In this document: in pieces, positions 1 through 64,000 of the stretch
How positions within the stretch are numbered: the stretch's first letter is position 1
Layout of the letters: each line of letters starts with the position of its first letter
Source: Bacteroidaceae bacterium
GTDB lineage: Bacteria > Bacillota_I > Bacilli_A > RFN20 > CAG-826
Length of the DNA: 64,000 nt
NCBI GenBank assembly: GCA_963624045.1
Contig: CAVFNI010000008.1
Span: 3,054 to 67,053 of the forward strand
Direction of reading: 5' to 3'
Translations under genes and position numbers: made by a program
Notes under the pieces: generated by a model
What the model saw: only the letters and a program-made list of their open reading frames with translations
Told to the model about the DNA's origin: nothing
Database searches by the model: none

Positions 1-790
1 TTTCTTCTAATTGTTTTTTGTTGAAGCTATTTTCGAATGGTTTGCCCCAATCATATATTTTCCTGACAGGCTTAAAATCATTGAAATCGACGGTTTCCTC
101 AGGCTCATCTTCAGAATCATCGTTCTCGATAGTTGCATCAAGAATTTCATGGACCAAGGTTCCATCGCCGTTTCGTTTATCGGTGTTAGTGACATCGTTT
201 GTCAGGGTATTCGAGGCGGAATCTGGACGGCTGTTATTGGCTTGCTTAGCTTCATTCATGTTCAATCTGCCGTTTGAAATTTTAGAATCTATAGCAACCT
301 CGTGTTTGGGCACATTTCCCGAAAAATCAGCTATTTCTCTTTGCTTTCGTTCGTAAGACTCATTGATTTCGTCCAAATATTCTTCCGCCTCTTTTTCGTC
401 GAGTTTAACGAAAACGATCTCTTGCTTGCTTGTAGAATTGTTTATCTCCATGCGATATCCGTTTATATCGAATGTCGCCGCCGGCATTGTGTTTCTAAGG
501 TCAGCCACATCATAAATCAAATATCTGTTTTCCCCAGAAACTTTGAAAATTATGCTGTCTATCTTTTTCTTAATTAAATAAGCGACCGTCTTACCGTCTC
601 TTTTTTGGATGATGCCTCCCGTTTTCTGTCGATTCCCGTATATCTTCGTCTTTCCCGACCTTCTTAACAGCGACGGCAGTTTTTTATTCGCTTTGTTTTC
701 ACAGGAAGAAGAACTGTGTCCAACGTTAAATCCTTTCGGAATGTCGACCTTTAAATTGCCGTTTTGTAATTGAACTAACCTTATGCTCAT
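1..790 (-). CDS. hypothetical protein, 3' end cut by the window edge (at least 263 codons)
   Basis: Absent from the ORF track because it has no stop inside the window. A hand check of the minus frame anchored at 790 found no stop between 790 and 2. The first ATG is at 790..788 (MSIRLVQLQNGNLKV...) and the upstream in-frame stop is at 871..869. It has an acidic stretch (ENDDSEDEPEE) and no motif I recognise. Confidence 0.5.
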   Translation of the reverse strand, partial: MSIRLVQLQNGNLKVDIPKGFNVGHSSSSCENKANKKLPSLLRRSGKTKIYGNRQKTGGIIQKRDGKTVAYLIKKKIDSIIFKVSGENRYLIYDVADLRNTMPAATFDINGYRMEINNSTSKQEIVFVKLDEKEAEEYLDEINESYERKQREIADFSGNVPKHEVAIDSKISNGRLNMNEAKQANNSRPDSASNTLTNDVTNTDKRNGDGTLVHEILDATIENDDSEDEPEETVDFNDFKPVRKIYDWGKPFENSFNKKQLEE

Positions 791-930
791 AACTCGTCTT
801 TTCTCAAATTGTACAAAATGCGATGTGAAAAGCAATCCTTGAGCAGTCTTTAGTGCCAAGCGTGATGTCTATTCGGTTTTCAGGAAAGATTATTCTCAAT
901 TTAAGCGAAGCATAGAGCATAATCGATGTT

Positions 931-1560
931 CTATTTTTGCTCATTCTTTTGAGATTCATGGTTGACGAAAATGGCGGGTGTTTTGCCTCCGCCATAATTG
1001 AACATTATTTTAGAGAGCCCCTTTGCCTTATCCGGGTTCCTGTTCATATAATCGCGGGCAGATTTAACTATGCCCGCAACCAATTCAACAACACTTAAAT
1101 ACACATATTTGCGTGTTTTCTCGACTTTGCCGTTTGTCTGCGTTGAATGCAAATCTTGTTTAATTCCTGCAACATCTCCCCTAACAAAAGGTTCTTTGCC
1201 CATGACGAGAACGAATTCGGCTATGTCAGTTTTTTTGGCAATATCGTTGCTACCATCGTGAAAAAGCGAGCATCTTAGTTGATAACAGCACGCGCCATCG
1301 AAAATAACCGAGCCACCTTGTTTATAAAACTCATCCGAATAAAGTAAACCCACGCTGTTATGAACGTTTCCATCGAACCATTGCGCATAATTCCTCTTTC
1401 CGCCCCTTCCGTACATTAATTTGGCGAAAGAATCTGGAATGCTCAAAGCCAAAGCGAGAGCAGCGAAATATTCGCCATGCGCAAGGCAGGAGTAAATTTC
1501 TTTCTCAACAAAATCAAACGAATTCACTTCAATAAAATTTTCTGAAATGACCACATTCAC
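931..1560 (-). CDS. hypothetical protein with a HEPN-like Rx4H motif (possible RNase)
   Basis: 209-aa ORF with an apparent GTG start, 45 nt downstream of the methyltransferase gene. Contains YQLRCSLFHDG (R-x4-H) preceded by an alanine-rich helix (GEYFAALALALSIPDSFAKL), as seen in HEPN families linked to R-M and Abi loci. Confidence 0.45.
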   Translation of the reverse strand: MNVVISENFIEVNSFDFVEKEIYSCLAHGEYFAALALALSIPDSFAKLMYGRGGKRNYAQWFDGNVHNSVGLLYSDEFYKQGGSVIFDGACCYQLRCSLFHDGSNDIAKKTDIAEFVLVMGKEPFVRGDVAGIKQDLHSTQTNGKVEKTRKYVYLSVVELVAGIVKSARDYMNRNPDKAKGLSKIMFNYGGGKTPAIFVNHESQKNEQK

Positions 1561-1605
1561 TATCCAAAGATTTCAATCTGTCGTGCGACGTTCTAAAACA
1601 AAGCC

Positions 1606-2631
1606 TTATATTTTGAGCAACGCTTTTATTTGAGCCGCAATAGCTTTAATAACAGGAACAGTAACTGAATTTCCCAATTGTTTATACGCCGATGTGTCGG
1701 ATTCATTGAACTTATATTCTGGTGGAAAACCTTGCAACCTAGCCCATTCTTTAGGAGTGAGCTTGCGAATACCTTTTTTATTGATTTGACCGCGAATACT
1801 GGTCACGGGTGTAAGATTGGTTTGCCTTTTATCAATAATAAGATTCCTTTCCCGTCCCATGCCGCCGCAAACAACCGTACCAGCCAAATCGTCAAGATCG
1901 CGAATTTTATAACCAAATCCTCGCCCTGCGTTGACCTGTTTTTGCTTGTGTCGTTCGAGACAAGATAGATACGTTTCCGAAAGATAATATTTAGCGCTGA
2001 CAGGCTCTTCTTCGAGAATCGATCTAATAGTGTTGTTTTCTTTAGCAATTGGTTTGGGCCAAGGAAAATCATTTCCGTCAGAAAGGGGGTTAATATCTCG
2101 TCTAATGCACACCATATATGTCCTCTCACGGGTTTGCGGAACGCCAAAATCCTGACTCCTTAGAACCTTGAAATAGAAATCGTACCCAATCTGTCGAAAC
2201 GCGCCTTCGATGATTTTAAAGGTATTACCTCCATTATGGGTAAGAAGACCTTTGACATTCTCGCAAAATATCACTTTCGGTTTATGATATTCGCATATTC
2301 TCACAACCTCATAAAACAGAGTTCCGCGAGACATTCCACGATAACTGTCATTTAATCCCATCTTTTTTCCAGCAATGCTGAATGCCTGACACGGAAACCC
2401 TGCCAAACAAATATCGAACGTCGGGATATCGTGTTCATCAATTTTCGTAATATCTCCCGATAATTCAAATGGGTCGTGGAAATTATCACTGTATACTTTC
2501 TGTGCTTTTTCGTCGAATTCGCTAACAAAAACCGTCGATAAACAAGGCCCAAATCCCTGTTCAAAACCAATCCTTATGCCTCCGATGCCAGCAAACAAAT
2601 CTATTGAACGGATTTTATTTTCTTCAGACAT
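1606..2631 (-). CDS. DNA (cytosine-5)-methyltransferase
   Basis: All canonical m5C methyltransferase motifs are present: DLFAGIGG (I), GFPCQAFS (IV, catalytic Cys), ENV (VI), QTRERTY (VIII), GNSVTVPV (X). Confidence 0.9.
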   Translation of the reverse strand: MSEENKIRSIDLFAGIGGIRIGFEQGFGPCLSTVFVSEFDEKAQKVYSDNFHDPFELSGDITKIDEHDIPTFDICLAGFPCQAFSIAGKKMGLNDSYRGMSRGTLFYEVVRICEYHKPKVIFCENVKGLLTHNGGNTFKIIEGAFRQIGYDFYFKVLRSQDFGVPQTRERTYMVCIRRDINPLSDGNDFPWPKPIAKENNTIRSILEEEPVSAKYYLSETYLSCLERHKQKQVNAGRGFGYKIRDLDDLAGTVVCGGMGRERNLIIDKRQTNLTPVTSIRGQINKKGIRKLTPKEWARLQGFPPEYKFNESDTSAYKQLGNSVTVPVIKAIAAQIKALLKI

Positions 2632-2635
2632 AAAA

Positions 2636-3814
2636 CTATATACCGGCCTTTCTTCTTCCTATAAAACGAATTTGCAAATTCAAACGAATAAATGGAATTC
2701 CATTCTCTCTCACCAAAACAGTGCCGTAATTGCTACGACTCTTACTACAATCAGGATGCTCAAGTTTAGTGTTTTGAAACAAATATTCCTTAAAATCATC
2801 CGTATCAGTGGAAAGGCATCCAGACACCTCGAATTGCGGATCGATAATCAAATAACCGCCATCGACATCGTTTTGTCCGCTCCACCTTTCGGTCGGAACC
2901 ATGCCAGCGAAGCAAGCATACAAATAATCTTTGATTTTCTTTTTGTAAAAAGCTTTGTCATAAGCCTTGTCGTAAACGGGCCTATGGAGAATCAATGCTT
3001 TCGGCATTTCGGAAAGAAGGGTTGGATGATCGTCAGAAAAATAATGAAGTTGAACAACATCCGATAGTATTGTCGGCAATACCGAATCAACCATCCCGAG
3101 ATTTAATTCAAACGTCGATGTCCCGTTCTTGTCCTTCGCGAGACCCATCGGAACAATATCGGCACCCAGTTCGATGATTTTCATACATCTCCCAAACAAA
3201 TCCACGGCATGCTCACCACTCTTTCTTCGTCTAGATAGGCAAATAGAGTTGATTTTGCTGATATTTTGAAGACTTAATCCTAAAAGATCGTATTCAAAAT
3301 TAGTTTGGAAAGAGCCGTTTTGCAAAGACGCGGGGCACGCAAAATCCGATTTAATAGAGAAGCCTGCTGAAACGCGATTCCCCGTTCTTGGATTAACATA
3401 CCTTAAGAGGATATCACACTTCCCTCCTACCCTAACGCCGTTAACAATTGACGGAAGGCTTCTTGCCTTAGGTTGATCGATTCCACATCTCTTCATAAAA
3501 TCGATGAGTTTGCTCGACAACTGAAAAGCACCTTTTCCAGTCAAAAGTTCGCCCTTCAGTTTTTCTGCGTTAATCATGAATTCGAATTGTTCTATATTCG
3601 CGAAAAAACCATCGGCGCTAATGCGAACAACCGAATCGTCAATAACGAATTCCAACAATCCTTTCGAACAACAACGAATTATCGATTCAATTACCATCGT
3701 CTTATCGGGCTTATTTTCAAGAGGATCGCGAATTATCAATTGACCGCTGCCCAATATTGAATAAAGCAAATACAATTCGGCCCATTCACCTTTGTTTTTA
3801 TAGATTTCACCCAT
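2636..3814 (-). CDS. type II restriction endonuclease, HpaII-like (probable CCGG specificity)
   Basis: 392 aa, ending 4 nt upstream of the methyltransferase gene start. The N-terminal NKGEWAELYLLYSILG and the GFSIKSDFACPASLQNGSFQTNFEY block resemble my recollection of the HpaII endonuclease family. The family assignment is from memory and was not searched. Confidence 0.6.
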   Translation of the reverse strand: MGEIYKNKGEWAELYLLYSILGSGQLIIRDPLENKPDKTMVIESIIRCCSKGLLEFVIDDSVVRISADGFFANIEQFEFMINAEKLKGELLTGKGAFQLSSKLIDFMKRCGIDQPKARSLPSIVNGVRVGGKCDILLRYVNPRTGNRVSAGFSIKSDFACPASLQNGSFQTNFEYDLLGLSLQNISKINSICLSRRRKSGEHAVDLFGRCMKIIELGADIVPMGLAKDKNGTSTFELNLGMVDSVLPTILSDVVQLHYFSDDHPTLLSEMPKALILHRPVYDKAYDKAFYKKKIKDYLYACFAGMVPTERWSGQNDVDGGYLIIDPQFEVSGCLSTDTDDFKEYLFQNTKLEHPDCSKSRSNYGTVLVRENGIPFIRLNLQIRFIGRRKAGI

Positions 3815-3820
3815 CGGTCG

Positions 3821-4627
3821 TTATTCCTCTTCGTCCTCTTCTTCTGAATCGTCGGAAGTGCTAGCTTTATTGTCGAAGTCACCATTTGCAATAGATTCAA
3901 ATAACCCTTCTATGATAGCTAAACCATCATCGAAGGACATCGCATCCAATGAAGTCACCGCCAGAACGTTATTTATATTCTTAGCAAGGAGGCGTGATCT
4001 TCCGTGCCCAACGATATCGGCGCGGTCCCCCCATTCAAGAAAAGACGTGACACACATATCGAAAATAGCTGGATTCCTAGAATAATTATTCTCGAGCACA
4101 CGATCCAAAACGACGCGATTTTCAAAGAAACAACGAAGTTTTTTCTCAAAAAGTTCTTCGTTTCCGAGTTCAGTTACTTGAGCGATAAGATACGCCGGCC
4201 AAAATAACATCAAAATCCCATTTCTAGCATAAGGAGCCCTTCGGAAAAAGTATCGATCAAGCACTCTTTTATCGCCATGTTTATCATCAATTGGCCATCT
4301 TTTTTTCATGTAATCCAAGTAAATAAAATGTGTGATGTACGCCATCAACCTTTCGTCATGCAAAAGCGTAAGAGGCACCTCGTTTTCAGCAAAAAAGCGA
4401 TAGATTAACAAAGAGTTTCTAAAATCGTTTTCCCATAAAGAGATTGAATCGTCGGCATCATAAAGCGTTGGAAACGTATCGTTTTGCAAAAGGCACTGTG
4501 TGAATTCAAAAGTAGAAAACCTAGCCTTATCCAATGTCTCGTTTGCATATATGGCAAGATTTCCTTGCGCAAATTTTTTTAAGTCTTCTAGACCCTTATC
4601 AGTTAGTAATTTAATAAAATTCGCCAT
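3821..4627 (-). CDS. hypothetical protein with an acidic C-terminal tail (member of the GHKL cassette)
   Basis: 268-aa ORF. Its stop lies 6 nt before the endonuclease start. The C-terminus is STSDDSEEEDEEE. No motif recognised. Confidence 0.6.
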   Translation of the reverse strand: MANFIKLLTDKGLEDLKKFAQGNLAIYANETLDKARFSTFEFTQCLLQNDTFPTLYDADDSISLWENDFRNSLLIYRFFAENEVPLTLLHDERLMAYITHFIYLDYMKKRWPIDDKHGDKRVLDRYFFRRAPYARNGILMLFWPAYLIAQVTELGNEELFEKKLRCFFENRVVLDRVLENNYSRNPAIFDMCVTSFLEWGDRADIVGHGRSRLLAKNINNVLAVTSLDAMSFDDGLAIIEGLFESIANGDFDNKASTSDDSEEEDEEE

Positions 4628-4630
4628 ATT

Positions 4631-5554
4631 TTATTCCCCGTATTCAGACGCCTTCTCAAAGGCGGTCATCATCATTTGCCCTTGCGCGTCGGTGAGCAGT
4701 TCCCCGGTTAGTTCCCAGGCGTAATCGCTTATGGTGTTGTCTTTTGATGGTTCGAAAGATTCTGGCTCAAACGGAGATTCCTTGAGCCTTTCCCTGATTT
4801 CGTTGAGTTTGTTCTTTATCGCCGCATACCATTTATATGCTTCGTATTCTTGATGATTTGTTAGCATCGCTTCTATAGCCATGTGGACGGTCGGATAGCA
4901 AATAACTGCATTCACCATATGAGAAAGGCTAGGTTGCGTTTGTTGGATGGATTTAACATCGTTAGCGATCGTTTTGTTGGCGTAAACGTAAATAATGTCT
5001 TGCTCCAAATCCAAATAAAAAGGCTTGTGAAGGTCTTCGTGCTCTAACGACCTTATTTTGATTATCGATGAAAGACCCCTTAATTGATCTGTTTTGATTT
5101 CCAGCACCCTTCCATATCCAAGAATCTGGCCCTTTTCGATTTCAAACGAATCACGATCAAACATTCCGTATATCGGGTCCATATACGTTTTATCAAATAG
5201 AAGATTAGTTTTTTTGTTAGCAATAATTATTGGAGTCAATTCGATATTCTTTCCTAACCTCAACATGTATGGCTGAATGAGGATTTTGCATCCTTTAACG
5301 TAATCGATGGCCTGGCGAATGGTGTCTTGTTCCTCAATAATTACGATTTTAGCTTCTTCGTTTTCAATCAATTTTTCGAGAGGCGGACAAACGACATCCA
5401 CACGAACCTCATATTCATAAGAGAGAGCGATTCCCTCTCCGCTCTTGTAAGGTTCTCCAACAATGGAAATATTGAATTCACATTTTTCGTTATAATCCCC
5501 GCCGTCGCGAAGCAAAACCGGCAACGGATGGTTACCCTTAATCGGCGCTTTCAT
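4631..5554 (-). CDS. hypothetical protein (member of the GHKL cassette)
   Basis: 307-aa ORF. The start overlaps the GHKL gene stop by 17 nt and is preceded by GGAGGTGGTGA. No motif recognised. Confidence 0.6.
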   Translation of the reverse strand: MKAPIKGNHPLPVLLRDGGDYNEKCEFNISIVGEPYKSGEGIALSYEYEVRVDVVCPPLEKLIENEEAKIVIIEEQDTIRQAIDYVKGCKILIQPYMLRLGKNIELTPIIIANKKTNLLFDKTYMDPIYGMFDRDSFEIEKGQILGYGRVLEIKTDQLRGLSSIIKIRSLEHEDLHKPFYLDLEQDIIYVYANKTIANDVKSIQQTQPSLSHMVNAVICYPTVHMAIEAMLTNHQEYEAYKWYAAIKNKLNEIRERLKESPFEPESFEPSKDNTISDYAWELTGELLTDAQGQMMMTAFEKASEYGE

Positions 5555-7652
5555 CTTTCACCACCTCCATAGCAGATTCCTTTCCTTCAAAACTCTCTTT
5601 TTTGGAGTTCGGAATCTCAATTGTATATGTCTTAGTAACGGTCGCGTATTCCAAAAGCATCGCCCTAAATGGCGTTTTAAAAAACACTCTGATGTGCATG
5701 TATTTATCATCGTTTATAATGATGTTTTTTAGCACGTTTTCAGAAATGTCCGTTAAACACTCCCCTGTATTTAAATCTATGGCCCCCTCAATCGATGGGA
5801 GATTGTTGTTTTCCTTGCTCTGTTCATCAACCGCAGCGATATGGAGATCTATCTTCTTAAATGAAGCGCTGCCGATTCTCCCTATTATCTCCACTTCTTT
5901 AGCGTATGGAGCATGGATGTCGCGAAAAGTTGCTGAAACATTTAAAGTTTTGTCATAAGTTATGAGGCGTTTCCCGTCGCTACTAGAATTTTCTGCATCT
6001 TTCGCCGTCTCGCGTTCATGATCCCAGTTGTGTTCATGGTTAGGATCATGGTTCCATTCTTCTGCTTTCAAACCGCCACCTTCGAAACTATCGGGATCGT
6101 CCCTTTTTGAATCCCTTTTGCGGATGCCGCTTTTTTTCTTTTTGACGCTCTGAGCAGGTTCTTCAACGACTTTCATCAATGGTTCTGTTCCAGTTCCGTA
6201 ATCACCGCTAATTTTTATGTCTTCCTCAAGAGATATGAAGTTTGTAAGTCCCGCAAGTTCAATATCGGTTTCTGAAGAATCAAATTGTCCAAATTGTTTG
6301 AGATGTCCGCTTACCCAATTTTCCAAATTTTCAATGGTCTTTTTAACGCTCAATCGGCTTTCTCCCAACGAAGAAAAATCATATTCCGTATGATTGCCCG
6401 CTTCGGCTCTAAGCAATAGTTCATTGCCAGGTTCTCCTTCAATTACAAGAACACCGGCTACAGGTCTTTGGGTTTTAACGTTTTTCGAAATGGTTCGCAT
6501 TCCAAAAGAACGATAAATAGACCATTGTCGGACAGTAACATCTTTGCTTTTGTTTAAATAAAGCGTAACGGGGCCAACACCTTCCATGCCATCTTCGTGA
6601 ATTTGACTAAAATCGTCGCCGCCTTTCGCTCCTTTATACGTCTCTAACAATGTTTTAGCCTCTTCAACAACGTTACTCAATTCAGCCGATCCGTCTCTAG
6701 ACGCTAATTTGTCTATAATCTTAGGGGCGTTTTCGTCAATTCTTATTTCTCCGCAATTTTCGGCTTTAATGGTGAGAGCAATTTTCTTTTCCAAAAATGC
6801 GACAAAAAAGTTCTTAATGGCATAGGCGGCCATGAGAAAAGGCCATTCTTCGTTATCAAATTTAGCGTTCTCGTCTGTGCCAAGGATAATGACGTCCGTC
6901 CCCTTTTGATCTCTCTTAAACAAGCCTTTACCAGCTGACGCAACTTCGTCAAAACTAATTGGCATTAAAGAATCAAAATCGTTGCAATCCAGAATGTTGT
7001 CGAGCGATTCACCATAAGAAACAAGACGGCCGTTCATTCTTTCGATGTGCCCGTCAACTTTGCTGGAAGCCAATCTTGAGCTGCCCGCTAAACCATAGCC
7101 TTCATCGGTTCTAGTAACGTAGATAACAGAAGAAAGGCCACTAAAAGGGAACGTTGCGTTTTTGCCAACCCCAACCCCGCCGCCAGAGCTAGAATCAGGT
7201 TTATCAGACGTGCCCTCCTGAAACAATAATTTCCAAAATGCCTTTTCGCCGTCGTATTTTTCAATGCCAGGGATACCTTTCGTATTAAAATCGGAAAACT
7301 TAAAATATCGCAAATAATCTTTCTCCAATAATTTTAATTGGCTTTTTGATTTGCTGATAATTCGCTCGTTTTTGCTATTTTCACCTTGGGCGAAATCGAT
7401 TGTTCCTTGGATGTGTTTGCGAAGATCGTCCAAACACAAAGCGTCATAAATGGAAGTGTTTGGAACTTTACCTTCTTCGGCGACCATTTCAACGGTAACA
7501 TTCCCATCATGAGCGTCGCGTGAATTTTGAATAAGTTCACGGATTAGAATCTCAATTCCAAGGGCGCCACTAAGCATGGCTGGATTGGCCGTAAGAATTT
7601 TTTCGGGGGAATTTTCTTTCCAAAATAGCCATCCCTTCTTTTTTTCCGACAT
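5538..7652 (-). CDS. GHKL (Bergerat-fold) ATPase, MORC/sacsin-like N-terminal domain
   Basis: N-box RELIQNSRDA (ExxxNxxD), G1-like SDFNTKGIPG, G2 GGGVGVGKNATF. The start was re-set to the ATG at 7652, which lies 8 nt after GGGAGG; an ATGA overlap with the upstream stop occurs at 7658-7655. The track's N-terminal extension to 7790 overlaps the upstream gene. Confidence 0.75.
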   Translation of the reverse strand: MSEKKKGWLFWKENSPEKILTANPAMLSGALGIEILIRELIQNSRDAHDGNVTVEMVAEEGKVPNTSIYDALCLDDLRKHIQGTIDFAQGENSKNERIISKSKSQLKLLEKDYLRYFKFSDFNTKGIPGIEKYDGEKAFWKLLFQEGTSDKPDSSSGGGVGVGKNATFPFSGLSSVIYVTRTDEGYGLAGSSRLASSKVDGHIERMNGRLVSYGESLDNILDCNDFDSLMPISFDEVASAGKGLFKRDQKGTDVIILGTDENAKFDNEEWPFLMAAYAIKNFFVAFLEKKIALTIKAENCGEIRIDENAPKIIDKLASRDGSAELSNVVEEAKTLLETYKGAKGGDDFSQIHEDGMEGVGPVTLYLNKSKDVTVRQWSIYRSFGMRTISKNVKTQRPVAGVLVIEGEPGNELLLRAEAGNHTEYDFSSLGESRLSVKKTIENLENWVSGHLKQFGQFDSSETDIELAGLTNFISLEEDIKISGDYGTGTEPLMKVVEEPAQSVKKKKSGIRKRDSKRDDPDSFEGGGLKAEEWNHDPNHEHNWDHERETAKDAENSSSDGKRLITYDKTLNVSATFRDIHAPYAKEVEIIGRIGSASFKKIDLHIAAVDEQSKENNNLPSIEGAIDLNTGECLTDISENVLKNIIINDDKYMHIRVFFKTPFRAMLLEYATVTKTYTIEIPNSKKESFEGKESAMEVVKDESAD

Positions 7653-7654
7653 TT

Positions 7655-8662
7655 TCATTTCCTCCCGAATATTTTGTATAAAGGTGGTCTCAGGTCTTTT
7701 TTTGACGGACCGTCTGAATAGAATTTCTCTTCCACCGCATTGAAGGTATAGCCAAAAATACCAGCGGCATGGAGCCCTTTCATAGCGCAATCTTTTTTCG
7801 CCGATAATTCGATATCGCCGTATGCGTTTTCTGGTACCACCCCCACTAGAACGATATGAAATATATCTCTAAGCAAAAGCGGTCTACCATTCGCGGCGGC
7901 TACGTTATTTTTTATTCTCTCAATGGCCGTTTCAGTAATTCTTATATCGGCAATGGACCAAACTTGATACGAATCCCATAAAATCAAATCGCCAAATCTC
8001 CTCTTTTTCAGTCGATTCTTGACATCTTCGATAGACAACGCATATTTGCCAGCAATGATATTGATGTTAAAAGGTTTGTGCCCATTTTCATCAAGAAGAA
8101 GTTTGTTCATCGCCTCCATGCTAGGATCATATCCGTGAGCCGCAATATAGCCGTTTGCATATATCAGTTTGGAAGTTTCGAACGCCCTTAATAAATTAGA
8201 TAAATTCGATATCGACGCCTCTTTCAATTCATTCTCCAGTTTATGCTTCAAAAAAGATTCAGGAAGAATTTTATGTACGTCCACCATTTCTAAAATCTTC
8301 TTTTTTATTTCTTCTAGTTTTTGCGTTCTCGACAACGGTTTCGGCATCGATAGCCTATCAGTATAATCATCGTTCTCTCCAACCGTTTCATCTTTACAAA
8401 CGCCAAAAGCAGCCAACGAACTCAACAGAAAACTTTTTTTAACTAACGTAGTTTTTGGAGCGATGACATTCATCACGAGCATAATCTCTCCCATCGGAAT
8501 CTTTAACTGCTTGACAATAATTCTGCTCAACGTAAGAGCGGCATATTCGTCAACCTCCAAATAATTCATTTGCTCAAGAGCGGCCTCAAGCACCACTTTG
8601 CAGAAACTGGGATTGGTTAAAATATGCTTGCCTTCTATTTCTGATGAAACGAACATTCCCAT
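7655..8662 (-). CDS. hypothetical protein (member of the GHKL cassette)
   Basis: The ORF was trimmed to the ATG at 8662 (MGMFVSSEIEG...). This start lies 1 nt after the stop of the 77-aa gene and is preceded by GGAGGAG. No motif recognised. Confidence 0.55.
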   Translation of the reverse strand: MGMFVSSEIEGKHILTNPSFCKVVLEAALEQMNYLEVDEYAALTLSRIIVKQLKIPMGEIMLVMNVIAPKTTLVKKSFLLSSLAAFGVCKDETVGENDDYTDRLSMPKPLSRTQKLEEIKKKILEMVDVHKILPESFLKHKLENELKEASISNLSNLLRAFETSKLIYANGYIAAHGYDPSMEAMNKLLLDENGHKPFNINIIAGKYALSIEDVKNRLKKRRFGDLILWDSYQVWSIADIRITETAIERIKNNVAAANGRPLLLRDIFHIVLVGVVPENAYGDIELSAKKDCAMKGLHAAGIFGYTFNAVEEKFYSDGPSKKDLRPPLYKIFGRK

Positions 8663-8663
8663 T

Positions 8664-8897
8664 TCAGTCGTCTCCTCCAAATTTAAATGGTTTGACGCGA
8701 CTATCTTTTGGGGAAAAAGCCGTTTTTGTATCGCGGACAGCTTCATCAATGGCTCTAAGCATTTGCGCCGCCTCTTCTTGGGTATACGCATAATTATTTT
8801 TGTTTGCGCAGTTAGCCAATAAACGAAGATCTTTAATGATTCTATTTGTTCTTGCCGCCGCTATTTTATGAAACCTTGCGTGCTTATCTTTGTCCAT
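8664..8897 (-). CDS. small helical protein, first gene of the cassette (possible regulator)
   Basis: 77-aa ORF directly downstream (minus sense) of an A+T-rich putative promoter region at 8898-9120. It is translationally coupled to the next gene. Confidence 0.45.
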   Translation of the reverse strand: MDKDKHARFHKIAAARTNRIIKDLRLLANCANKNNYAYTQEEAAQMLRAIDEAVRDTKTAFSPKDSRVKPFKFGGDD

Positions 8898-9611
8898 GCT
8901 TTATCCACATTTTTCTATATTTGTAATTAATTTGCATGCTAAAGATATATATGTCAATAAAAATATTCTTAAATACTATATTTAACAAATGTAGTAATAA
9001 AACGCTGAATAATTATACAACCAAAAGTAAATGCTATTCGTGTTTCCCAGTAGAACCGCTGAGGAATTGGCGCATCGAAAAGAGCCAGCAATACCCTACC
9101 ATCGTAGGCGACATGTGACCTTGGCATCGATAAGGTGGCTTTCTATCCTTGCGCTGCTAAAGAAAAAAGGAGGGAAGGCGCATGAATGAATCTAACAACG
9201 AAAACGGGGAACCGTACTTAGGCAGCGGAATTCCTGAGAAAATCGGCGAGAAACGCAGTCAATTCTGCCATGGAGGATCATTTCGTCTCTTTTTTAAGAA
9301 TTATCCACTCGCCCTGCAAAGAATCTTTAATCGCTTGTTGTTGGGAAGGGGGATAGATTAGCCTGTTCATCATGGTATATTCCTGCAATGATAAAACATC
9401 ATTCTTCTCAGTTAATGTTTTGTCGCAAGCGCAAATGAACTCATCCCAAGAAACGGAATCTTTGCCATTTAAAGCGGCCCTTATGCATCTAGATGAGATT
9501 ATTCATACATGATTTCATACTCATCCGCGGAACGTCGTGTTTCCCACGATTATCTCGAGTGTGAGCGCATAAACGCTTCTACGGGCAGATTAGAACCTAA
9601 TTAGGACCTTC

Positions 9612-10574
9612 TTAGAACCTCGTTTTATAAAAAACAACGCCCTTCCCCTTCCCGTTCACGTAATTTCTCAATTTATAAATGTCTTGCTTAATAATATCTT
9701 GATAAGTCATGTGTTTATTGTTGTATCGGATAGAGCTTTTGATCCTCTTATAGAACCCTTCAATAAGTTTCGTCCTCACCTCTTGGGAAAAGTCTTCACC
9801 ACGCTTAAAATTCTCTGGCTTCAGAGTTCTATCGTGTATTAAATTCACCACCACTTTCTCTATGGTGATGGGCTTGTAAATGTCGGCCATATCGAGTTGC
9901 AAGGTATATTTCCTGTCGTTACTGGAATGATTATATCCAACGGAAGGGTTCAGCCCGCATTCCACGATGTAAGATAATATTTCGTTATAAAGCACGCCGT
10001 TTAGGAAGGTTATTATCTTATTTACGGGATCCGTTGGCCGATAAGCTCGTCTATATAAGAGACGAAAGCCGTATTGCGCCAATAGGCAATCGATATATTC
10101 GTAATATCTTTTGATGGCCAACGCCTCGTTAAGCATTATGAAATTGGCCGTCACGGCCGCTTGAACCTTTCTCCTTTTGTCTTTGAAGTATTTTAAATCG
10201 ACCCCCAAAGAACGATAAGCGAGCAACGAATACGATAGATTGTTGATTTCGGCATCGACTATTTGTTTGGCAATGTATAGCCTAACGTCCTCATCCAAAT
10301 AGCATCTAACCTGATTCACTAACGTATTTCCTCGATAATTATTATTGTTGAGCAATTCCATGTATTCTTTTGTTATGCGGTTATACAAAAACAAATTGAT
10401 CCCACGTTTCTTCAATTCCTTTAGAACGTCGCAGGATACGCTGATATCAGAAAAGGCGTAGATATTGGATATCACTTCTATCGGATATGTTTTAAGCGGG
10501 CTGTCGATTTCTTGAAAAGACAAGGTTTCGTCTTTGATCCTGAGCGAGCCTTCCTTCATCAACATCAGATTCAT
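9612..10574 (-). CDS. cas1: CRISPR-associated endonuclease Cas1
   Basis: 320 aa with the Cas1 core pattern: NEALAIKRYYEY (Glu), RPTDPVNKIITFLNGVLY, GLNPSVGYNHSS (His), LQLDMADIYKP (Asp). It overlaps cas2 by 4 nt. Confidence 0.85.
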   Translation of the reverse strand: MNLMLMKEGSLRIKDETLSFQEIDSPLKTYPIEVISNIYAFSDISVSCDVLKELKKRGINLFLYNRITKEYMELLNNNNYRGNTLVNQVRCYLDEDVRLYIAKQIVDAEINNLSYSLLAYRSLGVDLKYFKDKRRKVQAAVTANFIMLNEALAIKRYYEYIDCLLAQYGFRLLYRRAYRPTDPVNKIITFLNGVLYNEILSYIVECGLNPSVGYNHSSNDRKYTLQLDMADIYKPITIEKVVVNLIHDRTLKPENFKRGEDFSQEVRTKLIEGFYKRIKSSIRYNNKHMTYQDIIKQDIYKLRNYVNGKGKGVVFYKTRF

Positions 10575-10831
10575 AGCAGCATATTCTCTTCTAAATCGTT
10601 TCTTCCATACACCTCTCTAGAACCATACGGAAGCTTATCCAAAAAATAACAAATGATGGAATCTTCTTCCTTTATAGAGGATTCCAATTGAGCAATCATC
10701 TCACGATATTTAGATTCGCATATCTTGACTTCAAAAACCGATTCCTGAACCTGCACCATGTATTTCTTACATATCTTAAACACCTTCTTAACTCGACTTG
10801 AATCCACATCGTAAATCAACAAAACACGCAT
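10571..10831 (-). CDS. cas2: CRISPR-associated endoribonuclease Cas2
   Basis: The start was trimmed to MRVLLIYDV, the typical Cas2 N-terminus with the catalytic Asp. About 86 aa, immediately upstream of cas1. Confidence 0.8.
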   Translation of the reverse strand: MRVLLIYDVDSSRVKKVFKICKKYMVQVQESVFEVKICESKYREMIAQLESSIKEEDSIICYFLDKLPYGSREVYGRNDLEENMLL

Positions 10832-10891
10832 GAATCTAATCCTAATCTTCCTTAGCACATTTCGAAGGAAATTAACTGTTTTGCTGTTCAA

Positions 10892-11055
10892 TTACCTCAA
10901 ATGTGAACAATTCGTGTCTACATAGTAGGTCAAAACGCACTGGTCAACAACAATTTTCTTGGACAATTCTCGGAAATCAGGTTGAAAATTCGACTGTCTA
11001 TCCTAAAATTATCCGTGATAAGTCGATTTCGAGCTTAAAAAACAGGGAATTGACT
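10892..11055 (+). promoter_or_regulatory. putative CRISPR leader (if the array is read on the plus strand)
   Basis: A+T-rich non-coding tract between the divergent cas2 and repeat 1. It ends in AGGGAATTGACT, which resembles the 3' end of the repeat. Confidence 0.35.
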
Positions 11056-11940
11056 ATCCTTAAGGTACCTAGAAGGAATTGAAACGACGGCGATGCCGTC
11101 GTCCTTCTCATTGAGCGTCTTCATCCTTAAGGTACCTAGAAGGAATTGAAACATGAGGGTTTCAACCGACGTTCCTCCATTGACTTATCCTTAAGGTACC
11201 TAGAAGGAATTGAAACCAATTTCGGAAGCGTCAAACTCAATAGTAATCACTTGATCCTTAAGGTACCTAGAAGGAATTGAAACAATGCCGCATTCAGCGG
11301 CTCTGTTTCGCGATATCCGGATCCTTAAGGTACCTAGAAGGAATTGAAACGAAGAGAAAGCTGACAATTAAGTCGGCTATTTCTTATCCTTAAGGTACCT
11401 AGAAGGAATTGAAACGAAGTACCGACGCGGGGACGCGCTGTGCGGGGACGTATCCTTAAGGTACCTAGAAGGAATTGAAACCGCTCGGTGCATTTGCAAA
11501 CGGCGCCAGTTATAAATCCTTAAGGTACCTAGAAGGAATTGAAACCCCTCTTTGTCCGTCTTGAAAAGGTTGATGACACCATCCTTAAGGTACCTAGAAG
11601 GAATTGAAACCATTTCTAAGGGTCTCAATTTCGGAAGCGTCAAACTCATCCTTAAGGTACCTAGAAGGAATTGAAACTAGCCCCGCAGCTAAACATTCAG
11701 CTAAAATTTTGTATCCTTAAGGTACCTAGAAGGAATTGAAACAATACTGGCACCAGCAGCAGCGGCACAAGCGATTCCATCCTTAAGGTACCTAGAAGGA
11801 ATTGAAACATCGTGCCTTGCCCTTTTTGGGTGGCTTGTGGAACGCATCCTTAAGGTACCTAGAAGGAATTGAAACAAAGCCAAGCAAACAAACTTTTCTT
11901 TTTCATCTTTATCCTTAAGGTACCTAGAAGGAATTGAAAC
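11056..11940 (+). CRISPR. CRISPR array, 14 identical 30-nt repeats and 13 spacers (34-37 nt)
   Basis: The repeat is ATCCTTAAGGTACCTAGAAGGAATTGAAAC. Repeats start at 11056, 11123, 11187, 11254, 11321, 11386, 11452, 11516, 11581, 11648, 11713, 11779, 11846 and 11911. The plus orientation is proposed because the repeat ends in ATTGAAAC, the canonical 8-nt Cas6 5' handle, preceded by a CCTT...AAGG stem. Confidence 0.95.
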
Positions 11941-11984
11941 CATTGACAATGCCGCAAAATTCGGCTAGGTGTATAACAAGAAGC

Positions 11985-12270
11985 GAGTGATGCGCCCCGG
12001 CGAAGCTCCGGGCCTCCGAGGAGGATACAACCTAAAAGTCGAGCGCCGAGTAGATTCGGCACCACGGGCCGTCTCCAGGCGAATTGCAGACCGCTACCGA
12101 ATCAAAACGGAAAACTTTTGGTTTGGCCATCATCGGAGGGTAGAGTACCCATAACTTGAATGGGCAGCCACATAGGAACGCTGAAATCCGGGCCTCAATG
12201 ACGGCATCACACGCTTGAGGACGCAGGGTAATTCGTCTCAGCGATGTCCATTGCGATATCGCTGAGACAT
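11985..12270. other. G+C-rich, hairpin-rich non-coding block (candidate structured RNA or convergent terminator region)
   Basis: My hand count gives about 62% G+C over 11991-12110, against clearly A+T-richer flanks. Features: a perfect 11-bp-stem hairpin at 12235-12245/12258-12268, smaller hairpins (CCCGG..CCGGG at about 11995-12012; GCCGAG-TAGA-TTCGGC at about 12044-12060), and a 10-nt direct repeat TCCGGGCCTC at 12007 and 12187. There is no convincing ORF. Confidence 0.3.
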
Positions 12271-12520
12271 AGAAAAGATATAATTCTAATAATCAACGAA
12301 AATCTTGATGTTTAGTTTAATACATGCTCATCTGGCGTTATGGAAAACACGCCCTTCGAATTATTTTAAACTGCCTAAAAGAAATCGAAGTCATCGGGCT
12401 GCGACGCATATAACGCGCTTTATCAGTGAAACCAAAAGCGGTTGTCGCAAGAGGACTACGGGCTTAACAGCCGTTAAACCGTCAAAACCGACGGAACGCT
12501 TTCTCTTTATCGCACGTCAA

Positions 12521-15277
12521 TCAGTCTTCATCGAATCTAATATGCAAGCCGTTCCTTATGCGCTCATATTTGCCAAGGACGGCACGATATTCTTTTTTTA
12601 TCGGCTCATCTAGCATTAATAATTTCTCAATGGCATCGACATCGATATCGACATCTTCTTTCCGCTCACCACATCTCAATGCGTTATGTTTTAATTCGCT
12701 GATTCGTTGCCAAAGTTCATCGTTACCCAAAATGGCGCGGTAATAATCGTTCTTTTCTTTATCTCCGACGTCTTTAAGCGACAAAACGTAATTCACCGAG
12801 CGCACAAAGCTGTATTTTCTGTTGTAATAATCGTGATAGCTCTGATTGTTGGCGGATTCCTTGAGGTTTTCTATCTCACCGATGTATTTGCCATATCTGC
12901 TTTTTATCGTATCTATCGAGCGTTCTTTTTGAAGTTTCTCCCATTCATTTTCATCGCCTATAACTTCAGACAATCTTTCCCCCAATATCGTTTCGAAGCA
13001 GACGTCCATCTCGCGCAGAGCGCTCTCGTATTCTTTATAACGTATTAGATAATAAGCTTTGATCAATTTCCTAACGACACTACCATCTTTATTGTTGCTC
13101 AGTTTATTTATGTTCTCTTTTATTTCTCCTTCTAGTTCAATTCCATTATGAACGAAATCGTCGTAAAAGGCGTTTTGGACCAAAAACAATCGCCCAATCG
13201 CCTTCTTGATATCGTCTTTTTCGATAAAGTCCAACAAAGTGTCCCCCGTCTGCGGCGCAGGAATGTGTCCATTTTCTTCATGCCCGCCACCACCATTGCC
13301 TTCCGTGTGCACAGAAGCTTTCGTATCTATGCCGGCCTTCCCGTCTCTAACGTTTATGACCTTTATTCTGTCGGGATAGCACAAAGACATGAATGTCATG
13401 GCCATTTTGCAATTGGGGATCCCCGATGATTCGATCAAATATATGACGTCGTACTTATCCAATAAGGCGTTGACGAGATTGGCGATGTATTTGGAACACG
13501 TTTTGTAATCGTAGGAACTCGATTCGCCTTTCAAAGAGGCCGCCGATACCAAATCTTCTTCGTTTAAAATCGTTTTTCCATCGATGATCTCCCTTGCTTT
13601 GGAAGCACCGTTTTCTTCCAGTTCTTCATTGAAAGGAAGGAAGTATATCTCTTCGGTTCCATAAATCCGTTTCATGGTATCGACGTCATAATGTAGGTCT
13701 TTGAATAAAACGGCGACGATTTCGTTCGACAAAATGCAATAAAAAGGGATTTTCTTCTTTGCGTTTTTCTTTTGCAAATTGACCAATTCTTTTTTCTCGG
13801 AAGGGATCTGCGTGTCTTTCCCGATCGCCATGAAGAACGATAACGTCGATCCTGGGATAAGGCTTTGGCTTTCCTTGCTAAAACGCGCCGGGTCGGTTGA
13901 GCCAAGCATTGACAAAAAGCAAATTTTATTCGTCTTCTCATTGAATTTTATGCTCGTCTTTAAATTCTTTTTGATATCGGAACCGCACATGTCGATAACT
14001 TTGTCGAAGCAAAGGTCAAATCCGCTAGTTTTGTATTCTGATGGAACGCAATCCATGAATTCCTTTTCGAATTTTCGCGTTAGCTGATCTAGGAGTTTTT
14101 TGAAATCGCCGTCCGTAAAGAGGTTACCTTTATGATGACCAGGGTGCCTGAGGTAATTGTATTTTTTGTTAAATCCATTTATTAGGCAATCGTCGATTCC
14201 CTCGATTGGATCGTATTTGTTATTTTTGGCTCCGCTTTCTAAGCCATAATTTTGCTCAAATTCAAGATATATATCCGCTTTGCTGGAATTTTTATAATTG
14301 CGGCCATCTATTTGTATGTGCTTATCATGTTCGAGATTGCGCAAGACAAACAGCAATTTGTCGCAAATGACATAAGCGATCTTCGTATCCAGATTGCCCG
14401 CTTCATCTTTGGCTTTGAGGTTAATAAGCCTGAACATGAAATATTCGGCGATCTCTTCTTTTGAAAGCCGTCCCAAGCCCTTCAACGACAGCGAATCCGT
14501 TTCGTTGGCAAACGCTTTACGCATTTTCGAAGCGGCGTTATTGGGCTCAAATATGTTTCGGTGATTAAGATAATGATAATATGCCGAAAAATAACGCTTT
14601 TCATCGAGCAAACAAGAAATGATTTTTTTATGGCAGTCCAAAACCATCGTATCCATATCGGATTTCACCGCCACCCTGCCAACGACCTCGTCCACGCTTT
14701 GCGCATCCCCGGCGAATTCCTGCCAGCTTTTGCATAATTCGGCAAATTCGGCGGCGTCCTTGTCTGTTTTGTGGCTAAAGCCGCTTTTATTCTCAATGGA
14801 TTGACTGAAAAAGAGTTTTTCTTTGTTGCTCGTGCTATAAAGGATCATCAGGGCCTCCTTCGATTGGACGTTTCCACTTTGGAAATTGAAATAAAGGACA
14901 TCGGCCTTCGATTTGCTAAGGAATTCGTCAAATTTATCATAATAATCGGAAACGCTTATCTGCCTATCTTTTGGCCAATCCAAGAATTCGATTCTTATCT
15001 TATTCTTAATGCCTTCTATCTCTTCTCCTCTCTTCTCGAATCTTAATTTCAGGAGATTTAAGACCTCATCGACTTTGGCCCAAAAAAATTCTTCTTTTTT
15101 CTCTTTTGTGACTTCGTTTTTTTCGCTCGCTCCATAAAGAAGAAAAATGCTGTTGATCCGATAGCAGTCGTTATCGATTATCGAGGCGATAAGCTTAAAG
15201 AAAACCGGTTCTTTGTTCTTTCCTTGCATCACGTCGGCGTTGGAAAACATTCCTAATAGATCCACGCTTTTAGACAT
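12521..15277 (-). CDS. large type III-associated protein with two CARF-like modules and HEPN-like motif candidates
   Basis: 918 aa, starting 3 nt after the cas6 stop; it is the last gene of the effector operon. Module 1 has IFLLYGAS (residues 44-51) and NFQSGNVQSKEALM (131-144). Module 2 has ICFLSMLGSTDP (452-463) and IESSGIPNCKMAMT (615-628). These resemble the CARF GxS/T loop and the TGGTKxM-like loop. R-x4-6-H candidates are RHPGHH (377-382) and RIRNGLH (906-912). Confidence 0.5.
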   Translation of the reverse strand: MSKSVDLLGMFSNADVMQGKNKEPVFFKLIASIIDNDCYRINSIFLLYGASEKNEVTKEKKEEFFWAKVDEVLNLLKLRFEKRGEEIEGIKNKIRIEFLDWPKDRQISVSDYYDKFDEFLSKSKADVLYFNFQSGNVQSKEALMILYSTSNKEKLFFSQSIENKSGFSHKTDKDAAEFAELCKSWQEFAGDAQSVDEVVGRVAVKSDMDTMVLDCHKKIISCLLDEKRYFSAYYHYLNHRNIFEPNNAASKMRKAFANETDSLSLKGLGRLSKEEIAEYFMFRLINLKAKDEAGNLDTKIAYVICDKLLFVLRNLEHDKHIQIDGRNYKNSSKADIYLEFEQNYGLESGAKNNKYDPIEGIDDCLINGFNKKYNYLRHPGHHKGNLFTDGDFKKLLDQLTRKFEKEFMDCVPSEYKTSGFDLCFDKVIDMCGSDIKKNLKTSIKFNEKTNKICFLSMLGSTDPARFSKESQSLIPGSTLSFFMAIGKDTQIPSEKKELVNLQKKNAKKKIPFYCILSNEIVAVLFKDLHYDVDTMKRIYGTEEIYFLPFNEELEENGASKAREIIDGKTILNEEDLVSAASLKGESSSYDYKTCSKYIANLVNALLDKYDVIYLIESSGIPNCKMAMTFMSLCYPDRIKVINVRDGKAGIDTKASVHTEGNGGGGHEENGHIPAPQTGDTLLDFIEKDDIKKAIGRLFLVQNAFYDDFVHNGIELEGEIKENINKLSNNKDGSVVRKLIKAYYLIRYKEYESALREMDVCFETILGERLSEVIGDENEWEKLQKERSIDTIKSRYGKYIGEIENLKESANNQSYHDYYNRKYSFVRSVNYVLSLKDVGDKEKNDYYRAILGNDELWQRISELKHNALRCGERKEDVDIDVDAIEKLLMLDEPIKKEYRAVLGKYERIRNGLHIRFDED

Positions 15278-15280
15278 TTG

Positions 15281-16003
15281 TTATTCCTTTTCTAACACTT
15301 CAAAAAATCCGAATCCTTGCGAATTTTTGTCGCCTAACCCGACATCCGACAAGAAAATAAGCTGGTCCTTTGAGCACATCAGCGAGAACTTGGACATATA
15401 TCCGGTAATCGAAAAATCCTTATATAAGGTTCTAACTTCCCGAATTCTGCCTACCGAAGCGATGCGAATATCATCGGCGGCTATTTTTCCGCCATAAAGG
15501 CTAGCCTTATGCTTGAAATTGTTGTTGATTGCCTGAACGAATTCGTCAGTATCAGGCTTTAAATATATCGTTTTGTTCTTGCCATCGACGCTCTCGGTTT
15601 TATGGACGGTCACGGGGGATAGCATTTTTATGAGGTATCGCCGTTTTTCCTCTATAACGATTTCGCCTAGCTCAATGTCGTCTATGACGATCTTTTGCTT
15701 CATGAGAAAGAAATTGCTTTTGTTCTTGAGACAATTGGCCATGATATTCATCAGCAAACGGTTATTCGTAGAAGCCACCGAAAAAGAGACGCCCGACGAA
15801 AACGTGATGATCTTGTTCTTGTTGTCCAGAAGATATTCGCCGTTTAATTGCGAGAAAACAAACGATTTGATATCCGAACTGTTGTGTAGGTTTTTGGCCG
15901 CCTCCCCTATCATCTTATAAATTAACGCCTGTAAGCAGTGATGATATGATAACGGCAACACCAATATGTTCTGTTCGGCGTGAAAGGTTATCTTGATTCT
16001 CAT
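15281..16003 (-). CDS. cas6: CRISPR repeat endoribonuclease Cas6
   Basis: 240 aa. The N-terminus (LPLSYHHCLQALIYKMI) and the C-terminal glycine-rich loop (GLGDKNSQGFGFFEV) are typical of Cas6. Confidence 0.8.
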   Translation of the reverse strand: MRIKITFHAEQNILVLPLSYHHCLQALIYKMIGEAAKNLHNSSDIKSFVFSQLNGEYLLDNKNKIITFSSGVSFSVASTNNRLLMNIMANCLKNKSNFFLMKQKIVIDDIELGEIVIEEKRRYLIKMLSPVTVHKTESVDGKNKTIYLKPDTDEFVQAINNNFKHKASLYGGKIAADDIRIASVGRIREVRTLYKDFSITGYMSKFSLMCSKDQLIFLSDVGLGDKNSQGFGFFEVLEKE

Positions 16004-16007
16004 AAAG

Positions 16008-17831
16008 TTACTTGTTTCTCTTGTTGACCTTCAGTTTCAATCTTTCTTTGACGTCTTCCGCTTTGCATTGCTTCGCTAGCAAAGGAAGTGATTGCCTTTT
16101 GTTTTGTTTATACATGTCGGAGGATAAATTGTTGGTGAACCATGCGTATCCATTATCGTCGTTTTCGGCGTATGGATAACATATTTTCTCCTTTTCGAAG
16201 GAGAGGTCGGACATGACGCTCAATTGTTTCTCTTGCGATGAAAGGGGATCGAAGGCCTTATTTGCCAACGTCTCGTCATTAACCTCCTCATAAAAGATTT
16301 TTCCGTCTTTCTTGGTTATTTCCCTACGCACGACCTTTTCGACTTTCATAAAAACGCTGCCGAAACCAACTGGTTTAGCGTATCCGATTTTATGACCGTA
16401 TTTATCCTCGCCGTTTTTATTATATAGGTTGACGCACTTCAATAATTGTTCCAACTGCTCCTCTGTGATTTCGTCGAAATAGATTTTGAAACTGAACGTC
16501 AGGTCTTTCTTTATAGGGTGGATGGTAACATTCAAATTGGAAGGGATATCATTCTCTTTCAAATCGCTTTGAGAATGGAAATACATTTTGCGCCCTCGAA
16601 TGCATATAGCGCCATCATATGACCAATTGTCTAATTCGTGATTGTCATTGTTCTTCGAACCATAAAACAGCGCATTGCTAGGATGCGGTGACAATAGTGG
16701 CTTCAGCGTATGCCATTCCAAATAACAATCGTCGGGACTAGTGTCGGTCATCGCGTCGGTGATCCTAATCCGACTCGAATGGGCGCTGTTGTTATCTTTA
16801 TTGATAAACCCGAACAATTGGCATGTTGGACATGATTCGTGGATATCCGAGCAGGAAAAGTATCCGCGCTTTTTCAAAATGCTTTTAAGCGTGTTTGGCG
16901 ACATATACTTTCCTATATAAGCGGGAGATATCATCTTGAACCCATTTTCTTTACAGATAAATGCGATGATCGGCTTATGGCCTAAGAACCTCTCTTTTAA
17001 TTCTTTGTACCCAGAATGTCTTTTGTTTTTAAGATGATGGTTTATCCTTTCGTCGGAATATTCCTCAAGGACGTTTTTAAAACAGAGAACCTCCTCTTTC
17101 GTCAAAGGCTCGCCATCATCGGATCTATCTTCTAGTACATACAATTTCTTGGATATTTTATTATCAAACTTTACGCCGATTCGATAATATGCCAGATTCC
17201 TATTGCTAACATCATCGATTGTTAAATTCTCATCGTCTACTAACCCATAATTGGAGTCGTAAAAACAATTGCTTTCCATTCTCGAGGCATGGTCGCGATC
17301 GACTCTGTCGCCTTCGGCCTTGTAACATATGTATTCTTGTTTTTCGTCGTTCCAGAAAATGAAATGCGGCTCAAAGGACTTGCGGTCCGGATTGTTCTTC
17401 TTTGATGCAGGCAAATTCCTTTTGGCAAACGTCCTATCTAGATCAATCAGACCTCCGAAACAAGAATCGTTTTGAATCTCATGAATCGTCCGTAACAAAC
17501 CTCTGATTTCGCTTCCAGGGATCACCGGAGAATAACACGTTCCGTCATCTGTTTTGCCGCTTAAATCGGCGTAAGAATAAAAATCGTATGTCTTATGCCC
17601 GGGCGTCGGATCGCTTAGATAATTCGTATTCGTTGTGTTGGGGATAAAGATGGGCGATCTCGTCTTCAAAGACACGGATAAATATCCGGTTAGGTTACCT
17701 TCTTTAAAATCGCTCCTTTCGAATTTGGAGGGAAAGGAAACAAAATTATAAGGATTTATGAATTCTTCGTTCGTTTGATCATGGCTATATGCCCGATTTC
17801 CATTATTTCTATTTTTGCCATGCATGCCCAT
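16008..17831 (-). CDS. type III RAMP subunit, Cas7 with a large insertion (III-Dv 'Cas7-insertion'-like)
   Basis: N-terminal FINPYNFVSF, RAMP motif PGSEIRGLLRTI, and a zinc-knuckle-like CSDIHESCPTCQLFGF typical of Csm3/Cmr4-type Cas7. The start was trimmed to the ATG at 17831, 4 nt after the upstream stop. Confidence 0.6.
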   Translation of the reverse strand: MGMHGKNRNNGNRAYSHDQTNEEFINPYNFVSFPSKFERSDFKEGNLTGYLSVSLKTRSPIFIPNTTNTNYLSDPTPGHKTYDFYSYADLSGKTDDGTCYSPVIPGSEIRGLLRTIHEIQNDSCFGGLIDLDRTFAKRNLPASKKNNPDRKSFEPHFIFWNDEKQEYICYKAEGDRVDRDHASRMESNCFYDSNYGLVDDENLTIDDVSNRNLAYYRIGVKFDNKISKKLYVLEDRSDDGEPLTKEEVLCFKNVLEEYSDERINHHLKNKRHSGYKELKERFLGHKPIIAFICKENGFKMISPAYIGKYMSPNTLKSILKKRGYFSCSDIHESCPTCQLFGFINKDNNSAHSSRIRITDAMTDTSPDDCYLEWHTLKPLLSPHPSNALFYGSKNNDNHELDNWSYDGAICIRGRKMYFHSQSDLKENDIPSNLNVTIHPIKKDLTFSFKIYFDEITEEQLEQLLKCVNLYNKNGEDKYGHKIGYAKPVGFGSVFMKVEKVVRREITKKDGKIFYEEVNDETLANKAFDPLSSQEKQLSVMSDLSFEKEKICYPYAENDDNGYAWFTNNLSSDMYKQNKRQSLPLLAKQCKAEDVKERLKLKVNKRNK

Positions 17832-17835
17832 ATCA

Positions 17836-18354
17836 CTAGCCCCTTTCCTTATAAGAATCGAAACCCATAAACCTTGCGTATCTAACAAACGGGAAATCGT
17901 TCTTGTCGTAATCGATATAATTGACGACTTTCAAGGTAATTCCCTTATTCACATCCCCTTGAGCGAATTTTTTAGGGATGACAACACTCTTTTTGCCTTG
18001 GGTCAATTTCGTATAAGATTCCGCGCATTCAGTTGTTTTGCCATCGGACAAAACGAACATATCTTCTTCGATTTTGTCTAGATGCAATTTGTCGATATCG
18101 TCTTGTTTTACAACATCGATGCCATCTTCTCGGTCTAAGTTTATTTGCACGTCCTCATTAAACGCATACCCTTCTAAGAACAAGGAGTCATCTTTAGGAA
18201 GTTCGCTTTCTTTATCCGTGTAAGCGAGGATTCCATCTTTGCTTATCTTCCCAGTGTAGACGTTAGTGACGTACATGAATATAAAATACACATCGTTCTT
18301 AAAATCGTAATTTATGGCATCTAACGCTTCTCTTATGCTCGCAACGACATTCAT
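17836..18354 (-). CDS. small type III subunit, Csx19-like by size and position
   Basis: 172 aa. It overlaps the Cas7-2x gene by 4 nt and occupies the slot Csx19 holds in described III-Dv operons. I recognise no diagnostic motif. Confidence 0.35.
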   Translation of the reverse strand: MNVVASIREALDAINYDFKNDVYFIFMYVTNVYTGKISKDGILAYTDKESELPKDDSLFLEGYAFNEDVQINLDREDGIDVVKQDDIDKLHLDKIEEDMFVLSDGKTTECAESYTKLTQGKKSVVIPKKFAQGDVNKGITLKVVNYIDYDKNDFPFVRYARFMGFDSYKERG

Positions 18355-19703
18355 ATCTGATTAACCTCCCCCGATAGCATATCCACATAATCATTGTTGT
18401 TGATGTCGATTGCCACGCCGTTCACCTTTATCGGATCCTCTCCAAGCATTATTCCATATCCTATGGCAGCGCTGCCGCCAAGAGGGCAATAGCCTTTTTG
18501 CAAATCTGTCAAGGCCAATAGCAATAGGCCGATGTGCGGATACAAATCGATGTCGTTGCCGATATCGGCGTTAATAGCGAAAGACAACGTGAATTCGCCG
18601 TCTTTATCGACGTATATCCTTTGAGTGAACAAATGGCCATCTAAACTAGAACCGGTGAATCTGTCGATCGAATTCCTGGTTGCGACGATGAAACGGCCGT
18701 TTTCTAGATATATTTCATCCGTTTTGATTTTGGATTGCGAAGCATTATTTCCGCTCACTTCCCCAAAAAGCGTATTCAAATCTAACGAGGATATCCCCAA
18801 TTCCTTCTTGATTCTCTCCATTTGATGGCGAATGGCTCCGATAATCGAAGTTCCTGGAATCACGGCTTCTAGTTTTCCGTTATTATCGCAACTAAGCTGC
18901 GTGAAATCGAAATCGTCCTTCAGGTTATCGGAATAGCTCCTAATCGATAACGGGGTGACGAGTTTTATTTTGCATTCGATCAAAGCCTTCCTTTTATCTA
19001 GGAAGTCGACGTCCTTGTATTCTATTTGTCTTAGGCTCTCATCGCTAAGGCTTAACCAATCCTTTAGGCTATCGCCGAAAAAATATCCTCCGGTTAAATT
19101 ATCGATTCCGACATTCCCAAAGCCCCTGCTTTTCTTAAATCCCAAAGACAGGAGATGCTTATCAAAGCCTTTGGCAATGATTTTGATTTGATGCTCAATT
19201 TCCTTTAGGTTCTCTTCCAAGGAATCCTCGGTCAGTTTTTCTCCTAAGTAATCATGGTATTTTTCCCTTATCGTGTATTCGACGACGAATCGGAAATTAG
19301 CGCCTTTTTGGATGATTTCGTAATCATATTTTGCGGTATTCTTAGGCGTTTTTTCGAAAATGCCGTTTTCGTCGTACCCTTTGATTGCAACGCCATCGCG
19401 CGACGATGTTTTGATTTTTGTTTTATCGCGAAAAACCCCATCGGAAACGCTAAACGGCGAAGAGAAAAAATCATTGCTCTCGACATCCAAGGAAAACAAA
19501 GAAACGTTCTTGCCGAAATATTCGTTGCAAAACGATCGGATAGGGCCGGCGATGGAAGTGCCGGGAATAAAAAGCTCGCCATCAACCGTCCTTAGCACAT
19601 CATGGTCGGTGTATTCGCTTTCGGAACCGCCAATAGAAAGCGGGGATTCAAGCCGCATGTCGAAGATGTATTTCCCTTTGGCTATTATTCTTTCGTGATT
19701 CAT
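18351..19703 (-). CDS. tandem Cas7 fusion (Cas7-2x)
   Basis: Two RAMP units in 450 aa. Unit 1 has LSIGGSESEYTDHDVLRTVDGELFIPGTSIAGPIRS and the G-loop KKSRGFGNVG. Unit 2 has LVTPLSIRS...LEAVIPGTSIIGAIRHQ and the G-loop PLGGSAAIGYG. Confidence 0.7.
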   Translation of the reverse strand: MNHERIIAKGKYIFDMRLESPLSIGGSESEYTDHDVLRTVDGELFIPGTSIAGPIRSFCNEYFGKNVSLFSLDVESNDFFSSPFSVSDGVFRDKTKIKTSSRDGVAIKGYDENGIFEKTPKNTAKYDYEIIQKGANFRFVVEYTIREKYHDYLGEKLTEDSLEENLKEIEHQIKIIAKGFDKHLLSLGFKKSRGFGNVGIDNLTGGYFFGDSLKDWLSLSDESLRQIEYKDVDFLDKRKALIECKIKLVTPLSIRSYSDNLKDDFDFTQLSCDNNGKLEAVIPGTSIIGAIRHQMERIKKELGISSLDLNTLFGEVSGNNASQSKIKTDEIYLENGRFIVATRNSIDRFTGSSLDGHLFTQRIYVDKDGEFTLSFAINADIGNDIDLYPHIGLLLLALTDLQKGYCPLGGSAAIGYGIMLGEDPIKVNGVAIDINNNDYVDMLSGEVNQI

Positions 19704-19723
19704 AGTTCTTAGACCTCCTTCCG

Positions 19724-21676
19724 CTATTCCTTCGCGCTTCTTTTTTCATATTTCATCAACGTAAGCAATGTGAAGAAATAAGGCATGAACGCCCCTTCCC
19801 GATCAAAAGGGAATTTCTCTTCGTACCTCCTTACGATTTCTTTAGCGCCACTTCTTTTCTTATCGTCGGTTATCCCATCTATGTTTTTGACAAAATCGCC
19901 ATAACTGTCCACTTGCCTTAGCATCAAGAGCATCCTAGAAAGCAAACCGGGATCAATCTTTATGGATTTAGGGAATTCCTCAATGGCTTCTTTTTTGGCT
20001 TTTAGACCAACATCGAAAGCCGATAGCGAAGGAGAGGTCGAACCGCTATCGAGGTTCCGTATCTCCAATTTGATAATGCCTTTCTTATCGATCGGCACGA
20101 TTCTTAGCCGACCGAATCCTTCGGCGTTTCTCTTACCGACGTAAAGAACGCTTGGTATCCTTTTGCCATCGCTAGACTTCAATAGCACATACGATTCGGG
20201 GGCAATGGCATAGACCGTTGGCTTCCTTTTTTTCCAAACCATATTGAAGCCGGAGACGAGCTTTCGGGAAAGGCTATAGCAAGCGTCCGCGACCCCTAAT
20301 CCGCCACATTCCTTATTCAATGCGCTCATGAATAGATCCAAGTCAAGATTATCAATCTCCCCATCGACGTTCTTATGATTTAAGATGATCGGCGTTTCGA
20401 CGCACGCCAAATAATAATTCGCTTGTCGCGCTAATTCGGCTTCCCCATTTATTTCCGTGTACCTTGATTTTTTGTCCCCGCAAATTTCTAGCGTTCCATA
20501 TTGGGCGGTTCGCGATTTCCCGATGTGCAGATAGGTAAGATTCTCCAATAACGTCTTTAGATAACGGCCGCTCCCTTCGAGCGAGAATTTGAAATATTGT
20601 CCGCTCGCTATGGCTTTGTATTGGAAGAAGTTGGCCTCCTTGACCAAGCCCTTACCCATTTCGCCTTTATCCCTTTGATGATGATAATTGATTCTGAAAT
20701 CGACATCCTTTAACTCCAATTTTCCGCCGTCTAAATCAAAAGAGCCAAATTTGGATTTCAATGATTTGAATTTGACTATTTCCTCGCCGCCGTTTTGGAT
20801 GGCCTCGTTCCTCGCTAAGGCCAACCTATACAAATCGGTGTTTTTTCCCCTTTGGATGCACGAGGGCAACGGATAATACAAACGCCCATCGGCATCGGAA
20901 ATAAACCCAAAGGAAAAACGAACCCCATCATTATAGAAAATATCCATGAATACGGGGTCTTTTGTCGGATCGGCACAATTGGCGTTCTTAATGTATTGAT
21001 AGGCGAAGAATCCATATAGCGACGAACCAGGGATGACGCTTCCCGATATCTCGCTATTGGCTTCTGGGAGCAAGATATCGTTTAAGGACTTACAAAGGAT
21101 GTCGTATCGATATGTCTTAGAATCCGCCAATCGGCTTAAATCAAGACTTGTTTGGTTTCTCATCCCGTTTTTCAATTCCAGTTTGACTTCGCCAAATCCT
21201 CTATTCCTGTTTAATCCAATATGGGTTACCAAACTCAGAACTTTTTCTAAAACTTGCGTATCGATGCGATTCGCATTTATTTCCAATTCAAAGCTAAATT
21301 TCGTCCCTCTTTTAACGACCATCAGTGTTCTTAAGGAACCTCCGGAAGTCGTCCCAGTGTCATCGTCGATACGAATTTGGGTGCGATAATATGTGGGATC
21401 GGAAGCGCCTTCCTTCTCGATTTTAGCATCGCCCACATACATCGCTTCCCTCTCACCGTCTTCTTCGCCGAAAATCCCCTCCGATTCATCTTTTTGCCCG
21501 GTTATATCGACATAATCAAGGTAAGCTTGTAACAAAACCCCTTTTATCCTTTTGGCAGGTATATAAGGTAAACCGTCCCCATCTAAACAAACGTCGGTGT
21601 CGATCATCCTTCCCTTGGTGGAGCCATTAGAGGAACATAAATCAGATATCAAATTGATAGTAACCACATAATTCAT
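19724..21676 (-). CDS. multi-RAMP fusion, Cas7-Cas5-Cas11-like
   Basis: 650 aa. The first RAMP has IDTDVCLDGDGLPYIPAKRIKGVLLQ and the G-loop NRNRGFGEV. The second RAMP has SGSVIPGSSLYGFF and the G-loop GKRNAEGFGRLRI. A helical C-terminal tail of about 100 aa could be a fused small subunit. Confidence 0.55.
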   Translation of the reverse strand: MNYVVTINLISDLCSSNGSTKGRMIDTDVCLDGDGLPYIPAKRIKGVLLQAYLDYVDITGQKDESEGIFGEEDGEREAMYVGDAKIEKEGASDPTYYRTQIRIDDDTGTTSGGSLRTLMVVKRGTKFSFELEINANRIDTQVLEKVLSLVTHIGLNRNRGFGEVKLELKNGMRNQTSLDLSRLADSKTYRYDILCKSLNDILLPEANSEISGSVIPGSSLYGFFAYQYIKNANCADPTKDPVFMDIFYNDGVRFSFGFISDADGRLYYPLPSCIQRGKNTDLYRLALARNEAIQNGGEEIVKFKSLKSKFGSFDLDGGKLELKDVDFRINYHHQRDKGEMGKGLVKEANFFQYKAIASGQYFKFSLEGSGRYLKTLLENLTYLHIGKSRTAQYGTLEICGDKKSRYTEINGEAELARQANYYLACVETPIILNHKNVDGEIDNLDLDLFMSALNKECGGLGVADACYSLSRKLVSGFNMVWKKRKPTVYAIAPESYVLLKSSDGKRIPSVLYVGKRNAEGFGRLRIVPIDKKGIIKLEIRNLDSGSTSPSLSAFDVGLKAKKEAIEEFPKSIKIDPGLLSRMLLMLRQVDSYGDFVKNIDGITDDKKRSGAKEIVRRYEEKFPFDREGAFMPYFFTLLTLMKYEKRSAKE

Positions 21677-21679
21677 AAA

Positions 21680-23167
21680 TTATCTCCTCTCTTTTGAGAT
21701 GGGCCCGATGAAATCGATTAACGTCGAAGCGTCGTAATACGAAGCCTTCTCGTCTATAAATGGATCGTCTAATGGTTTTTTAAGTCTCGATGATATCTTC
21801 TTAAACAACATTTTGACGGCGTCTTCGCCTTTTTCGTAGCCGTTCCTTATTTGTTTGGCTTTACCATAAGACATTTTATTCAATTCATCGTTAAGTTCTT
21901 CCAAGCGCGCGTATAACGTTTCGCAATCATCGCATGCACCGATGTTCCTGTTGACGATATATGGCTTGCAATAAAGCCGCTTAAAACGCCTTTCATCCTC
22001 ATCGACCGTGGTCATGATTCCATTTTGGCAAATGTAATAATCAAAGGCACATCTAGACTGGCCTCCATTGTTGTTTTTGATCGCTTTGGATTTGGCCTTC
22101 TTTTTGGCCGATTCGCACAATTCCTCGGCGATTTCATATCCTCGGTCATATGGAAAATGGGCTTTCACGAAAGCGATGCCGACGCATGCCGATATCCTGA
22201 TATCGTTATCAAAGAAACTGTCGTTATTTACCTTTTCTAAAAATCCTTTGACCAATTCTATGGCGTAATCCTTCGAAAAAATCAGCGTGATGTCGTCGCC
22301 TGAATTGACGATGATGCGATAACGAAGGCTGTTTTTCTCGTGGCCATTTACGAATTCCCTCAGATAATCCATGAACGAATCGTTGTATTTCGCTTTGATT
22401 TTGTTGGAAATTTCCCGTGATAAAGTGACTTTTTCCTCATAACTCGCATCGCTATTTTTGCTTTTGAAAAAATTGCTGATGGCAATTCCCAAATCATTGG
22501 CGTCAATATGAATGATGGCGATATAGCTATCCACGTTCTTTTCAACAAAATCGTCAATCATAATGGCGCCGAGCGCACCACCTGAATCCTCATCGTATTT
22601 ATCCAATTTTAGCCTCGATTCCCTGGTGATTTTCCTTTTGCCATCGGTCCTTGACTTTTCCGACAAAGGCAAACTGGATTCGCTAGATGTCATGACGATA
22701 GGGAGCGCGCCTTGCAGATTACAGGTGGACGCCCTCATTTTCAGATTGCTCATCAAATTATCCAAATCGACCCTGTCCTTTGAAAAATCATCGGTAACCT
22801 TCACGTAGGCGTAAGAAACCCGTAAAGAATATGTCTCTTTTAAAAATAGCAAGCCGATCTTGCGATTGAATTTTTTGACTTTTTCCTCATCGCCCTTTAA
22901 AAAGCAGGACAGATTGCCACCGCCCTCATATCCAATTTGGAAATCCAAATTTTCATCGAACTTAAACGCATCACGACTGATGTTCTCAAATTCTTTTTCA
23001 ATGTTCTGCCTTAGTTTTAATTCATCGTCGCAGCACGCCTCAATCAAAAACCTCTTCAAGCAATCCCTAACCAAATTCGATGCACCGACGATTTCTTTTA
23101 TCTTCGAAGAACCATAGATGTATTTTTGAATTTGCCTTATCTCGTACTTTATTAAAAATCTTTGCAT
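21680..23167 (-). CDS. cas10: Cas10-like polymerase/cyclase subunit lacking an HD domain
   Basis: 495 aa. The sequence opens almost directly with the Cas10 palm-entry motif IRQIQKYIYGSSKIKEIVGASNLV, so there is no room for an N-terminal HD domain. It has the metal-binding IIHIDANDLG and the GGDD-equivalent VNSGDDITLIF. Confidence 0.7.
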   Translation of the reverse strand: MQRFLIKYEIRQIQKYIYGSSKIKEIVGASNLVRDCLKRFLIEACCDDELKLRQNIEKEFENISRDAFKFDENLDFQIGYEGGGNLSCFLKGDEEKVKKFNRKIGLLFLKETYSLRVSYAYVKVTDDFSKDRVDLDNLMSNLKMRASTCNLQGALPIVMTSSESSLPLSEKSRTDGKRKITRESRLKLDKYDEDSGGALGAIMIDDFVEKNVDSYIAIIHIDANDLGIAISNFFKSKNSDASYEEKVTLSREISNKIKAKYNDSFMDYLREFVNGHEKNSLRYRIIVNSGDDITLIFSKDYAIELVKGFLEKVNNDSFFDNDIRISACVGIAFVKAHFPYDRGYEIAEELCESAKKKAKSKAIKNNNGGQSRCAFDYYICQNGIMTTVDEDERRFKRLYCKPYIVNRNIGACDDCETLYARLEELNDELNKMSYGKAKQIRNGYEKGEDAVKMLFKKISSRLKKPLDDPFIDEKASYYDASTLIDFIGPISKERR

Positions 23168-23440
23168 AACTTTTGCTCCTCAAGCGTCTATTGATGGAAA
23201 ACCCATTTTTATTGTAAAGATACCCGCATTTTTTGACAATCAAAAACGTCCCGATAACGATTAAGCGATTGAACGGATTGAAAGCCATCCACATCGGTTA
23301 TATTTCGCTAAGAAATGCTGGCAGAGGCCTTATTTTCGCCCCTCCTTACGACCTAACCTAATATGTGAGGATCGGTAACAGCGTCAAGTTAATTTGTTAT
23401 GTCTATATCGTTTTATTCATTAGAAAGGTCGCCTTAGACG

Positions 23441-23728
23441 CTACCGCTTAAGAGATAGAACATTAATTAAAGGATAGACTAGACCGCTTAAATCCTCGTC
23501 GCAAAATTGGTCTGCTGCTAGAAAACCATTCATCGATGCCTTGCATAAAGGAAAGGACGATTCTTTATCTGCCTGCGAGTATCGCAGTCGCAAATAAGAG
23601 GGCGGCTTATCCGTCTTGTTAGTAAATTCCAAAACATCGACCAAACGCAAAACCTTCTCTAAAGTCTCGCTTCGAAAGCCGTTTTCCTTGGCTAAAGATG
23701 CTATTTCGCGCTTTCGGTAATTAAACAT
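23441..23728 (-). pseudogene. N-terminal fragment of an AbiEii/AbiGii-type nucleotidyltransferase toxin
   Basis: The first 40 or so residues (REIASLAKENGFRSETLEKVLRLVDVLEF) resemble the conserved N-terminus of AbiEii-family toxins. The remainder does not, and the ORF is only 95 aa. The family call is from memory. Confidence 0.35.
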
Positions 23729-23895
23729 CCATCACTCTTTTTTGTATACTCCTCAATAACTTTATAGATGTAAATCTTCCGTTTGCGTCATATTTTAATC
23801 CATCGCTAGAAAACCAAGCCAAAATGAAACAATATGAGCAAACATACAGTAAAATGATGTTAAGAAGGCTTTTTACCAAAGCGGAAAGGATGTTT

Positions 23896-24459
23896 ATGAA
23901 ACCGATCGTTGCCGTCATAGGAGATGCGCTCATCGATAAGGACGATGAGGAATATGAATTAGGGATAGAGGTCGGTAAGGCCTTAGTCAATGCCGGATAC
24001 CGCGTGCAAACGGGCGGATTGGGCGGGATCATGGAGGCTACGCTTAAAGGCGCTAAGGAATCCTTAAAATACGAATTCGGCGACACTATCGCCATCTTGC
24101 CTGGGAAAGATATCTCCGAAGCAAACGAATACGCCGATATTAAAGTGGCCACCGGCCTTGACCTTATGAGGGCAAAGCAAGTCGTCGACGCCTATGCCGT
24201 CATCGCCATTGGCGGCGGAGCTGGCACTTTGGCGGAAATCGCCACCGCTTGGTCAATGTATAAATTGATCGTCGCCTGGAATAAGAGAGGTTGGTCGAAG
24301 AAATTAGCCAACAGCAGAGTCGACGGAAGATGCCGCTATGAGGAATTAGTGGATGACAAAGTGTATTCCTTCGAAACCGCCGATGAAGCGATAAGGCTCA
24401 TAGACGAAATGGGCGATAAATACCAAAAAGAATATCACGGGATAAAGCGAAGAAAATAA
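23896..24459 (+). CDS. TIGR00725/LOG-superfamily Rossmann-fold protein
   Basis: Contains PIVAVIGD, QTGGLGGIMEATLKGA and IAIGGGAGTLAEI, which are typical of LOG/SLOG-like nucleotide-binding proteins. The start was trimmed to the ATG at 23896, 8 nt after GGAAAGGA. Confidence 0.6.
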   Translation: MKPIVAVIGDALIDKDDEEYELGIEVGKALVNAGYRVQTGGLGGIMEATLKGAKESLKYEFGDTIAILPGKDISEANEYADIKVATGLDLMRAKQVVDAYAVIAIGGGAGTLAEIATAWSMYKLIVAWNKRGWSKKLANSRVDGRCRYEELVDDKVYSFETADEAIRLIDEMGDKYQKEYHGIKRRK

Positions 24460-24581
24460 AGGGACTTCCTAAAAAACGAACCCTTTTCAATATTTAGGGT
24501 CCACTCGCGAGTCGGCCATAACACGATAAAAATCCATGACGTTTTAAGCCATGGATATAAAATCGAATGGAATAACGGATG

Positions 24582-24959
24582 TCAATCGCCCTTATGCAAG
24601 ATAAGAGGGATATGCGAATGGATGAGGAGAAGGGTCAGCTCCTCTAAATCGAAGCTATTACCAGGCAATATATACCCTTCCTTCTCACCATCCTCTCGCT
24701 CCATGATGGCGATGCTTTTGTCGACGAAGGATAGATGGTACAAGAAGGGCGTGGCGTCGGAGGTATCCTCCGCCAAGAGAATGCCGTCGAAAGACAAATC
24801 GACGTAAATATCCTCCTTGACGCGATAGACCCTCGCTTTAAGGTGAGAGGATTTAACGCCATGTAAGGGATAGCTAAAAGGGTATCCTTCGAAGGTAAGG
24901 TCGGTATCATAACGAAGGGGGGCGCCGCTTTTGAGGGCGCTTTTGACGATCTTGATCAT
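24582..24959 (-). CDS. hypothetical protein co-transcribed with pheST
   Basis: 125-aa ORF with an ATGA overlap at the pheT stop. No motif recognised. Confidence 0.5.
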   Translation of the reverse strand: MIKIVKSALKSGAPLRYDTDLTFEGYPFSYPLHGVKSSHLKARVYRVKEDIYVDLSFDGILLAEDTSDATPFLYHLSFVDKSIAIMEREDGEKEGYILPGNSFDLEELTLLLIHSHIPLILHKGD

Positions 24960-27349
24960 CCCCTTATCTCCGCTAGGAAGAGGGCCTTTAAAGCGTTCGT
25001 GACCTTCTCCATCACTTCGATGGCTTCCTTCTCTTCGAGGGTGCCTTCCTCCTTTCGGAGGGTCAAATGGAGGGCCATCGATTTCTTGTCGTTAGCGATC
25101 CTCTCCCCTTCGTATAAATCGAAGATGCTTACCTTCTCGATCCGCTTATCGAGGCGAAGAAGGGCGCTACGAATGCTTTCATAACTTTCCTTCTTGTCGC
25201 AAAGGAAGGCGATATCGCGATTTACGGCCGGATAACGCGGCGGCAAGATGGCTTTATCGGGCGAGCTCCTTAAGGAAAGAAGCGCTCCCAAATCGACCTC
25301 CATAATAAGCAACGGCGTTTTAAGGAAACCCATCTTCTCTTTATATGAAGGATGCAATTCCCCATAGATGGCCACGGGATTCTTGCCAAGCAAGAGACGT
25401 TCGGAGCGATAGGGATGATATTCCTCCCCCGTCGAGGTGTCATGCTTAAAACGGTTGGGCGATAATTTTAGGAGGGAGAGGATACCTTCGAGATAGCCTT
25501 TAAGATCATAGAAGGAAAACGGCCGCTTATATAATTCGCCTTGCTCGAGGCTATCGCCCGCCAAGAGGATGGCCAGGCGCTTGCCTTGATAGCTTATAGC
25601 ATCCACATCGCTTATCTCAAAGAGTCCGAAATCCTTCGTTTGGCGCGAGAGGTTATAAGAGGCGACCTCTAGCAAAGACGGCAAAAGGGAGGTGCGAAGG
25701 TATTTATGCTCCTCAGTAAGGGGGTTCTTGATCGCATAATGCTCATATTTGCCGATTCCTTCGAAGGAAGCGATTTGCTTGGCATTTTGTAGGCTATAGG
25801 TCAAAGTCTCGTTCAAGGAGGAATCACGAAGGAAGTTACGGATGCTTCTAATGGCCTTTTGCTCATCGCTAAGGCCGCTAGAGGAACTTAATGAAAGGAT
25901 GGGCAAACGGGCGATGACTTTCTCATAGCCAAGCAAGCGGATAACCTCTTCCGCTAGATCCTCCTTCCCTTTGATATCCATCCGACGTTTGGGAGGATAG
26001 GCGAGGAAGGCGTCCCCTTCTAGGGCTTTGATTTCGATATGGTCGCGGCGAAGGGTTTTGACGACCGTTTCCGTATCGAAGGAGGTTCCTAACCTCTTAT
26101 TGATATAGGAAGAGCTAGCCTCGATGGCGATTTCCTGATGCGGATATTCGTCATAAGGGGCAACTACTTCAATAGATGAAGGTGAAGCCTCTTTCTCGAT
26201 GAGATCGATGATGGCGGCTAGAGCCTCCTCTTGGATTTCTGGCGAGACGCCCTTAACGAAACGGGTGCTGCTATCGCTGCTTAGCCCCAAACGGTTGGAG
26301 GTTCTTCTGATGGCGGCGCCATCGAAGAGGGCGCATTCGATGAAGACGTCCTTTGTCTTATCGCTTACCGACGCCTCGTTGGAGGTCATAATGCCAGCTA
26401 GGCAAAGAGGAACGCCCTCGCTAGCGATTAGCACGTCGCCTTTTTTGATCTCGTAATGCTTCTCGTCGAGGGAGAGGAAATCCCCTTCGTAATCGTCGAT
26501 GGCCGTTAATTCGTGGCCTTTGAGGGAGGAGAGATCATACATATTGACTGGCTCACCCGTTAAAAGCATCACGTAATTGCCGATGTCGACGATGTTATTG
26601 ATCGAGCGGACGCCTAAGCTAAGCAAGGCCTCCTTAAGCCATTTGGGCGATTCTTTGATTTGCACGCCTTTGGCCACCGCCCCATGAAAAATCGGGCATT
26701 TGGCGGTTTTGCTATTGACTTTATAGGAACTAGAGGGCGAAGGAAGAGAGGCAAAAGCCTCCTTCTTGACGGGGATATCGAGGATGGCGCTAAGCTCATA
26801 AGCCAAGGAAAGGACGCTAAGCAAATCGCCGCGGTTAGCGAGAAGCTCGATTTCATAAACGGTGTCGTCAAGCCCGAGATACCTTAGGACATTCTCCTCG
26901 CCCACGGGGGCGTCGACGGGAAGTTCCTCGATCCCCGATATTTGCTTGTCGCTAAGGTATTTGCGCTCGACGCCAAGCTCCAACAAGGAACAACACATGC
27001 CATCGCTATCGACGCCGCGGATTTGGCTTTTGACGATAGTGACGTTAGGAAGAACGGCCCCTTCCCTAGCGACGATGACCCTTAGCCCCTCGCGGGCGTT
27101 AGGGGCGCCGCAGACGATCTGATGGACGCCATATTTCTCGCCTTCGTCGACTTCCAAGACGTGAAGGTGATCGCTATTAGGATGCTCCTTGCAAGACATT
27201 ATCTTTCCGATGACGAGATTGCTCCCGCTTGCTAAGGGGGCGAAGGAATCGACTTCCAAACCCGCGAAGGTAAGTTTCGAGGCGATCTCCTCGGGGGTGA
27301 AGGCGGATAAATCTAGATATTGGCTAAGCCATTTCAAAGACGCTTTCAT
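24956..27349 (-). CDS. pheT: phenylalanine--tRNA ligase beta subunit
   Basis: 797 aa with the N-terminal MKASLKWLSQYLDL, tRNA-binding, B3/4 and B5 layout. It lies directly downstream of pheS. Confidence 0.95.
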   Translation of the reverse strand: MKASLKWLSQYLDLSAFTPEEIASKLTFAGLEVDSFAPLASGSNLVIGKIMSCKEHPNSDHLHVLEVDEGEKYGVHQIVCGAPNAREGLRVIVAREGAVLPNVTIVKSQIRGVDSDGMCCSLLELGVERKYLSDKQISGIEELPVDAPVGEENVLRYLGLDDTVYEIELLANRGDLLSVLSLAYELSAILDIPVKKEAFASLPSPSSSYKVNSKTAKCPIFHGAVAKGVQIKESPKWLKEALLSLGVRSINNIVDIGNYVMLLTGEPVNMYDLSSLKGHELTAIDDYEGDFLSLDEKHYEIKKGDVLIASEGVPLCLAGIMTSNEASVSDKTKDVFIECALFDGAAIRRTSNRLGLSSDSSTRFVKGVSPEIQEEALAAIIDLIEKEASPSSIEVVAPYDEYPHQEIAIEASSSYINKRLGTSFDTETVVKTLRRDHIEIKALEGDAFLAYPPKRRMDIKGKEDLAEEVIRLLGYEKVIARLPILSLSSSSGLSDEQKAIRSIRNFLRDSSLNETLTYSLQNAKQIASFEGIGKYEHYAIKNPLTEEHKYLRTSLLPSLLEVASYNLSRQTKDFGLFEISDVDAISYQGKRLAILLAGDSLEQGELYKRPFSFYDLKGYLEGILSLLKLSPNRFKHDTSTGEEYHPYRSERLLLGKNPVAIYGELHPSYKEKMGFLKTPLLIMEVDLGALLSLRSSPDKAILPPRYPAVNRDIAFLCDKKESYESIRSALLRLDKRIEKVSIFDLYEGERIANDKKSMALHLTLRKEEGTLEEKEAIEVMEKVTNALKALFLAEIRG

Positions 27350-27358
27350 AATTGCTCC

Positions 27359-28405
27359 TCATTTCGTATGGAAGGACGATAAGAACCTGATGTCGTTGGC
27401 GTAGATCCTTCGAATGTCGTCGATGCCATATCGAAGTAAGGCGACGCGCTCGATTCCTACGCCAAAGGCGAAGCCGCTATAGGTCTCGGGGTCATAGCCA
27501 CACATCCTTAAGACGTTAGGATGGACCTCCCCCGCTCCGAGGATCTCGATCCAGCCGGTGCCCTTACACATATCGCAGCCCTTCCCGCCGCATTTAGCGC
27601 AACTTACGTCGACTTCGACGCTCGGCTCGGTGAAGGGGAAATAAGAACTGCGGAGGCGGATTTCCCGCTTCTCGCCGAACATCTTCTTGACGAAGAGTTC
27701 CAAGGTGCCTTTCAAATCGGCCATCGAAATGCCCTTATCGACGAGAAGCCCTTCGATCTGACCGAACTGATGGCTATGGGTCATGTCGTCGTCATCGCGA
27801 CGATAGCATTTGCCGGGCGAGATGATCCTCAGAGGCTCCTTTTCCTTGCTATCGAGCATGGCGTGAGCCTGGGCGGCCGAGGTTTGGGTTCTTAGTAACA
27901 GGCTGTCGTCGATATAGAAGGTATCTTGCATGTCGCGGGCGGGATGGTCCTTAGGGACGTTAAGGAGCTCGAAATTATAGTGATCGCTTTCGACGTCGCG
28001 CCCTTCGAGGACCTTAAAGCCCATCGAGACGAAGATGTCGGTCATCTCGTCGACGATGATCCAATAGGGATTAGTTGGGCCCGGCTTCCTTTGATAGCCA
28101 GGAAGCGAGAGGTCGATCCTTTCTTTCTCTAGCTTCTCTTTGAGGGCGGCTTCGGCCAATTCCTTCTTTTTGATTTCATAAGCCCTTTCGACCTCACCTT
28201 TGGAGTCGTTGATGAGCTTACCGAAGGAGGCCCTCTCCTCAGGGGCGATTTCCTTCATCTTCCCCATCAAGAGGCTGATCTCGCCCTTTTTGGCAAGATA
28301 TTTGGCGTAGAAGGCGCTTAAATCCTTCTCTTCTTTGATAAGAGGGATTTCCATAAGGGCCCTCTTACTTACTTCCGTGACGATTTCCTTAGCATCCATA
28401 AGCAC
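27359..28405 (-). CDS. pheS: phenylalanine--tRNA ligase alpha subunit
   Basis: 348 aa with class II motifs (HPARDMQDTFY, FRPSYFPFTEPS-like SSYFPFTEPSVEVD, GFAFGVGIERVALL). It ends with TGA. Confidence 0.95.
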   Translation of the reverse strand: MLMDAKEIVTEVSKRALMEIPLIKEEKDLSAFYAKYLAKKGEISLLMGKMKEIAPEERASFGKLINDSKGEVERAYEIKKKELAEAALKEKLEKERIDLSLPGYQRKPGPTNPYWIIVDEMTDIFVSMGFKVLEGRDVESDHYNFELLNVPKDHPARDMQDTFYIDDSLLLRTQTSAAQAHAMLDSKEKEPLRIISPGKCYRRDDDDMTHSHQFGQIEGLLVDKGISMADLKGTLELFVKKMFGEKREIRLRSSYFPFTEPSVEVDVSCAKCGGKGCDMCKGTGWIEILGAGEVHPNVLRMCGYDPETYSGFAFGVGIERVALLRYGIDDIRRIYANDIRFLSSFHTK

Positions 28406-28409
28406 TCCT

Positions 28410-28690
28410 AATTAACAAAAAAGGGCATGGAGAGCGAATAACCGCGGTGCCATCCCCATTCGTGAACCTTTTTTTCTTCACGCGCTAAGAGCTATAACCC
28501 GCAACGGGGAAGGTCTCCCTTCCGTTCTCCGAGGTGAATTCGCCGATGTCCCTTTGGGGCGGTTGCTCTATTCGCCCTTCCCAGGTAAAGAGATGAATCG
28601 GTTACTCTTCTCTTCCACGAACGACATTATCTTACACTTGCCTTTCATAGAAAGGTAGGGCGAATAGAGATGATGGGATCCATTGCCGAA
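28410..28690 (-). promoter_or_regulatory. T-box riboswitch leader (Phe, UUC specifier) with intrinsic terminator
   Basis: The minus-strand RNA carries the T-box sequence AAUGGGGAUGGCACCGCGG (28441-28460) and a terminator GGGGAUGG...CCAUGCCC followed by UUUUUUG. It also has a specifier-loop-like GAA-UUC-A and AGAGA/AGUA stem I elements. Confidence 0.8.
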
Positions 28691-28851
28691 CGCATTCATG
28701 CACACGCCCCACCGCTTAAACTGCAATCATTTTTTTGTAAGCGTCCTTTCAAACCGCTAAATTCCAAATCTAGTTTGAAGAACCTCGTTCTTCTTTGTGC
28801 CAACGATAAGAGATCTCCATGAAACATTCGATGATGACGCGCTAAACACAT

Positions 28852-28981
28852 ATATACTCGTGAGTATAATACTCGTGAGTATATGATATATTCACAAATT
28901 AAACCGTTCTTTCGCTCGCAATAGTAGGGATCGAAGAGCTTGTAATATAATATACTCGTGAGTATAATACTCGTGAGTATA
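28852..28981 (+). promoter_or_regulatory. duplicated operator/promoter module: 32-nt unit x2, each with two TATACTC-GT-GAGTATA palindromes
   Basis: ATATACTCGTGAGTATAATACTCGTGAGTATA occurs identically at 28852-28883 and 28950-28981. Each copy embeds a TATAAT (28865-28870 and 28963-28968). The second copy ends 13 nt before the ATPase start codon. Confidence 0.55.
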
Positions 28982-28994
28982 CGGGAGGTGACAA

Positions 28995-30404
28995 ATGTTT
29001 TACGGTCGAACGAAAGAATTAGAAAAGCTGGAAAGAGAATATGCGAAAAAGAACTCCTTCTGCTCCATTTACGGAACGAGGAGGATTGGGAAGACGTCAT
29101 TGATTAACGAATTCATAAAGAATAAGAAACACGTCATGTTCCAGGCCAAGGAAGTTTCCAATGACGACAATTTGAAGTCGTTCTCGCAGAAGATCTTAGA
29201 AAGCTTTAGCCAAGATTACGAATACGTCTATTCTTCGTGGGAAAAAGCCTTTGATTCAGCTATCTCATTCTTTGGAAACGAGAAAGGAATAATTGTCATC
29301 GATGAATATCCTTACCTAGTCAAATCGTATGGAGGCATTTCGTCGATAATCCAGGATATTTATGACAACAAGCTTAAGAATAGCAACGTCATGCTGATCT
29401 TATCGGGATCGAATGTCTCTTTCATGGAAAAGGAATTGAATGACAAGCAATCTCCCCTCTATAAAAGAATAACCCTGAAGATGAAAATCAATAAAATGCC
29501 CTTTGACGAGGCTGCCATGTTTTTAAGCGCTTATTCTAACGAGGACAAGATAAAATTCCTATGCATGTTCGGAGAATATCCGTTCTATTTATCAAAGATA
29601 GAGAGCCGCTTATCTTTCGAGGAAAACGTCAAGCAATTGCTTTTCGACGAGAACTCGATCCTGTTGGACGTCCCGAAATTGATATTGTCTAATTCAAGCA
29701 GGGAAGAAAGCTTCTACAATTCGATATTGTTATATATCTCGGGGAAGAAAAAAAGTTTGACCGAGATAAGCAGATTGATGAACGTGGAAGCCACAAAAAT
29801 CAACAAATACATGAAGACGTTGCTAGATGCCGAAATCGTGATAAAGAAGGAGATGTTCGATTCCGCTAGACACGCCTATTATTACATTCAAGACCCCGTT
29901 TTAAGGTTCTATTACCAATATTTGCTTAGGAACAGCGAAAAAATCGAAGCGGGATACGGCGAACTTCTTTACGATAGGTTAAAAGATGAGATACATAGCT
30001 TTATTTCCTATTCGTTCGAAGACGTCGCCATATCCTATATGGAGTGCTTATCTAGCAAGGGCAAGCTGGGTGGGATATATTATCCCATCAAGAATCTGGT
30101 AATCGAAAAGTCAGAACTAAATAGATCGATCGAAATCGACGGCATCGCCAAGGATATGGATTCCCTTCTTGTCATCGAATGCAAATTCACCAATAAGAAG
30201 AGAGGCATCCGCGATTTTGAGAGGATGGTCGAGAACACGTCCATCAAGATGTTTTCGAACATAAGGAAAATCGAATATTACATCATCTCCAAAAGCGGGT
30301 TCGATGATAGCTTATTGCGTTATCAAAACGAGAATCTGCATCTTGTTTCGATCGACGACATGTTCGAAGGGAAAACGACGCATATAACCCCTACAAACAT
30401 ATGA
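28995..30404 (+). CDS. P-loop ATPase of the archaeal-ATPase/DUF234 type
   Basis: The N-terminus FYGRTKELEKLEREY...SIYGTRRIGKTSLINEF (Walker A) and VIDEYPYL (Walker B) match this family's hallmark. Confidence 0.7.
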   Translation: MFYGRTKELEKLEREYAKKNSFCSIYGTRRIGKTSLINEFIKNKKHVMFQAKEVSNDDNLKSFSQKILESFSQDYEYVYSSWEKAFDSAISFFGNEKGIIVIDEYPYLVKSYGGISSIIQDIYDNKLKNSNVMLILSGSNVSFMEKELNDKQSPLYKRITLKMKINKMPFDEAAMFLSAYSNEDKIKFLCMFGEYPFYLSKIESRLSFEENVKQLLFDENSILLDVPKLILSNSSREESFYNSILLYISGKKKSLTEISRLMNVEATKINKYMKTLLDAEIVIKKEMFDSARHAYYYIQDPVLRFYYQYLLRNSEKIEAGYGELLYDRLKDEIHSFISYSFEDVAISYMECLSSKGKLGGIYYPIKNLVIEKSELNRSIEIDGIAKDMDSLLVIECKFTNKKRGIRDFERMVENTSIKMFSNIRKIEYYIISKSGFDDSLLRYQNENLHLVSIDDMFEGKTTHITPTNI

Positions 30405-30984
30405 CCATATAAAATAACAAATACGTTATTCCGTCCTCCGCAAAAAGCTTGATCATTTCCCTGGCTTTACGCACTTTTACACCTCGTCGAATATAAAGAC
30501 GGAATCTATTTCGTACAATTCGATCCCGGTTAATAACTGAAGCGATCGAAAGAATTCATCGTGGTTATCGGTGTTCTCGAAAATCCTTTTCAATCTAAAC
30601 TTGACGCTTAGATAAATGAAAACCAATAAATTGTGCCGATTATCCTAAATTTCATTTGTGCAAAAAGCATAGGCTTCCCTAAATTTATTTTCGCAAATTG
30701 CGCATTTGCATTCTTGAGCAATTATGGTGTCGTCTGAGTCGGAAGAGAGAGGCGTCATTCGCATAACGGCACCGCTTTTCCTTCTTTGTAGCCATGCCAA
30801 CGGTCTCTAAGGCTAAGTTTGCGCGACTTATCATGAATTCGCTTATGAGGGGAAGCGTTGCCGATTATGTTAACAAAACCCCGTAATTTCCTTTAAAATA
30901 TACCCGTTTCCAATATCATATCGAAACGATGGCGCTAGACGCCATAATAAGATTTCCATCAAAAGCAAAGAATTTAACCCATCC

Positions 30985-32100
30985 ATGGCCCATTCAAATA
31001 ACGACATAAGCTCCTTAGAGGATTTTTCTCTCGTTAGCCCTAGCGTTGAGCGTTATCTTTTGGCCATGACGGAAGAAGAGCAAGTGCGCGCTTTACGCTT
31101 GGCCGTCGTTGAAGTTAACCAACCGCGAAAAAGGCTCGAATGGGATTGCTCTAGCGAGGAAAGATATTGCGTCGATCTTAGTAAGAAAAGGGATTTTTCC
31201 TCTTACAAGCGCTTCCTCGTCACGGGGACCGCTTTAATGTTGCCGGGGTTCCTTACCCCTGGCGTGACCTATTATTGGCGGGTCCTTAATGGCAAAGAAG
31301 AAGTCATTAGCGATACTTATTCCTTTCATACCTCCTCCCTTCTAAGCGTGCGGATGATGGCGATAGAGGGCCTATTCAACATGCGGGATTTAGGGGGATG
31401 GAAGGCAAGCGGAGGCAAACGGATACCTTATGGGTTAATCTATCGCGGAGGCAATTTCTCGATCCTTACGCCCCTAGGCAAAAAGATCTTAATCGAAGAC
31501 CTTGCCATAAAGACCGAAATCGACCTGAGGGCGGATGGCAAGAACGAGCTTAACGATAGCCGGGTGGAATATTTTAAAGCGGGCATGGGGCAATATACCT
31601 ACATTATTCCTGGCTACGTCATCCATGGGGCTAGCGACATGCCAAGCCTCATAAGGGAATATGATCCCCTCTTGACCCCATCGCTAAAGAGGATCTTCGA
31701 GAAATTGGCCGATCCCTCCTCCTACCCCATCTATTTCCATTGCAACGCCGGGGCCGATAGGACAGGCACCCTAGCCTTCCTCTTAGAAGGCCTTCTAGGC
31801 GTTTCTTACGCAGATATTACGAGAGATTTTGAACTCACCTCCTTCTCCACCCAAGGGGCGAGGTATCGTAGCGGGCTTAAAGACGATCTCTCCTTCGATG
31901 ATTCGGGGATATACGAAAATAGCACCGACAATCTCATCGCCTTCGGCAAGATGCATGAGCTCATCATGAAGAACTATCCCACAAAAGATGGCACCCTTCT
32001 CTCCTCGATCGAACGCTACCTCAAAGAAGTCCCGGGCATAAGCGAAGAGACAATCAATATGGTAAGGAAGAACATCCTTGACGGAGGGGCTTTCTCTTAA
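30985..32100 (+). CDS. protein-tyrosine phosphatase-like protein (CX5R)
   Basis: The active-site loop HCNAGADRTG (CX5R) lies in the C-terminal half. Confidence 0.7.
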   Translation: MAHSNNDISSLEDFSLVSPSVERYLLAMTEEEQVRALRLAVVEVNQPRKRLEWDCSSEERYCVDLSKKRDFSSYKRFLVTGTALMLPGFLTPGVTYYWRVLNGKEEVISDTYSFHTSSLLSVRMMAIEGLFNMRDLGGWKASGGKRIPYGLIYRGGNFSILTPLGKKILIEDLAIKTEIDLRADGKNELNDSRVEYFKAGMGQYTYIIPGYVIHGASDMPSLIREYDPLLTPSLKRIFEKLADPSSYPIYFHCNAGADRTGTLAFLLEGLLGVSYADITRDFELTSFSTQGARYRSGLKDDLSFDDSGIYENSTDNLIAFGKMHELIMKNYPTKDGTLLSSIERYLKEVPGISEETINMVRKNILDGGAFS

Positions 32101-32233
32101 GAGAACGCCGAAAGAGGTTCGCTAGCGACGAGAGATAGTTTTGCTTTTCTTTTATGAAGAGGCGAAAGAATCCTAGACGTTATCATGCTTTCGCTATGAA
32201 TATAGATAAGCAGATTAACCTTCTTTTAGGCAG

Positions 32234-33310
32234 CTATTTAATAGGCCAAACTGAGCGGTCTCCTAGATTCTTAGGTAAATCAAAAGAGGCTTCTTCCTCG
32301 CTAAGGAAGCGGCCTTTGGTGGCCAAAGAAAGAGAGGAAATGCCGCTAGAAGCAGCTTCTTTCTTAAAGGAGATGTCCCCTGCTATCGTGACATAAAGAG
32401 GGTCGTCGAAGGTGAAAGCGTATTCGAATTCTAGCGACAACGATTCGATGCTATCGATGAAGGAAAGGGCCTTTTCTTTGATTTCCCGCTCCTCTTCCGC
32501 TAAAAGGAGATCGATAGCCGTCCGCGCCTCTTTTTTAAAGGAATCGACGTCGTCATAAGAGGCTTCTAGATAAGTCGTTTCCTCGTTTGGATAGGCATAG
32601 AAGGCGGCCTTATCCCCATCAAGACCTTCTTGCAGCTTCTTTCTTAATGACGGCACCAAAGAAGAGAAGCGGCCGTTAAGGGGGAAGAAGGGAGCGAGGG
32701 CTTTATAGGAAGAGGTGAGATCGATATACGAACGTTCCTTGAGGGATAAGTCGGGATAGACGGTCTCGAGGAAAGAACGGGTGAGGGCCGCTTTCGAGAG
32801 GTCGAGATAGAGGCCGCTAGAATCGTCGACGGAAGCGAAATAAGATAAGACGCCTTGCTTTAATGAAAGATCAAGGCTCCCCTCGATCTCCTTAATATCG
32901 ATATAGATATCCGATGAGCCGACTTTGGCGCTAAAAGAGCCGCTATCATCGAGGGAAAGGAAGGAGAAACGGAAATCATCGCAGGAGAAATCGAGCCGAT
33001 ATGCATATAAGGAATCATCAGCCGTCACCGAAGAAGAAAGCGGTTCCTCGAAAGCGCGCTCGCTAGAAAAGGCGCCCGATATGGATGGCTTGCCTTCTTC
33101 TTTGTCGGCGAAGGAGATGCCTTGGCTAGGATGTTTGAAATAATTCGAAAGGGAATGCTCGAAGTCGCTAAGGGCCAAATTGACGTTGCTCACCCTTTCC
33201 TTTTGCCTCTCTTCGCTTGATGAAGAAGAAGAATTTTCCTCGGCTTTAGTCCCGCAGGCAATTAATAAGGGAAGGAGAGAAAAGAAGATGATTCGTTTCT
33301 TTTTATTCAT
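32234..33310 (-). CDS. lipoprotein, unknown function
   Basis: Signal peptide with a lipobox (LLPLLIACGT) followed by a Ser/Glu-rich linker. Confidence 0.65.
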   Translation of the reverse strand: MNKKKRIIFFSLLPLLIACGTKAEENSSSSSSEERQKERVSNVNLALSDFEHSLSNYFKHPSQGISFADKEEGKPSISGAFSSERAFEEPLSSSVTADDSLYAYRLDFSCDDFRFSFLSLDDSGSFSAKVGSSDIYIDIKEIEGSLDLSLKQGVLSYFASVDDSSGLYLDLSKAALTRSFLETVYPDLSLKERSYIDLTSSYKALAPFFPLNGRFSSLVPSLRKKLQEGLDGDKAAFYAYPNEETTYLEASYDDVDSFKKEARTAIDLLLAEEEREIKEKALSFIDSIESLSLEFEYAFTFDDPLYVTIAGDISFKKEAASSGISSLSLATKGRFLSEEEASFDLPKNLGDRSVWPIK

Positions 33311-34052
33311 GGCTAATCACCTTTCTGAGGTTATACATGAGGATGCCACCCGCCACCCCGACGTTAAGGGAATCGATCCCTTCCATCTCGATGCGGACGC
33401 ATTGATCGGAGAATTGGCTGATACGCGGGTCAACCCCCTGCCCTTCGTTGCCTAAGATCAAGGCAAAGGAAGGAGGCAGCGTCTTGATATCGCTTAAAGG
33501 AAGGGCGTTCCTTAAGTCGGTGCTAAGAAGGAAATAGCCGTCTTCACGAAACTTTTGGGCGTCAAGCAGAGGATCGTCTTCCTTAGAGATGTGGACGTTT
33601 AACCCAAAGATGGCCCCTTGGGAAGCCATGAGGGCCTTATGGGAATAGGGATCGGCCGTCTTCTTGGAAAGAAAGACGTTATGATAGCCAAACGAGAGGG
33701 CGCTTCTTAATAACGTCCCGACGTTTCCGGGGTCTTGGACGTCGTCGAGGTAAAGGAGAGGGCTATTTTCGAGGAACGGCCCCTTCTCCTTCTTCTCACA
33801 GAAAGCGACGACCCCTTCTGGTGTTTTTGATTTAGTCAATTTATCCAATACAGGTTCGGTGATGATGAATTGGGGGATATCGGCATTAGGATATTCTTTC
33901 TCAAGGGAATATATCTCCTTGGCGTAGCCATAGGAAATGGCCATCTCAACGAGATGATATCCTTCGACTAAGAAAAAGGAATCGTCCTTCTTGCTTAGCG
34001 ATAAAACGCGTTGAATCCTAGCGTTATTCCTTGATGATATCCTTTCCTTCAT
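33303..34052 (-). CDS. TrmH/SpoU-family RNA 2'-O-methyltransferase
   Basis: SPOUT motifs are present: DPGNVGTLLRSA, LILGNEGQGV, IDSLNVGVAGGILMY. Confidence 0.8.
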   Translation of the reverse strand: MKERISSRNNARIQRVLSLSKKDDSFFLVEGYHLVEMAISYGYAKEIYSLEKEYPNADIPQFIITEPVLDKLTKSKTPEGVVAFCEKKEKGPFLENSPLLYLDDVQDPGNVGTLLRSALSFGYHNVFLSKKTADPYSHKALMASQGAIFGLNVHISKEDDPLLDAQKFREDGYFLLSTDLRNALPLSDIKTLPPSFALILGNEGQGVDPRISQFSDQCVRIEMEGIDSLNVGVAGGILMYNLRKVISHE

Positions 34053-34680
34053 ATTCCTGGTTGATAAGTTCTTTCCGACATTCCCAATAAGCGGGGAAGG
34101 CCTTTAAAAGTCTAGCATAAAACGCGGGGCCGTGGCTGATGACGAAATCATGAGTCAGTTCATGGGCGATGACCGAATCGATGGCGCGCGGCGAATAGAA
34201 GGCCAAAACGGTAGAGAAAGAGATGGCCCTTTTCTTCTTATGGAAGATCCCGTAAGCGCTCCTAAGGGGTTTGATGAGGAAGGTTACCCCTTCTTTATTG
34301 CCCACCGCCTCCATGATGATCGGTAGGCGGGAGGCGATATAGGGAGCGAGGGCTTCCTTAAGGTACTCATCTTGTTCCTTCTTAGGGAGGAAGTAAAAGG
34401 TATCATTAATGGTCTTTTGACCGAATAGGTAAAGATATCCTTCGCCATAAGGCGCTTTCCGTTCTTTCCTTTTATCGGCGCGATGTAAGAGATGAGGGAT
34501 GGCCTTGGAAACGAAATCATCTAAGCTTTCCTGGCTATATCCAAAGGGCGCCCGCAGATAAAAGGAACCGTCCTTACGAAGGGAGAGGGAAGCGCCCCGC
34601 TTCCTCTTCGAAGAATAAACGAGAAGATAACGATAATCCTTCTCGCCAACATGGACGAGCCGCATTTCCCTTTTTTCCAT
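34024..34680 (-). CDS. DUF45/YgjP-like zinc metallohydrolase
   Basis: HELTHD (HExxH) lies near the C-terminus and the size (218 aa) is typical of the family. Confidence 0.6.
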   Translation of the reverse strand: MEKREMRLVHVGEKDYRYLLVYSSKRKRGASLSLRKDGSFYLRAPFGYSQESLDDFVSKAIPHLLHRADKRKERKAPYGEGYLYLFGQKTINDTFYFLPKKEQDEYLKEALAPYIASRLPIIMEAVGNKEGVTFLIKPLRSAYGIFHKKKRAISFSTVLAFYSPRAIDSVIAHELTHDFVISHGPAFYARLLKAFPAYWECRKELINQEYEGKDIIKE

Positions 34681-34750
34681 GAGGTGATTTTATAGCATCG
34701 GGCCGCTTACGCCTATAGAAGGCTTCTTTTTCTTCCAAAAGTCCCTTGAT

Positions 34751-35581
34751 ATGCGTATAATCGGGCGGATGGACAAGATTTTAATCTCCGCCTGCTTATT
34801 AGGCGACAAAACGAAATACGACGGCGGGGACAATTATTTCCCCTTCGTCGAAAAGCTTAAGAAGAAATACGTTCTAATCCCCTTTTGCCCCGAATTGGAA
34901 GGCGGCTTAAGCGTGCCCCGCTCCCCCAGCGAAATCCAAAAGGACGGCTCCGTCCTCAACAAAGAAGGCAAAGATGTCAGTTCCTTCTTTATCGCCGGCG
35001 CCGAGAAGGCCTATCAAGCCTGCCGCCTCTTTGGCATCAGCATCGCCATCCTCAAAGACGGCTCGCCTAGCTGCGGCTCCCGCCACGTTTATGACGGATC
35101 CTTCAAAGGGAATAAGATCGACGGATTGGGCTTAACCGCCCGTCGCCTCATCGCCGCCGGGATCAAGGTGTATTCAAGCGAGGACAAACTCGATTTCTTA
35201 TTAGGAGAAGACGAGGAAAGCTACGAGAAAAGGAAACGAGAGAACATCAAAAAGGCCGCCCTTAGGAAGGAAAAGGGAAATTCTTACGAAAAGAAGCCTT
35301 CCTCTTTCCATAAGAAGGGAGGCGATGAAGGGAAAGCCTCCTTCGATAAAAAGAGGGTTTTTAATAAAGGAAAAGGCTTCTCCTACAAGAAAAAGGGCGC
35401 CTTTCATGACTCCTCCTACAAAAATGATGGCGAGAAGGCCTATAAGAAAGACGGCTACCATGGCCAAAAGAAATCCTCTTGGAAGCAAAAGAGCAAACCG
35501 GGAAGAAATTATGAGAACAGCAAAAGCGGATATCGCAATAACTTCTCTAAAAGAAAGCCTTACGGCAATAAGAAGGGTTAA
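34751..35581 (+). CDS. DUF523-domain protein with a long Lys/Gly-rich basic tail
   Basis: The N-terminal ILISACLLGDKTKYDGG and PFCPELEGGL are DUF523 hallmarks. The last 125 or so residues are low-complexity and rich in K, G, S and Y. Confidence 0.65.
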   Translation: MRIIGRMDKILISACLLGDKTKYDGGDNYFPFVEKLKKKYVLIPFCPELEGGLSVPRSPSEIQKDGSVLNKEGKDVSSFFIAGAEKAYQACRLFGISIAILKDGSPSCGSRHVYDGSFKGNKIDGLGLTARRLIAAGIKVYSSEDKLDFLLGEDEESYEKRKRENIKKAALRKEKGNSYEKKPSSFHKKGGDEGKASFDKKRVFNKGKGFSYKKKGAFHDSSYKNDGEKAYKKDGYHGQKKSSWKQKSKPGRNYENSKSGYRNNFSKRKPYGNKKG

Positions 35582-35606
35582 CTTCGTCTCGTCAATCATC
35601 GAATAA

Positions 35607-35627
35607 ACGGCCGGCTGGCCGTTTTTT
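35607..35627 (+). terminator. intrinsic terminator
   Basis: ACGGCC-GGCT-GGCCGT hairpin followed by TTTTTT. Confidence 0.7.
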
Positions 35628-35783
35628 GATGTCGCTAAAGGAGGTCGAAAGAAGGAAAGTCGAAAGCGAAGGGAACGCCGATATATTTATAAATAAAGCA
35701 TAAATAAATTTTCGGTTGGAATCGCCTAGAAGTCGCGAAACTTATATAACCCCGCCCACCACCACTAAAATAAATGGTTCCAT

Positions 35784-35830
35784 CAAAAAAAGACCGCCAT
35801 GGACGTCGCCGCTGACGGTCTTTTCTTTTT
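35784..35830. terminator. bidirectional intrinsic terminator
   Basis: AGACCG...CGGTCT stem flanked by an A-run upstream and a T-run downstream. It lies just 3' of the minus-strand ABC ATPase gene. Confidence 0.6.
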
Positions 35831-35839
35831 GAAACGCGA

Positions 35840-37363
35840 TTAATAAATTCTCTTTTCGGTCTCGGGATCGAAGATATGGGCCTTCGGGAAATCGAAGAGG
35901 ACTTTCATCTTATCGCCGCTCTTGATGGGGTGGGTAAGAGGGATCTTGGCGATGACGTCGGTACCGCATAGATCGGTATGGACGTAATATTCGTGGCCGA
36001 GAAGCTCGGCGACGGAGACGGTGATCTCAAAGGGATCGCTCTTGTATTTGGCGGCATGGGCCTCATCGCCTTCGTGGATGTCCTCAGGACGGATGCCATA
36101 GATGACGGGATGCACACCGCTTTCGATGGCGGAATTGATCTTAGCGAGGGAATCGCTAAGGAGGGCGATCTTCTTAGCGAGCTGCTCATCGGGCTCCTTG
36201 AGGGCGGCGATGCGGGCGGACATATCGGCGATGCGGTTGGCATGGGCTTCTTCCTTGCCGGCCTCTGGCGTGCTCGCCTTAAGGCTTTCGAGGCTCTCTT
36301 CAAGGGAAGCGATCTTGGCGGCGCGCTTCGGATCGGCGTCGCATTCGACCTTCTTCTTCTCCCATTCGGCTTTGGCTTTCGTAAGTTCTTCTTTGATTTC
36401 CGTCGCCCGTTTGGCATAGAAATCCTCATGGGCTTTCTTGGCTTCGGCGCTTAATTTTATCTCATAGCCGCTTGAGAATTTAAGGACGCCCTTCTCGTAA
36501 TTGGCTTTGAGCAAATTCATCGCGGGACTGCCGATGAAGGAAGCGACGAAGAGATTGGCTGGATGGTTATAAATCTCAATCGGGGTGCCGATTTGTTGGA
36601 TATATCCAAGCTTCATGACGACGATGCGGGAGGCCATGGTCATGGCTTCCGTCTGGTCGTGGGTGACGTAGATCGTCGTGGCGCCTAGGGATTCGTGGAG
36701 TTTGATGATCTCGCTACGCATCTGGACGCGGAGTTTGGCATCGAGGTTAGAGAGAGGTTCGTCCATCAAGAAGACCTTGGCGTTACGGACGATGGCGCGG
36801 CCTAAGGCGACACGCTGACGCTGGCCGCCGGAGAGGGCTTTGGGCTTACGATCGAGGAATTGCTCGATTTGGAGGATCTTGGCGGCGGAATGGACCCGTT
36901 CATCGATCTCTTGCTTAGGAAGATGGCGGATCTTAAGGCCGAAGGCCATGTTGTTATAGACGGTCATGTGGGGATAGAGGGCGTAGCTTTGGAAGACCAT
37001 GGCGATGTCGCGGTCTTTCGGCGATTTGTCGTTGGCGTATTCCCCATCGATATATAGCGAACCGTTGGTGATGTCTTCAAGCCCGGCAATCATACGGAGG
37101 GTGGTCGATTTACCACATCCCGAAGGGCCGACGAAGACGATGAATTCCTGCTTTTGGATGTCTAAGGTGAAATCGAAGACGGCTTGGACGCCGTTATCGT
37201 AGACCTTATCGACATGGCGAAGGGAGACATAAGCTAGATCCTTGGGCTCGCCTTCTCCTTCGAGGGCGGCGATCTCCTCTTGTCTGGCTTTGATCTCATC
37301 GCGGGTGACGACGTGAAGACCGAGCTTGTTTTCCTCGTTCTTCTTCTTTTTGAATAGAGGCAT
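35840..37363 (-). CDS. ABC transporter ATP-binding protein (MalK/UgpC/MsmX type) with a C-terminal coiled-coil insertion
   Basis: Walker [10 protein letters not shown], signature LSGGQRQR, Walker [12 protein letters not shown]. At 507 aa it is longer than my recollection of this family. Confidence 0.85.
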
Positions 37364-37572
37364 GTTGTTCTCCTTTGTGCGTTACGAGTAGTTTAATCAT
37401 ATCCAAATCATTTGTCTTGTGCAAAGTGCACAAATCGAATAATAAAGATCAATCGGAGGGTAGGGACGGGGATTTTAGGACGATAAGCAAGGGGCATGGG
37501 CGCCATAAAATATCACTTCGCTTGCAATTTTAAGGCCATATCCGACAATTGTTATCGTTTAGGAGAAAGATT

Positions 37573-37845
37573 ATGCACAAAGACGAAGCCGCCGCCGGAT
37601 TCCTGATCCTTAGCGACCCATCACGGGTTAAGATCACTAAATTCCTTTATTTAAGAGGGGAATTGTCCTTCGATGACTTGTTAGCCATCACAGGGGATGA
37701 GGAAAAGACCTTGATCGATTCGCTAAGGATGATGGAAGAAGGTTCCTTAATAGGAAAAGACGGGGACATGTATCAAATCAATCGCGAATACGTCGACGAA
37801 CTTTTGGATTTCATCCGCACCCCTTGCGGATGTTGCCATCATTAA
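37573..37845 (+). CDS. small ArsR-like winged-helix protein with a Cys/His tail
   Basis: LSDPSRVKITKFLYLRGELSFDDLLAIT resembles an ArsR/SmtB helix-turn-helix. The C-terminus is PCGCCHH. The start was set at the ATG 5 nt after TAGGAGAAAG. Confidence 0.5.
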   Translation: MHKDEAAAGFLILSDPSRVKITKFLYLRGELSFDDLLAITGDEEKTLIDSLRMMEEGSLIGKDGDMYQINREYVDELLDFIRTPCGCCHH

Positions 37846-38250
37846 GCGGCACATTGTAACGTCTGCCTATTTGTTGTTTTCGTCGTATTTGCTCCGCTAA
37901 GTGTAGTTATAGGCAAGTTGCTGGAGCAAAACAAACAAGAATTCTAACTAATCGCAAAACGATCTTCCGCGATTAAGGCGCATGCTTATACCCCTTAGAG
38001 AAACTAACGCGCGAGAAAGTGGCGAAAAAGAATCCTAATTGCGATTCTGCCTAAAAGCCAAAAACCATTCGGAAGGTTTAAATCAGCGTCATATACATTC
38101 TTTATGACACCGCATTGAGGCATTGACCCCTTTCGCTCTTTCGTTAAGAATTTTATCCACGATCCTTTTTCTGTATTCGCCCATAATCTTCGCTCCAATC
38201 CAAACTTATTTGCATTTTATCCAAAATGATTACAAGTTAAATCGAGAATT

Positions 38251-38413
38251 TCATCGGAGTGTTTCGTGGTAAAAATAGCGAAAATAAATCCACGTCTTCC
38301 CACACCATTTCGGCCCCTCTACGCATATGGCACCGTAATTGCTTAAATATTCGTCGATGGTTTTGTCGATGATTCTAGGCTTGTATTTTTTTGTCGTCCT
38401 GCAATGTGCTCAT
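38251..38413 (-). pseudogene. decayed N-terminal fragment of an AAA_14/DUF4143-type ATPase
   Basis: The minus strand reads KKYKPRIIDKTIDEYLSNYGAICVEGPKWCGKTW, the family's N-terminus and Walker A, and then terminates. The ATG at 38413 is out of frame with it across an A7 run (38386-38392). Confidence 0.5.
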
Positions 38414-38599
38414 AATTTCCTCATTGCCTACATTTCAAAATCATAGCGATGCTTAATCAAATATTTTGCGGAACTTTTATAACAACGAATGCGTCAAAAA
38501 GACGCAATAATCGCTCAATTAACAGGGGTTTTGCTTGGAAAATAGGAAATTTCTATTTTTAAAAAATCTCAGAAACGAAGCTTTTTAATAACGAAAAAA

Positions 38600-39163
38600 T
38601 CAAGAGCAGAATTGGAAATAAAATTCAAGGAGCAAAGCATTATGGTATTCGCGGATATCTAGACCCGTCTGCTCAATGAAAGCGGACAATCTATAATTGA
38701 AGGTGTTCCGATGGATATAAAGGATCTCGGCGGTCAAGGAGGCGTTGAGGTTGGAGCGGAGATACGCCCCCGCCGTCAGCATCAATTCATGGGGAACGTC
38801 CTTGAATTCGTTCTTTAGCAAGGGGATCGAAGAGAAATTGCCAAAACTAAATTCCTTCATGAGTAAATCGGTGAGGCAAACGACTTGATTGGGGAAATAA
38901 GAAAGGGCCTCATTCAGTAATTTATCCGATAAGGGCGAGGCTTTAGGAGCCTCTAAGAAAGTGATCGTCACCCCCAGATCGTCATGGATCATATATAAGG
39001 AAGGGGCCAAAAGCACCCCCAAGCGGGATGGGGCTTCCAGATAGCCATGGGTCTCGTTTTGATAGACGAGATGGAAGGGAAGGCCATAGGAGGAGAGAGA
39101 TTCGGAAAAGCCCTTCTTGGAGAAAGGGGCGTTGGCGATGAATAAATACAAAGTCTTCTTCAT
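38600..39163 (-). CDS. PucR/CdaR-type helix-turn-helix regulator
   Basis: The C-terminal LTAEILYIHRNTFNYRLSAFIEQTGLDIREYHNALLLEFY matches the PucR C-terminal helix-turn-helix pattern. Confidence 0.6.
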   Translation of the reverse strand: MKKTLYLFIANAPFSKKGFSESLSSYGLPFHLVYQNETHGYLEAPSRLGVLLAPSLYMIHDDLGVTITFLEAPKASPLSDKLLNEALSYFPNQVVCLTDLLMKEFSFGNFSSIPLLKNEFKDVPHELMLTAGAYLRSNLNASLTAEILYIHRNTFNYRLSAFIEQTGLDIREYHNALLLEFYFQFCS

Positions 39164-39196
39164 TCTTCTTAGTGTAACTACTCGCTATACGAAACG

Positions 39197-40912
39197 CTAA
39201 ACGTTCTTTTTGGCGAATAACCCCCTCCTTTCTTCCTTCTTTTCCTTGATAAAGTTGGAAACGTCCGTAAACCCCTGCCCTAATAACGCGGAGAAAGGAA
39301 GGAAAAGAGGAAGGGCATAACGGGCGTTCATCGTGCAGCCAACTTGGTATTTATAGCAAAAATAAGCGTAGGCGAGCATTTGCGATAAAGCGATGATAAG
39401 CAAGAAGATGGCGGCAAAGGAAGGAAGGGCGTCCCCTTCTTTATGAATGAGGCTGTAAATGTATTTAAGAAGATAATAGATGGCGAAAAGGAAGACGAGG
39501 AAGGAGAGGATGACGGCGAAGATATAAGCCGCATAGATGAAGAAAACGTCAAAAGAGGATGTTCCGAAGATGCCAAAGGGGTTATGCTCCTCCCAAAGGG
39601 CCGTCTTGATGAAGGCCGTCCAGATGTTATAGTCGATCGTCCCCCAAACATATTGGTCGCTAGAGCCGCCCGAAACAGGGAAATAGGCCCTGATGTTATA
39701 GCAAGAGGAGAAAAGATCGGGGGAAGGAAAGGCTAGGAAGCGGAAGAAGAAACCGTAATATTCGTTATCGACATGCATGTAATTGGGGCCGTTGCGCTCC
39801 AAATCGAGGACGTAGCCGAAGGGCTCATCGTATTTTAAAGACTGGTAAACATGCCCGCCGAGGGCTAAGGGGATACAGATGAGAGCGAAGAGGGATATTT
39901 GCGCCCAGAAGCGTAATCTTTCCTTCTTCTCCCCTTCTTTCTTGAAGTAAAGGCGATATAGCTCAAGAAGGAAGATATAGGCGATAGGAAGGGCGAGGAG
40001 GCCGCTATTGAGTTTGCTTTCCATCCCCATGGCGATGGCTAAGGCCAAGAAAATGATATTAAGGAAGCTCCTTTTCTCCTTCCAAAGCAAAGCGATAACC
40101 AAAGAAAGAAGCGAGAAAAAGAGAGCGAAAAGATCGTTATTGCCCGAATAGATGACGAAATAAAAGGCGGGAACCATGAGGGCGAAGCCTGTCATATAGG
40201 CGGCCTTTCTCTCATGCCTCTTAAACAAAGACAAGAAAATCTTGGCCAGCAAATAAAAATTCAAAGAACCCAAATAAGCATCGATGATGCGGATGCATTC
40301 AAGGCTCTGGGCGTCATGAAGGGAAAGGAAGGAGGAACCATTCAAAATGGAAATTTGGATGCCATCGCTAGAAGGCAATAGCAACGAGAAGAACCTGGCA
40401 AACATAGCGACGACATAATGGTAGAACTTCACTTGGTAATACTGATTATCGAAGCTTACCCCCGGGATCTTGCCCGTTTGGTAGATGTCATAAATAATCG
40501 ACCAATGGCCGCCATATTGATAAACGGAGAAATCGTGGGTGAAGCGATTGTTGTTAAAATTCAAGAAGCCGCCCAATAGCAAAGTGATAGCACTCGCCAC
40601 CGCCACAAACAAATAAATAAGCCGCTTGGCGGAAAGCTTCTTTTTTAAAAGCAGCGCGACGAAAATGGCGATAAGGCCAAAAAGAAAAACGATAAATAAA
40701 GCGATCGCCATCCACATGGCTAAGCGGCTACGAAAGCCATATTCCTTAACCCCCGTCGCGTCATAAAAACCATCGCCCTTATAACAAAAGAGAAAATGGA
40801 GGGCGATGATAAGAACGAAAAATAGTCCGAAAGCGAGGGCCTTATAGCCCTTCTTATGAAGCGCCTTCTCACCCTTTTCGATGGTAACGACTATCTTATC
40901 GAGGAAAGCCAT
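39197..40912 (-). CDS. polytopic membrane protein, GT-C/ArnT-like glycosyltransferase candidate
   Basis: 571 aa with many hydrophobic segments and the general layout of family 39/83 glycosyltransferases. The function is not firmly supported. Confidence 0.4.
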   Translation of the reverse strand: MAFLDKIVVTIEKGEKALHKKGYKALAFGLFFVLIIALHFLFCYKGDGFYDATGVKEYGFRSRLAMWMAIALFIVFLFGLIAIFVALLLKKKLSAKRLIYLFVAVASAITLLLGGFLNFNNNRFTHDFSVYQYGGHWSIIYDIYQTGKIPGVSFDNQYYQVKFYHYVVAMFARFFSLLLPSSDGIQISILNGSSFLSLHDAQSLECIRIIDAYLGSLNFYLLAKIFLSLFKRHERKAAYMTGFALMVPAFYFVIYSGNNDLFALFFSLLSLVIALLWKEKRSFLNIIFLALAIAMGMESKLNSGLLALPIAYIFLLELYRLYFKKEGEKKERLRFWAQISLFALICIPLALGGHVYQSLKYDEPFGYVLDLERNGPNYMHVDNEYYGFFFRFLAFPSPDLFSSCYNIRAYFPVSGGSSDQYVWGTIDYNIWTAFIKTALWEEHNPFGIFGTSSFDVFFIYAAYIFAVILSFLVFLFAIYYLLKYIYSLIHKEGDALPSFAAIFLLIIALSQMLAYAYFCYKYQVGCTMNARYALPLFLPFSALLGQGFTDVSNFIKEKKEERRGLFAKKNV

Positions 40913-40914
40913 CC

Positions 40915-41412
40915 TTAATATTTTTGCTCCTGACGAAGGAAATTGACGGCCAATTTGGCTTTATAGGCTTTCTCCATATCGAGGAAATCATAGCCCATGA
41001 TGGGGAGAAGATCCAAGAAGGAGGCGAAGGCTTCCTCGTAATTGTCTTTGGTGCGGTTCTCATCGAAGGAAAGGACCTTCTCATAGACCGTGAGGATGGC
41101 TTTGCTGAGGTTCAGGTCGCTTTTTCGGAAATGATGATGGTAATCGCTGACGCCGATCGCTAACCCTAACGACAAGAGGAAATGGAGGGCGTCGGCGTAT
41201 TCGTCGAGGATCCTCTCCTTCCCCGAAGGGCCCTTAAGCGACCAAAATTTGAAGCATCTGGTTTCGTTGGCGAATTCTCCAAGTTCGACGAAAAGAGCCA
41301 ATAGGCGTCTCTCGAAGGTGCTTTCGTAAGTGACGTCATGGCGCTTGGCGATATCCTCGTCAAGCCCTTTTTGAAGGGCGTAAAGTTCCTCGAAAGAGAA
41401 TTCGTCAATCAT
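40915..41412 (-). CDS. dimeric dUTPase-family protein (YncF-like)
   Basis: 165 aa, all-alpha. FVELGEFANETRCFKFWS and EYADALHFLLSLG resemble the dimeric dUTPase motifs. Confidence 0.55.
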   Translation of the reverse strand: MIDEFSFEELYALQKGLDEDIAKRHDVTYESTFERRLLALFVELGEFANETRCFKFWSLKGPSGKERILDEYADALHFLLSLGLAIGVSDYHHHFRKSDLNLSKAILTVYEKVLSFDENRTKDNYEEAFASFLDLLPIMGYDFLDMEKAYKAKLAVNFLRQEQKY

Positions 41413-43828
41413 CGTCTTCCACCTCGTAAGGAATTAACTTCCAGATGTCTTCGTTATAATCGGCGATGGTGCGGTCGCTAGAGAAATAGCCGCTGCCGGC
41501 GATGTTATCGATCATGGCTTTAGCGAAGCGCGGCCTATCGAGGTAGAACCTCTCGGCTTCTTCGCAAGCTTCTTTATAGGAACGATAATCCTTAAGGACG
41601 AAATATTGGTCGCCATGGTTCATAATTTCGTCGAAGATGAGGCGGAAGCGGTCTTTATGCTCCTCCGCCCAAGGGCCAAAGAAGAGGGAATCGATGATCT
41701 CCTTAATCTCTGGGTCGTTATTGTAAATATCCCAAGGATTATAGGTGCCAGAGGCATATTCCTTCTCCACTTCCTCTTTATTCATCCCGAAGATGACGGC
41801 ATTTTCCTTGCCCGCCAAATCGACAATCTCAATATTGGCACCATCCATCGTCCCAAGCGTCAAGGCACCGTTCATCATGAATTTCATGTTGCTAGTGCCG
41901 CTAGCTTCCTTACCTGCGGTGCTTATTTGCTCGCTGATATCGGTGGCGGGAACGATTAATTCGCTAAGGGAGACCGAATAATTCTCCACAAAGACGATTT
42001 TCATATATGGGGCAGCCGCTGGATCATCGTTAACGACCTTGGCGACGGCTAAGATGAGTTCGATGATGCGCTTGGCGTATTCATAGCTTGGGGCCGCTTT
42101 AGCGCCGAAGATATAGACGTGCTTAGCCATCTTGAAATTAGCGGGATCCTTCTTTAATTGCAGATAAAGGGACATGATGTGGAAGATATTAAGGAGCTGT
42201 CTCTTATAGGCATGGAGGCGTTTGATCTGCGAATCATAAATGGCGTCGGGATCGATCTCAATGCCGTAATTATCTTTCACGAAGGCGGCGAATTTTACTT
42301 TGTTCTCGCGCTTGATGGAAAGGAGCCTCTCTTGGACGGCCTTATCTTCATCGTAAGCGCAGAAGGCGGATATCTTCGCCATGTCGCTCACCCATCCATC
42401 ACCGATTTTCTTAGTGATTAGCTCGGCTAATTTGGGATTGCTATACATGAGCCAGCGGCGTGGGGTGACGCCATTGGTCTTGTTGTTGAATTTGGCGGGA
42501 TAAAGCTCATAAAAATGCTTGAAGGTGTTGGTTTTGAGGATCTCAGTATGGATCTTGGCGACGCCATTGACGCTAAAAGAGGCGTAGATGGCCATGTTGG
42601 TCATATGGATTTGACCGTCTTTGATGATCTGCATGGCGTAGCGCTTATCGTCGCTTACCCCTTTCTCTGCCAAAAAGGCGTTAAAGCGGCGATTGATTTC
42701 CTCGATGATCATATAGACGCGCGGAAGGTTCCTTTGAACGTAATTGACGGGCCAGCGCTCGAGAGCCTCGGGCATGACGGTGTGGTTGGTGTAGGCAAAA
42801 AGCTTCTCCACCATCGCCCAGGATTCATCCCAACCATAGCCATATTCGTCCATAAGGAGCCTCATCATCTCGGGGATAGCCAAAATCGGATGGGTGTCAT
42901 TTAACTGGAAAACGTAATGCTCGGGAAGGGAACGCAAATCCTTATAGCGGCGCATCTCGCCGCGGAGGACGCTTTGAAGGCCGGCGCTCACGAGGAAATA
43001 TTGTTGCCGTAAGCGCAAAATGCGGCCGTGCTCGGTGCTATCATCGGGATATAAGCCGAAAGAAAGTTCCTTGAGGGTCGATAGATAATCGGCGAAGGAG
43101 ACGTTCTTCGGGAGGTTGTTTTCGCTTGGCTCGGCACTCCATAGACGCAAGGTGTTGGCGACGCCATTGCGGTAACCAGGGACGCTCACGTCATAAGGGA
43201 CGGCGCGGACGCAAGTGGCGTTGACCGTCCGCAAGGCGTATTCGCCATTGGGCTTGATATAGGTCTCGGCGTTGCCTCCGAATTGCACTTCCACGGCGTG
43301 CTTGGGCTTACGGACTTCGAAGACGAAGCCATTGGATAGCCATTGATCGGGGAGCTCGGTTTGCCTCCCCCGCACGAATTTCTGGCGGAAGAAGCCATAT
43401 TCGTAGCGGATGGTATTGCCATGCATCGGTAGCCCCAAGGAGGCGGCGCTATCTAAGAAACAGGCGGCGAGCCTTCCTAGGCCCCCGTTGCCGAGCCCCG
43501 CATCGGGCTCTTGTTTTTCGATTTCCTCGATGTCGATGCCAAAATCAGCCAAACCGTCTTTGGCGATCTTATAGATGCCAAGATTTTGCATATTGCTCTT
43601 CAAAAGACGTCCGATTAGGAATTCCATCGAGAAATAAAGGCATTGTTTCTTGCCTGTCTTATAGATATCTTCACGACATCCCCGCCAATAATAGCCAGCA
43701 TAGTCGCGGACCATCTCGCCGAGGATGTCGTATTTCTCGGTGATGTGGCTATCTTCGACGCTGCGGCCGTATTTTTCGCTGAGGCGACATTCGAATTCTT
43801 GTTTGAAGTCCATTTTATTGGCAAACAT
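41405..43828 (-). CDS. glgP: glycogen/maltodextrin phosphorylase
   Basis: 807 aa with EPDAGLGNGGLGRLAACFLDS and the pyridoxal-phosphate region EASGTSNMKFMMNGALTLGTMDGANIE. Confidence 0.95.
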   Translation of the reverse strand: MFANKMDFKQEFECRLSEKYGRSVEDSHITEKYDILGEMVRDYAGYYWRGCREDIYKTGKKQCLYFSMEFLIGRLLKSNMQNLGIYKIAKDGLADFGIDIEEIEKQEPDAGLGNGGLGRLAACFLDSAASLGLPMHGNTIRYEYGFFRQKFVRGRQTELPDQWLSNGFVFEVRKPKHAVEVQFGGNAETYIKPNGEYALRTVNATCVRAVPYDVSVPGYRNGVANTLRLWSAEPSENNLPKNVSFADYLSTLKELSFGLYPDDSTEHGRILRLRQQYFLVSAGLQSVLRGEMRRYKDLRSLPEHYVFQLNDTHPILAIPEMMRLLMDEYGYGWDESWAMVEKLFAYTNHTVMPEALERWPVNYVQRNLPRVYMIIEEINRRFNAFLAEKGVSDDKRYAMQIIKDGQIHMTNMAIYASFSVNGVAKIHTEILKTNTFKHFYELYPAKFNNKTNGVTPRRWLMYSNPKLAELITKKIGDGWVSDMAKISAFCAYDEDKAVQERLLSIKRENKVKFAAFVKDNYGIEIDPDAIYDSQIKRLHAYKRQLLNIFHIMSLYLQLKKDPANFKMAKHVYIFGAKAAPSYEYAKRIIELILAVAKVVNDDPAAAPYMKIVFVENYSVSLSELIVPATDISEQISTAGKEASGTSNMKFMMNGALTLGTMDGANIEIVDLAGKENAVIFGMNKEEVEKEYASGTYNPWDIYNNDPEIKEIIDSLFFGPWAEEHKDRFRLIFDEIMNHGDQYFVLKDYRSYKEACEEAERFYLDRPRFAKAMIDNIAGSGYFSSDRTIADYNEDIWKLIPYEVEDDD

Positions 43829-44285
43829 ATTTATCTCCCTAAGGGTGTTGCGCTAAACGCAAGTAATATCTTATCGCTTAAAGAGGATATTTTTAACCCC
43901 CTCTTGCATAGCAAGGGAGGGAAGAGAAGGCAAAGACATAAACTTGTTCGCATAAATTGAACGAATAAGTTTAGGGCGTATGATGAAAAAACGGAGAGGA
44001 AGACGATGAAATTAAAATGCGAATATCGTTTTAAGAAGATATTTCCTTCATCTTGGAAGTAATGAACATCAACGTTTTGGAACTTTCGTAAGGAACCGCA
44101 ATATCTCGAATAACCCTTGAAAAAGGGCTTCGCGAAAAAGGAAGGATCCGCGATGACATGTATGAAAAATTCTATTCCTACATCCATCAAAAGGGTTTTC
44201 GTCTTAGCGAAAGCAAAGAAGAGCTTTTAAAAGAAGGGAGGAAATCATCCTTTTATGCGTCTCTAAGCGCGGTCTTTCCTTTGTA

Positions 44286-44510
44286 ACGGCCAATGGCTCA
44301 CGGAATAACCGCAACTTTGGGCGAGGGTTTTATTTGGGCGAAAGCTTCGCACAGGCCGCCTCTTTCATCTATGAGAAAGACGGTTCGTCCATCTATTCGT
44401 TTTCCCTAGACGTACGCAAATTGAAAATCAAGAATCTCGACGAGAGCGTTTTCGACAATAACGCGCGTCTTAAGAGGATAATCCGCATGCATAAGTTACG
44501 CAAAAATTAG
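44286..44510 (+). pseudogene. start-less remnant resembling a DUF3990-type domain
   Basis: An open frame without an ATG reads NGSRNNRNFGRGFYLGESFAQAASFIYEKDG..., which resembles the DFGxGFY...QA core of DUF3990 as I recall it. It is preceded by broken helix-turn-helix-like frames at 44007-44285. Confidence 0.3.
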
Positions 44511-44572
44511 TTTTCGACGAGACGCGAAAATGCCGTTTAAAGCAATCTGGCAAGGAATGAAAACATAGCCTT

Positions 44573-44678
44573 CGCAATATAAGCGCAATAGAGCGCAATA
44601 TAAGCGCAATATAAAAAGATTCGATGATAGGCTTGTTTTGATTTTTTGAATGCGCTTATTTGCAAAGGCGCGCAATTA
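44573..44678. repeat. 106-bp direct repeat, copy A
   Basis: Identical base for base to 46158-46263. It contains four tandem GCGCAATA(T/G)A units. Its last 3 nt form the stop codon of the enclosed gene. Confidence 0.95.
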
Positions 44679-46127
44679 CGCCCAGTAAGGCAAATATGCC
44701 GTGTCTTTCTTATCGGACAAAGCCGCTTTCTTGATTTTTCCGCTATCCAAAGCAAGCGCCAACAAACGGCTGACGCGAAATTTGGCTTCCTCACCCAACC
44801 CAAAGCGGTCACGCAAGCTTTTGTTGGTAGCCCTTTTCGAAGACAAATAGGAAATAACGACGTGATCATAGGTAGCCGCGAGTTTTTCTTCTTGCGAATA
44901 TTCCTCGAACGGTTTCTCTTTAAATAGCATCAAACGGACGCCGCTTGGCGCCTCTTCCATCTTGAAAGGTGGCAATTTCTCCTTTTCTAAAGACGCCACG
45001 ATCTTGTCGAAGCCGCTTCCGGCCGTATCGCCGATATCGATTCGTCTAAGGAAGGAGGCTAGGCGCTCATTAACCGACTTAGGAGGCGAATCAATCAATC
45101 GATCGATGGGCACGCTTAGAAATCCTGGATTAGAAAACTCGACGCGATCGACGAATATTTCTACCAAAGGCCCGCCATTAGAAAGAAGGTCCTGATGAAT
45201 GAGAAGGTTGCCTAAAGCCTCTCTTACGGCAATCGGAGGAACGATATAATGGTCCTTCCGCACGCCATTTACATAAATATCGGAAGTCTGCGTCAGGGCG
45301 GTTATCGCTTTGAAGCATTCTTCGAAGGAAATGGCATATCCTGACAAAAAGGTCTGCTTCCCTTTCGTCTCCAAACGGCTTTCGCCGGCGTAATTGACGA
45401 TGCGGAGCGCTTTGCCTTCTAGTTTCGGGAAGGAAGATAAATCCGAAGCAAATAGCAATGCCCCCAGAACGGTTATCGAATAATGCCCGCCTTTCTCGTC
45501 GAGCAAAAAGCCCTCGCGGCAAAAACGCGTTATCGTCTCATCTTCGTTCAGGGGATTCGAGACGCCAACGGCTTTCCAATAAGACGGGAAGGAAAGGAAC
45601 GAAGGGATCTCCTCCTTCTTGACTCCGCTTAAGGCAATACGGCTTTCGGGCGAGGAGAGATCAAGACGTTGCCACAATTCCTTTTCAAGCGACGGGTAAT
45701 CTTTGATGTTTTTAGTGTAGCTGCCAATACGGCAATAGATTTGTTTCTTATAAGCGCTCGCAAAATGAGCGGCAGCCGGGATCTCCAATACCAAGACGCG
45801 TTTATCGTCCAACGTCACTTCATAGGCTTCTAGATCTAAGGAAGGCGAAAGAAGGTTCCGCCAATAAGCCACAATGTCTTCCTCGCCTTTCTTCCAAGAA
45901 AAGAAAGAAAGCTTTGTCCCGACGATCGAATGGGTTTCGTCTTCGATTCCCCAAACGATATATCCATAAGGTTCGTCAGATAAAAGAGCCATATTCGAGA
46001 TGGCGGATATCCTCTCCCCTATCATATCTGGGTCGGCGTTATTGACCTTGAATTCCACATACGGGGTTTCCTTTTTTAATGCACATAGCCCCCGCACGAT
46101 CAAGGCGATTGTCTGAATGTCCTTCAT
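44676..46127 (-). CDS. AlbA_2 (Schlafen-like) plus HATPase_c_4-type putative nucleic-acid-binding ATPase
   Basis: The N-terminal ETPYVEFKVNN...ISAISNMALLSDEPYGYIVWGIEDETHSIVG fits the AlbA_2 pattern. The C-terminal REALGNLLIHQDLLSNGGPLVEIFVDRVEFSNPG fits the HATPase_c_4 pattern. The start was trimmed to the ATG at 46127, after GGAGGAAGCTC. Confidence 0.7.
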   Translation of the reverse strand: MKDIQTIALIVRGLCALKKETPYVEFKVNNADPDMIGERISAISNMALLSDEPYGYIVWGIEDETHSIVGTKLSFFSWKKGEEDIVAYWRNLLSPSLDLEAYEVTLDDKRVLVLEIPAAAHFASAYKKQIYCRIGSYTKNIKDYPSLEKELWQRLDLSSPESRIALSGVKKEEIPSFLSFPSYWKAVGVSNPLNEDETITRFCREGFLLDEKGGHYSITVLGALLFASDLSSFPKLEGKALRIVNYAGESRLETKGKQTFLSGYAISFEECFKAITALTQTSDIYVNGVRKDHYIVPPIAVREALGNLLIHQDLLSNGGPLVEIFVDRVEFSNPGFLSVPIDRLIDSPPKSVNERLASFLRRIDIGDTAGSGFDKIVASLEKEKLPPFKMEEAPSGVRLMLFKEKPFEEYSQEEKLAATYDHVVISYLSSKRATNKSLRDRFGLGEEAKFRVSRLLALALDSGKIKKAALSDKKDTAYLPYWA

Positions 46128-46157
46128 GAGCTTCCTCCATGGATATTTTATAGCATC

Positions 46158-46263
46158 CGCAATATAAGCGCAATAGAGCGCAATATAAGCGCAATATAAA
46201 AAGATTCGATGATAGGCTTGTTTTGATTTTTTGAATGCGCTTATTTGCAAAGGCGCGCAATTA
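46158..46263. repeat. 106-bp direct repeat, copy B
   Basis: Identical to 44573-44678. It lies immediately upstream of the enclosed gene (promoter side). Confidence 0.95.
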
Positions 46264-46270
46264 AAAGAAA

Positions 46271-48199
46271 CTAATGATATTTCCGTTTGTGGCTAGAAAA
46301 TCGCTTATCTTCTTGATTTCCCTTCACCCGTTTCATAATGAAGGCGCTATAGCTGGAAACCTTCAAGGAAAGGTGGTACGGACGCCCTTCGGGGGCGCCT
46401 TTTTTCGTGAAGCGGTCGCCGCCGCAATACTGATTCTTGCCGCCATAAACGTCTTTATCGCTATTAAAGAGTTCTCGCCAGAGGCCCTCATGATAGACGC
46501 CGATATCATATGATTCGTAATAATTAGGGGTCATATTGAAGACGAAGAGGAGATCGCTATCGCCATAAACCCTCTCGAAAGCGAAGACGCTTTGAAGGTT
46601 ATTGTCGACCATCGTCCATTGGAAGCAATCGCCCTTATAATCGCCCTTATACATGGCTTCCTCGGAACGATAGATGAGATTGAGGTCACGCAATAAACGT
46701 TTAATCGAATCATGCTTAGGGAAGGCCAATAAGTTCCAAGGCAAAGAGACGTTCTCGTTCCATTCATCGAAGGAAGCGAATTCGTTGCCCATGAAATTAA
46801 GCTTCTTTCCAGGGTGGCCGAATTGATAGAGGAAGAGGTTTCTTAATAACGCAAAACGCGTCTCGTAATCGCCATACATCTTATTGATAAGCGATCCTTT
46901 GCCGTGCACCACTTCATCGTGGGAGAGGGGTAACAAGAAACGCTCGCTATAGAAATATGCCATCGAGAAGGTGAGCTTGTTATGCTCCCACTTCTTATAG
47001 ATAGGATCTTTGGAATAGTAGGACAAGGTGTCGTTCATCCATCCGAGGTCCCACTTGTAATCGAAGCCAAGGCCTCCTTCCGAGGTCATTTTGGTAACGC
47101 CCGAATAATCGGAGCTATCCTCGGCGATCATCATGACGCCGGGATGGGCGGAATGGATTTTGCCATTAAGGCGTTTGGCGAATTCGGTAGCGCCGAGGTT
47201 CTCCCCATCGTTTTTGTTGCCATTCCAATAAATGAGGTTAGAAACGGCGTCGAGGCGGATGCCGTCGAAATGGTAATATTCGATGAAATAATTGATGGCG
47301 CCCATCAAAAAGCTGCGAACGGGGTCCTTGCCCAAATCGAAGAGGCAAGATCCCCATGGGGAAATGGCTTTTTTCGGATCGGCGTATTCATACAAAGGAG
47401 AGCCGTCAAAGAGTCGGAGAGCGAACTTGTCATTGGCGAAATGCAAAGGCGCGAAATCCAATATCGTCCCGATCCCCGCTTGATGGAGGCGATCAATGAG
47501 GCTCATTAGCTGATAGGGATTGCCATAACGGGAATCGACGCTATAGAAGCCCGTCGCCTGATACCCCCACGAACCATCGAAAGGATGTTGGGTAAGCGGA
47601 AGGAATTCGACATGGGTGAAACCCATCGATAGCAAATATGGAATAAGGCGGTCGGCTATCTCCTCATAGGAGAGGAAACGCCCATCGCGTTTCCCTAACC
47701 ACGATCCCAAATGCATCTCATAAATGGAGATGGGCTTATCGAAGGAAGGGCTTCTGCTTTTAACGAAGCCCTCATCGTGCCAAGAGAAATTCTCAATATC
47801 GAAAAGGCGGGAGCACGTGGCAGGACGAAGCTCGCTATAGAAGGCATATGGGTCGGCTTTGTCGACATATTCCCCTAGAGCGTTACGGAAATGGAATTTA
47901 TAGGCCATATAATTCCTTAGTCCCGGGATGAACAATTCATAAACGCCGGCGTCATCGACCTTCTTCATCTTATCGGCTCGCACGTCCCAGCCATTCCATT
48001 CGCCGATGACGGAGACGTCCGCAGCTAGCGGAGCATAGAGCCTAAACATCACGCCGTGGACTTGCTTATCCTTGTCGGCAGGATGAGGAAGGGAAAGGAA
48101 ATGGGCGCCGAAATAGCGGAATGCATCGATGGATTGCCCCATCAAGAAGTCATAGAGAACACCATAGGCCATATCATAATCCCCTTCGTGTTGCTTCAA
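46271..48199 (-). CDS. glgB: 1,4-alpha-glucan branching enzyme
   Basis: GH13 motifs are present: GIGTILDFAPLHF, FDGIRLDAV, MMIAEDSS, LPLSHDEVVHGKGS. Confidence 0.9.
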   Translation of the reverse strand: MKQHEGDYDMAYGVLYDFLMGQSIDAFRYFGAHFLSLPHPADKDKQVHGVMFRLYAPLAADVSVIGEWNGWDVRADKMKKVDDAGVYELFIPGLRNYMAYKFHFRNALGEYVDKADPYAFYSELRPATCSRLFDIENFSWHDEGFVKSRSPSFDKPISIYEMHLGSWLGKRDGRFLSYEEIADRLIPYLLSMGFTHVEFLPLTQHPFDGSWGYQATGFYSVDSRYGNPYQLMSLIDRLHQAGIGTILDFAPLHFANDKFALRLFDGSPLYEYADPKKAISPWGSCLFDLGKDPVRSFLMGAINYFIEYYHFDGIRLDAVSNLIYWNGNKNDGENLGATEFAKRLNGKIHSAHPGVMMIAEDSSDYSGVTKMTSEGGLGFDYKWDLGWMNDTLSYYSKDPIYKKWEHNKLTFSMAYFYSERFLLPLSHDEVVHGKGSLINKMYGDYETRFALLRNLFLYQFGHPGKKLNFMGNEFASFDEWNENVSLPWNLLAFPKHDSIKRLLRDLNLIYRSEEAMYKGDYKGDCFQWTMVDNNLQSVFAFERVYGDSDLLFVFNMTPNYYESYDIGVYHEGLWRELFNSDKDVYGGKNQYCGGDRFTKKGAPEGRPYHLSLKVSSYSAFIMKRVKGNQEDKRFSSHKRKYH

Positions 48200-48416
48200 T
48201 TATAAAGCAAAGGCGAGGATGTTTAACCCATAAAAAGCGAGAGCAGAGAGGCATTAAAGGGAAGCTTTCGCAAAAGAAGATAGGCTTGGCGGCTATGAAA
48301 AGATGATCCGATGCATTGCGCGAAAAAGCGCCGTGTCTCTCGGCGAGAAACGATAATGGCTCTTTGATAAAAGAGGCATAAGCGCTAAAATCTTGGCGAC
48401 TGAAAGAGGTAAAGAT

Positions 48417-49622
48417 ATGTTTAAAGTCATGGCCGTCAACGCTGGCAGCAGTTCAATCAAATACAAATTGTTTGAGATGCCTGAGGAGAAAGTTATTTGC
48501 TCAGGTTTAGTCGAAAGAATCGGGCACGATGACGCTCACTTCCGCATCAAGTTCGGTAGCGATAAGCACGATGATTATTTGCCGATCAAGGATCATTCCT
48601 TCGGCGTCGAGCTCATCCTTAACGCCCTCACCAAATACGGCATCGTGAAGGATTGGAACGAGATCAAAGCCGTCGGCCACCGGGTCGTCCAAGGTGGCAA
48701 ATATTTCAATAAGAGCACCGTTTTCGATAAGGACACCGAGGAGAAAGTGGCTAAGCTAATCCCCCTCGACCCCCTCCATGCGCCCGCCCATTTGATGGGA
48801 TATCATGCCTTCAAGAAGGCTTTGCCTAACGCTTTAGCCCTCGCCGTCTTCGATACCGCCTATTTCTGCGATATGGATGAGGAGGACAAACTCTTCCCGA
48901 TTCCTTATGAATATACCGAGGAATACGATATCCGCCGCTACGGAGCCCATGGCACTTCCCATAATTATTTGGCCCTTAAGGCCCATGAGGATTTCCTTAA
49001 AGACAAGATAGATAGGAAGGTTATCACCTGCCATTTAGGCAGCGGCGCCTCCCTTAGCGCCATCCATAACGAAAAAGCCATCGCGACCTCGATGGGCCTC
49101 ACTCCTCTAGGTGGGGTGATGATGGGGACCCGCTCGGGTGACATCGACCCTTCCGTCTTCAATTATTTATGCACCTCTTTGAAGCTCGATGCCGAAAGCG
49201 TTTATGACATCCTCAACAAAAAGAGCGGCTTCTTAGGCGTAAGCGGCGTCTCTAATGACACCCGCGATGTCCTAGAAGCGGCCCAAAATGGCCATAAGCG
49301 TTCGCAAATCGCCATCAAATTATGGGCAAGGCGCGTCGCCGATTATATCGGCAGCTATTATATTAGGTTAGGCGGTTGCGATTTGATCGTCTTCTCGGGA
49401 GGCATTGGCGAGAACGCCGCCGATTACCGCGAAGCCGTCTATAACGACATCAAAGACGCCTTGCATCTAAACCTCGACAAAGAAAAGAACGCCGTTTTAT
49501 ATGGCGGGGCCGAAGGGCTTATTAGCACCCCTGATAGCCAAATCCCCATGGCTGTAATCCCCACCGACGAGGAATTGATGATTGCCAAGGATTGCCTTAA
49601 GGCTTTAGAAGGGACCCTTTGA
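48417..49622 (+). CDS. ackA: acetate kinase
   Basis: Contains VMAVNAGSSSIKYKLF, GHRVVQGG and FSGGIGENA. The start was set at the ATG 6 nt after AAAGAGGTAAAG. Confidence 0.9.
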   Translation: MFKVMAVNAGSSSIKYKLFEMPEEKVICSGLVERIGHDDAHFRIKFGSDKHDDYLPIKDHSFGVELILNALTKYGIVKDWNEIKAVGHRVVQGGKYFNKSTVFDKDTEEKVAKLIPLDPLHAPAHLMGYHAFKKALPNALALAVFDTAYFCDMDEEDKLFPIPYEYTEEYDIRRYGAHGTSHNYLALKAHEDFLKDKIDRKVITCHLGSGASLSAIHNEKAIATSMGLTPLGGVMMGTRSGDIDPSVFNYLCTSLKLDAESVYDILNKKSGFLGVSGVSNDTRDVLEAAQNGHKRSQIAIKLWARRVADYIGSYYIRLGGCDLIVFSGGIGENAADYREAVYNDIKDALHLNLDKEKNAVLYGGAEGLISTPDSQIPMAVIPTDEELMIAKDCLKALEGTL

Positions 49623-49623
49623 T

Positions 49624-50622
49624 ATGTCGTTGCCCATAGCGATTAAGCAATACGCAAAAGACAAGAAGAAGGAATACCTATCTTTTTATCGCGCCGTCAA
49701 AAAATACGACCGCATCTGCATCTTCCGTCACATCAAACCCGATTATGACGCGATGGGGAGCCAAATGGGGCTATATACCTTCTTAAAGGAAAATTTCCCC
49801 TCAAAGGAGATCCATTACGTCGGCGATAACCACGTCACCTTCACCCCTCGTCTCTTCCCAGAGACCGAAAGATTGCCGGATAGTTGGTTCGATACGCCGT
49901 TTTTAGCCATCGTCGTCGATGTCGGAGATGACGAAAGAATCGCCGATCCGCGTTACAAAAAGGCTTCTTATATCGTCAAAATCGACCATCACCCATCCAA
50001 AAATGAAATCGCCGATTGCTCAATCGTCGACTTGCATAGCGCCAGCGCGGCGGAACTTGTCACCTCCGTTTTGCTAAATTGGAAAGGCAAGAAAATCAGC
50101 CAAGAGGCGGCTCGTTATTTCTATATCGGAATCGTCGGAGACAGCGGCCGCTTCCTTTATAGCAGCGTCTCCCCCCACACCTTCGCCATCGCGGAAAGCC
50201 TAATCGAAACCGGCATTTCCATCAACGCCATTTATTTGGCGATGTACGAAAAGAAATTGGACGATTTGAAAGTGACCGCATATGTTCTAAATCACTTCGA
50301 GGTTTCGCCGCATGGCGTCGCTTATTATTGCCTGGACGAGAAAACGCAAAAAGAGCTCAATATCACCTCCGAACGCGGCAAGGAAAATGTCAATTTATTC
50401 TCTAATATCGAAGGCATAAACGCCTGGTGCTCAATCACCGAAGATCCTAATCCCAAAGATTGGTGCTGGCGGATCAGCATCCGTTCCAAGAAAGCCGATA
50501 TCAGCGGTGTCGCCGCCAAGTGGGAAGGCGGCGGCCATGCGCAGGCTTCCGGAGCGAAAATCAAAGACCTAAGCAAACTCCCCTCCTTCATTCAAGACCT
50601 TGATGATCTCTTCGCTAAATAG
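49624..50622 (+). CDS. nrnA: DHH-family phosphoesterase (NrnA-like oligoribonuclease/pAp phosphatase)
   Basis: DHH motifs are present: HIKPDYDAMGS, VVDVGD, KIDHHPS and DHHA1 GGGHAQASGA. Confidence 0.7.
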   Translation: MSLPIAIKQYAKDKKKEYLSFYRAVKKYDRICIFRHIKPDYDAMGSQMGLYTFLKENFPSKEIHYVGDNHVTFTPRLFPETERLPDSWFDTPFLAIVVDVGDDERIADPRYKKASYIVKIDHHPSKNEIADCSIVDLHSASAAELVTSVLLNWKGKKISQEAARYFYIGIVGDSGRFLYSSVSPHTFAIAESLIETGISINAIYLAMYEKKLDDLKVTAYVLNHFEVSPHGVAYYCLDEKTQKELNITSERGKENVNLFSNIEGINAWCSITEDPNPKDWCWRISIRSKKADISGVAAKWEGGGHAQASGAKIKDLSKLPSFIQDLDDLFAK

Positions 50623-50645
50623 GGGATTTTGAAATCCTCACGAAA

Positions 50646-50671
50646 AAGGGCTTGCCAAAGCCCTTTTTTCT
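50646..50671 (+). terminator. intrinsic terminator
   Basis: AGGGCTT-GCCA-AAGCCCT hairpin followed by TTTTTTC. Confidence 0.7.
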
Positions 50672-50894
50672 TTCTGTGCATGTTTAGTAATTATGATTTT
50701 TTAAATTAAGAAAAATAAATTATCATTTCTTCTTACATTTTTAGAATAATAAAGTAAACAAGTGATATATTTATTAAAATTGGCATTTTTAACATTGATA
50801 TTTTTAAGTAGATTAAAGCATTTAAATTAATATTTTTTTGTATTATTTAACTTAAAATTATTGAAATATTTACTATAATAATTACAATAAGGAT

Positions 50895-52205
50895 ATGAAA
50901 AATATCATTTTAAAAAGGCGGCTGGATAAGGAGATAACATCCAGCGTCCTAACCTTGGAAACGGGCAACTTCATTCTCGTTGAAGGACTTCCAAATGTCG
51001 GAAAAACCTCGTTAATAAGGCGGGTTTGCGACAATCTTAATCTCCCATATCGCTACATTGATTTGCAAAAGGCGGGCCAAGAGGAACTTCTTCTTGCCAA
51101 TAAGAAAAACGAGGATAAAATCGTTAATTTGCTACCAAACAGAAAAAAGTCCGATAAAATCGTTATTTTTGACCATGTAAGCAAGGGAGATGAAGCAATT
51201 AAACGCCTAAAAGAAGAAAACGATAAGCGTTTCGCTTATATCCTCATTTCCGATCATGAATCCGCCCTACAGGACGATATTAAGGATATTAAAACCTTCC
51301 AAATCAAACCCTTGGATTTCCATGAATTTCTCTTGAATCTAGGCATCGATACCGACGATTTGCCTTCCTTTTATCGCAAAAAGGGCGAAAAGCAAGCTCT
51401 GAAGGAACTAAACGGCTATCTATTCGATTATTTCGTTACCGGCGGTTTTCCCGCCGCTATCTCACTCTATTTAAATGGCGTCAATAGAAAACAGATTCGC
51501 AAGCGGCTTTCGTCCATCGAATCCTCCCTTCGTTCCTCGCTTATTCGAGCCTTTCTTGATAGTGGCAATTTCATCTTTAAAAGCGGCTTAGAAATCTATT
51601 CTTGCCTTGGATCCTATTACCAAGAAGGATTCCCCCAATTTAAATATTCCCTCCTTCATAAAAACGCCCGTGCTTCCTCATATTTGCCTGCCATCAACCT
51701 TCTTGGTCGTTATGGCTATTTTCGTCTGTCCTCTCGCTATGAACGTTCCTTTAGCCCATCAAAAGAGGATTTTAAGCTTTTCCCACCCGATATAGGCCTC
51801 TTCTCGATGCATATAGAAGAAAAGGAAATCGCTAGGCTTAAGGAAAAGGGGTTTACCAACGCCCCTGGCGCATATCTAGAAGCCCTTTTAGGCGACGCCT
51901 TATCGAAAAACGGCTTCCCCTTCGGTTACATATGGGATTTTCGTAGTCACGAAAAAATCGATCTGTTGGCCTTCCTAAACAATCAAATAAACCTATATAA
52001 GACCAGCAACGACCGTAAGAATATATCCGTTTATTCGAAAATGGCGGATAATCGTAACATTTCCTCCGTCTATAGCCTTGCTAGCAAAAACTTCCCGCAC
52101 CCGTTTCAAAAAACCACCATTTTGGAAGCGCTTTTGGGCATCAAAGGAAATAACGAGGAGGAAGAGACAATCAGTTTGGATATCGATCCCGACGAATTGT
52201 TTTAA
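50895..52205 (+). CDS. P-loop ATPase, uncharacterised
   Basis: Walker A LVEGLPNVGKTSLIRR and Walker B-like IVIFDHV. It is preceded by an extremely A+T-rich tract. Confidence 0.5.
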   Translation: MKNIILKRRLDKEITSSVLTLETGNFILVEGLPNVGKTSLIRRVCDNLNLPYRYIDLQKAGQEELLLANKKNEDKIVNLLPNRKKSDKIVIFDHVSKGDEAIKRLKEENDKRFAYILISDHESALQDDIKDIKTFQIKPLDFHEFLLNLGIDTDDLPSFYRKKGEKQALKELNGYLFDYFVTGGFPAAISLYLNGVNRKQIRKRLSSIESSLRSSLIRAFLDSGNFIFKSGLEIYSCLGSYYQEGFPQFKYSLLHKNARASSYLPAINLLGRYGYFRLSSRYERSFSPSKEDFKLFPPDIGLFSMHIEEKEIARLKEKGFTNAPGAYLEALLGDALSKNGFPFGYIWDFRSHEKIDLLAFLNNQINLYKTSNDRKNISVYSKMADNRNISSVYSLASKNFPHPFQKTTILEALLGIKGNNEEEETISLDIDPDELF

Positions 52206-52209
52206 CGCT

Positions 52210-54192
52210 TTAGGCGTCGTTATCGTGGATATCGCTAGGCGCTTGCTCTTTCATCCACCCGAAGCGGTATAAATAAGCGACGACGACCGTGCCCCAGCCA
52301 TGGCAAAGGCTGCCCGCGCCCTCGAAAGCCGCATATCCTTCTTCCGTCTCATAGAAGGTGGAGCCGTTGCTTTGAAGGATGTTTTTAACGATATCCTCGA
52401 TATCTTGAAGGATGAAATCGGGATAATGGAAATCGTCGACGGATAATAATGCATCGTATAGGAAACGCCTCATGCTAAGGGAAATGGGAGCCAAATTGTT
52501 TTGAAAAGGTTTGATGAGCTTCCGCGTTATCTTAAAACGGAGGGCGGAAGGAGCGATGCCACTAAGGATAGCCAAGGAATTGCCGAGAACGCTATAAGAG
52601 ATGCTGCGAACATCGGTGAGATAGAGATTGTTGTTCTCGTCATAAAAGAATTCATGGGCCTTGAGCCTTATTTGCTTAACGAGCTCGCGGTATTTGACCG
52701 ATATCCCCAAATATTTTCCCAAATCGGCGTAATCTTCGAGGGCCATGATGAAAAGGGAATTGAGGATGATGTCATAAGTTTGCGGCTCATCTTCGCCTAA
52801 TCGCCCATCCAAACCATCCTCCCATTCATAAAAATTCCAATAATCCTTGCCTTCGAAAGTAGGTAACAAATAATCTGTCAAACGCTTCTTAAAAGCGGTT
52901 ATGATCCCCGTAAGAACCGGGAAGGTTTTCCGCAAAAAAGATAGATCGTTCGTCGCTAAAAAATAGCTTTTGACGGCAAAGATGTAATACAAAGAGAAAC
53001 TAGGGATCGTCAATTTGAGGTTCGTCGGAGCGCAGATCGGAAGCAAGCCGTCCTCCCTTTGGCACAAAGCGAAAAGGCGCAAAGACGAACGGATCTGCTC
53101 CTTGTTTTCGAAAAAGAGAAGACCCGCGTCGATTTGATTGAGGCTATCAAGGGTATAAAGGCATTGCTCCCGCATCGGACAATCCTCGTAATGCTCATGA
53201 TAGCAACATTCGAGCGTTCTTTCCGCTAAGCCATGGGCATTAAGACTATAGGCGTCCTTGAAAACGTATTTCTTCTTTTTGAAAGGATAAAGGAAAGGGA
53301 TGATGCTTAGAACCGGGGGCTCTAAGAAATCCTCCTCGGCAATGATCTCGACATAGCGTCCAGCCACTCGCAAAAAGCCTTCGAAGAAATCGTTACGGCC
53401 CGCTTTAAGGAGGATTTCCAACGAAAAATCGCGGCCCCCGACTTGATAGACGAGTCGCTCATCGACTAAGTGCTCAGCATAAGCGATACGAATTTTCTGA
53501 GGATGGGCCGATAAAAGGGAAAAACGCAGATATCCAGCTTGTTCTTGCATGAAATCGAATCGATAATGACCCTTTCCTAGTTTTAGCGGCGCGGGATATC
53601 GGGCGTTCTTCTCGTCCAAGAAGCATTTTTCGTTATAACGTAATTCAGGAATCGCCTCCTGGCGGTTAATGAGCTTGGCTTTTTGATATTCAATAGGCGC
53701 GTCCTCTTGATTCAAATCGATGAAAGGGCGGTATCCTAGTTGCGGCGACACTTTCTTTTTTTGACCCGATATATAGCGTTTAGAAAGAGCGACCTCGCTT
53801 TCCTCTCCCGAGGCGTAAAGGGTCTTCCTCGGGCTTGAGATGGCAAAGATTATCGAAGCTATCGTCGGATAGAAGCTGCTGAAGCCTTCGCTTCCTGGGT
53901 GATAGGCGATGATATGGAATTCGTTATGGCCTTCTTTAACCTCCATAACGAGAGAATCAACGATCGGATGAAGGGGGTGCGAAGGGCTTTGGGAGAAGGA
54001 AATGAGGGTGCCATTAAGATAAAATTCATAATTGCCATCGCACGAAAGATCAAGGATAGCTTTCGAGCTAGGAGCGAAAAACTCCCCTTTGATTTCGATA
54101 TATTGATCTTCCTCTTCCTTAGCTAACCAAATCCACTTAGCCGCCGATAGCCGTTTAAGCATCGCGGCGTTTTTCTTGCTGTAATTATCCAT
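52210..54192 (-). CDS. six-hairpin glycoside hydrolase, GH78 (alpha-L-rhamnosidase)-like
   Basis: 660 aa. EDCPMREQCLYTLDS resembles the DCPxRE(R)xxWxGD catalytic-domain signature of GH78-type enzymes. Confidence 0.5.
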   Translation of the reverse strand: MDNYSKKNAAMLKRLSAAKWIWLAKEEEDQYIEIKGEFFAPSSKAILDLSCDGNYEFYLNGTLISFSQSPSHPLHPIVDSLVMEVKEGHNEFHIIAYHPGSEGFSSFYPTIASIIFAISSPRKTLYASGEESEVALSKRYISGQKKKVSPQLGYRPFIDLNQEDAPIEYQKAKLINRQEAIPELRYNEKCFLDEKNARYPAPLKLGKGHYRFDFMQEQAGYLRFSLLSAHPQKIRIAYAEHLVDERLVYQVGGRDFSLEILLKAGRNDFFEGFLRVAGRYVEIIAEEDFLEPPVLSIIPFLYPFKKKKYVFKDAYSLNAHGLAERTLECCYHEHYEDCPMREQCLYTLDSLNQIDAGLLFFENKEQIRSSLRLFALCQREDGLLPICAPTNLKLTIPSFSLYYIFAVKSYFLATNDLSFLRKTFPVLTGIITAFKKRLTDYLLPTFEGKDYWNFYEWEDGLDGRLGEDEPQTYDIILNSLFIMALEDYADLGKYLGISVKYRELVKQIRLKAHEFFYDENNNLYLTDVRSISYSVLGNSLAILSGIAPSALRFKITRKLIKPFQNNLAPISLSMRRFLYDALLSVDDFHYPDFILQDIEDIVKNILQSNGSTFYETEEGYAAFEGAGSLCHGWGTVVVAYLYRFGWMKEQAPSDIHDNDA

Positions 54193-54336
54193 ATCTTCGT
54201 TATCCCTTCGACGAGCCTAATTAGGCTCGCTAAATAAAGTATAAGAATTTTCCCTTGATGCACCTATCAAAAATTTGTTCCTTTTATGGAAGGGACGCTT
54301 TTTAGCTAAGAAAAAGCATTATCGCTTTAAAGCTTC

Positions 54337-55689
54337 TTAAAGGCTATGCTCATCGACCGCAATTTCTTTTTCGGGATGATGCAAAAGCGAGGAATCGAGG
54401 AAAAAAGACAGAATTAGGCCGCTAGCGGCCAAGAAAGCCAAGACAAAGAAAGAGAGATACCTAACGTTAGTAAGATAAGGATAGACGAGTTGCAAAATGG
54501 CGTTCATCGCCTGAAAGATAAAGAAGGAAAGGAAAACGGCTTTCCGACGACGTTTAGGACCAAGGATATGATGGAGCATCGAAAGATTGCTGGTGACGAA
54601 TAAGCCGTTAGCCACCCCTTTAAGGGCATGAAGCAAAATGACGGGTATGGCCAAGAAAAGGCCGTTTTCTAGTGGCGAGTCATAGAAATAGGAAATAATC
54701 CCAAAGGAGAGGCTCATAAGGATCAAAGCGATGAAAGCCAAGGAAGAAGAGAAACGGATATGACGGCCGAAGCCCACTTTGGTATTAAAGAAGATCACGA
54801 AGAATTCGACGAAGGAGGATATCGCCAAATAAAAGCCATAGCTTAAAGGATTGAAGGCGTTTATCCTCTCCACCCCCTCCAAAGCGGTCCATAAATTGCT
54901 GACCAGGGAATCCCCTGCCCATATCAAAGGGATCCATAAAATAGAAACTAATAGATATAATCTGTATTTTTTGTTACCTAATAATTCCTTCCATTCGACT
55001 TTTTCATGAGCATCCTGATGAAAGGTCATAGGATCAAAGGGTTTAAAGAAATAAGTGAAGACGAAAAGAAGGAGCAAAAAGGGGAGGGAAAGAAGAAACA
55101 ACAAAGAATAGCCGCGGTAGCCTAAGAAATTCTCAAGGAAAAGGCCCGCCAAAGGAGAAAAGATCAAAGGCGCCAACGCGCCATAGATGCAAACGTGGCC
55201 ATATTTACTCCCTTCAGCAAAATTGATGTCGGCGGAAAGGGAGATGCCAAAACAAGAAAAAGCGGCGTAAAAAGCCATCGTAAGCGAAGAGAAGGAAACA
55301 AGCAAAACGTAATAAAGATAATAGGCGGAAGAGGAAAGGTTCCTCTCCTCTTCGCTAACGCCGCTAGGCAAAAGATAGCCGAATAGAGAAAGGGAAAGCA
55401 AAAAGAAGGCTAACCCGATAAGCAAATAACGCATCAAAGAGAGGTTCTTCTTCTCCGTGGAGACGAAATGGGAGGATATGAAAATCCCTATCATAGCGCC
55501 AAAGGGCAAAAGGAAGAGGCTTAGTGACGTCAGTAGAGGGCTCCACGAAAGAGCTTTGCTCGCTTCGTTAAGAAAAAGGGTTAAAAAGGAAATCGAAAAG
55601 GATTCAAAGGAGACGAGCAAAAAATGAAAAAGCTGCGCCTTGGCGGTCTCCGGTTTCTTTTGGCGGTCTAAATAAAAGGAAAGCGACAT
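54337..55689 (-). CDS. MFS-type transporter candidate
   Basis: 450 aa, highly hydrophobic, with about 12 predicted membrane spans by eye. Confidence 0.5.
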   Translation of the reverse strand: MSLSFYLDRQKKPETAKAQLFHFLLVSFESFSISFLTLFLNEASKALSWSPLLTSLSLFLLPFGAMIGIFISSHFVSTEKKNLSLMRYLLIGLAFFLLSLSLFGYLLPSGVSEEERNLSSSAYYLYYVLLVSFSSLTMAFYAAFSCFGISLSADINFAEGSKYGHVCIYGALAPLIFSPLAGLFLENFLGYRGYSLLFLLSLPFLLLLFVFTYFFKPFDPMTFHQDAHEKVEWKELLGNKKYRLYLLVSILWIPLIWAGDSLVSNLWTALEGVERINAFNPLSYGFYLAISSFVEFFVIFFNTKVGFGRHIRFSSSLAFIALILMSLSFGIISYFYDSPLENGLFLAIPVILLHALKGVANGLFVTSNLSMLHHILGPKRRRKAVFLSFFIFQAMNAILQLVYPYLTNVRYLSFFVLAFLAASGLILSFFLDSSLLHHPEKEIAVDEHSL

Positions 55690-55714
55690 GAAAAAAAGGC
55701 CGTCAAAGGCCTAT

Positions 55715-56455
55715 TTATTTGATTTTGCAACCTCGTTCGATATCGAGCAATTTCTGCTCATCGATGGCAGGAGCTTTCTCGCTATGGCGGAAGGCGGAGC
55801 GGAAATCCGCTTTCATTTCCTCGATTTTAAGCATCGCGTCGCGATAACGATTATATTTCCCCGAATTGATCGTGCGGCGCAAACCGCCGAAGAAAAGAAG
55901 GAAGAACAATCCGAGAACGGTTCCAGCCAAACCGAACCAATATAGCATGCCATAGACACCCGAGGAAAGAACATCACCAAGGGTCACTTCGCTACCGCCT
56001 TTCCAAACGCCAACGCCAAAGCACGCGGCGCCGCCGATAAGGAGAAGCAAAAACAAAATCAAGAAGATAACCGGCAAACGGCGCTTCTTTTTGGCCTTGA
56101 CAGCCTTGTTATAAATAAGGTAATTATCGTATGTCATCCGATTATAGATGTGCTCGGCCTTTCTTTGCTCAGGGAAATCATTGGCGAAGCGGTTACGGCC
56201 ATAGGTCATGCGGACGTAATTGTCGACGGGTTCGTCGTTATGATGGAGGGCCAAACCCATCAAAGCCTCATCGGCTTCCGACGGATAATAATAATGGGCC
56301 ATGTCCGTAGAGCCTTGGATATTGCCGTTCATCGTCCGAACGAAATTGATTTCCTGTGAGGTGATGGGGCGGTAACCAAAGGTTTGAAAAATCCGATGAA
56401 AACTGTTGTCGGAGCCTTTGGGGATATTAATCGTCTTATAATCGTATTGATCCAT
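55715..56455 (-). CDS. membrane protein, unknown function
   Basis: 246 aa with two central hydrophobic segments (LPVIFLILFLLLLIGGAACFG; GLAGTVLGLFFLLFFGG). Confidence 0.5.
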   Translation of the reverse strand: MDQYDYKTINIPKGSDNSFHRIFQTFGYRPITSQEINFVRTMNGNIQGSTDMAHYYYPSEADEALMGLALHHNDEPVDNYVRMTYGRNRFANDFPEQRKAEHIYNRMTYDNYLIYNKAVKAKKKRRLPVIFLILFLLLLIGGAACFGVGVWKGGSEVTLGDVLSSGVYGMLYWFGLAGTVLGLFFLLFFGGLRRTINSGKYNRYRDAMLKIEEMKADFRSAFRHSEKAPAIDEQKLLDIERGCKIK

Positions 56456-56560
56456 GGATGCTTTCCTCTTTCACCAATTAGGATAACATAAATGAAAGGT
56501 GTTGCCATAAAGTTAATTAAAAAAGACGGCAAGCGATAATAAAAAACATTGTAAAGGGGC

Positions 56561-57313
56561 TCACAAACCAATTATCGCAATCTGCGGGTAACCGATAAAA
56601 AGACCGGAATCCAAGACGCCGACGATGTTCTTGATTCGTTTTTCCAAATCGTCCTCGATGAAGGGGAAACGGGCATCTAAGATGAGGTTAGCATGTTCAG
56701 TAAGAACGGGGCCGTCTTTGGAAGAACCGGCCTTGCGCAGAAGGACTTCCGTGGCACCTAATTCCTTTAGCGCTCGCTTAACGGGATAAGCGGCTTCAGG
56801 CAAAACTTCGACGGGGATAGGGAAACGCTCGCCTAAACGCGTCACTTTCTTAGAAGGATCGACTAGAATGTAGGCTTTTTTGGCGTTAGAGAGGACGATT
56901 TTCTCGCGGAGCATCGCCCCGCCGCGACCTTTGATCAGACGATGGCGGTCATCGACCTCATCGGCCCCATCGAAGCACCAATCGAGCTTGCCTTCGCCTA
57001 GTTCGGAGATAGGAAGGCCCAAAGAAGCGGCGAGATGGGCGATTTCAAGACTAGTGGCGACCACTTCTACCTTAAGGCTAAGCACGGAAACGCGATGGGC
57101 CAAAGCGACGGTCGCGAGAAAAGATGTGCTGCCGCTTCCTAAACCAATTCGGTCGCCATTTTTGGCAAAGGAGGCCAGTTCGACGGCGATTTTTTTCTTT
57201 TCTTCTTCGTGGCTAATCGCCTGAAAACCAAGTTCTTCTTTCAAAGAACGGATCAGATCGTCATAGGAGCCTTTGGGGCTAAAATTAAGTGGTGTTTGAT
57301 TTTCCATGCCCAT
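56561..57313 (-). CDS. rpiA: ribose-5-phosphate isomerase A
   Basis: Contains GLGSGSTSF, FDGADEVD and KGRGGAMLREK. Confidence 0.9.
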   Translation of the reverse strand: MGMENQTPLNFSPKGSYDDLIRSLKEELGFQAISHEEEKKKIAVELASFAKNGDRIGLGSGSTSFLATVALAHRVSVLSLKVEVVATSLEIAHLAASLGLPISELGEGKLDWCFDGADEVDDRHRLIKGRGGAMLREKIVLSNAKKAYILVDPSKKVTRLGERFPIPVEVLPEAAYPVKRALKELGATEVLLRKAGSSKDGPVLTEHANLILDARFPFIEDDLEKRIKNIVGVLDSGLFIGYPQIAIIGL

Positions 57314-57898
57314 ATTATCGTCAACTATGCATCGATAAGCAACGTCACTATTGCCTTCATTTTTACTTTGATGTCAAACTTGTCACTCCAATTTTGGAGA
57401 AGTAAGTTTAAGAGCAATGCTCTTTCTAAAAGATGGGCGATTTGCATGGGATATTGCAAAATCGCCGACAAAAGAAAGGGGTTTTGAGCCCCTTTTGCTT
57501 TATTATTAGCGACTACCCATCAGTTTGGATGGTAATCATAGGAAGGATGCCGGCAGAAGAATCGCTTAATAAAGAGGAATCTGGCACAGATAGGCTAGAA
57601 TAATCTTCGTGATTATGCCCCCTGCCACAAAAAGCTAGGTTCAATAAAAAAAGAAGGCGAAAAGAATGGCCATCGGTTTCTTTTGCATATGTCACTCCTT
57701 TCAAGGGCTTGGATAAATCAAGCGATTCATCTACGTAATTCAGGTATAACAAAGCGGCGTCCATAATCCTATGGCCCATATTGGCGATTAAGACCGGCAT
57801 GCCGTTCTTAAGACCCTCCCGCTTGCTTTTTCATCGCCAATTAACCAAGTCACCCCAAAATACAAAAAGATGACGTTTATCTCCTGTCAAAAACAGCC

Positions 57899-58004
57899 AT
57901 TTCTAGATATTTCTAGATAATCGTTTCGATAAAAGGCGATTTTTTAAAACTTCATATTTACAAATTTCTAGGTGTTTCTAGATAATTTCCAGATGTTCTA
58001 GAAA
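57899..58004. repeat. cluster of six approximately 10-bp TTTCTAGAT-type iterons
   Basis: ATTTCTAGAT occurs twice in tandem (57899-57918). A second block holds ATTTCTAGGT, GTTTCTAGAT, AATTTCCAGAT and GTTCTAGAAA (57964-58004). The core is the palindrome TCTAGA at helical-turn spacing. Confidence 0.6.
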
Positions 58005-58097
58005 AAATATAAGGTTTGACTTCTCTCCTTAAAAACCTATGAAAAAGTCTTTAAGTTTGATCCTTCGCCTTACTTTAAAATGAGAGAACATCAAAAA

Positions 58098-59523
58098 TCA
58101 AAAACGAAAAAGATCGTCTAATGTAATAACGGAGGTGAAAACGCCCCAATAATCACTTTTCTCCAAGCCGTATGAGGCAATAATGGTATTTCTGACTGCG
58201 GTTTTCTTGCTTACCACCGCCCTAACCGCTTCATTTCGACGATTGACGGTGAAGAAGCATTCTTTATCGACATGAAAAGGAATTGAATAGAATTTCATCT
58301 CGCAAAGATCAATGACATTGTCTTTCCTAGAAAGCACCATATCAATTTGCATGCCGTTTTCTTTCGAATGGAAGGCGCTGTAGGAAGTGTTGACGCCGGA
58401 AATGCCGAGTGCGAATTTAATTTGAGGCACGTGGTTAAAACAAAGGTTTTCGAAGGCGCGCCCGAGCCAGGAATTTATCTTGTATCCTCCATAATTTTGG
58501 CTGAAATAATCTTCGTTCTCCCCCTGGTGCAACGGAAAATTAAGATAAAAGAGGCAAAACGGATCAGCAAACTTGTAATAAGATTCTTTTTTCCCGTATC
58601 CGAAGGGGACATATTTCAAAACGAAATCACTGGCAATGAGGCCGTTTAGATAATTCGTAAGCGTCCCGCCTCCATCGATTCCCATCTTCGCAGCAATTTC
58701 CTTTCGTGTGAAACCCCCGCTGTTGGTATAGAGGATATTGACAATTTCCTTAGCTTTTTCGCCATAAGAAAAGACCGAATTAAAAAGCCGATCAAATTCG
58801 AAACATAGCTTACCATCTTTCTTAAAGAGAATGTTGTCGATGTTCTAGGCGAGCGAATATTCTTTGCTTATGCAATTAAGGTAATATGGGATTCCGCCCA
58901 AAGCCATATAGGCGCAAGCAATGTCATATCTCGTAAAATCAACGCCTTTTTCTTTGAGGAATTCTTCACATTCACTAAGAGTGAACTGGGATAATTTGAT
59001 CTCATATGTCACTCGGCCATAAAGGCCGCCATGACTATTGATAAAATTGCGTTCCATCCATGATGTGGCGCTGCCGCAGACGATCATCATCAAATTGTTT
59101 TGAGCACATCCAAAAGAATTCCAAAACCCCTCGAAGGCTTCAACGGAAAAGGATCCCTTGCTATCAAGCCATGGTAATTCATCGATAAAAACGGCCAAAC
59201 GCGAGCCATCGTCTTTTTGCTTAATGAGCCTTTCAAGCAAATAGAAAGCCTCAAACCAATCCTTCGGACGCTTAGGGCTTTCGAAGCCATAGGAAAGAAG
59301 GCTCATGTAAAAATGGTTGAGTTGCCTTTGCAGTTGGCCTATGTCGCCACCGCCATCTTCGTGTGGCGCTAAACCAGCGTGTTTAAAAGCAATTTATCGG
59401 CAAAGCACTGATTTACAAGAAACGTCTTGCCAACACGTCTTCTGCCATACGCCGCCATCAATTCCGACTGCGCAGATTCATAAAGATTCTAAAGTTCTTT
59501 TATTTCTTTTTTCTGCCAATCAT
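58098..59523 (-). pseudogene. disrupted archaeal-ATPase/DUF234-type P-loop ATPase
   Basis: The N-terminus reads M-IGRKKEIKEL*NLYESAQSELMAAYGRRRVGKTFLV. It shows a frameshift at an A6 run (59507-59512) and in-frame TAGs at 59489-59491 and 59369-59371. The two track ORFs (58845..59306 and 58098..58685) are in the same frame, separated by a TAG at 58845-58847. Confidence 0.75.
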
Positions 59524-59814
59524 ATTGTCACCTTTTTTATAGGAATTATGTTTCACAACATTTTAGCCGTTAGCGATATTTTTTATCTTTCACGGCCGAT
59601 TCGTCCTCAATCATTTTTAGGCAAAACAAGTCAAAAATCCGATATTAACTCATATTTATCGTCTTTTGTTCAAAAAAGAACTTTTTAGCCGCATAAAGGG
59701 TTTTCCATAAGTCACGGCTAAAAAGTCCAATAGCAAAAACGCCCGTTTATCATTTTTTAGTCGAGTTTGGCTACGCCTCCATCAAGGGTGATGACGTGAG
59801 CCGCCATCAAAAAC

Positions 59815-62088
59815 TTATTCGTTCACGCTGAAATAAAGGCCGCCCTTAAGGATCTTGGCAAGGCGCACCTTGATTTTGCCAAGGTTATATTCCTCGGCCC
59901 CTGGCAAAGACGGTGTTATGGCTAATTCAAAGCCCTTCGCCAATAAAGCGGACCTATATGCCTCATAGAAAGCGGCATCGACTTCCTTCGTCACGTCATT
60001 AGATAGCTGCACTTGCCCCGTGATGTAACTGCTCGACCATTTCTTATAGGTCGATGAAAGATATACGTAAGGAATATTATTCGCTTCCTCGCCGTATATT
60101 TTCTTTAAGTCGGCAAGAATAGAAGGATTTTCCTCTTCCCAGGAAGTCGGCTCTTTAAATTCCGCCAAAGTGAGTAAGGCGGACTTCATTTCGTCGGAAA
60201 TGGAAATATCCTCATACAAGAAAGTCGCTTCTTCCTTCCGATTATTCAAGATATCCCATTCATAGGTGTAGCTTATCGTCGATATCTTGCCATCTTTGAG
60301 GGTGAGCTTAGCCGTGTCGACGAGCATCGCCGAGGCGTTTTGGCTTAATGGCAAGCCGCGCGAGGCGTAAGGAAGGACGTGATCGCGGAAGGAATAGCTC
60401 CCATCTACGTTCTTGATAAAGAGAGCGCTTGAAAGGGAATGGGGAAGATTCTCCTCGATATGAGACTCGCTATCGGGGGCTTGGCTATAAAAAGAGCCGT
60501 CATCGGTCTTGATAAAATAACGAAGCTTCTCACCCGCTTGGAAATATCCTTCGGCGGTGATCTTATAATCGCCGCTAAAGAGAAGGGAAACTCTTTCGTC
60601 ATAATAGATGTCATCGGCGTAAGTGATGATCTCGCTATCATAATCGGAAAGACTATCGCGCGTGGATACACGATAAGCGGAAGAGCCGTTAAAATACGCG
60701 AAAGCGGCGTCAAGTTCGCTGATTTTAGAGGAAGCTGGAAGGTCTTCTAAGACCGTGAAAGAGAGAAGGTCACTAACGATCTTCGATTCTAAAACGAAGC
60801 GGTAAATAAAACTTTCCCCATCGTTTTGATAGGTGGCAAGAGGGAATTCGAAACGAGCGCCGTTGACCTTATCATCATCGCCAACCGTCAAACAAAAACG
60901 TTCGGGGGCGGCGTTAAGGTCATCCATCTGCCCGAAGAAATCCTTCATGCGGTTGGCGAGGCGGCCATAATAGTTATAGACGCCATCCTCAAGGCGGTAG
61001 CAAGATTGCTCGCTAAGGATTTTGGCCACCAAATCCGGGACGATATCGTCCCAAGAAAGGTATTTCTCATAAAGTTTCTCGGCGACCTTCCCCTCTTCGT
61101 CATAGCCGATTTCATAGGCGTAATCGCCTTTCTTCGTGAGCAAATCGCTCGTTTTGCTTTCGTCGACGGGATTAATGCTAATCCGCTCCGCCCGATTGGT
61201 AGTAAGCAATAATTCCGAAGCCATATTGACGCCTTGATCGAGGTTATCGATATAGACATGAAGTTCGTTATGGAGCTTAATGGGGGTCTTATCGCCAAGC
61301 TCAAAAAGGGAAAGGTCCCCTCTTTCTACCATTTTCTTCCCCAAATAATAATGTTTAAGCAAATAATCGTCGATCGTCGGGTAATAGACGTCGTCGATAT
61401 CCTCGAATAGCGACCATGTCTGGGGATAATCGATGAAGCTATTGCCACTACTTCCTTGCAAGACGAAGCCTAGATTATTGCCTAATTTATAGAAACGGAC
61501 GCGGGTTATTAGCTTTAGCGATTCCTCGTCGGCATAGCCAATCGAAGCGCTAAAAAGCTTAATCACGTAGCGGTTTTCGCTATAGACGATGCCAAAAGAC
61601 GAAGATGAAAAACTATCGAGATCTATTTTGTCTTTAAATTCGCCATAGGAGGAAAAAGCGTAGAGGCTCGATAGGTCGTTGACGTATTGAAGGGCGCCGC
61701 CCGCATAGGAATATTTGGGGGAGCCAAGCTTAATTTCCTCGTCTTCGATCTTAAAGGAATAGACGATGCTATCGCCATAGCTTTTGTCATAGCTTTCCTT
61801 AAGGAGGTAGCCTGAGCCTAGACCGGTACTGTAATAATAACTAGGCGTAAGCCAATCGCTATAGGCGTTATCGGTATATAGGCAGGAGGAGACTTTATAG
61901 CTTTCCGCGATGGCGAGTTTCTTAAGGAGGGAATAAGCCTCTTCCACGGTGGTATCCTCGATAACCGGGTCATCGTCGATCGAAGAACTAGCGGAATCGG
62001 AGGAATCTTGTTCGCTATCGTTAGAAGGGATGGAGCAAGAGAGGAGAAGAGGCAAGCAAAGAAGCCAGGATAATTTCGTTTTGTTCAT
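59815..62088 (-). CDS. large lipoprotein, unknown function
   Basis: Lipobox LLLSCS followed by a Ser/Asp-rich linker; 757 aa. Confidence 0.65.
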   Translation of the reverse strand: MNKTKLSWLLCLPLLLSCSIPSNDSEQDSSDSASSSIDDDPVIEDTTVEEAYSLLKKLAIAESYKVSSCLYTDNAYSDWLTPSYYYSTGLGSGYLLKESYDKSYGDSIVYSFKIEDEEIKLGSPKYSYAGGALQYVNDLSSLYAFSSYGEFKDKIDLDSFSSSSFGIVYSENRYVIKLFSASIGYADEESLKLITRVRFYKLGNNLGFVLQGSSGNSFIDYPQTWSLFEDIDDVYYPTIDDYLLKHYYLGKKMVERGDLSLFELGDKTPIKLHNELHVYIDNLDQGVNMASELLLTTNRAERISINPVDESKTSDLLTKKGDYAYEIGYDEEGKVAEKLYEKYLSWDDIVPDLVAKILSEQSCYRLEDGVYNYYGRLANRMKDFFGQMDDLNAAPERFCLTVGDDDKVNGARFEFPLATYQNDGESFIYRFVLESKIVSDLLSFTVLEDLPASSKISELDAAFAYFNGSSAYRVSTRDSLSDYDSEIITYADDIYYDERVSLLFSGDYKITAEGYFQAGEKLRYFIKTDDGSFYSQAPDSESHIEENLPHSLSSALFIKNVDGSYSFRDHVLPYASRGLPLSQNASAMLVDTAKLTLKDGKISTISYTYEWDILNNRKEEATFLYEDISISDEMKSALLTLAEFKEPTSWEEENPSILADLKKIYGEEANNIPYVYLSSTYKKWSSSYITGQVQLSNDVTKEVDAAFYEAYRSALLAKGFELAITPSLPGAEEYNLGKIKVRLAKILKGGLYFSVNE

Positions 62089-62097
62089 CGTTTACCC

Positions 62098-63636
62098 CTA
62101 CTTGGCCTCCACAAGGAAATAGAAGGCGTAGCCGCCGAAATAATCGTCGGCATAGGCTACTTCCAAATAAAATTGCTCATTGATATGGAAAGCGAAATCA
62201 TTTTCGCTACCATAACCGCCGCCCGACGGATAGGGGGCGTAATCGCCCCAATCATCCTCGCTAAATTCGTTAAAGGAAGGAATGGAGCGCAAATTTTTAA
62301 CGTATTCCTTTAAGGTCGCTAACCCTTCGTTTTCCTCGTCAAAAGAATCGGAGGAGAGGCTAAGCATCTTAACTTCGGCGGTGTTCTGGAAATTGTCGAT
62401 GTTCCACGTTCCGCCGATATCGAAATAAGGAATCTGCATATCCTCGCCTAGCAAAGCCAATAAATCGCTATAGATCGTCGGCTCCTTTATGGCCCATCCA
62501 TCCTCGATGTAATTCTCCAAATCGGGCGTGATGGCGGTTTGGCCGACGTCCTCGATATGGATTTCGTATTCTTTCTTGCCATCGGAGATATCGATTTCCA
62601 AATAACCATCATCATTCAAAGCTATTTTGCTTAAGATGGCCTCCGAGGAGAAGGAAAGGCCATTGATCGCTAACGACTCGATTATTTGCGCGTTTAATGG
62701 GTTTGCGATGTTGGCGAGGGCCCCGCCTTCGATTAATTCGGTAGCGAAGGAGAAGCTTGGCAATAACGAAGAAAAAGTAGATGATTTGCTCTCTTTTAGA
62801 TAGGCTTTGCCGTCGCTTCTAACCTCAAGGATCTTATAACCCGAATCGCTTTTTAGATAGCCGGTTTCCTTGTCGGTCTTATTGACATATAGGAATTTGT
62901 TCTTGTCGACCTTGTAGGTCCCATAAACATCCTCGTTGCAATAAACGCGGTAGGTATAATTGCCTTCCTTGATCTTATTGAGGGCTTCCGCGAGCTTTTG
63001 CGATTCCTCGCTTTCGGGGAGAGGGGCGATACGCTTTTCGGTATATTTAGAAGGGTTAAGGAACGAGAAGGAGAAAGAGCAAGCGACATCCAAGAAAGAG
63101 CAAGTCATCTCCAAAGCGGCCCCTCCTTCGAAAGTGAGGTTAGCTGTGATATCGGACGGCTCGCCAGATAAGGGAAGCCAATTGCCAAGCAACGCCGAAT
63201 AAAAGGATTCCCCTAGTTCGTTAAACGCGCCATCGATGGATAATTCGACGGTCTTGCTTTCCTCCTCGATATTGGCAAAGGGATTGGCGAACCGCTCATC
63301 GAAAAGAACGCCCGTCAAGGTCTTAGTCACGATTTCATTGTCGATATTAAGGCTCTTTTGCTTCACTCCGCCATTGGAGGCCTTTTCAAAATAGAATTCC
63401 TGATAACCCTCGGAAACATACGTGACGTGGTCGGCGGCGAAATCGATCGAAGCGAGGATATTTTGGCTATCTGCCGCCCCCACTCCTATTTGCCCTTCCA
63501 TCGAAGCGTTAAAGCTTTCCTTAAAAGAGGATGGCGTCAAATCCTCTTCCGCCTTAGACCCTCCGTTATCACCTGCACCGCAACCCGTTAACATGAATAA
63601 TGTTCCAAGTGTCAATGCGCCAATTCTCTTTTTCAT
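62098..63636 (-). CDS. lipoprotein, unknown function
   Basis: Lipobox FMLTGCG; 512 aa. It lies 9 nt upstream of the next lipoprotein gene. Confidence 0.65.
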   Translation of the reverse strand: MKKRIGALTLGTLFMLTGCGAGDNGGSKAEEDLTPSSFKESFNASMEGQIGVGAADSQNILASIDFAADHVTYVSEGYQEFYFEKASNGGVKQKSLNIDNEIVTKTLTGVLFDERFANPFANIEEESKTVELSIDGAFNELGESFYSALLGNWLPLSGEPSDITANLTFEGGAALEMTCSFLDVACSFSFSFLNPSKYTEKRIAPLPESEESQKLAEALNKIKEGNYTYRVYCNEDVYGTYKVDKNKFLYVNKTDKETGYLKSDSGYKILEVRSDGKAYLKESKSSTFSSLLPSFSFATELIEGGALANIANPLNAQIIESLAINGLSFSSEAILSKIALNDDGYLEIDISDGKKEYEIHIEDVGQTAITPDLENYIEDGWAIKEPTIYSDLLALLGEDMQIPYFDIGGTWNIDNFQNTAEVKMLSLSSDSFDEENEGLATLKEYVKNLRSIPSFNEFSEDDWGDYAPYPSGGGYGSENDFAFHINEQFYLEVAYADDYFGGYAFYFLVEAK

Positions 63637-64000
63637 GATGCTCTCCTAAAAATGCCATCAATCTTTATATACGAAGCGCCCATTTATTCAATACTTTTTT
63701 GTGTGTATCGCGCATAATGTCATCGGTTAACATAATCCTTTCCCGCTAAATTCATCATCCTTTGGCATGAGCCCCATAAAGCGCGGAACCAAAAACCATT
63801 TTTCCTTAGCTATGATGTTTTTGCCATCCGCAACAATATTTCAAGGGGCTCAAAAAGATTCAGCAATCACAAAAAATTCTCTAGCAGCACACCAAATTGG
63901 TGATGACCCTTGGCGGCCTTCAAATGGCATATAATTGACATCGCGAACAAGACCTTCGTCACGTCCTGCTGGCGGACGTCACGTTGAGGAGGGTCGACGT

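Follow-up and report, generated by a model that had tools for sequence, protein, structure and literature searches.

The operon at positions 931-8897 on the minus strand of the window (the whole stretch of 64,000 nucleotides that was analysed) is supported as a composite defence-type locus, in which a GHKL ATPase machine is coupled to an HpaII-like restriction-modification (R-M) pair. Three of its five cassette proteins match PDC-M33, a phage defence candidate in PADLOC. Across this family, the partner that stays constant, nearly always next to the module or fused to it, is an enzyme that modifies DNA, in most cases a C5 methylase; the HpaII nuclease family is not the constant partner. Four features are new beyond PDC-M33: a 77-aa fourth component, a 335-aa insertion, the constant R-M pairing in close relatives, and fusions of DUF6339 to an SspD-like domain.

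Organization of the locus and its proteins

Eight open reading frames run head to tail on the minus strand with gaps of no more than 45 nt, and all were confirmed. The junctions are, in order, a 1-nt gap, the 7658/7655 junction, a 17-nt overlap, and then gaps of 3, 6, 4, and 45 nt. This layout was recovered as originally predicted except for the start at 7658/7655. The predicted ATGA overlap at 7658-7655 is present, but a GGAGG lies 8 nt before an ATG at 7652, and this spacing, an independent gene call, and the N-termini of homologues favour the start at 7652, so that the two genes would not overlap but be separated by 2 nt. The ATPase thus has 704 aa (5538-7652), or 706 aa if it starts at 7658 (5538-7658), and not 703 aa. 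Upstream of the first gene is an AT-rich leader (8898-9060, minus strand) with putative promoter elements, an extended -10 (TGTATAAT) and TTGACA. They are candidates only, since a consensus scan of the block found promoter-like and terminator-like sites to be no commoner than in shuffled sequence.

The ATPase matched PDC-M33A (E = 6e-53) and, weakly, HATPase_c_3 and the sacsin N-box. The Bergerat-fold signature that had been read in it is real, and its motifs (R38-E39-L-x-Q42-N43-x-x-D46-A47, D121...G126, and G158/G161/G163) are invariant across the family. The protein consists of the GHKL domain, an S5-like region with a likewise invariant ExxxH (E417-x3-H421), a K/R-rich linker, and a C-terminal beta-rich domain, and it is 41-48% identical across close loci. 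The 307-aa protein (4631-5554) matched PDC-M33B (E = 2e-24), and the 268-aa protein (3821-4627) matched PDC-M33C (E = 1e-21) and Pfam DUF6339 (1.8e-18); we refer to these two as B and C and to the ATPase as A. The original prediction had found no named system for the cassette, and for these three proteins this no longer holds; the 77-aa and 335-aa proteins do lie outside the published model. PDC-M33 (cassette CAS_00129, count 98 in a search of RefSeq v209) is one of 145 computational candidates obtained through "guilt-by-embedding," and it was first recognised as an insert within type I R-M, BREX, or DISARM loci (Payne, Hughes, Fineran, Jackson 2024, bioRxiv 10.1101/2024.01.29.577857). That paper gives no function, domain description, or modification-enzyme link for PDC-M33.

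B was modelled by AlphaFold2 (pLDDT 81) as a conserved disordered N-terminal PxPVL peptide, in which P12 and L14 are invariant family-wide, two FN3/Ig-like beta-sandwiches, and a C-terminal helical bundle. Its best Foldseek matches in the PDB were tandem FN3 receptors (E ~0.01), with no enzyme fold. C was modelled (pLDDT 86, pTM 0.83) as a globular all-alpha protein whose acidic tail is disordered, and no PDB fold matched it (best E = 3). As modelled, both folds are non-enzymatic, so that any DNA cutting would have to come from the linked nuclease. Profiles detected no effector domain in any cassette protein.

The first gene of the cassette (8664-8897) encodes a small helical protein of 77 aa that has no match in Pfam or the PDB and is 55-70% identical in close loci. 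HMM searches found homologues (E values of 1e-17 to 1e-35) in loci L003, L030, L033/34, and L037, on plasmids (L040-L044), and on a phage (L045), in each case encoded immediately upstream of the GHKL gene. By sequence, PDC-M33-type loci thus have a fourth conserved component in the 77-aa gene, which occurs across phyla, on plasmids, and on one prophage. The 335-aa protein (7655-8662, with an alternative 378-aa reading from a start at 8791) occurs in every close locus (29-38% identical), and it formed just 7 clusters among 1.84 billion representatives. Judged by its homologues, its gene is a rare insertion specific to the lineage of the window. What was originally described as a five-gene block is therefore made up of four widespread genes (77 aa, A, B, and C) and this insertion. 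Weak fold hints (RPA32 winged helix in the PDB, E = 0.03; TFA2_Winged_2 and DprA_WH in Pfam, ~0.2) suggest that the 335-aa protein is possibly built of winged-helix domains; hhalign found no relationship between it and B or C.

The R-M pair follows the cassette. The nuclease (392 aa, 2636-3814) matched Pfam RE_HpaII over its full length (6.5e-55) and PADLOC REase_II (2e-46). The C5 cytosine methyltransferase (341 aa, 1606-2631) matched Pfam DNA_methylase (1.8e-90) and TIGR00675 dcm (2.7e-89), and the motifs DLFAGIGG, GFPCQAFS, ENVKGL, QTRER, and GNSV are visible. The pair is probably CCGG-specific. Of all palindromic 4-mers, CCGG has the lowest O/E in the window (0.51). Among 9 close loci, 8 have a CCGG O/E below 0.86, and L027 shows no depletion. 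The average at distant loci is near 1.0 (range 0.39-1.47), and at a Priestia locus with a Sau3AI-type nuclease GATC has an O/E of 0.42, level with GGCC.

Modification enzymes as partners of the cassette

Close relatives on at least eight independent contigs share the order 77 aa, 335 aa, A, B, C, with protein identities of 24-70%, a recurrence beyond chance. The predicted coupling to the R-M pair is supported: RE_HpaII and the C5 methylase directly follow the cassette in all seven distinct close contexts that extend far enough, co-directional with it in three lineages and convergent in four. The methylase (62-70% identical across close loci) and the 77-aa protein are the most conserved proteins of the locus, and for the nuclease, identity falls as low as 24%. 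The neighbouring genes in relatives are typical of defence islands (AIPR, McrBC, Shedu, and ABC ATPases). The AIPR genes at L017 and L022 are separate neighbours outside the cassette.

Distant loci (about 20, among the matches listed) are mostly beside other C5-methylase R-M systems with unrelated nuclease families. A C5 methylase is directly upstream of the cassette in L003, L006, and L007 and beside it in L030. The cassette is accompanied by a Sau3AI-type nuclease and dcm in Priestia, dcm and vsr in Deinococcus, dcm, vsr, and a nuclease in Arthrobacter, a nuclease and dcm in Paenarthrobacter, an AlwI-type nuclease, vsr, and a C5 methylase in Planococcus, and an HTH-fused C5 methylase in a prophage of [Clostridium] innocuum. 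Other cassette members lie inside a type I R-M system in L. salivarius or near AlwI and adenine methylases in Lactococcus. Some members are carried on plasmids, and one is on a prophage next to the integrase. Among the neighbours examined at L010 (by means other than profile search of the flanks) and L013 (one neighbour scanned), no methylase or PP-loop gene was seen.

At three loci, two from Dehalococcoidia and one from Cenarchaeum (L004, L005, and L014), DUF6339 and an SspD-like PAPS-reductase/PP-loop domain form one fused protein. The gene after the fusion encodes SspE in L004 (PADLOC, 1e-236) and a DndB-like protein in L014, and L005 also has PbeA. In three more loci, an SGGRSS PP-loop protein is directly upstream of the ATPase. 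We propose that DUF6339 is an adaptor to the modification enzyme.

Possible modes of action

Our tentative explanation is that the cassette forms a DNA clamp, gated by ATP and equipped with adaptors, that cooperates with a modification enzyme and a nuclease. It would be the GHKL-based equivalent of the scanning cores in Dnd and Ssp systems. The locus would be one modification-restriction operon, in which the HpaII-family nuclease and the C5 methylase are permanently coupled to a GHKL module of the PDC-M33 family. We infer that ATP binding would make the ATPase dimerise and clamp or loop DNA, helped by its K/R-rich linker, while B and C would serve as adaptors and DUF6339 would dock the DNA-modifying enzyme. 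Such an assembly might scan DNA and coordinate two reactions, the methylation of the cell's own DNA and the cleavage of incoming DNA that is unmodified, and a simple type II pair would thereby become an ATP-dependent system. Points against this explanation are that HpaII-type pairs elsewhere do without such a cassette, that the members in L. salivarius and Lactococcus lie in other settings, that no methylase or PP-loop gene was seen among the neighbours examined at L010 and L013, and that CCGG is not depleted in L027.

It is possible, if less likely, that the GHKL cassette acts against phages as a system of its own, which came to lie near or inside R-M systems through clustering of defence genes or which provides a second line of defence once R-M is inhibited. 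The effector might then be the conserved C-terminal domain or a His-rich segment of the ATPase or the 335-aa protein, or the cassette might compact DNA without cutting. PDC-M33, listed as A>>B>>C only, was defined by its embedding in unrelated multi-gene systems, and since these were type I R-M, BREX, and DISARM, part of the linkage could be plain defence-island clustering. The occurrence of the cassette with very different R-M types, on plasmids, and beside a prophage integrase resembles stand-alone defence cargo, the neighbours of its relatives are typical of defence islands, and in the window a type III CRISPR-Cas locus directly adjoins it. However, the DUF6339-SspD fusions favour a direct physical partnership with a modification enzyme, and the adjacency of the HpaII-type pair survives both inversion of the pair and deep divergence. 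Moreover, the models of B and C show no toxin-like fold such as a nuclease, protease, or TIR domain, and profile searches detected no effector domain in any protein of the cassette.

It is improbable that the cassette is a MutL-like accessory that deals with the cost of cytosine-5 methylation and not a defence effector, either as an ATP-driven matchmaker recruiting Vsr-type or other nucleases to the T:G mismatches left by deamination of 5-methylcytosine or by maintaining the methylation pattern. It is indeed a C5 methylase in particular that recurs as the partner, three plasmid loci carry vsr, and R-M-linked MORC/paraMORC proteins have been likened to MutL in mismatch and very-short-patch repair (Iyer et al. 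2008, PMC2292703). However, neither the window nor its close relatives contain a vsr gene, 5-methylcytosine plays no part in the members that are linked to SspD-like sulfur-insertion enzymes and SspE, and the system has a very sparse distribution and is carried on plasmids and a prophage.

The 209-aa protein (931-1560, minus strand) had been predicted to be HEPN-like, and its membership of the system is uncertain. Its QLRCxLFH (Rx4H) motif is conserved, its gene is on the same strand 45 nt downstream of the methylase, and in two or three further lineages the gene lies beside the cassette in another position and orientation (47-49% identical homologues in L002/L019/L029 and L023, divergently upstream of a 75-aa gene). 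That the GHKL machine senses infection and this protein is an RNase effector alongside CCGG R-M is the least probable reading, as Pfam, NCBIfam, and the PDB gave no HEPN support, the one PADLOC match (DzbB, E = 0.017) is marginal and not shared by homologues, and this facultative neighbour is missing from six close loci (L016, L017, L020, L024, L025, and L027) and from all distant members.

Comparison with known systems

HpaII-type R-M pairs elsewhere function without such a cassette. The pair in the window resembles them in its full-length RE_HpaII adjoining a complete C5 methylase and in the depletion of CCGG in host DNA, but it is in one operon with five extra genes and its specificity is predicted. 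Mza is a multi-gene, methylase-associated defence locus in which a MutL-like GHKL ATPase has Z1 and AIPR partners. The present locus is of the same general kind, but no cassette protein matched the Mza, Z1, or AIPR models of PADLOC and Pfam, in agreement with the original prediction. In comparison with PDC-M33, A, B, and C of the window match the three models in the same order and are mutually adjacent, but the published model has three genes, while the window adds the conserved 77-aa first gene, the lineage-specific 335-aa gene, and an obligate HpaII-type R-M pair.

MORC/paraMORC GHKL proteins are encoded in operons with methylases, Vsr, and nucleases, and a DNA-looping role has been proposed for them (Iyer, Abhiman, Aravind 2008, PMC2292703). 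Compared by description, they and especially paraMORC2 share with the cassette the GHKL and S5-like module and operons with cytosine methylases, Vsr, and restriction nucleases. Their SF2 helicase partners were not seen here, where three or four small non-enzymatic partners are found instead.

The Dnd, Ssp, and BREX type 4 cores (DndD-DndE, CxC-DndE, SspC-SspB, and BrxC-BrxP) differ from the cassette in that its ATPase is GHKL and not an ABC or AAA+ P-loop protein, its partners do not match the PADLOC SspB or SspC models, and the window has a C5 methylase and a type II nuclease instead of a PP-loop enzyme. Like the cassette, these cores combine an ATPase and non-catalytic partners beside a modification enzyme, which is a PP-loop sulfur-insertion enzyme or a cytosine methylase, as here (PMC10853773, PMC12914056); cores of a scanning ATPase and a DNA-binding partner recruit either phosphorothioate enzymes or cytosine methylases (PMC10853773). 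SspE or DndB-like proteins are downstream in some cassette relatives, and in both groups the PP-loop enzyme can be fused to a partner, as SspD-SspB in BrxP (PMC12914056) and as DUF6339-SspD in relatives of the cassette.

Gene content of the operon and models of its proteins

The ORF table placed the eight minus-strand genes (window positions 931-8897) exactly where the original prediction had put them, and the junctions were as claimed: a 1-nt gap, the 7658/7655 junction with its ATGA overlap (7658-7655), a 17-nt overlap of the ATPase gene with the following gene, and four further gaps (3, 6, 4, and 45 nt). The predicted ATPase length of 703 aa had to be corrected. A GGAGG lies 8 nt ahead of the next ATG at 7652, and the 704-aa protein that starts there agrees with an independent gene call and with the N-termini of homologs; thus, the ATPase is 704 aa (or 706 aa) long. 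Inside the block, terminator-like and promoter-like matches showed no excess over shuffled sequence, and the AT-rich leader ahead of the first gene contains candidate promoter elements (TGTATAAT and TTGACA).

The 704-aa ATPase matched PDC-M33A of PADLOC (6.3e-53, with residues 35-662 aligned to positions 31-613 of the 627-position model), the 307-aa protein matched PDC-M33B (2.3e-24), and the 268-aa protein matched PDC-M33C (9.7e-22), which is Pfam DUF6339 (1.8e-18). B and C lie directly behind A in the order A>>B>>C, as in the definition of the PDC-M33 cassette, and by its sequence the locus is a member of PDC-M33 in every respect that could be tested. PDC-M33 comes from a 'guilt-by-embedding' study, where it is listed as cassette FAM_02818>>FAM_02838>>FAM_01881 with a count of 98, and it is one of 145 phage defence candidates (PDCs) that the authors called untested (Payne et al. 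2024, bioRxiv 10.1101/2024.01.29.577857). Therefore, the cassette, which had been described as matching no named system, is uncharacterized but not unmatched. Neither PDC-M33 nor DUF6339 is mentioned in the text of the literature searched, and no characterization was found there of PDC-M33, DUF6339, GHKL together with phosphorothioation, MADS, or GHKL defence.

Beyond the cassette, the 392-aa protein is a full-length HpaII-family nuclease (Pfam RE_HpaII 6.5e-55, positions 1-359 of 359). It adjoins a complete C5 methylase of 341 aa with all catalytic motifs (Pfam DNA_methylase 1.8e-90; dcm TIGR00675 2.7e-89), and judging from these matches the locus includes a standard HpaII-type restriction-modification (R-M) pair. 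The 77-aa, 335-aa, and 209-aa proteins had no significant family match in Pfam, NCBIfam, or PADLOC. When each of the five cassette families and the family of the 209-aa protein were searched as profiles against PDB sequences, nothing significant was returned, and scanning the members of the 335-aa, B, and 209-aa families one by one against Pfam gave scattered matches only, all above E 0.04.

The ATPase has the features of a GHKL (Bergerat-fold) protein, namely an N-box ExxxNxxD, a DxGxG-type motif II, and a glycine-rich ATP lid. Across 13 sequences with identity down to 15-21%, its residues E39/N43/D46, D121...G126, and G158/G161/G163 do not vary; the Pfam HATPase_c_3 match was only 0.017, below the threshold. 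In the S5-like region, E417-x3-H421 is invariant across the family, and ExxxH has been described as the hallmark of paraMORC2 (Iyer et al. 2008, PMC2292703). This region is followed by a K/R-rich linker and then a conserved C-terminal domain.

The alignments used for AlphaFold were shallow, since the word-indexed homolog searches reached no further than the close subfamily (17, 14, and 13 proteins). The model of B (pLDDT 81) consists of a disordered N-terminal peptide, two FN3/Ig-like beta-sandwiches, and a helical bundle, and its best PDB matches were cytokine-receptor FN3 tandems (E about 0.01). The N-terminal peptide is invariant though disordered, and PxPVL is kept family-wide. The DUF6339 model (pLDDT 86, pTM 0.83) is all-alpha and compact, carries a disordered acidic tail, and had no match in the PDB (best E=3). 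In these models, neither B nor DUF6339 looks like an enzyme. B was also considered as a PD-(D/E)xK nuclease and rejected, because its apparent ExK is not conserved and its model is two beta-sandwiches. The 335-aa protein gave only weak winged-helix hints, and its family is not a diverged duplicate of B or C, because hhalign found no relationship to either.

Directly upstream of the cassette is a type III-D-like CRISPR-Cas locus (window 9612-23167, minus strand), which encodes a weak Cas10/Csm1-like protein (E 4.6e-7, below the cut-off), Csx10- and Csx7-like RAMPs, Csx19, a TIGR03986 RAMP, Cas6, Cas2, and Cas1. An unassigned 918-aa ORF (12521-15277) between cas6 and the array had no NCBIfam match. 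In the array (window ~11056-11940), the 30-nt repeat ATCCTTAAGGTACCTAGAAGGAATTGAAAC occurs 14 times, and the spacers are about 35-37 nt long. Two spacers, which follow the repeats at 11184 and 11578, have ~22 nt in common (CAATTTCGGAAGCGTCAAACTC), and thus they come from overlapping protospacers of one target. A divergent TIGR00725/LOG-like Rossmann-fold gene (window 23824-24459, plus strand) adjoins the cas10 end of this locus and may be a nucleotide-signal-related accessory.

Close relatives and the HpaII-type pair

The ATPase had only 17 homologs among the word-indexed matches. We read the contigs of nine of them and of an uncultured 'Mollicutes' gut MAG found as a genome hit. The genes do co-occur: all these close contigs keep, in this order, a protein of 75-77 aa, one of 324-350 aa, the ATPase, a protein of about 310 aa, and DUF6339. 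An HpaII-family nuclease and a C5 methylase directly follow the cassette in the window and in every relative that extends far enough downstream (L002/L029, L016, L020, L022, L024, L025/26, and L027/28). The pair runs in the direction of the cassette in three lineages (co-directional) and converges on it in four or five. Identity to the window protein in the close relatives is 62-70% for the methylase, about 60-70% for the 77-aa protein, 42-50% for B, 42-48% for the ATPase, 39-49% for DUF6339, and 31-38% for the 335-aa protein; for the nuclease it is 47-49% in the co-directional group and 24-25% in the convergent group.

Of the 16 palindromic tetramers, CCGG is the most depleted in the window (75 observed vs 148 expected, O/E 0.51). 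Its O/E is below 0.86 in eight of the nine close loci, and the distant loci average about 1.0. From site depletion alone, the methylase is predicted to be specific for CCGG. One close lineage has its DUF6339 gene broken into two ORFs that overlap (L020, 7430-8208; L021, 5883-6457), an apparent frameshift seen in two independent assemblies.

Distant members and their modification enzymes

The distant members are a small sample, with at least 14 and at least 9 loci from scans of genome and metagenome contigs. Their ATPases (15-27% identity) were all PDC-M33A by PADLOC, and B and C were kept. With an HMM, homologs of the 77-aa protein were found in a Lachnospiraceae MAG, in several metagenome contigs, on plasmids of Priestia megaterium, Deinococcus actinosclerus, Arthrobacter agilis, Paenarthrobacter ureafaciens, and Planococcus lenghuensis, and in a temperate [Clostridium] innocuum phage, where the cassette adjoins the integrase; in each case the gene is directly upstream of that for the ATPase. 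By these HMM matches in distant loci, the 77-aa protein is not confined to the window lineage. Since it is upstream of the ATPase in so many of them, the natural unit is four genes. Four genes of the proposed five-gene block are thus widespread, whereas the 335-aa gene is a lineage-specific addition; its protein was found in only 7 clusters among 1.84 billion representatives.

In the phage (NatCom_9291, PV036421.1; locus L045, 1907-9912), the four-gene cassette of a 77-aa-like protein, GHKL, B, and DUF6339 is followed by a C5 methylase fused to an HTH and by an unknown protein of 545 aa. The cassette is beside the integrase of a temperate phage and therefore travels as prophage cargo.

In the wider family, the neighbor that recurs is a DNA-modifying enzyme. 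Among the loci listed, a C5 methylase is beside the cassette in L003, L006, L007, L030, the plasmid loci L040-L044, and L045. The C5 methylases beside distant cassettes are paired with Sau3AI/MutH-type, AlwI-type, or unnamed type II nucleases, and often with vsr. On the Priestia megaterium plasmid p3_GEB3 (L040), GATC has an O/E of 0.42, level with GGCC as the lowest palindromic tetramer, which fits the flanking Sau3AI/MutH-family nuclease and dcm.

In L004 and L005 from Dehalococcoidia and L014 from Cenarchaeum, DUF6339 and an SspD-like PAPS-reductase/PP-loop domain (PADLOC SspD 1e-15) form one fused protein. The gene after the fusion is SspE in L004 (1e-236) and DndB-like in L014, and L005 also carries PbeA. 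The ATPase and B of these three loci match PDC-M33A/B, not SspC/SspB. L004 also has two divergent PDC-M33A-like GHKL genes (7614-9506, minus strand, and 9902-11770, plus strand), each with its own downstream genes, and a Mrr-type type IV nuclease is nearby. Furthermore, a protein with an SGGRSS PP-loop is directly upstream of the ATPase in three other distant loci (L008, 1561-2859; L012, 8634-9899; L015, 3424-4668). This family of proteins of 414-432 aa, with the PP-loop at the N-terminus and a CxCTD end at the C-terminus, had no Pfam match and only a short SspD-like match, and it may represent a new DNA-modification enzyme.

Possible mechanism and comparison with known systems

We tentatively favor, at somewhat less than even chances, a reading in which the GHKL clamp and its adaptors act with the methylase and the nuclease. 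The GHKL dimer would clamp DNA or form loops in an ATP-gated manner, B and C would be adaptors, DUF6339 would dock the modification enzyme, and the GHKL complex, methylase, and nuclease would operate as a single system; clamping, docking, and the ATP-controlled step are what we infer here. The strongest single argument for this coupling is the DUF6339-SspD fusion in relatives, and the second is that the HpaII-type pair has stayed with the cassette despite inversion and divergence.

The pattern of modification-enzyme neighbors has exceptions: the L. salivarius copy sits inside a type I R-M system, and the Lactococcus copy is near AlwI and adenine methylases. In L010 and L013, no modification gene was identified among the neighbors examined in the scanned part of the flanks. 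The cassette might instead be an independent defence system that is only clustered with R-M, a reading that we consider possible but rather unlikely given the fusion and the persistent pair; it would still be an uncharacterized defence candidate, with two modeled core partners that match no enzyme fold. A role of the cassette as a MutL-like helper for 5-methylcytosine damage seems improbable. The 209-aa protein keeps an Rx4H motif (QLRCxLFH) in 3 homologs, but it had no HEPN family match in Pfam, NCBIfam, or PDB, and its gene recurs in just two or three close lineages, there divergent and upstream of the cassette. The composite with a HEPN effector in the original prediction is considered very improbable.

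Coupling of the cassette to modification enzymes might also hold beyond the window lineage. PDC-M33 could be an unrecognized ATP-dependent modification-restriction class, with a GHKL/MORC-like clamp replacing the P-loop ATPase. In such a class, DUF6339 would dock interchangeable DNA-modifying enzymes: most lineages would use C5 methylases, and Dehalococcoidia and Thaumarchaeota would use SspD-like enzymes that insert phosphorothioates. The clamp would set where or when DNA is modified or cut. Taken together, this is a doubtful proposal. If true, it would tie a bacterial MORC-type ATPase functionally to cytosine methylation and give a third, GHKL-based route to DNA phosphorothioation, and surveys demanding a P-loop NTPase neighbor would have overlooked PDC-M33. 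A GHKL ATPase may drive some phosphorothioate-type loci, which present search criteria would miss. Eukaryotic MORCs act jointly with DNA methylation. The family is a tractable test case, with a compact operon of 4-7 genes and a clear hypothesis of cooperation among clamp, DUF6339, and modification enzyme, and it is carried on plasmids in readily cultured hosts (Priestia megaterium, Lactococcus lactis, Ligilactobacillus salivarius, and Arthrobacter).

Mza combines a MutL-like GHKL protein with Z1 and AIPR proteins; none of the eight window proteins matched Mza, Z1, or AIPR (PADLOC, Pfam), and membership was rejected. An R-M role of GHKL/MORC ATPases was predicted in 2008 (Iyer et al. 2008, PMC2292703), and no characterization of a bacterial R-M-linked GHKL system of the PDC-M33 kind was found in the literature searched. 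The locus resembles the paraMORCs of R-M operons but is without their helicases: SF2 helicases are the typical paraMORC2 neighbors, and neither the window operon nor the close loci contain a helicase. The PADLOC model of PDC-M33 has three genes and is incomplete, because it is missing the small first gene (77 aa) that many members carry. Relative to the literature searched, the four-gene unit, the obligate HpaII coupling and 335-aa insertion in the window lineage, and the family-wide link to modification enzymes, SspD fusion included, appear to be new.

The cassette proteins were rejected as SspB/SspC homologs; they had no such PADLOC match, and SspC is described as an AAA+ ATPase and SspB as a triple winged-helix protein (PMC10853773). 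Neither a PP-loop/PAPS-reductase enzyme (SspD/DndC) nor a P-loop ATPase (SspC/DndD) was found in the window operon (Pfam, NCBIfam, PADLOC). In the Dnd, Ssp, and BREX type 4 cores, an ATPase and a DNA-binding partner recruit sulfur-insertion enzymes or cytosine methylases (PMC10853773), and in BrxP a PP-loop enzyme is fused to a partner protein (PMC12914056). By analogy, the design of the PDC-M33 cassette appears to mirror these cores, and it probably works like those of Dnd and Ssp but is not a member of them.
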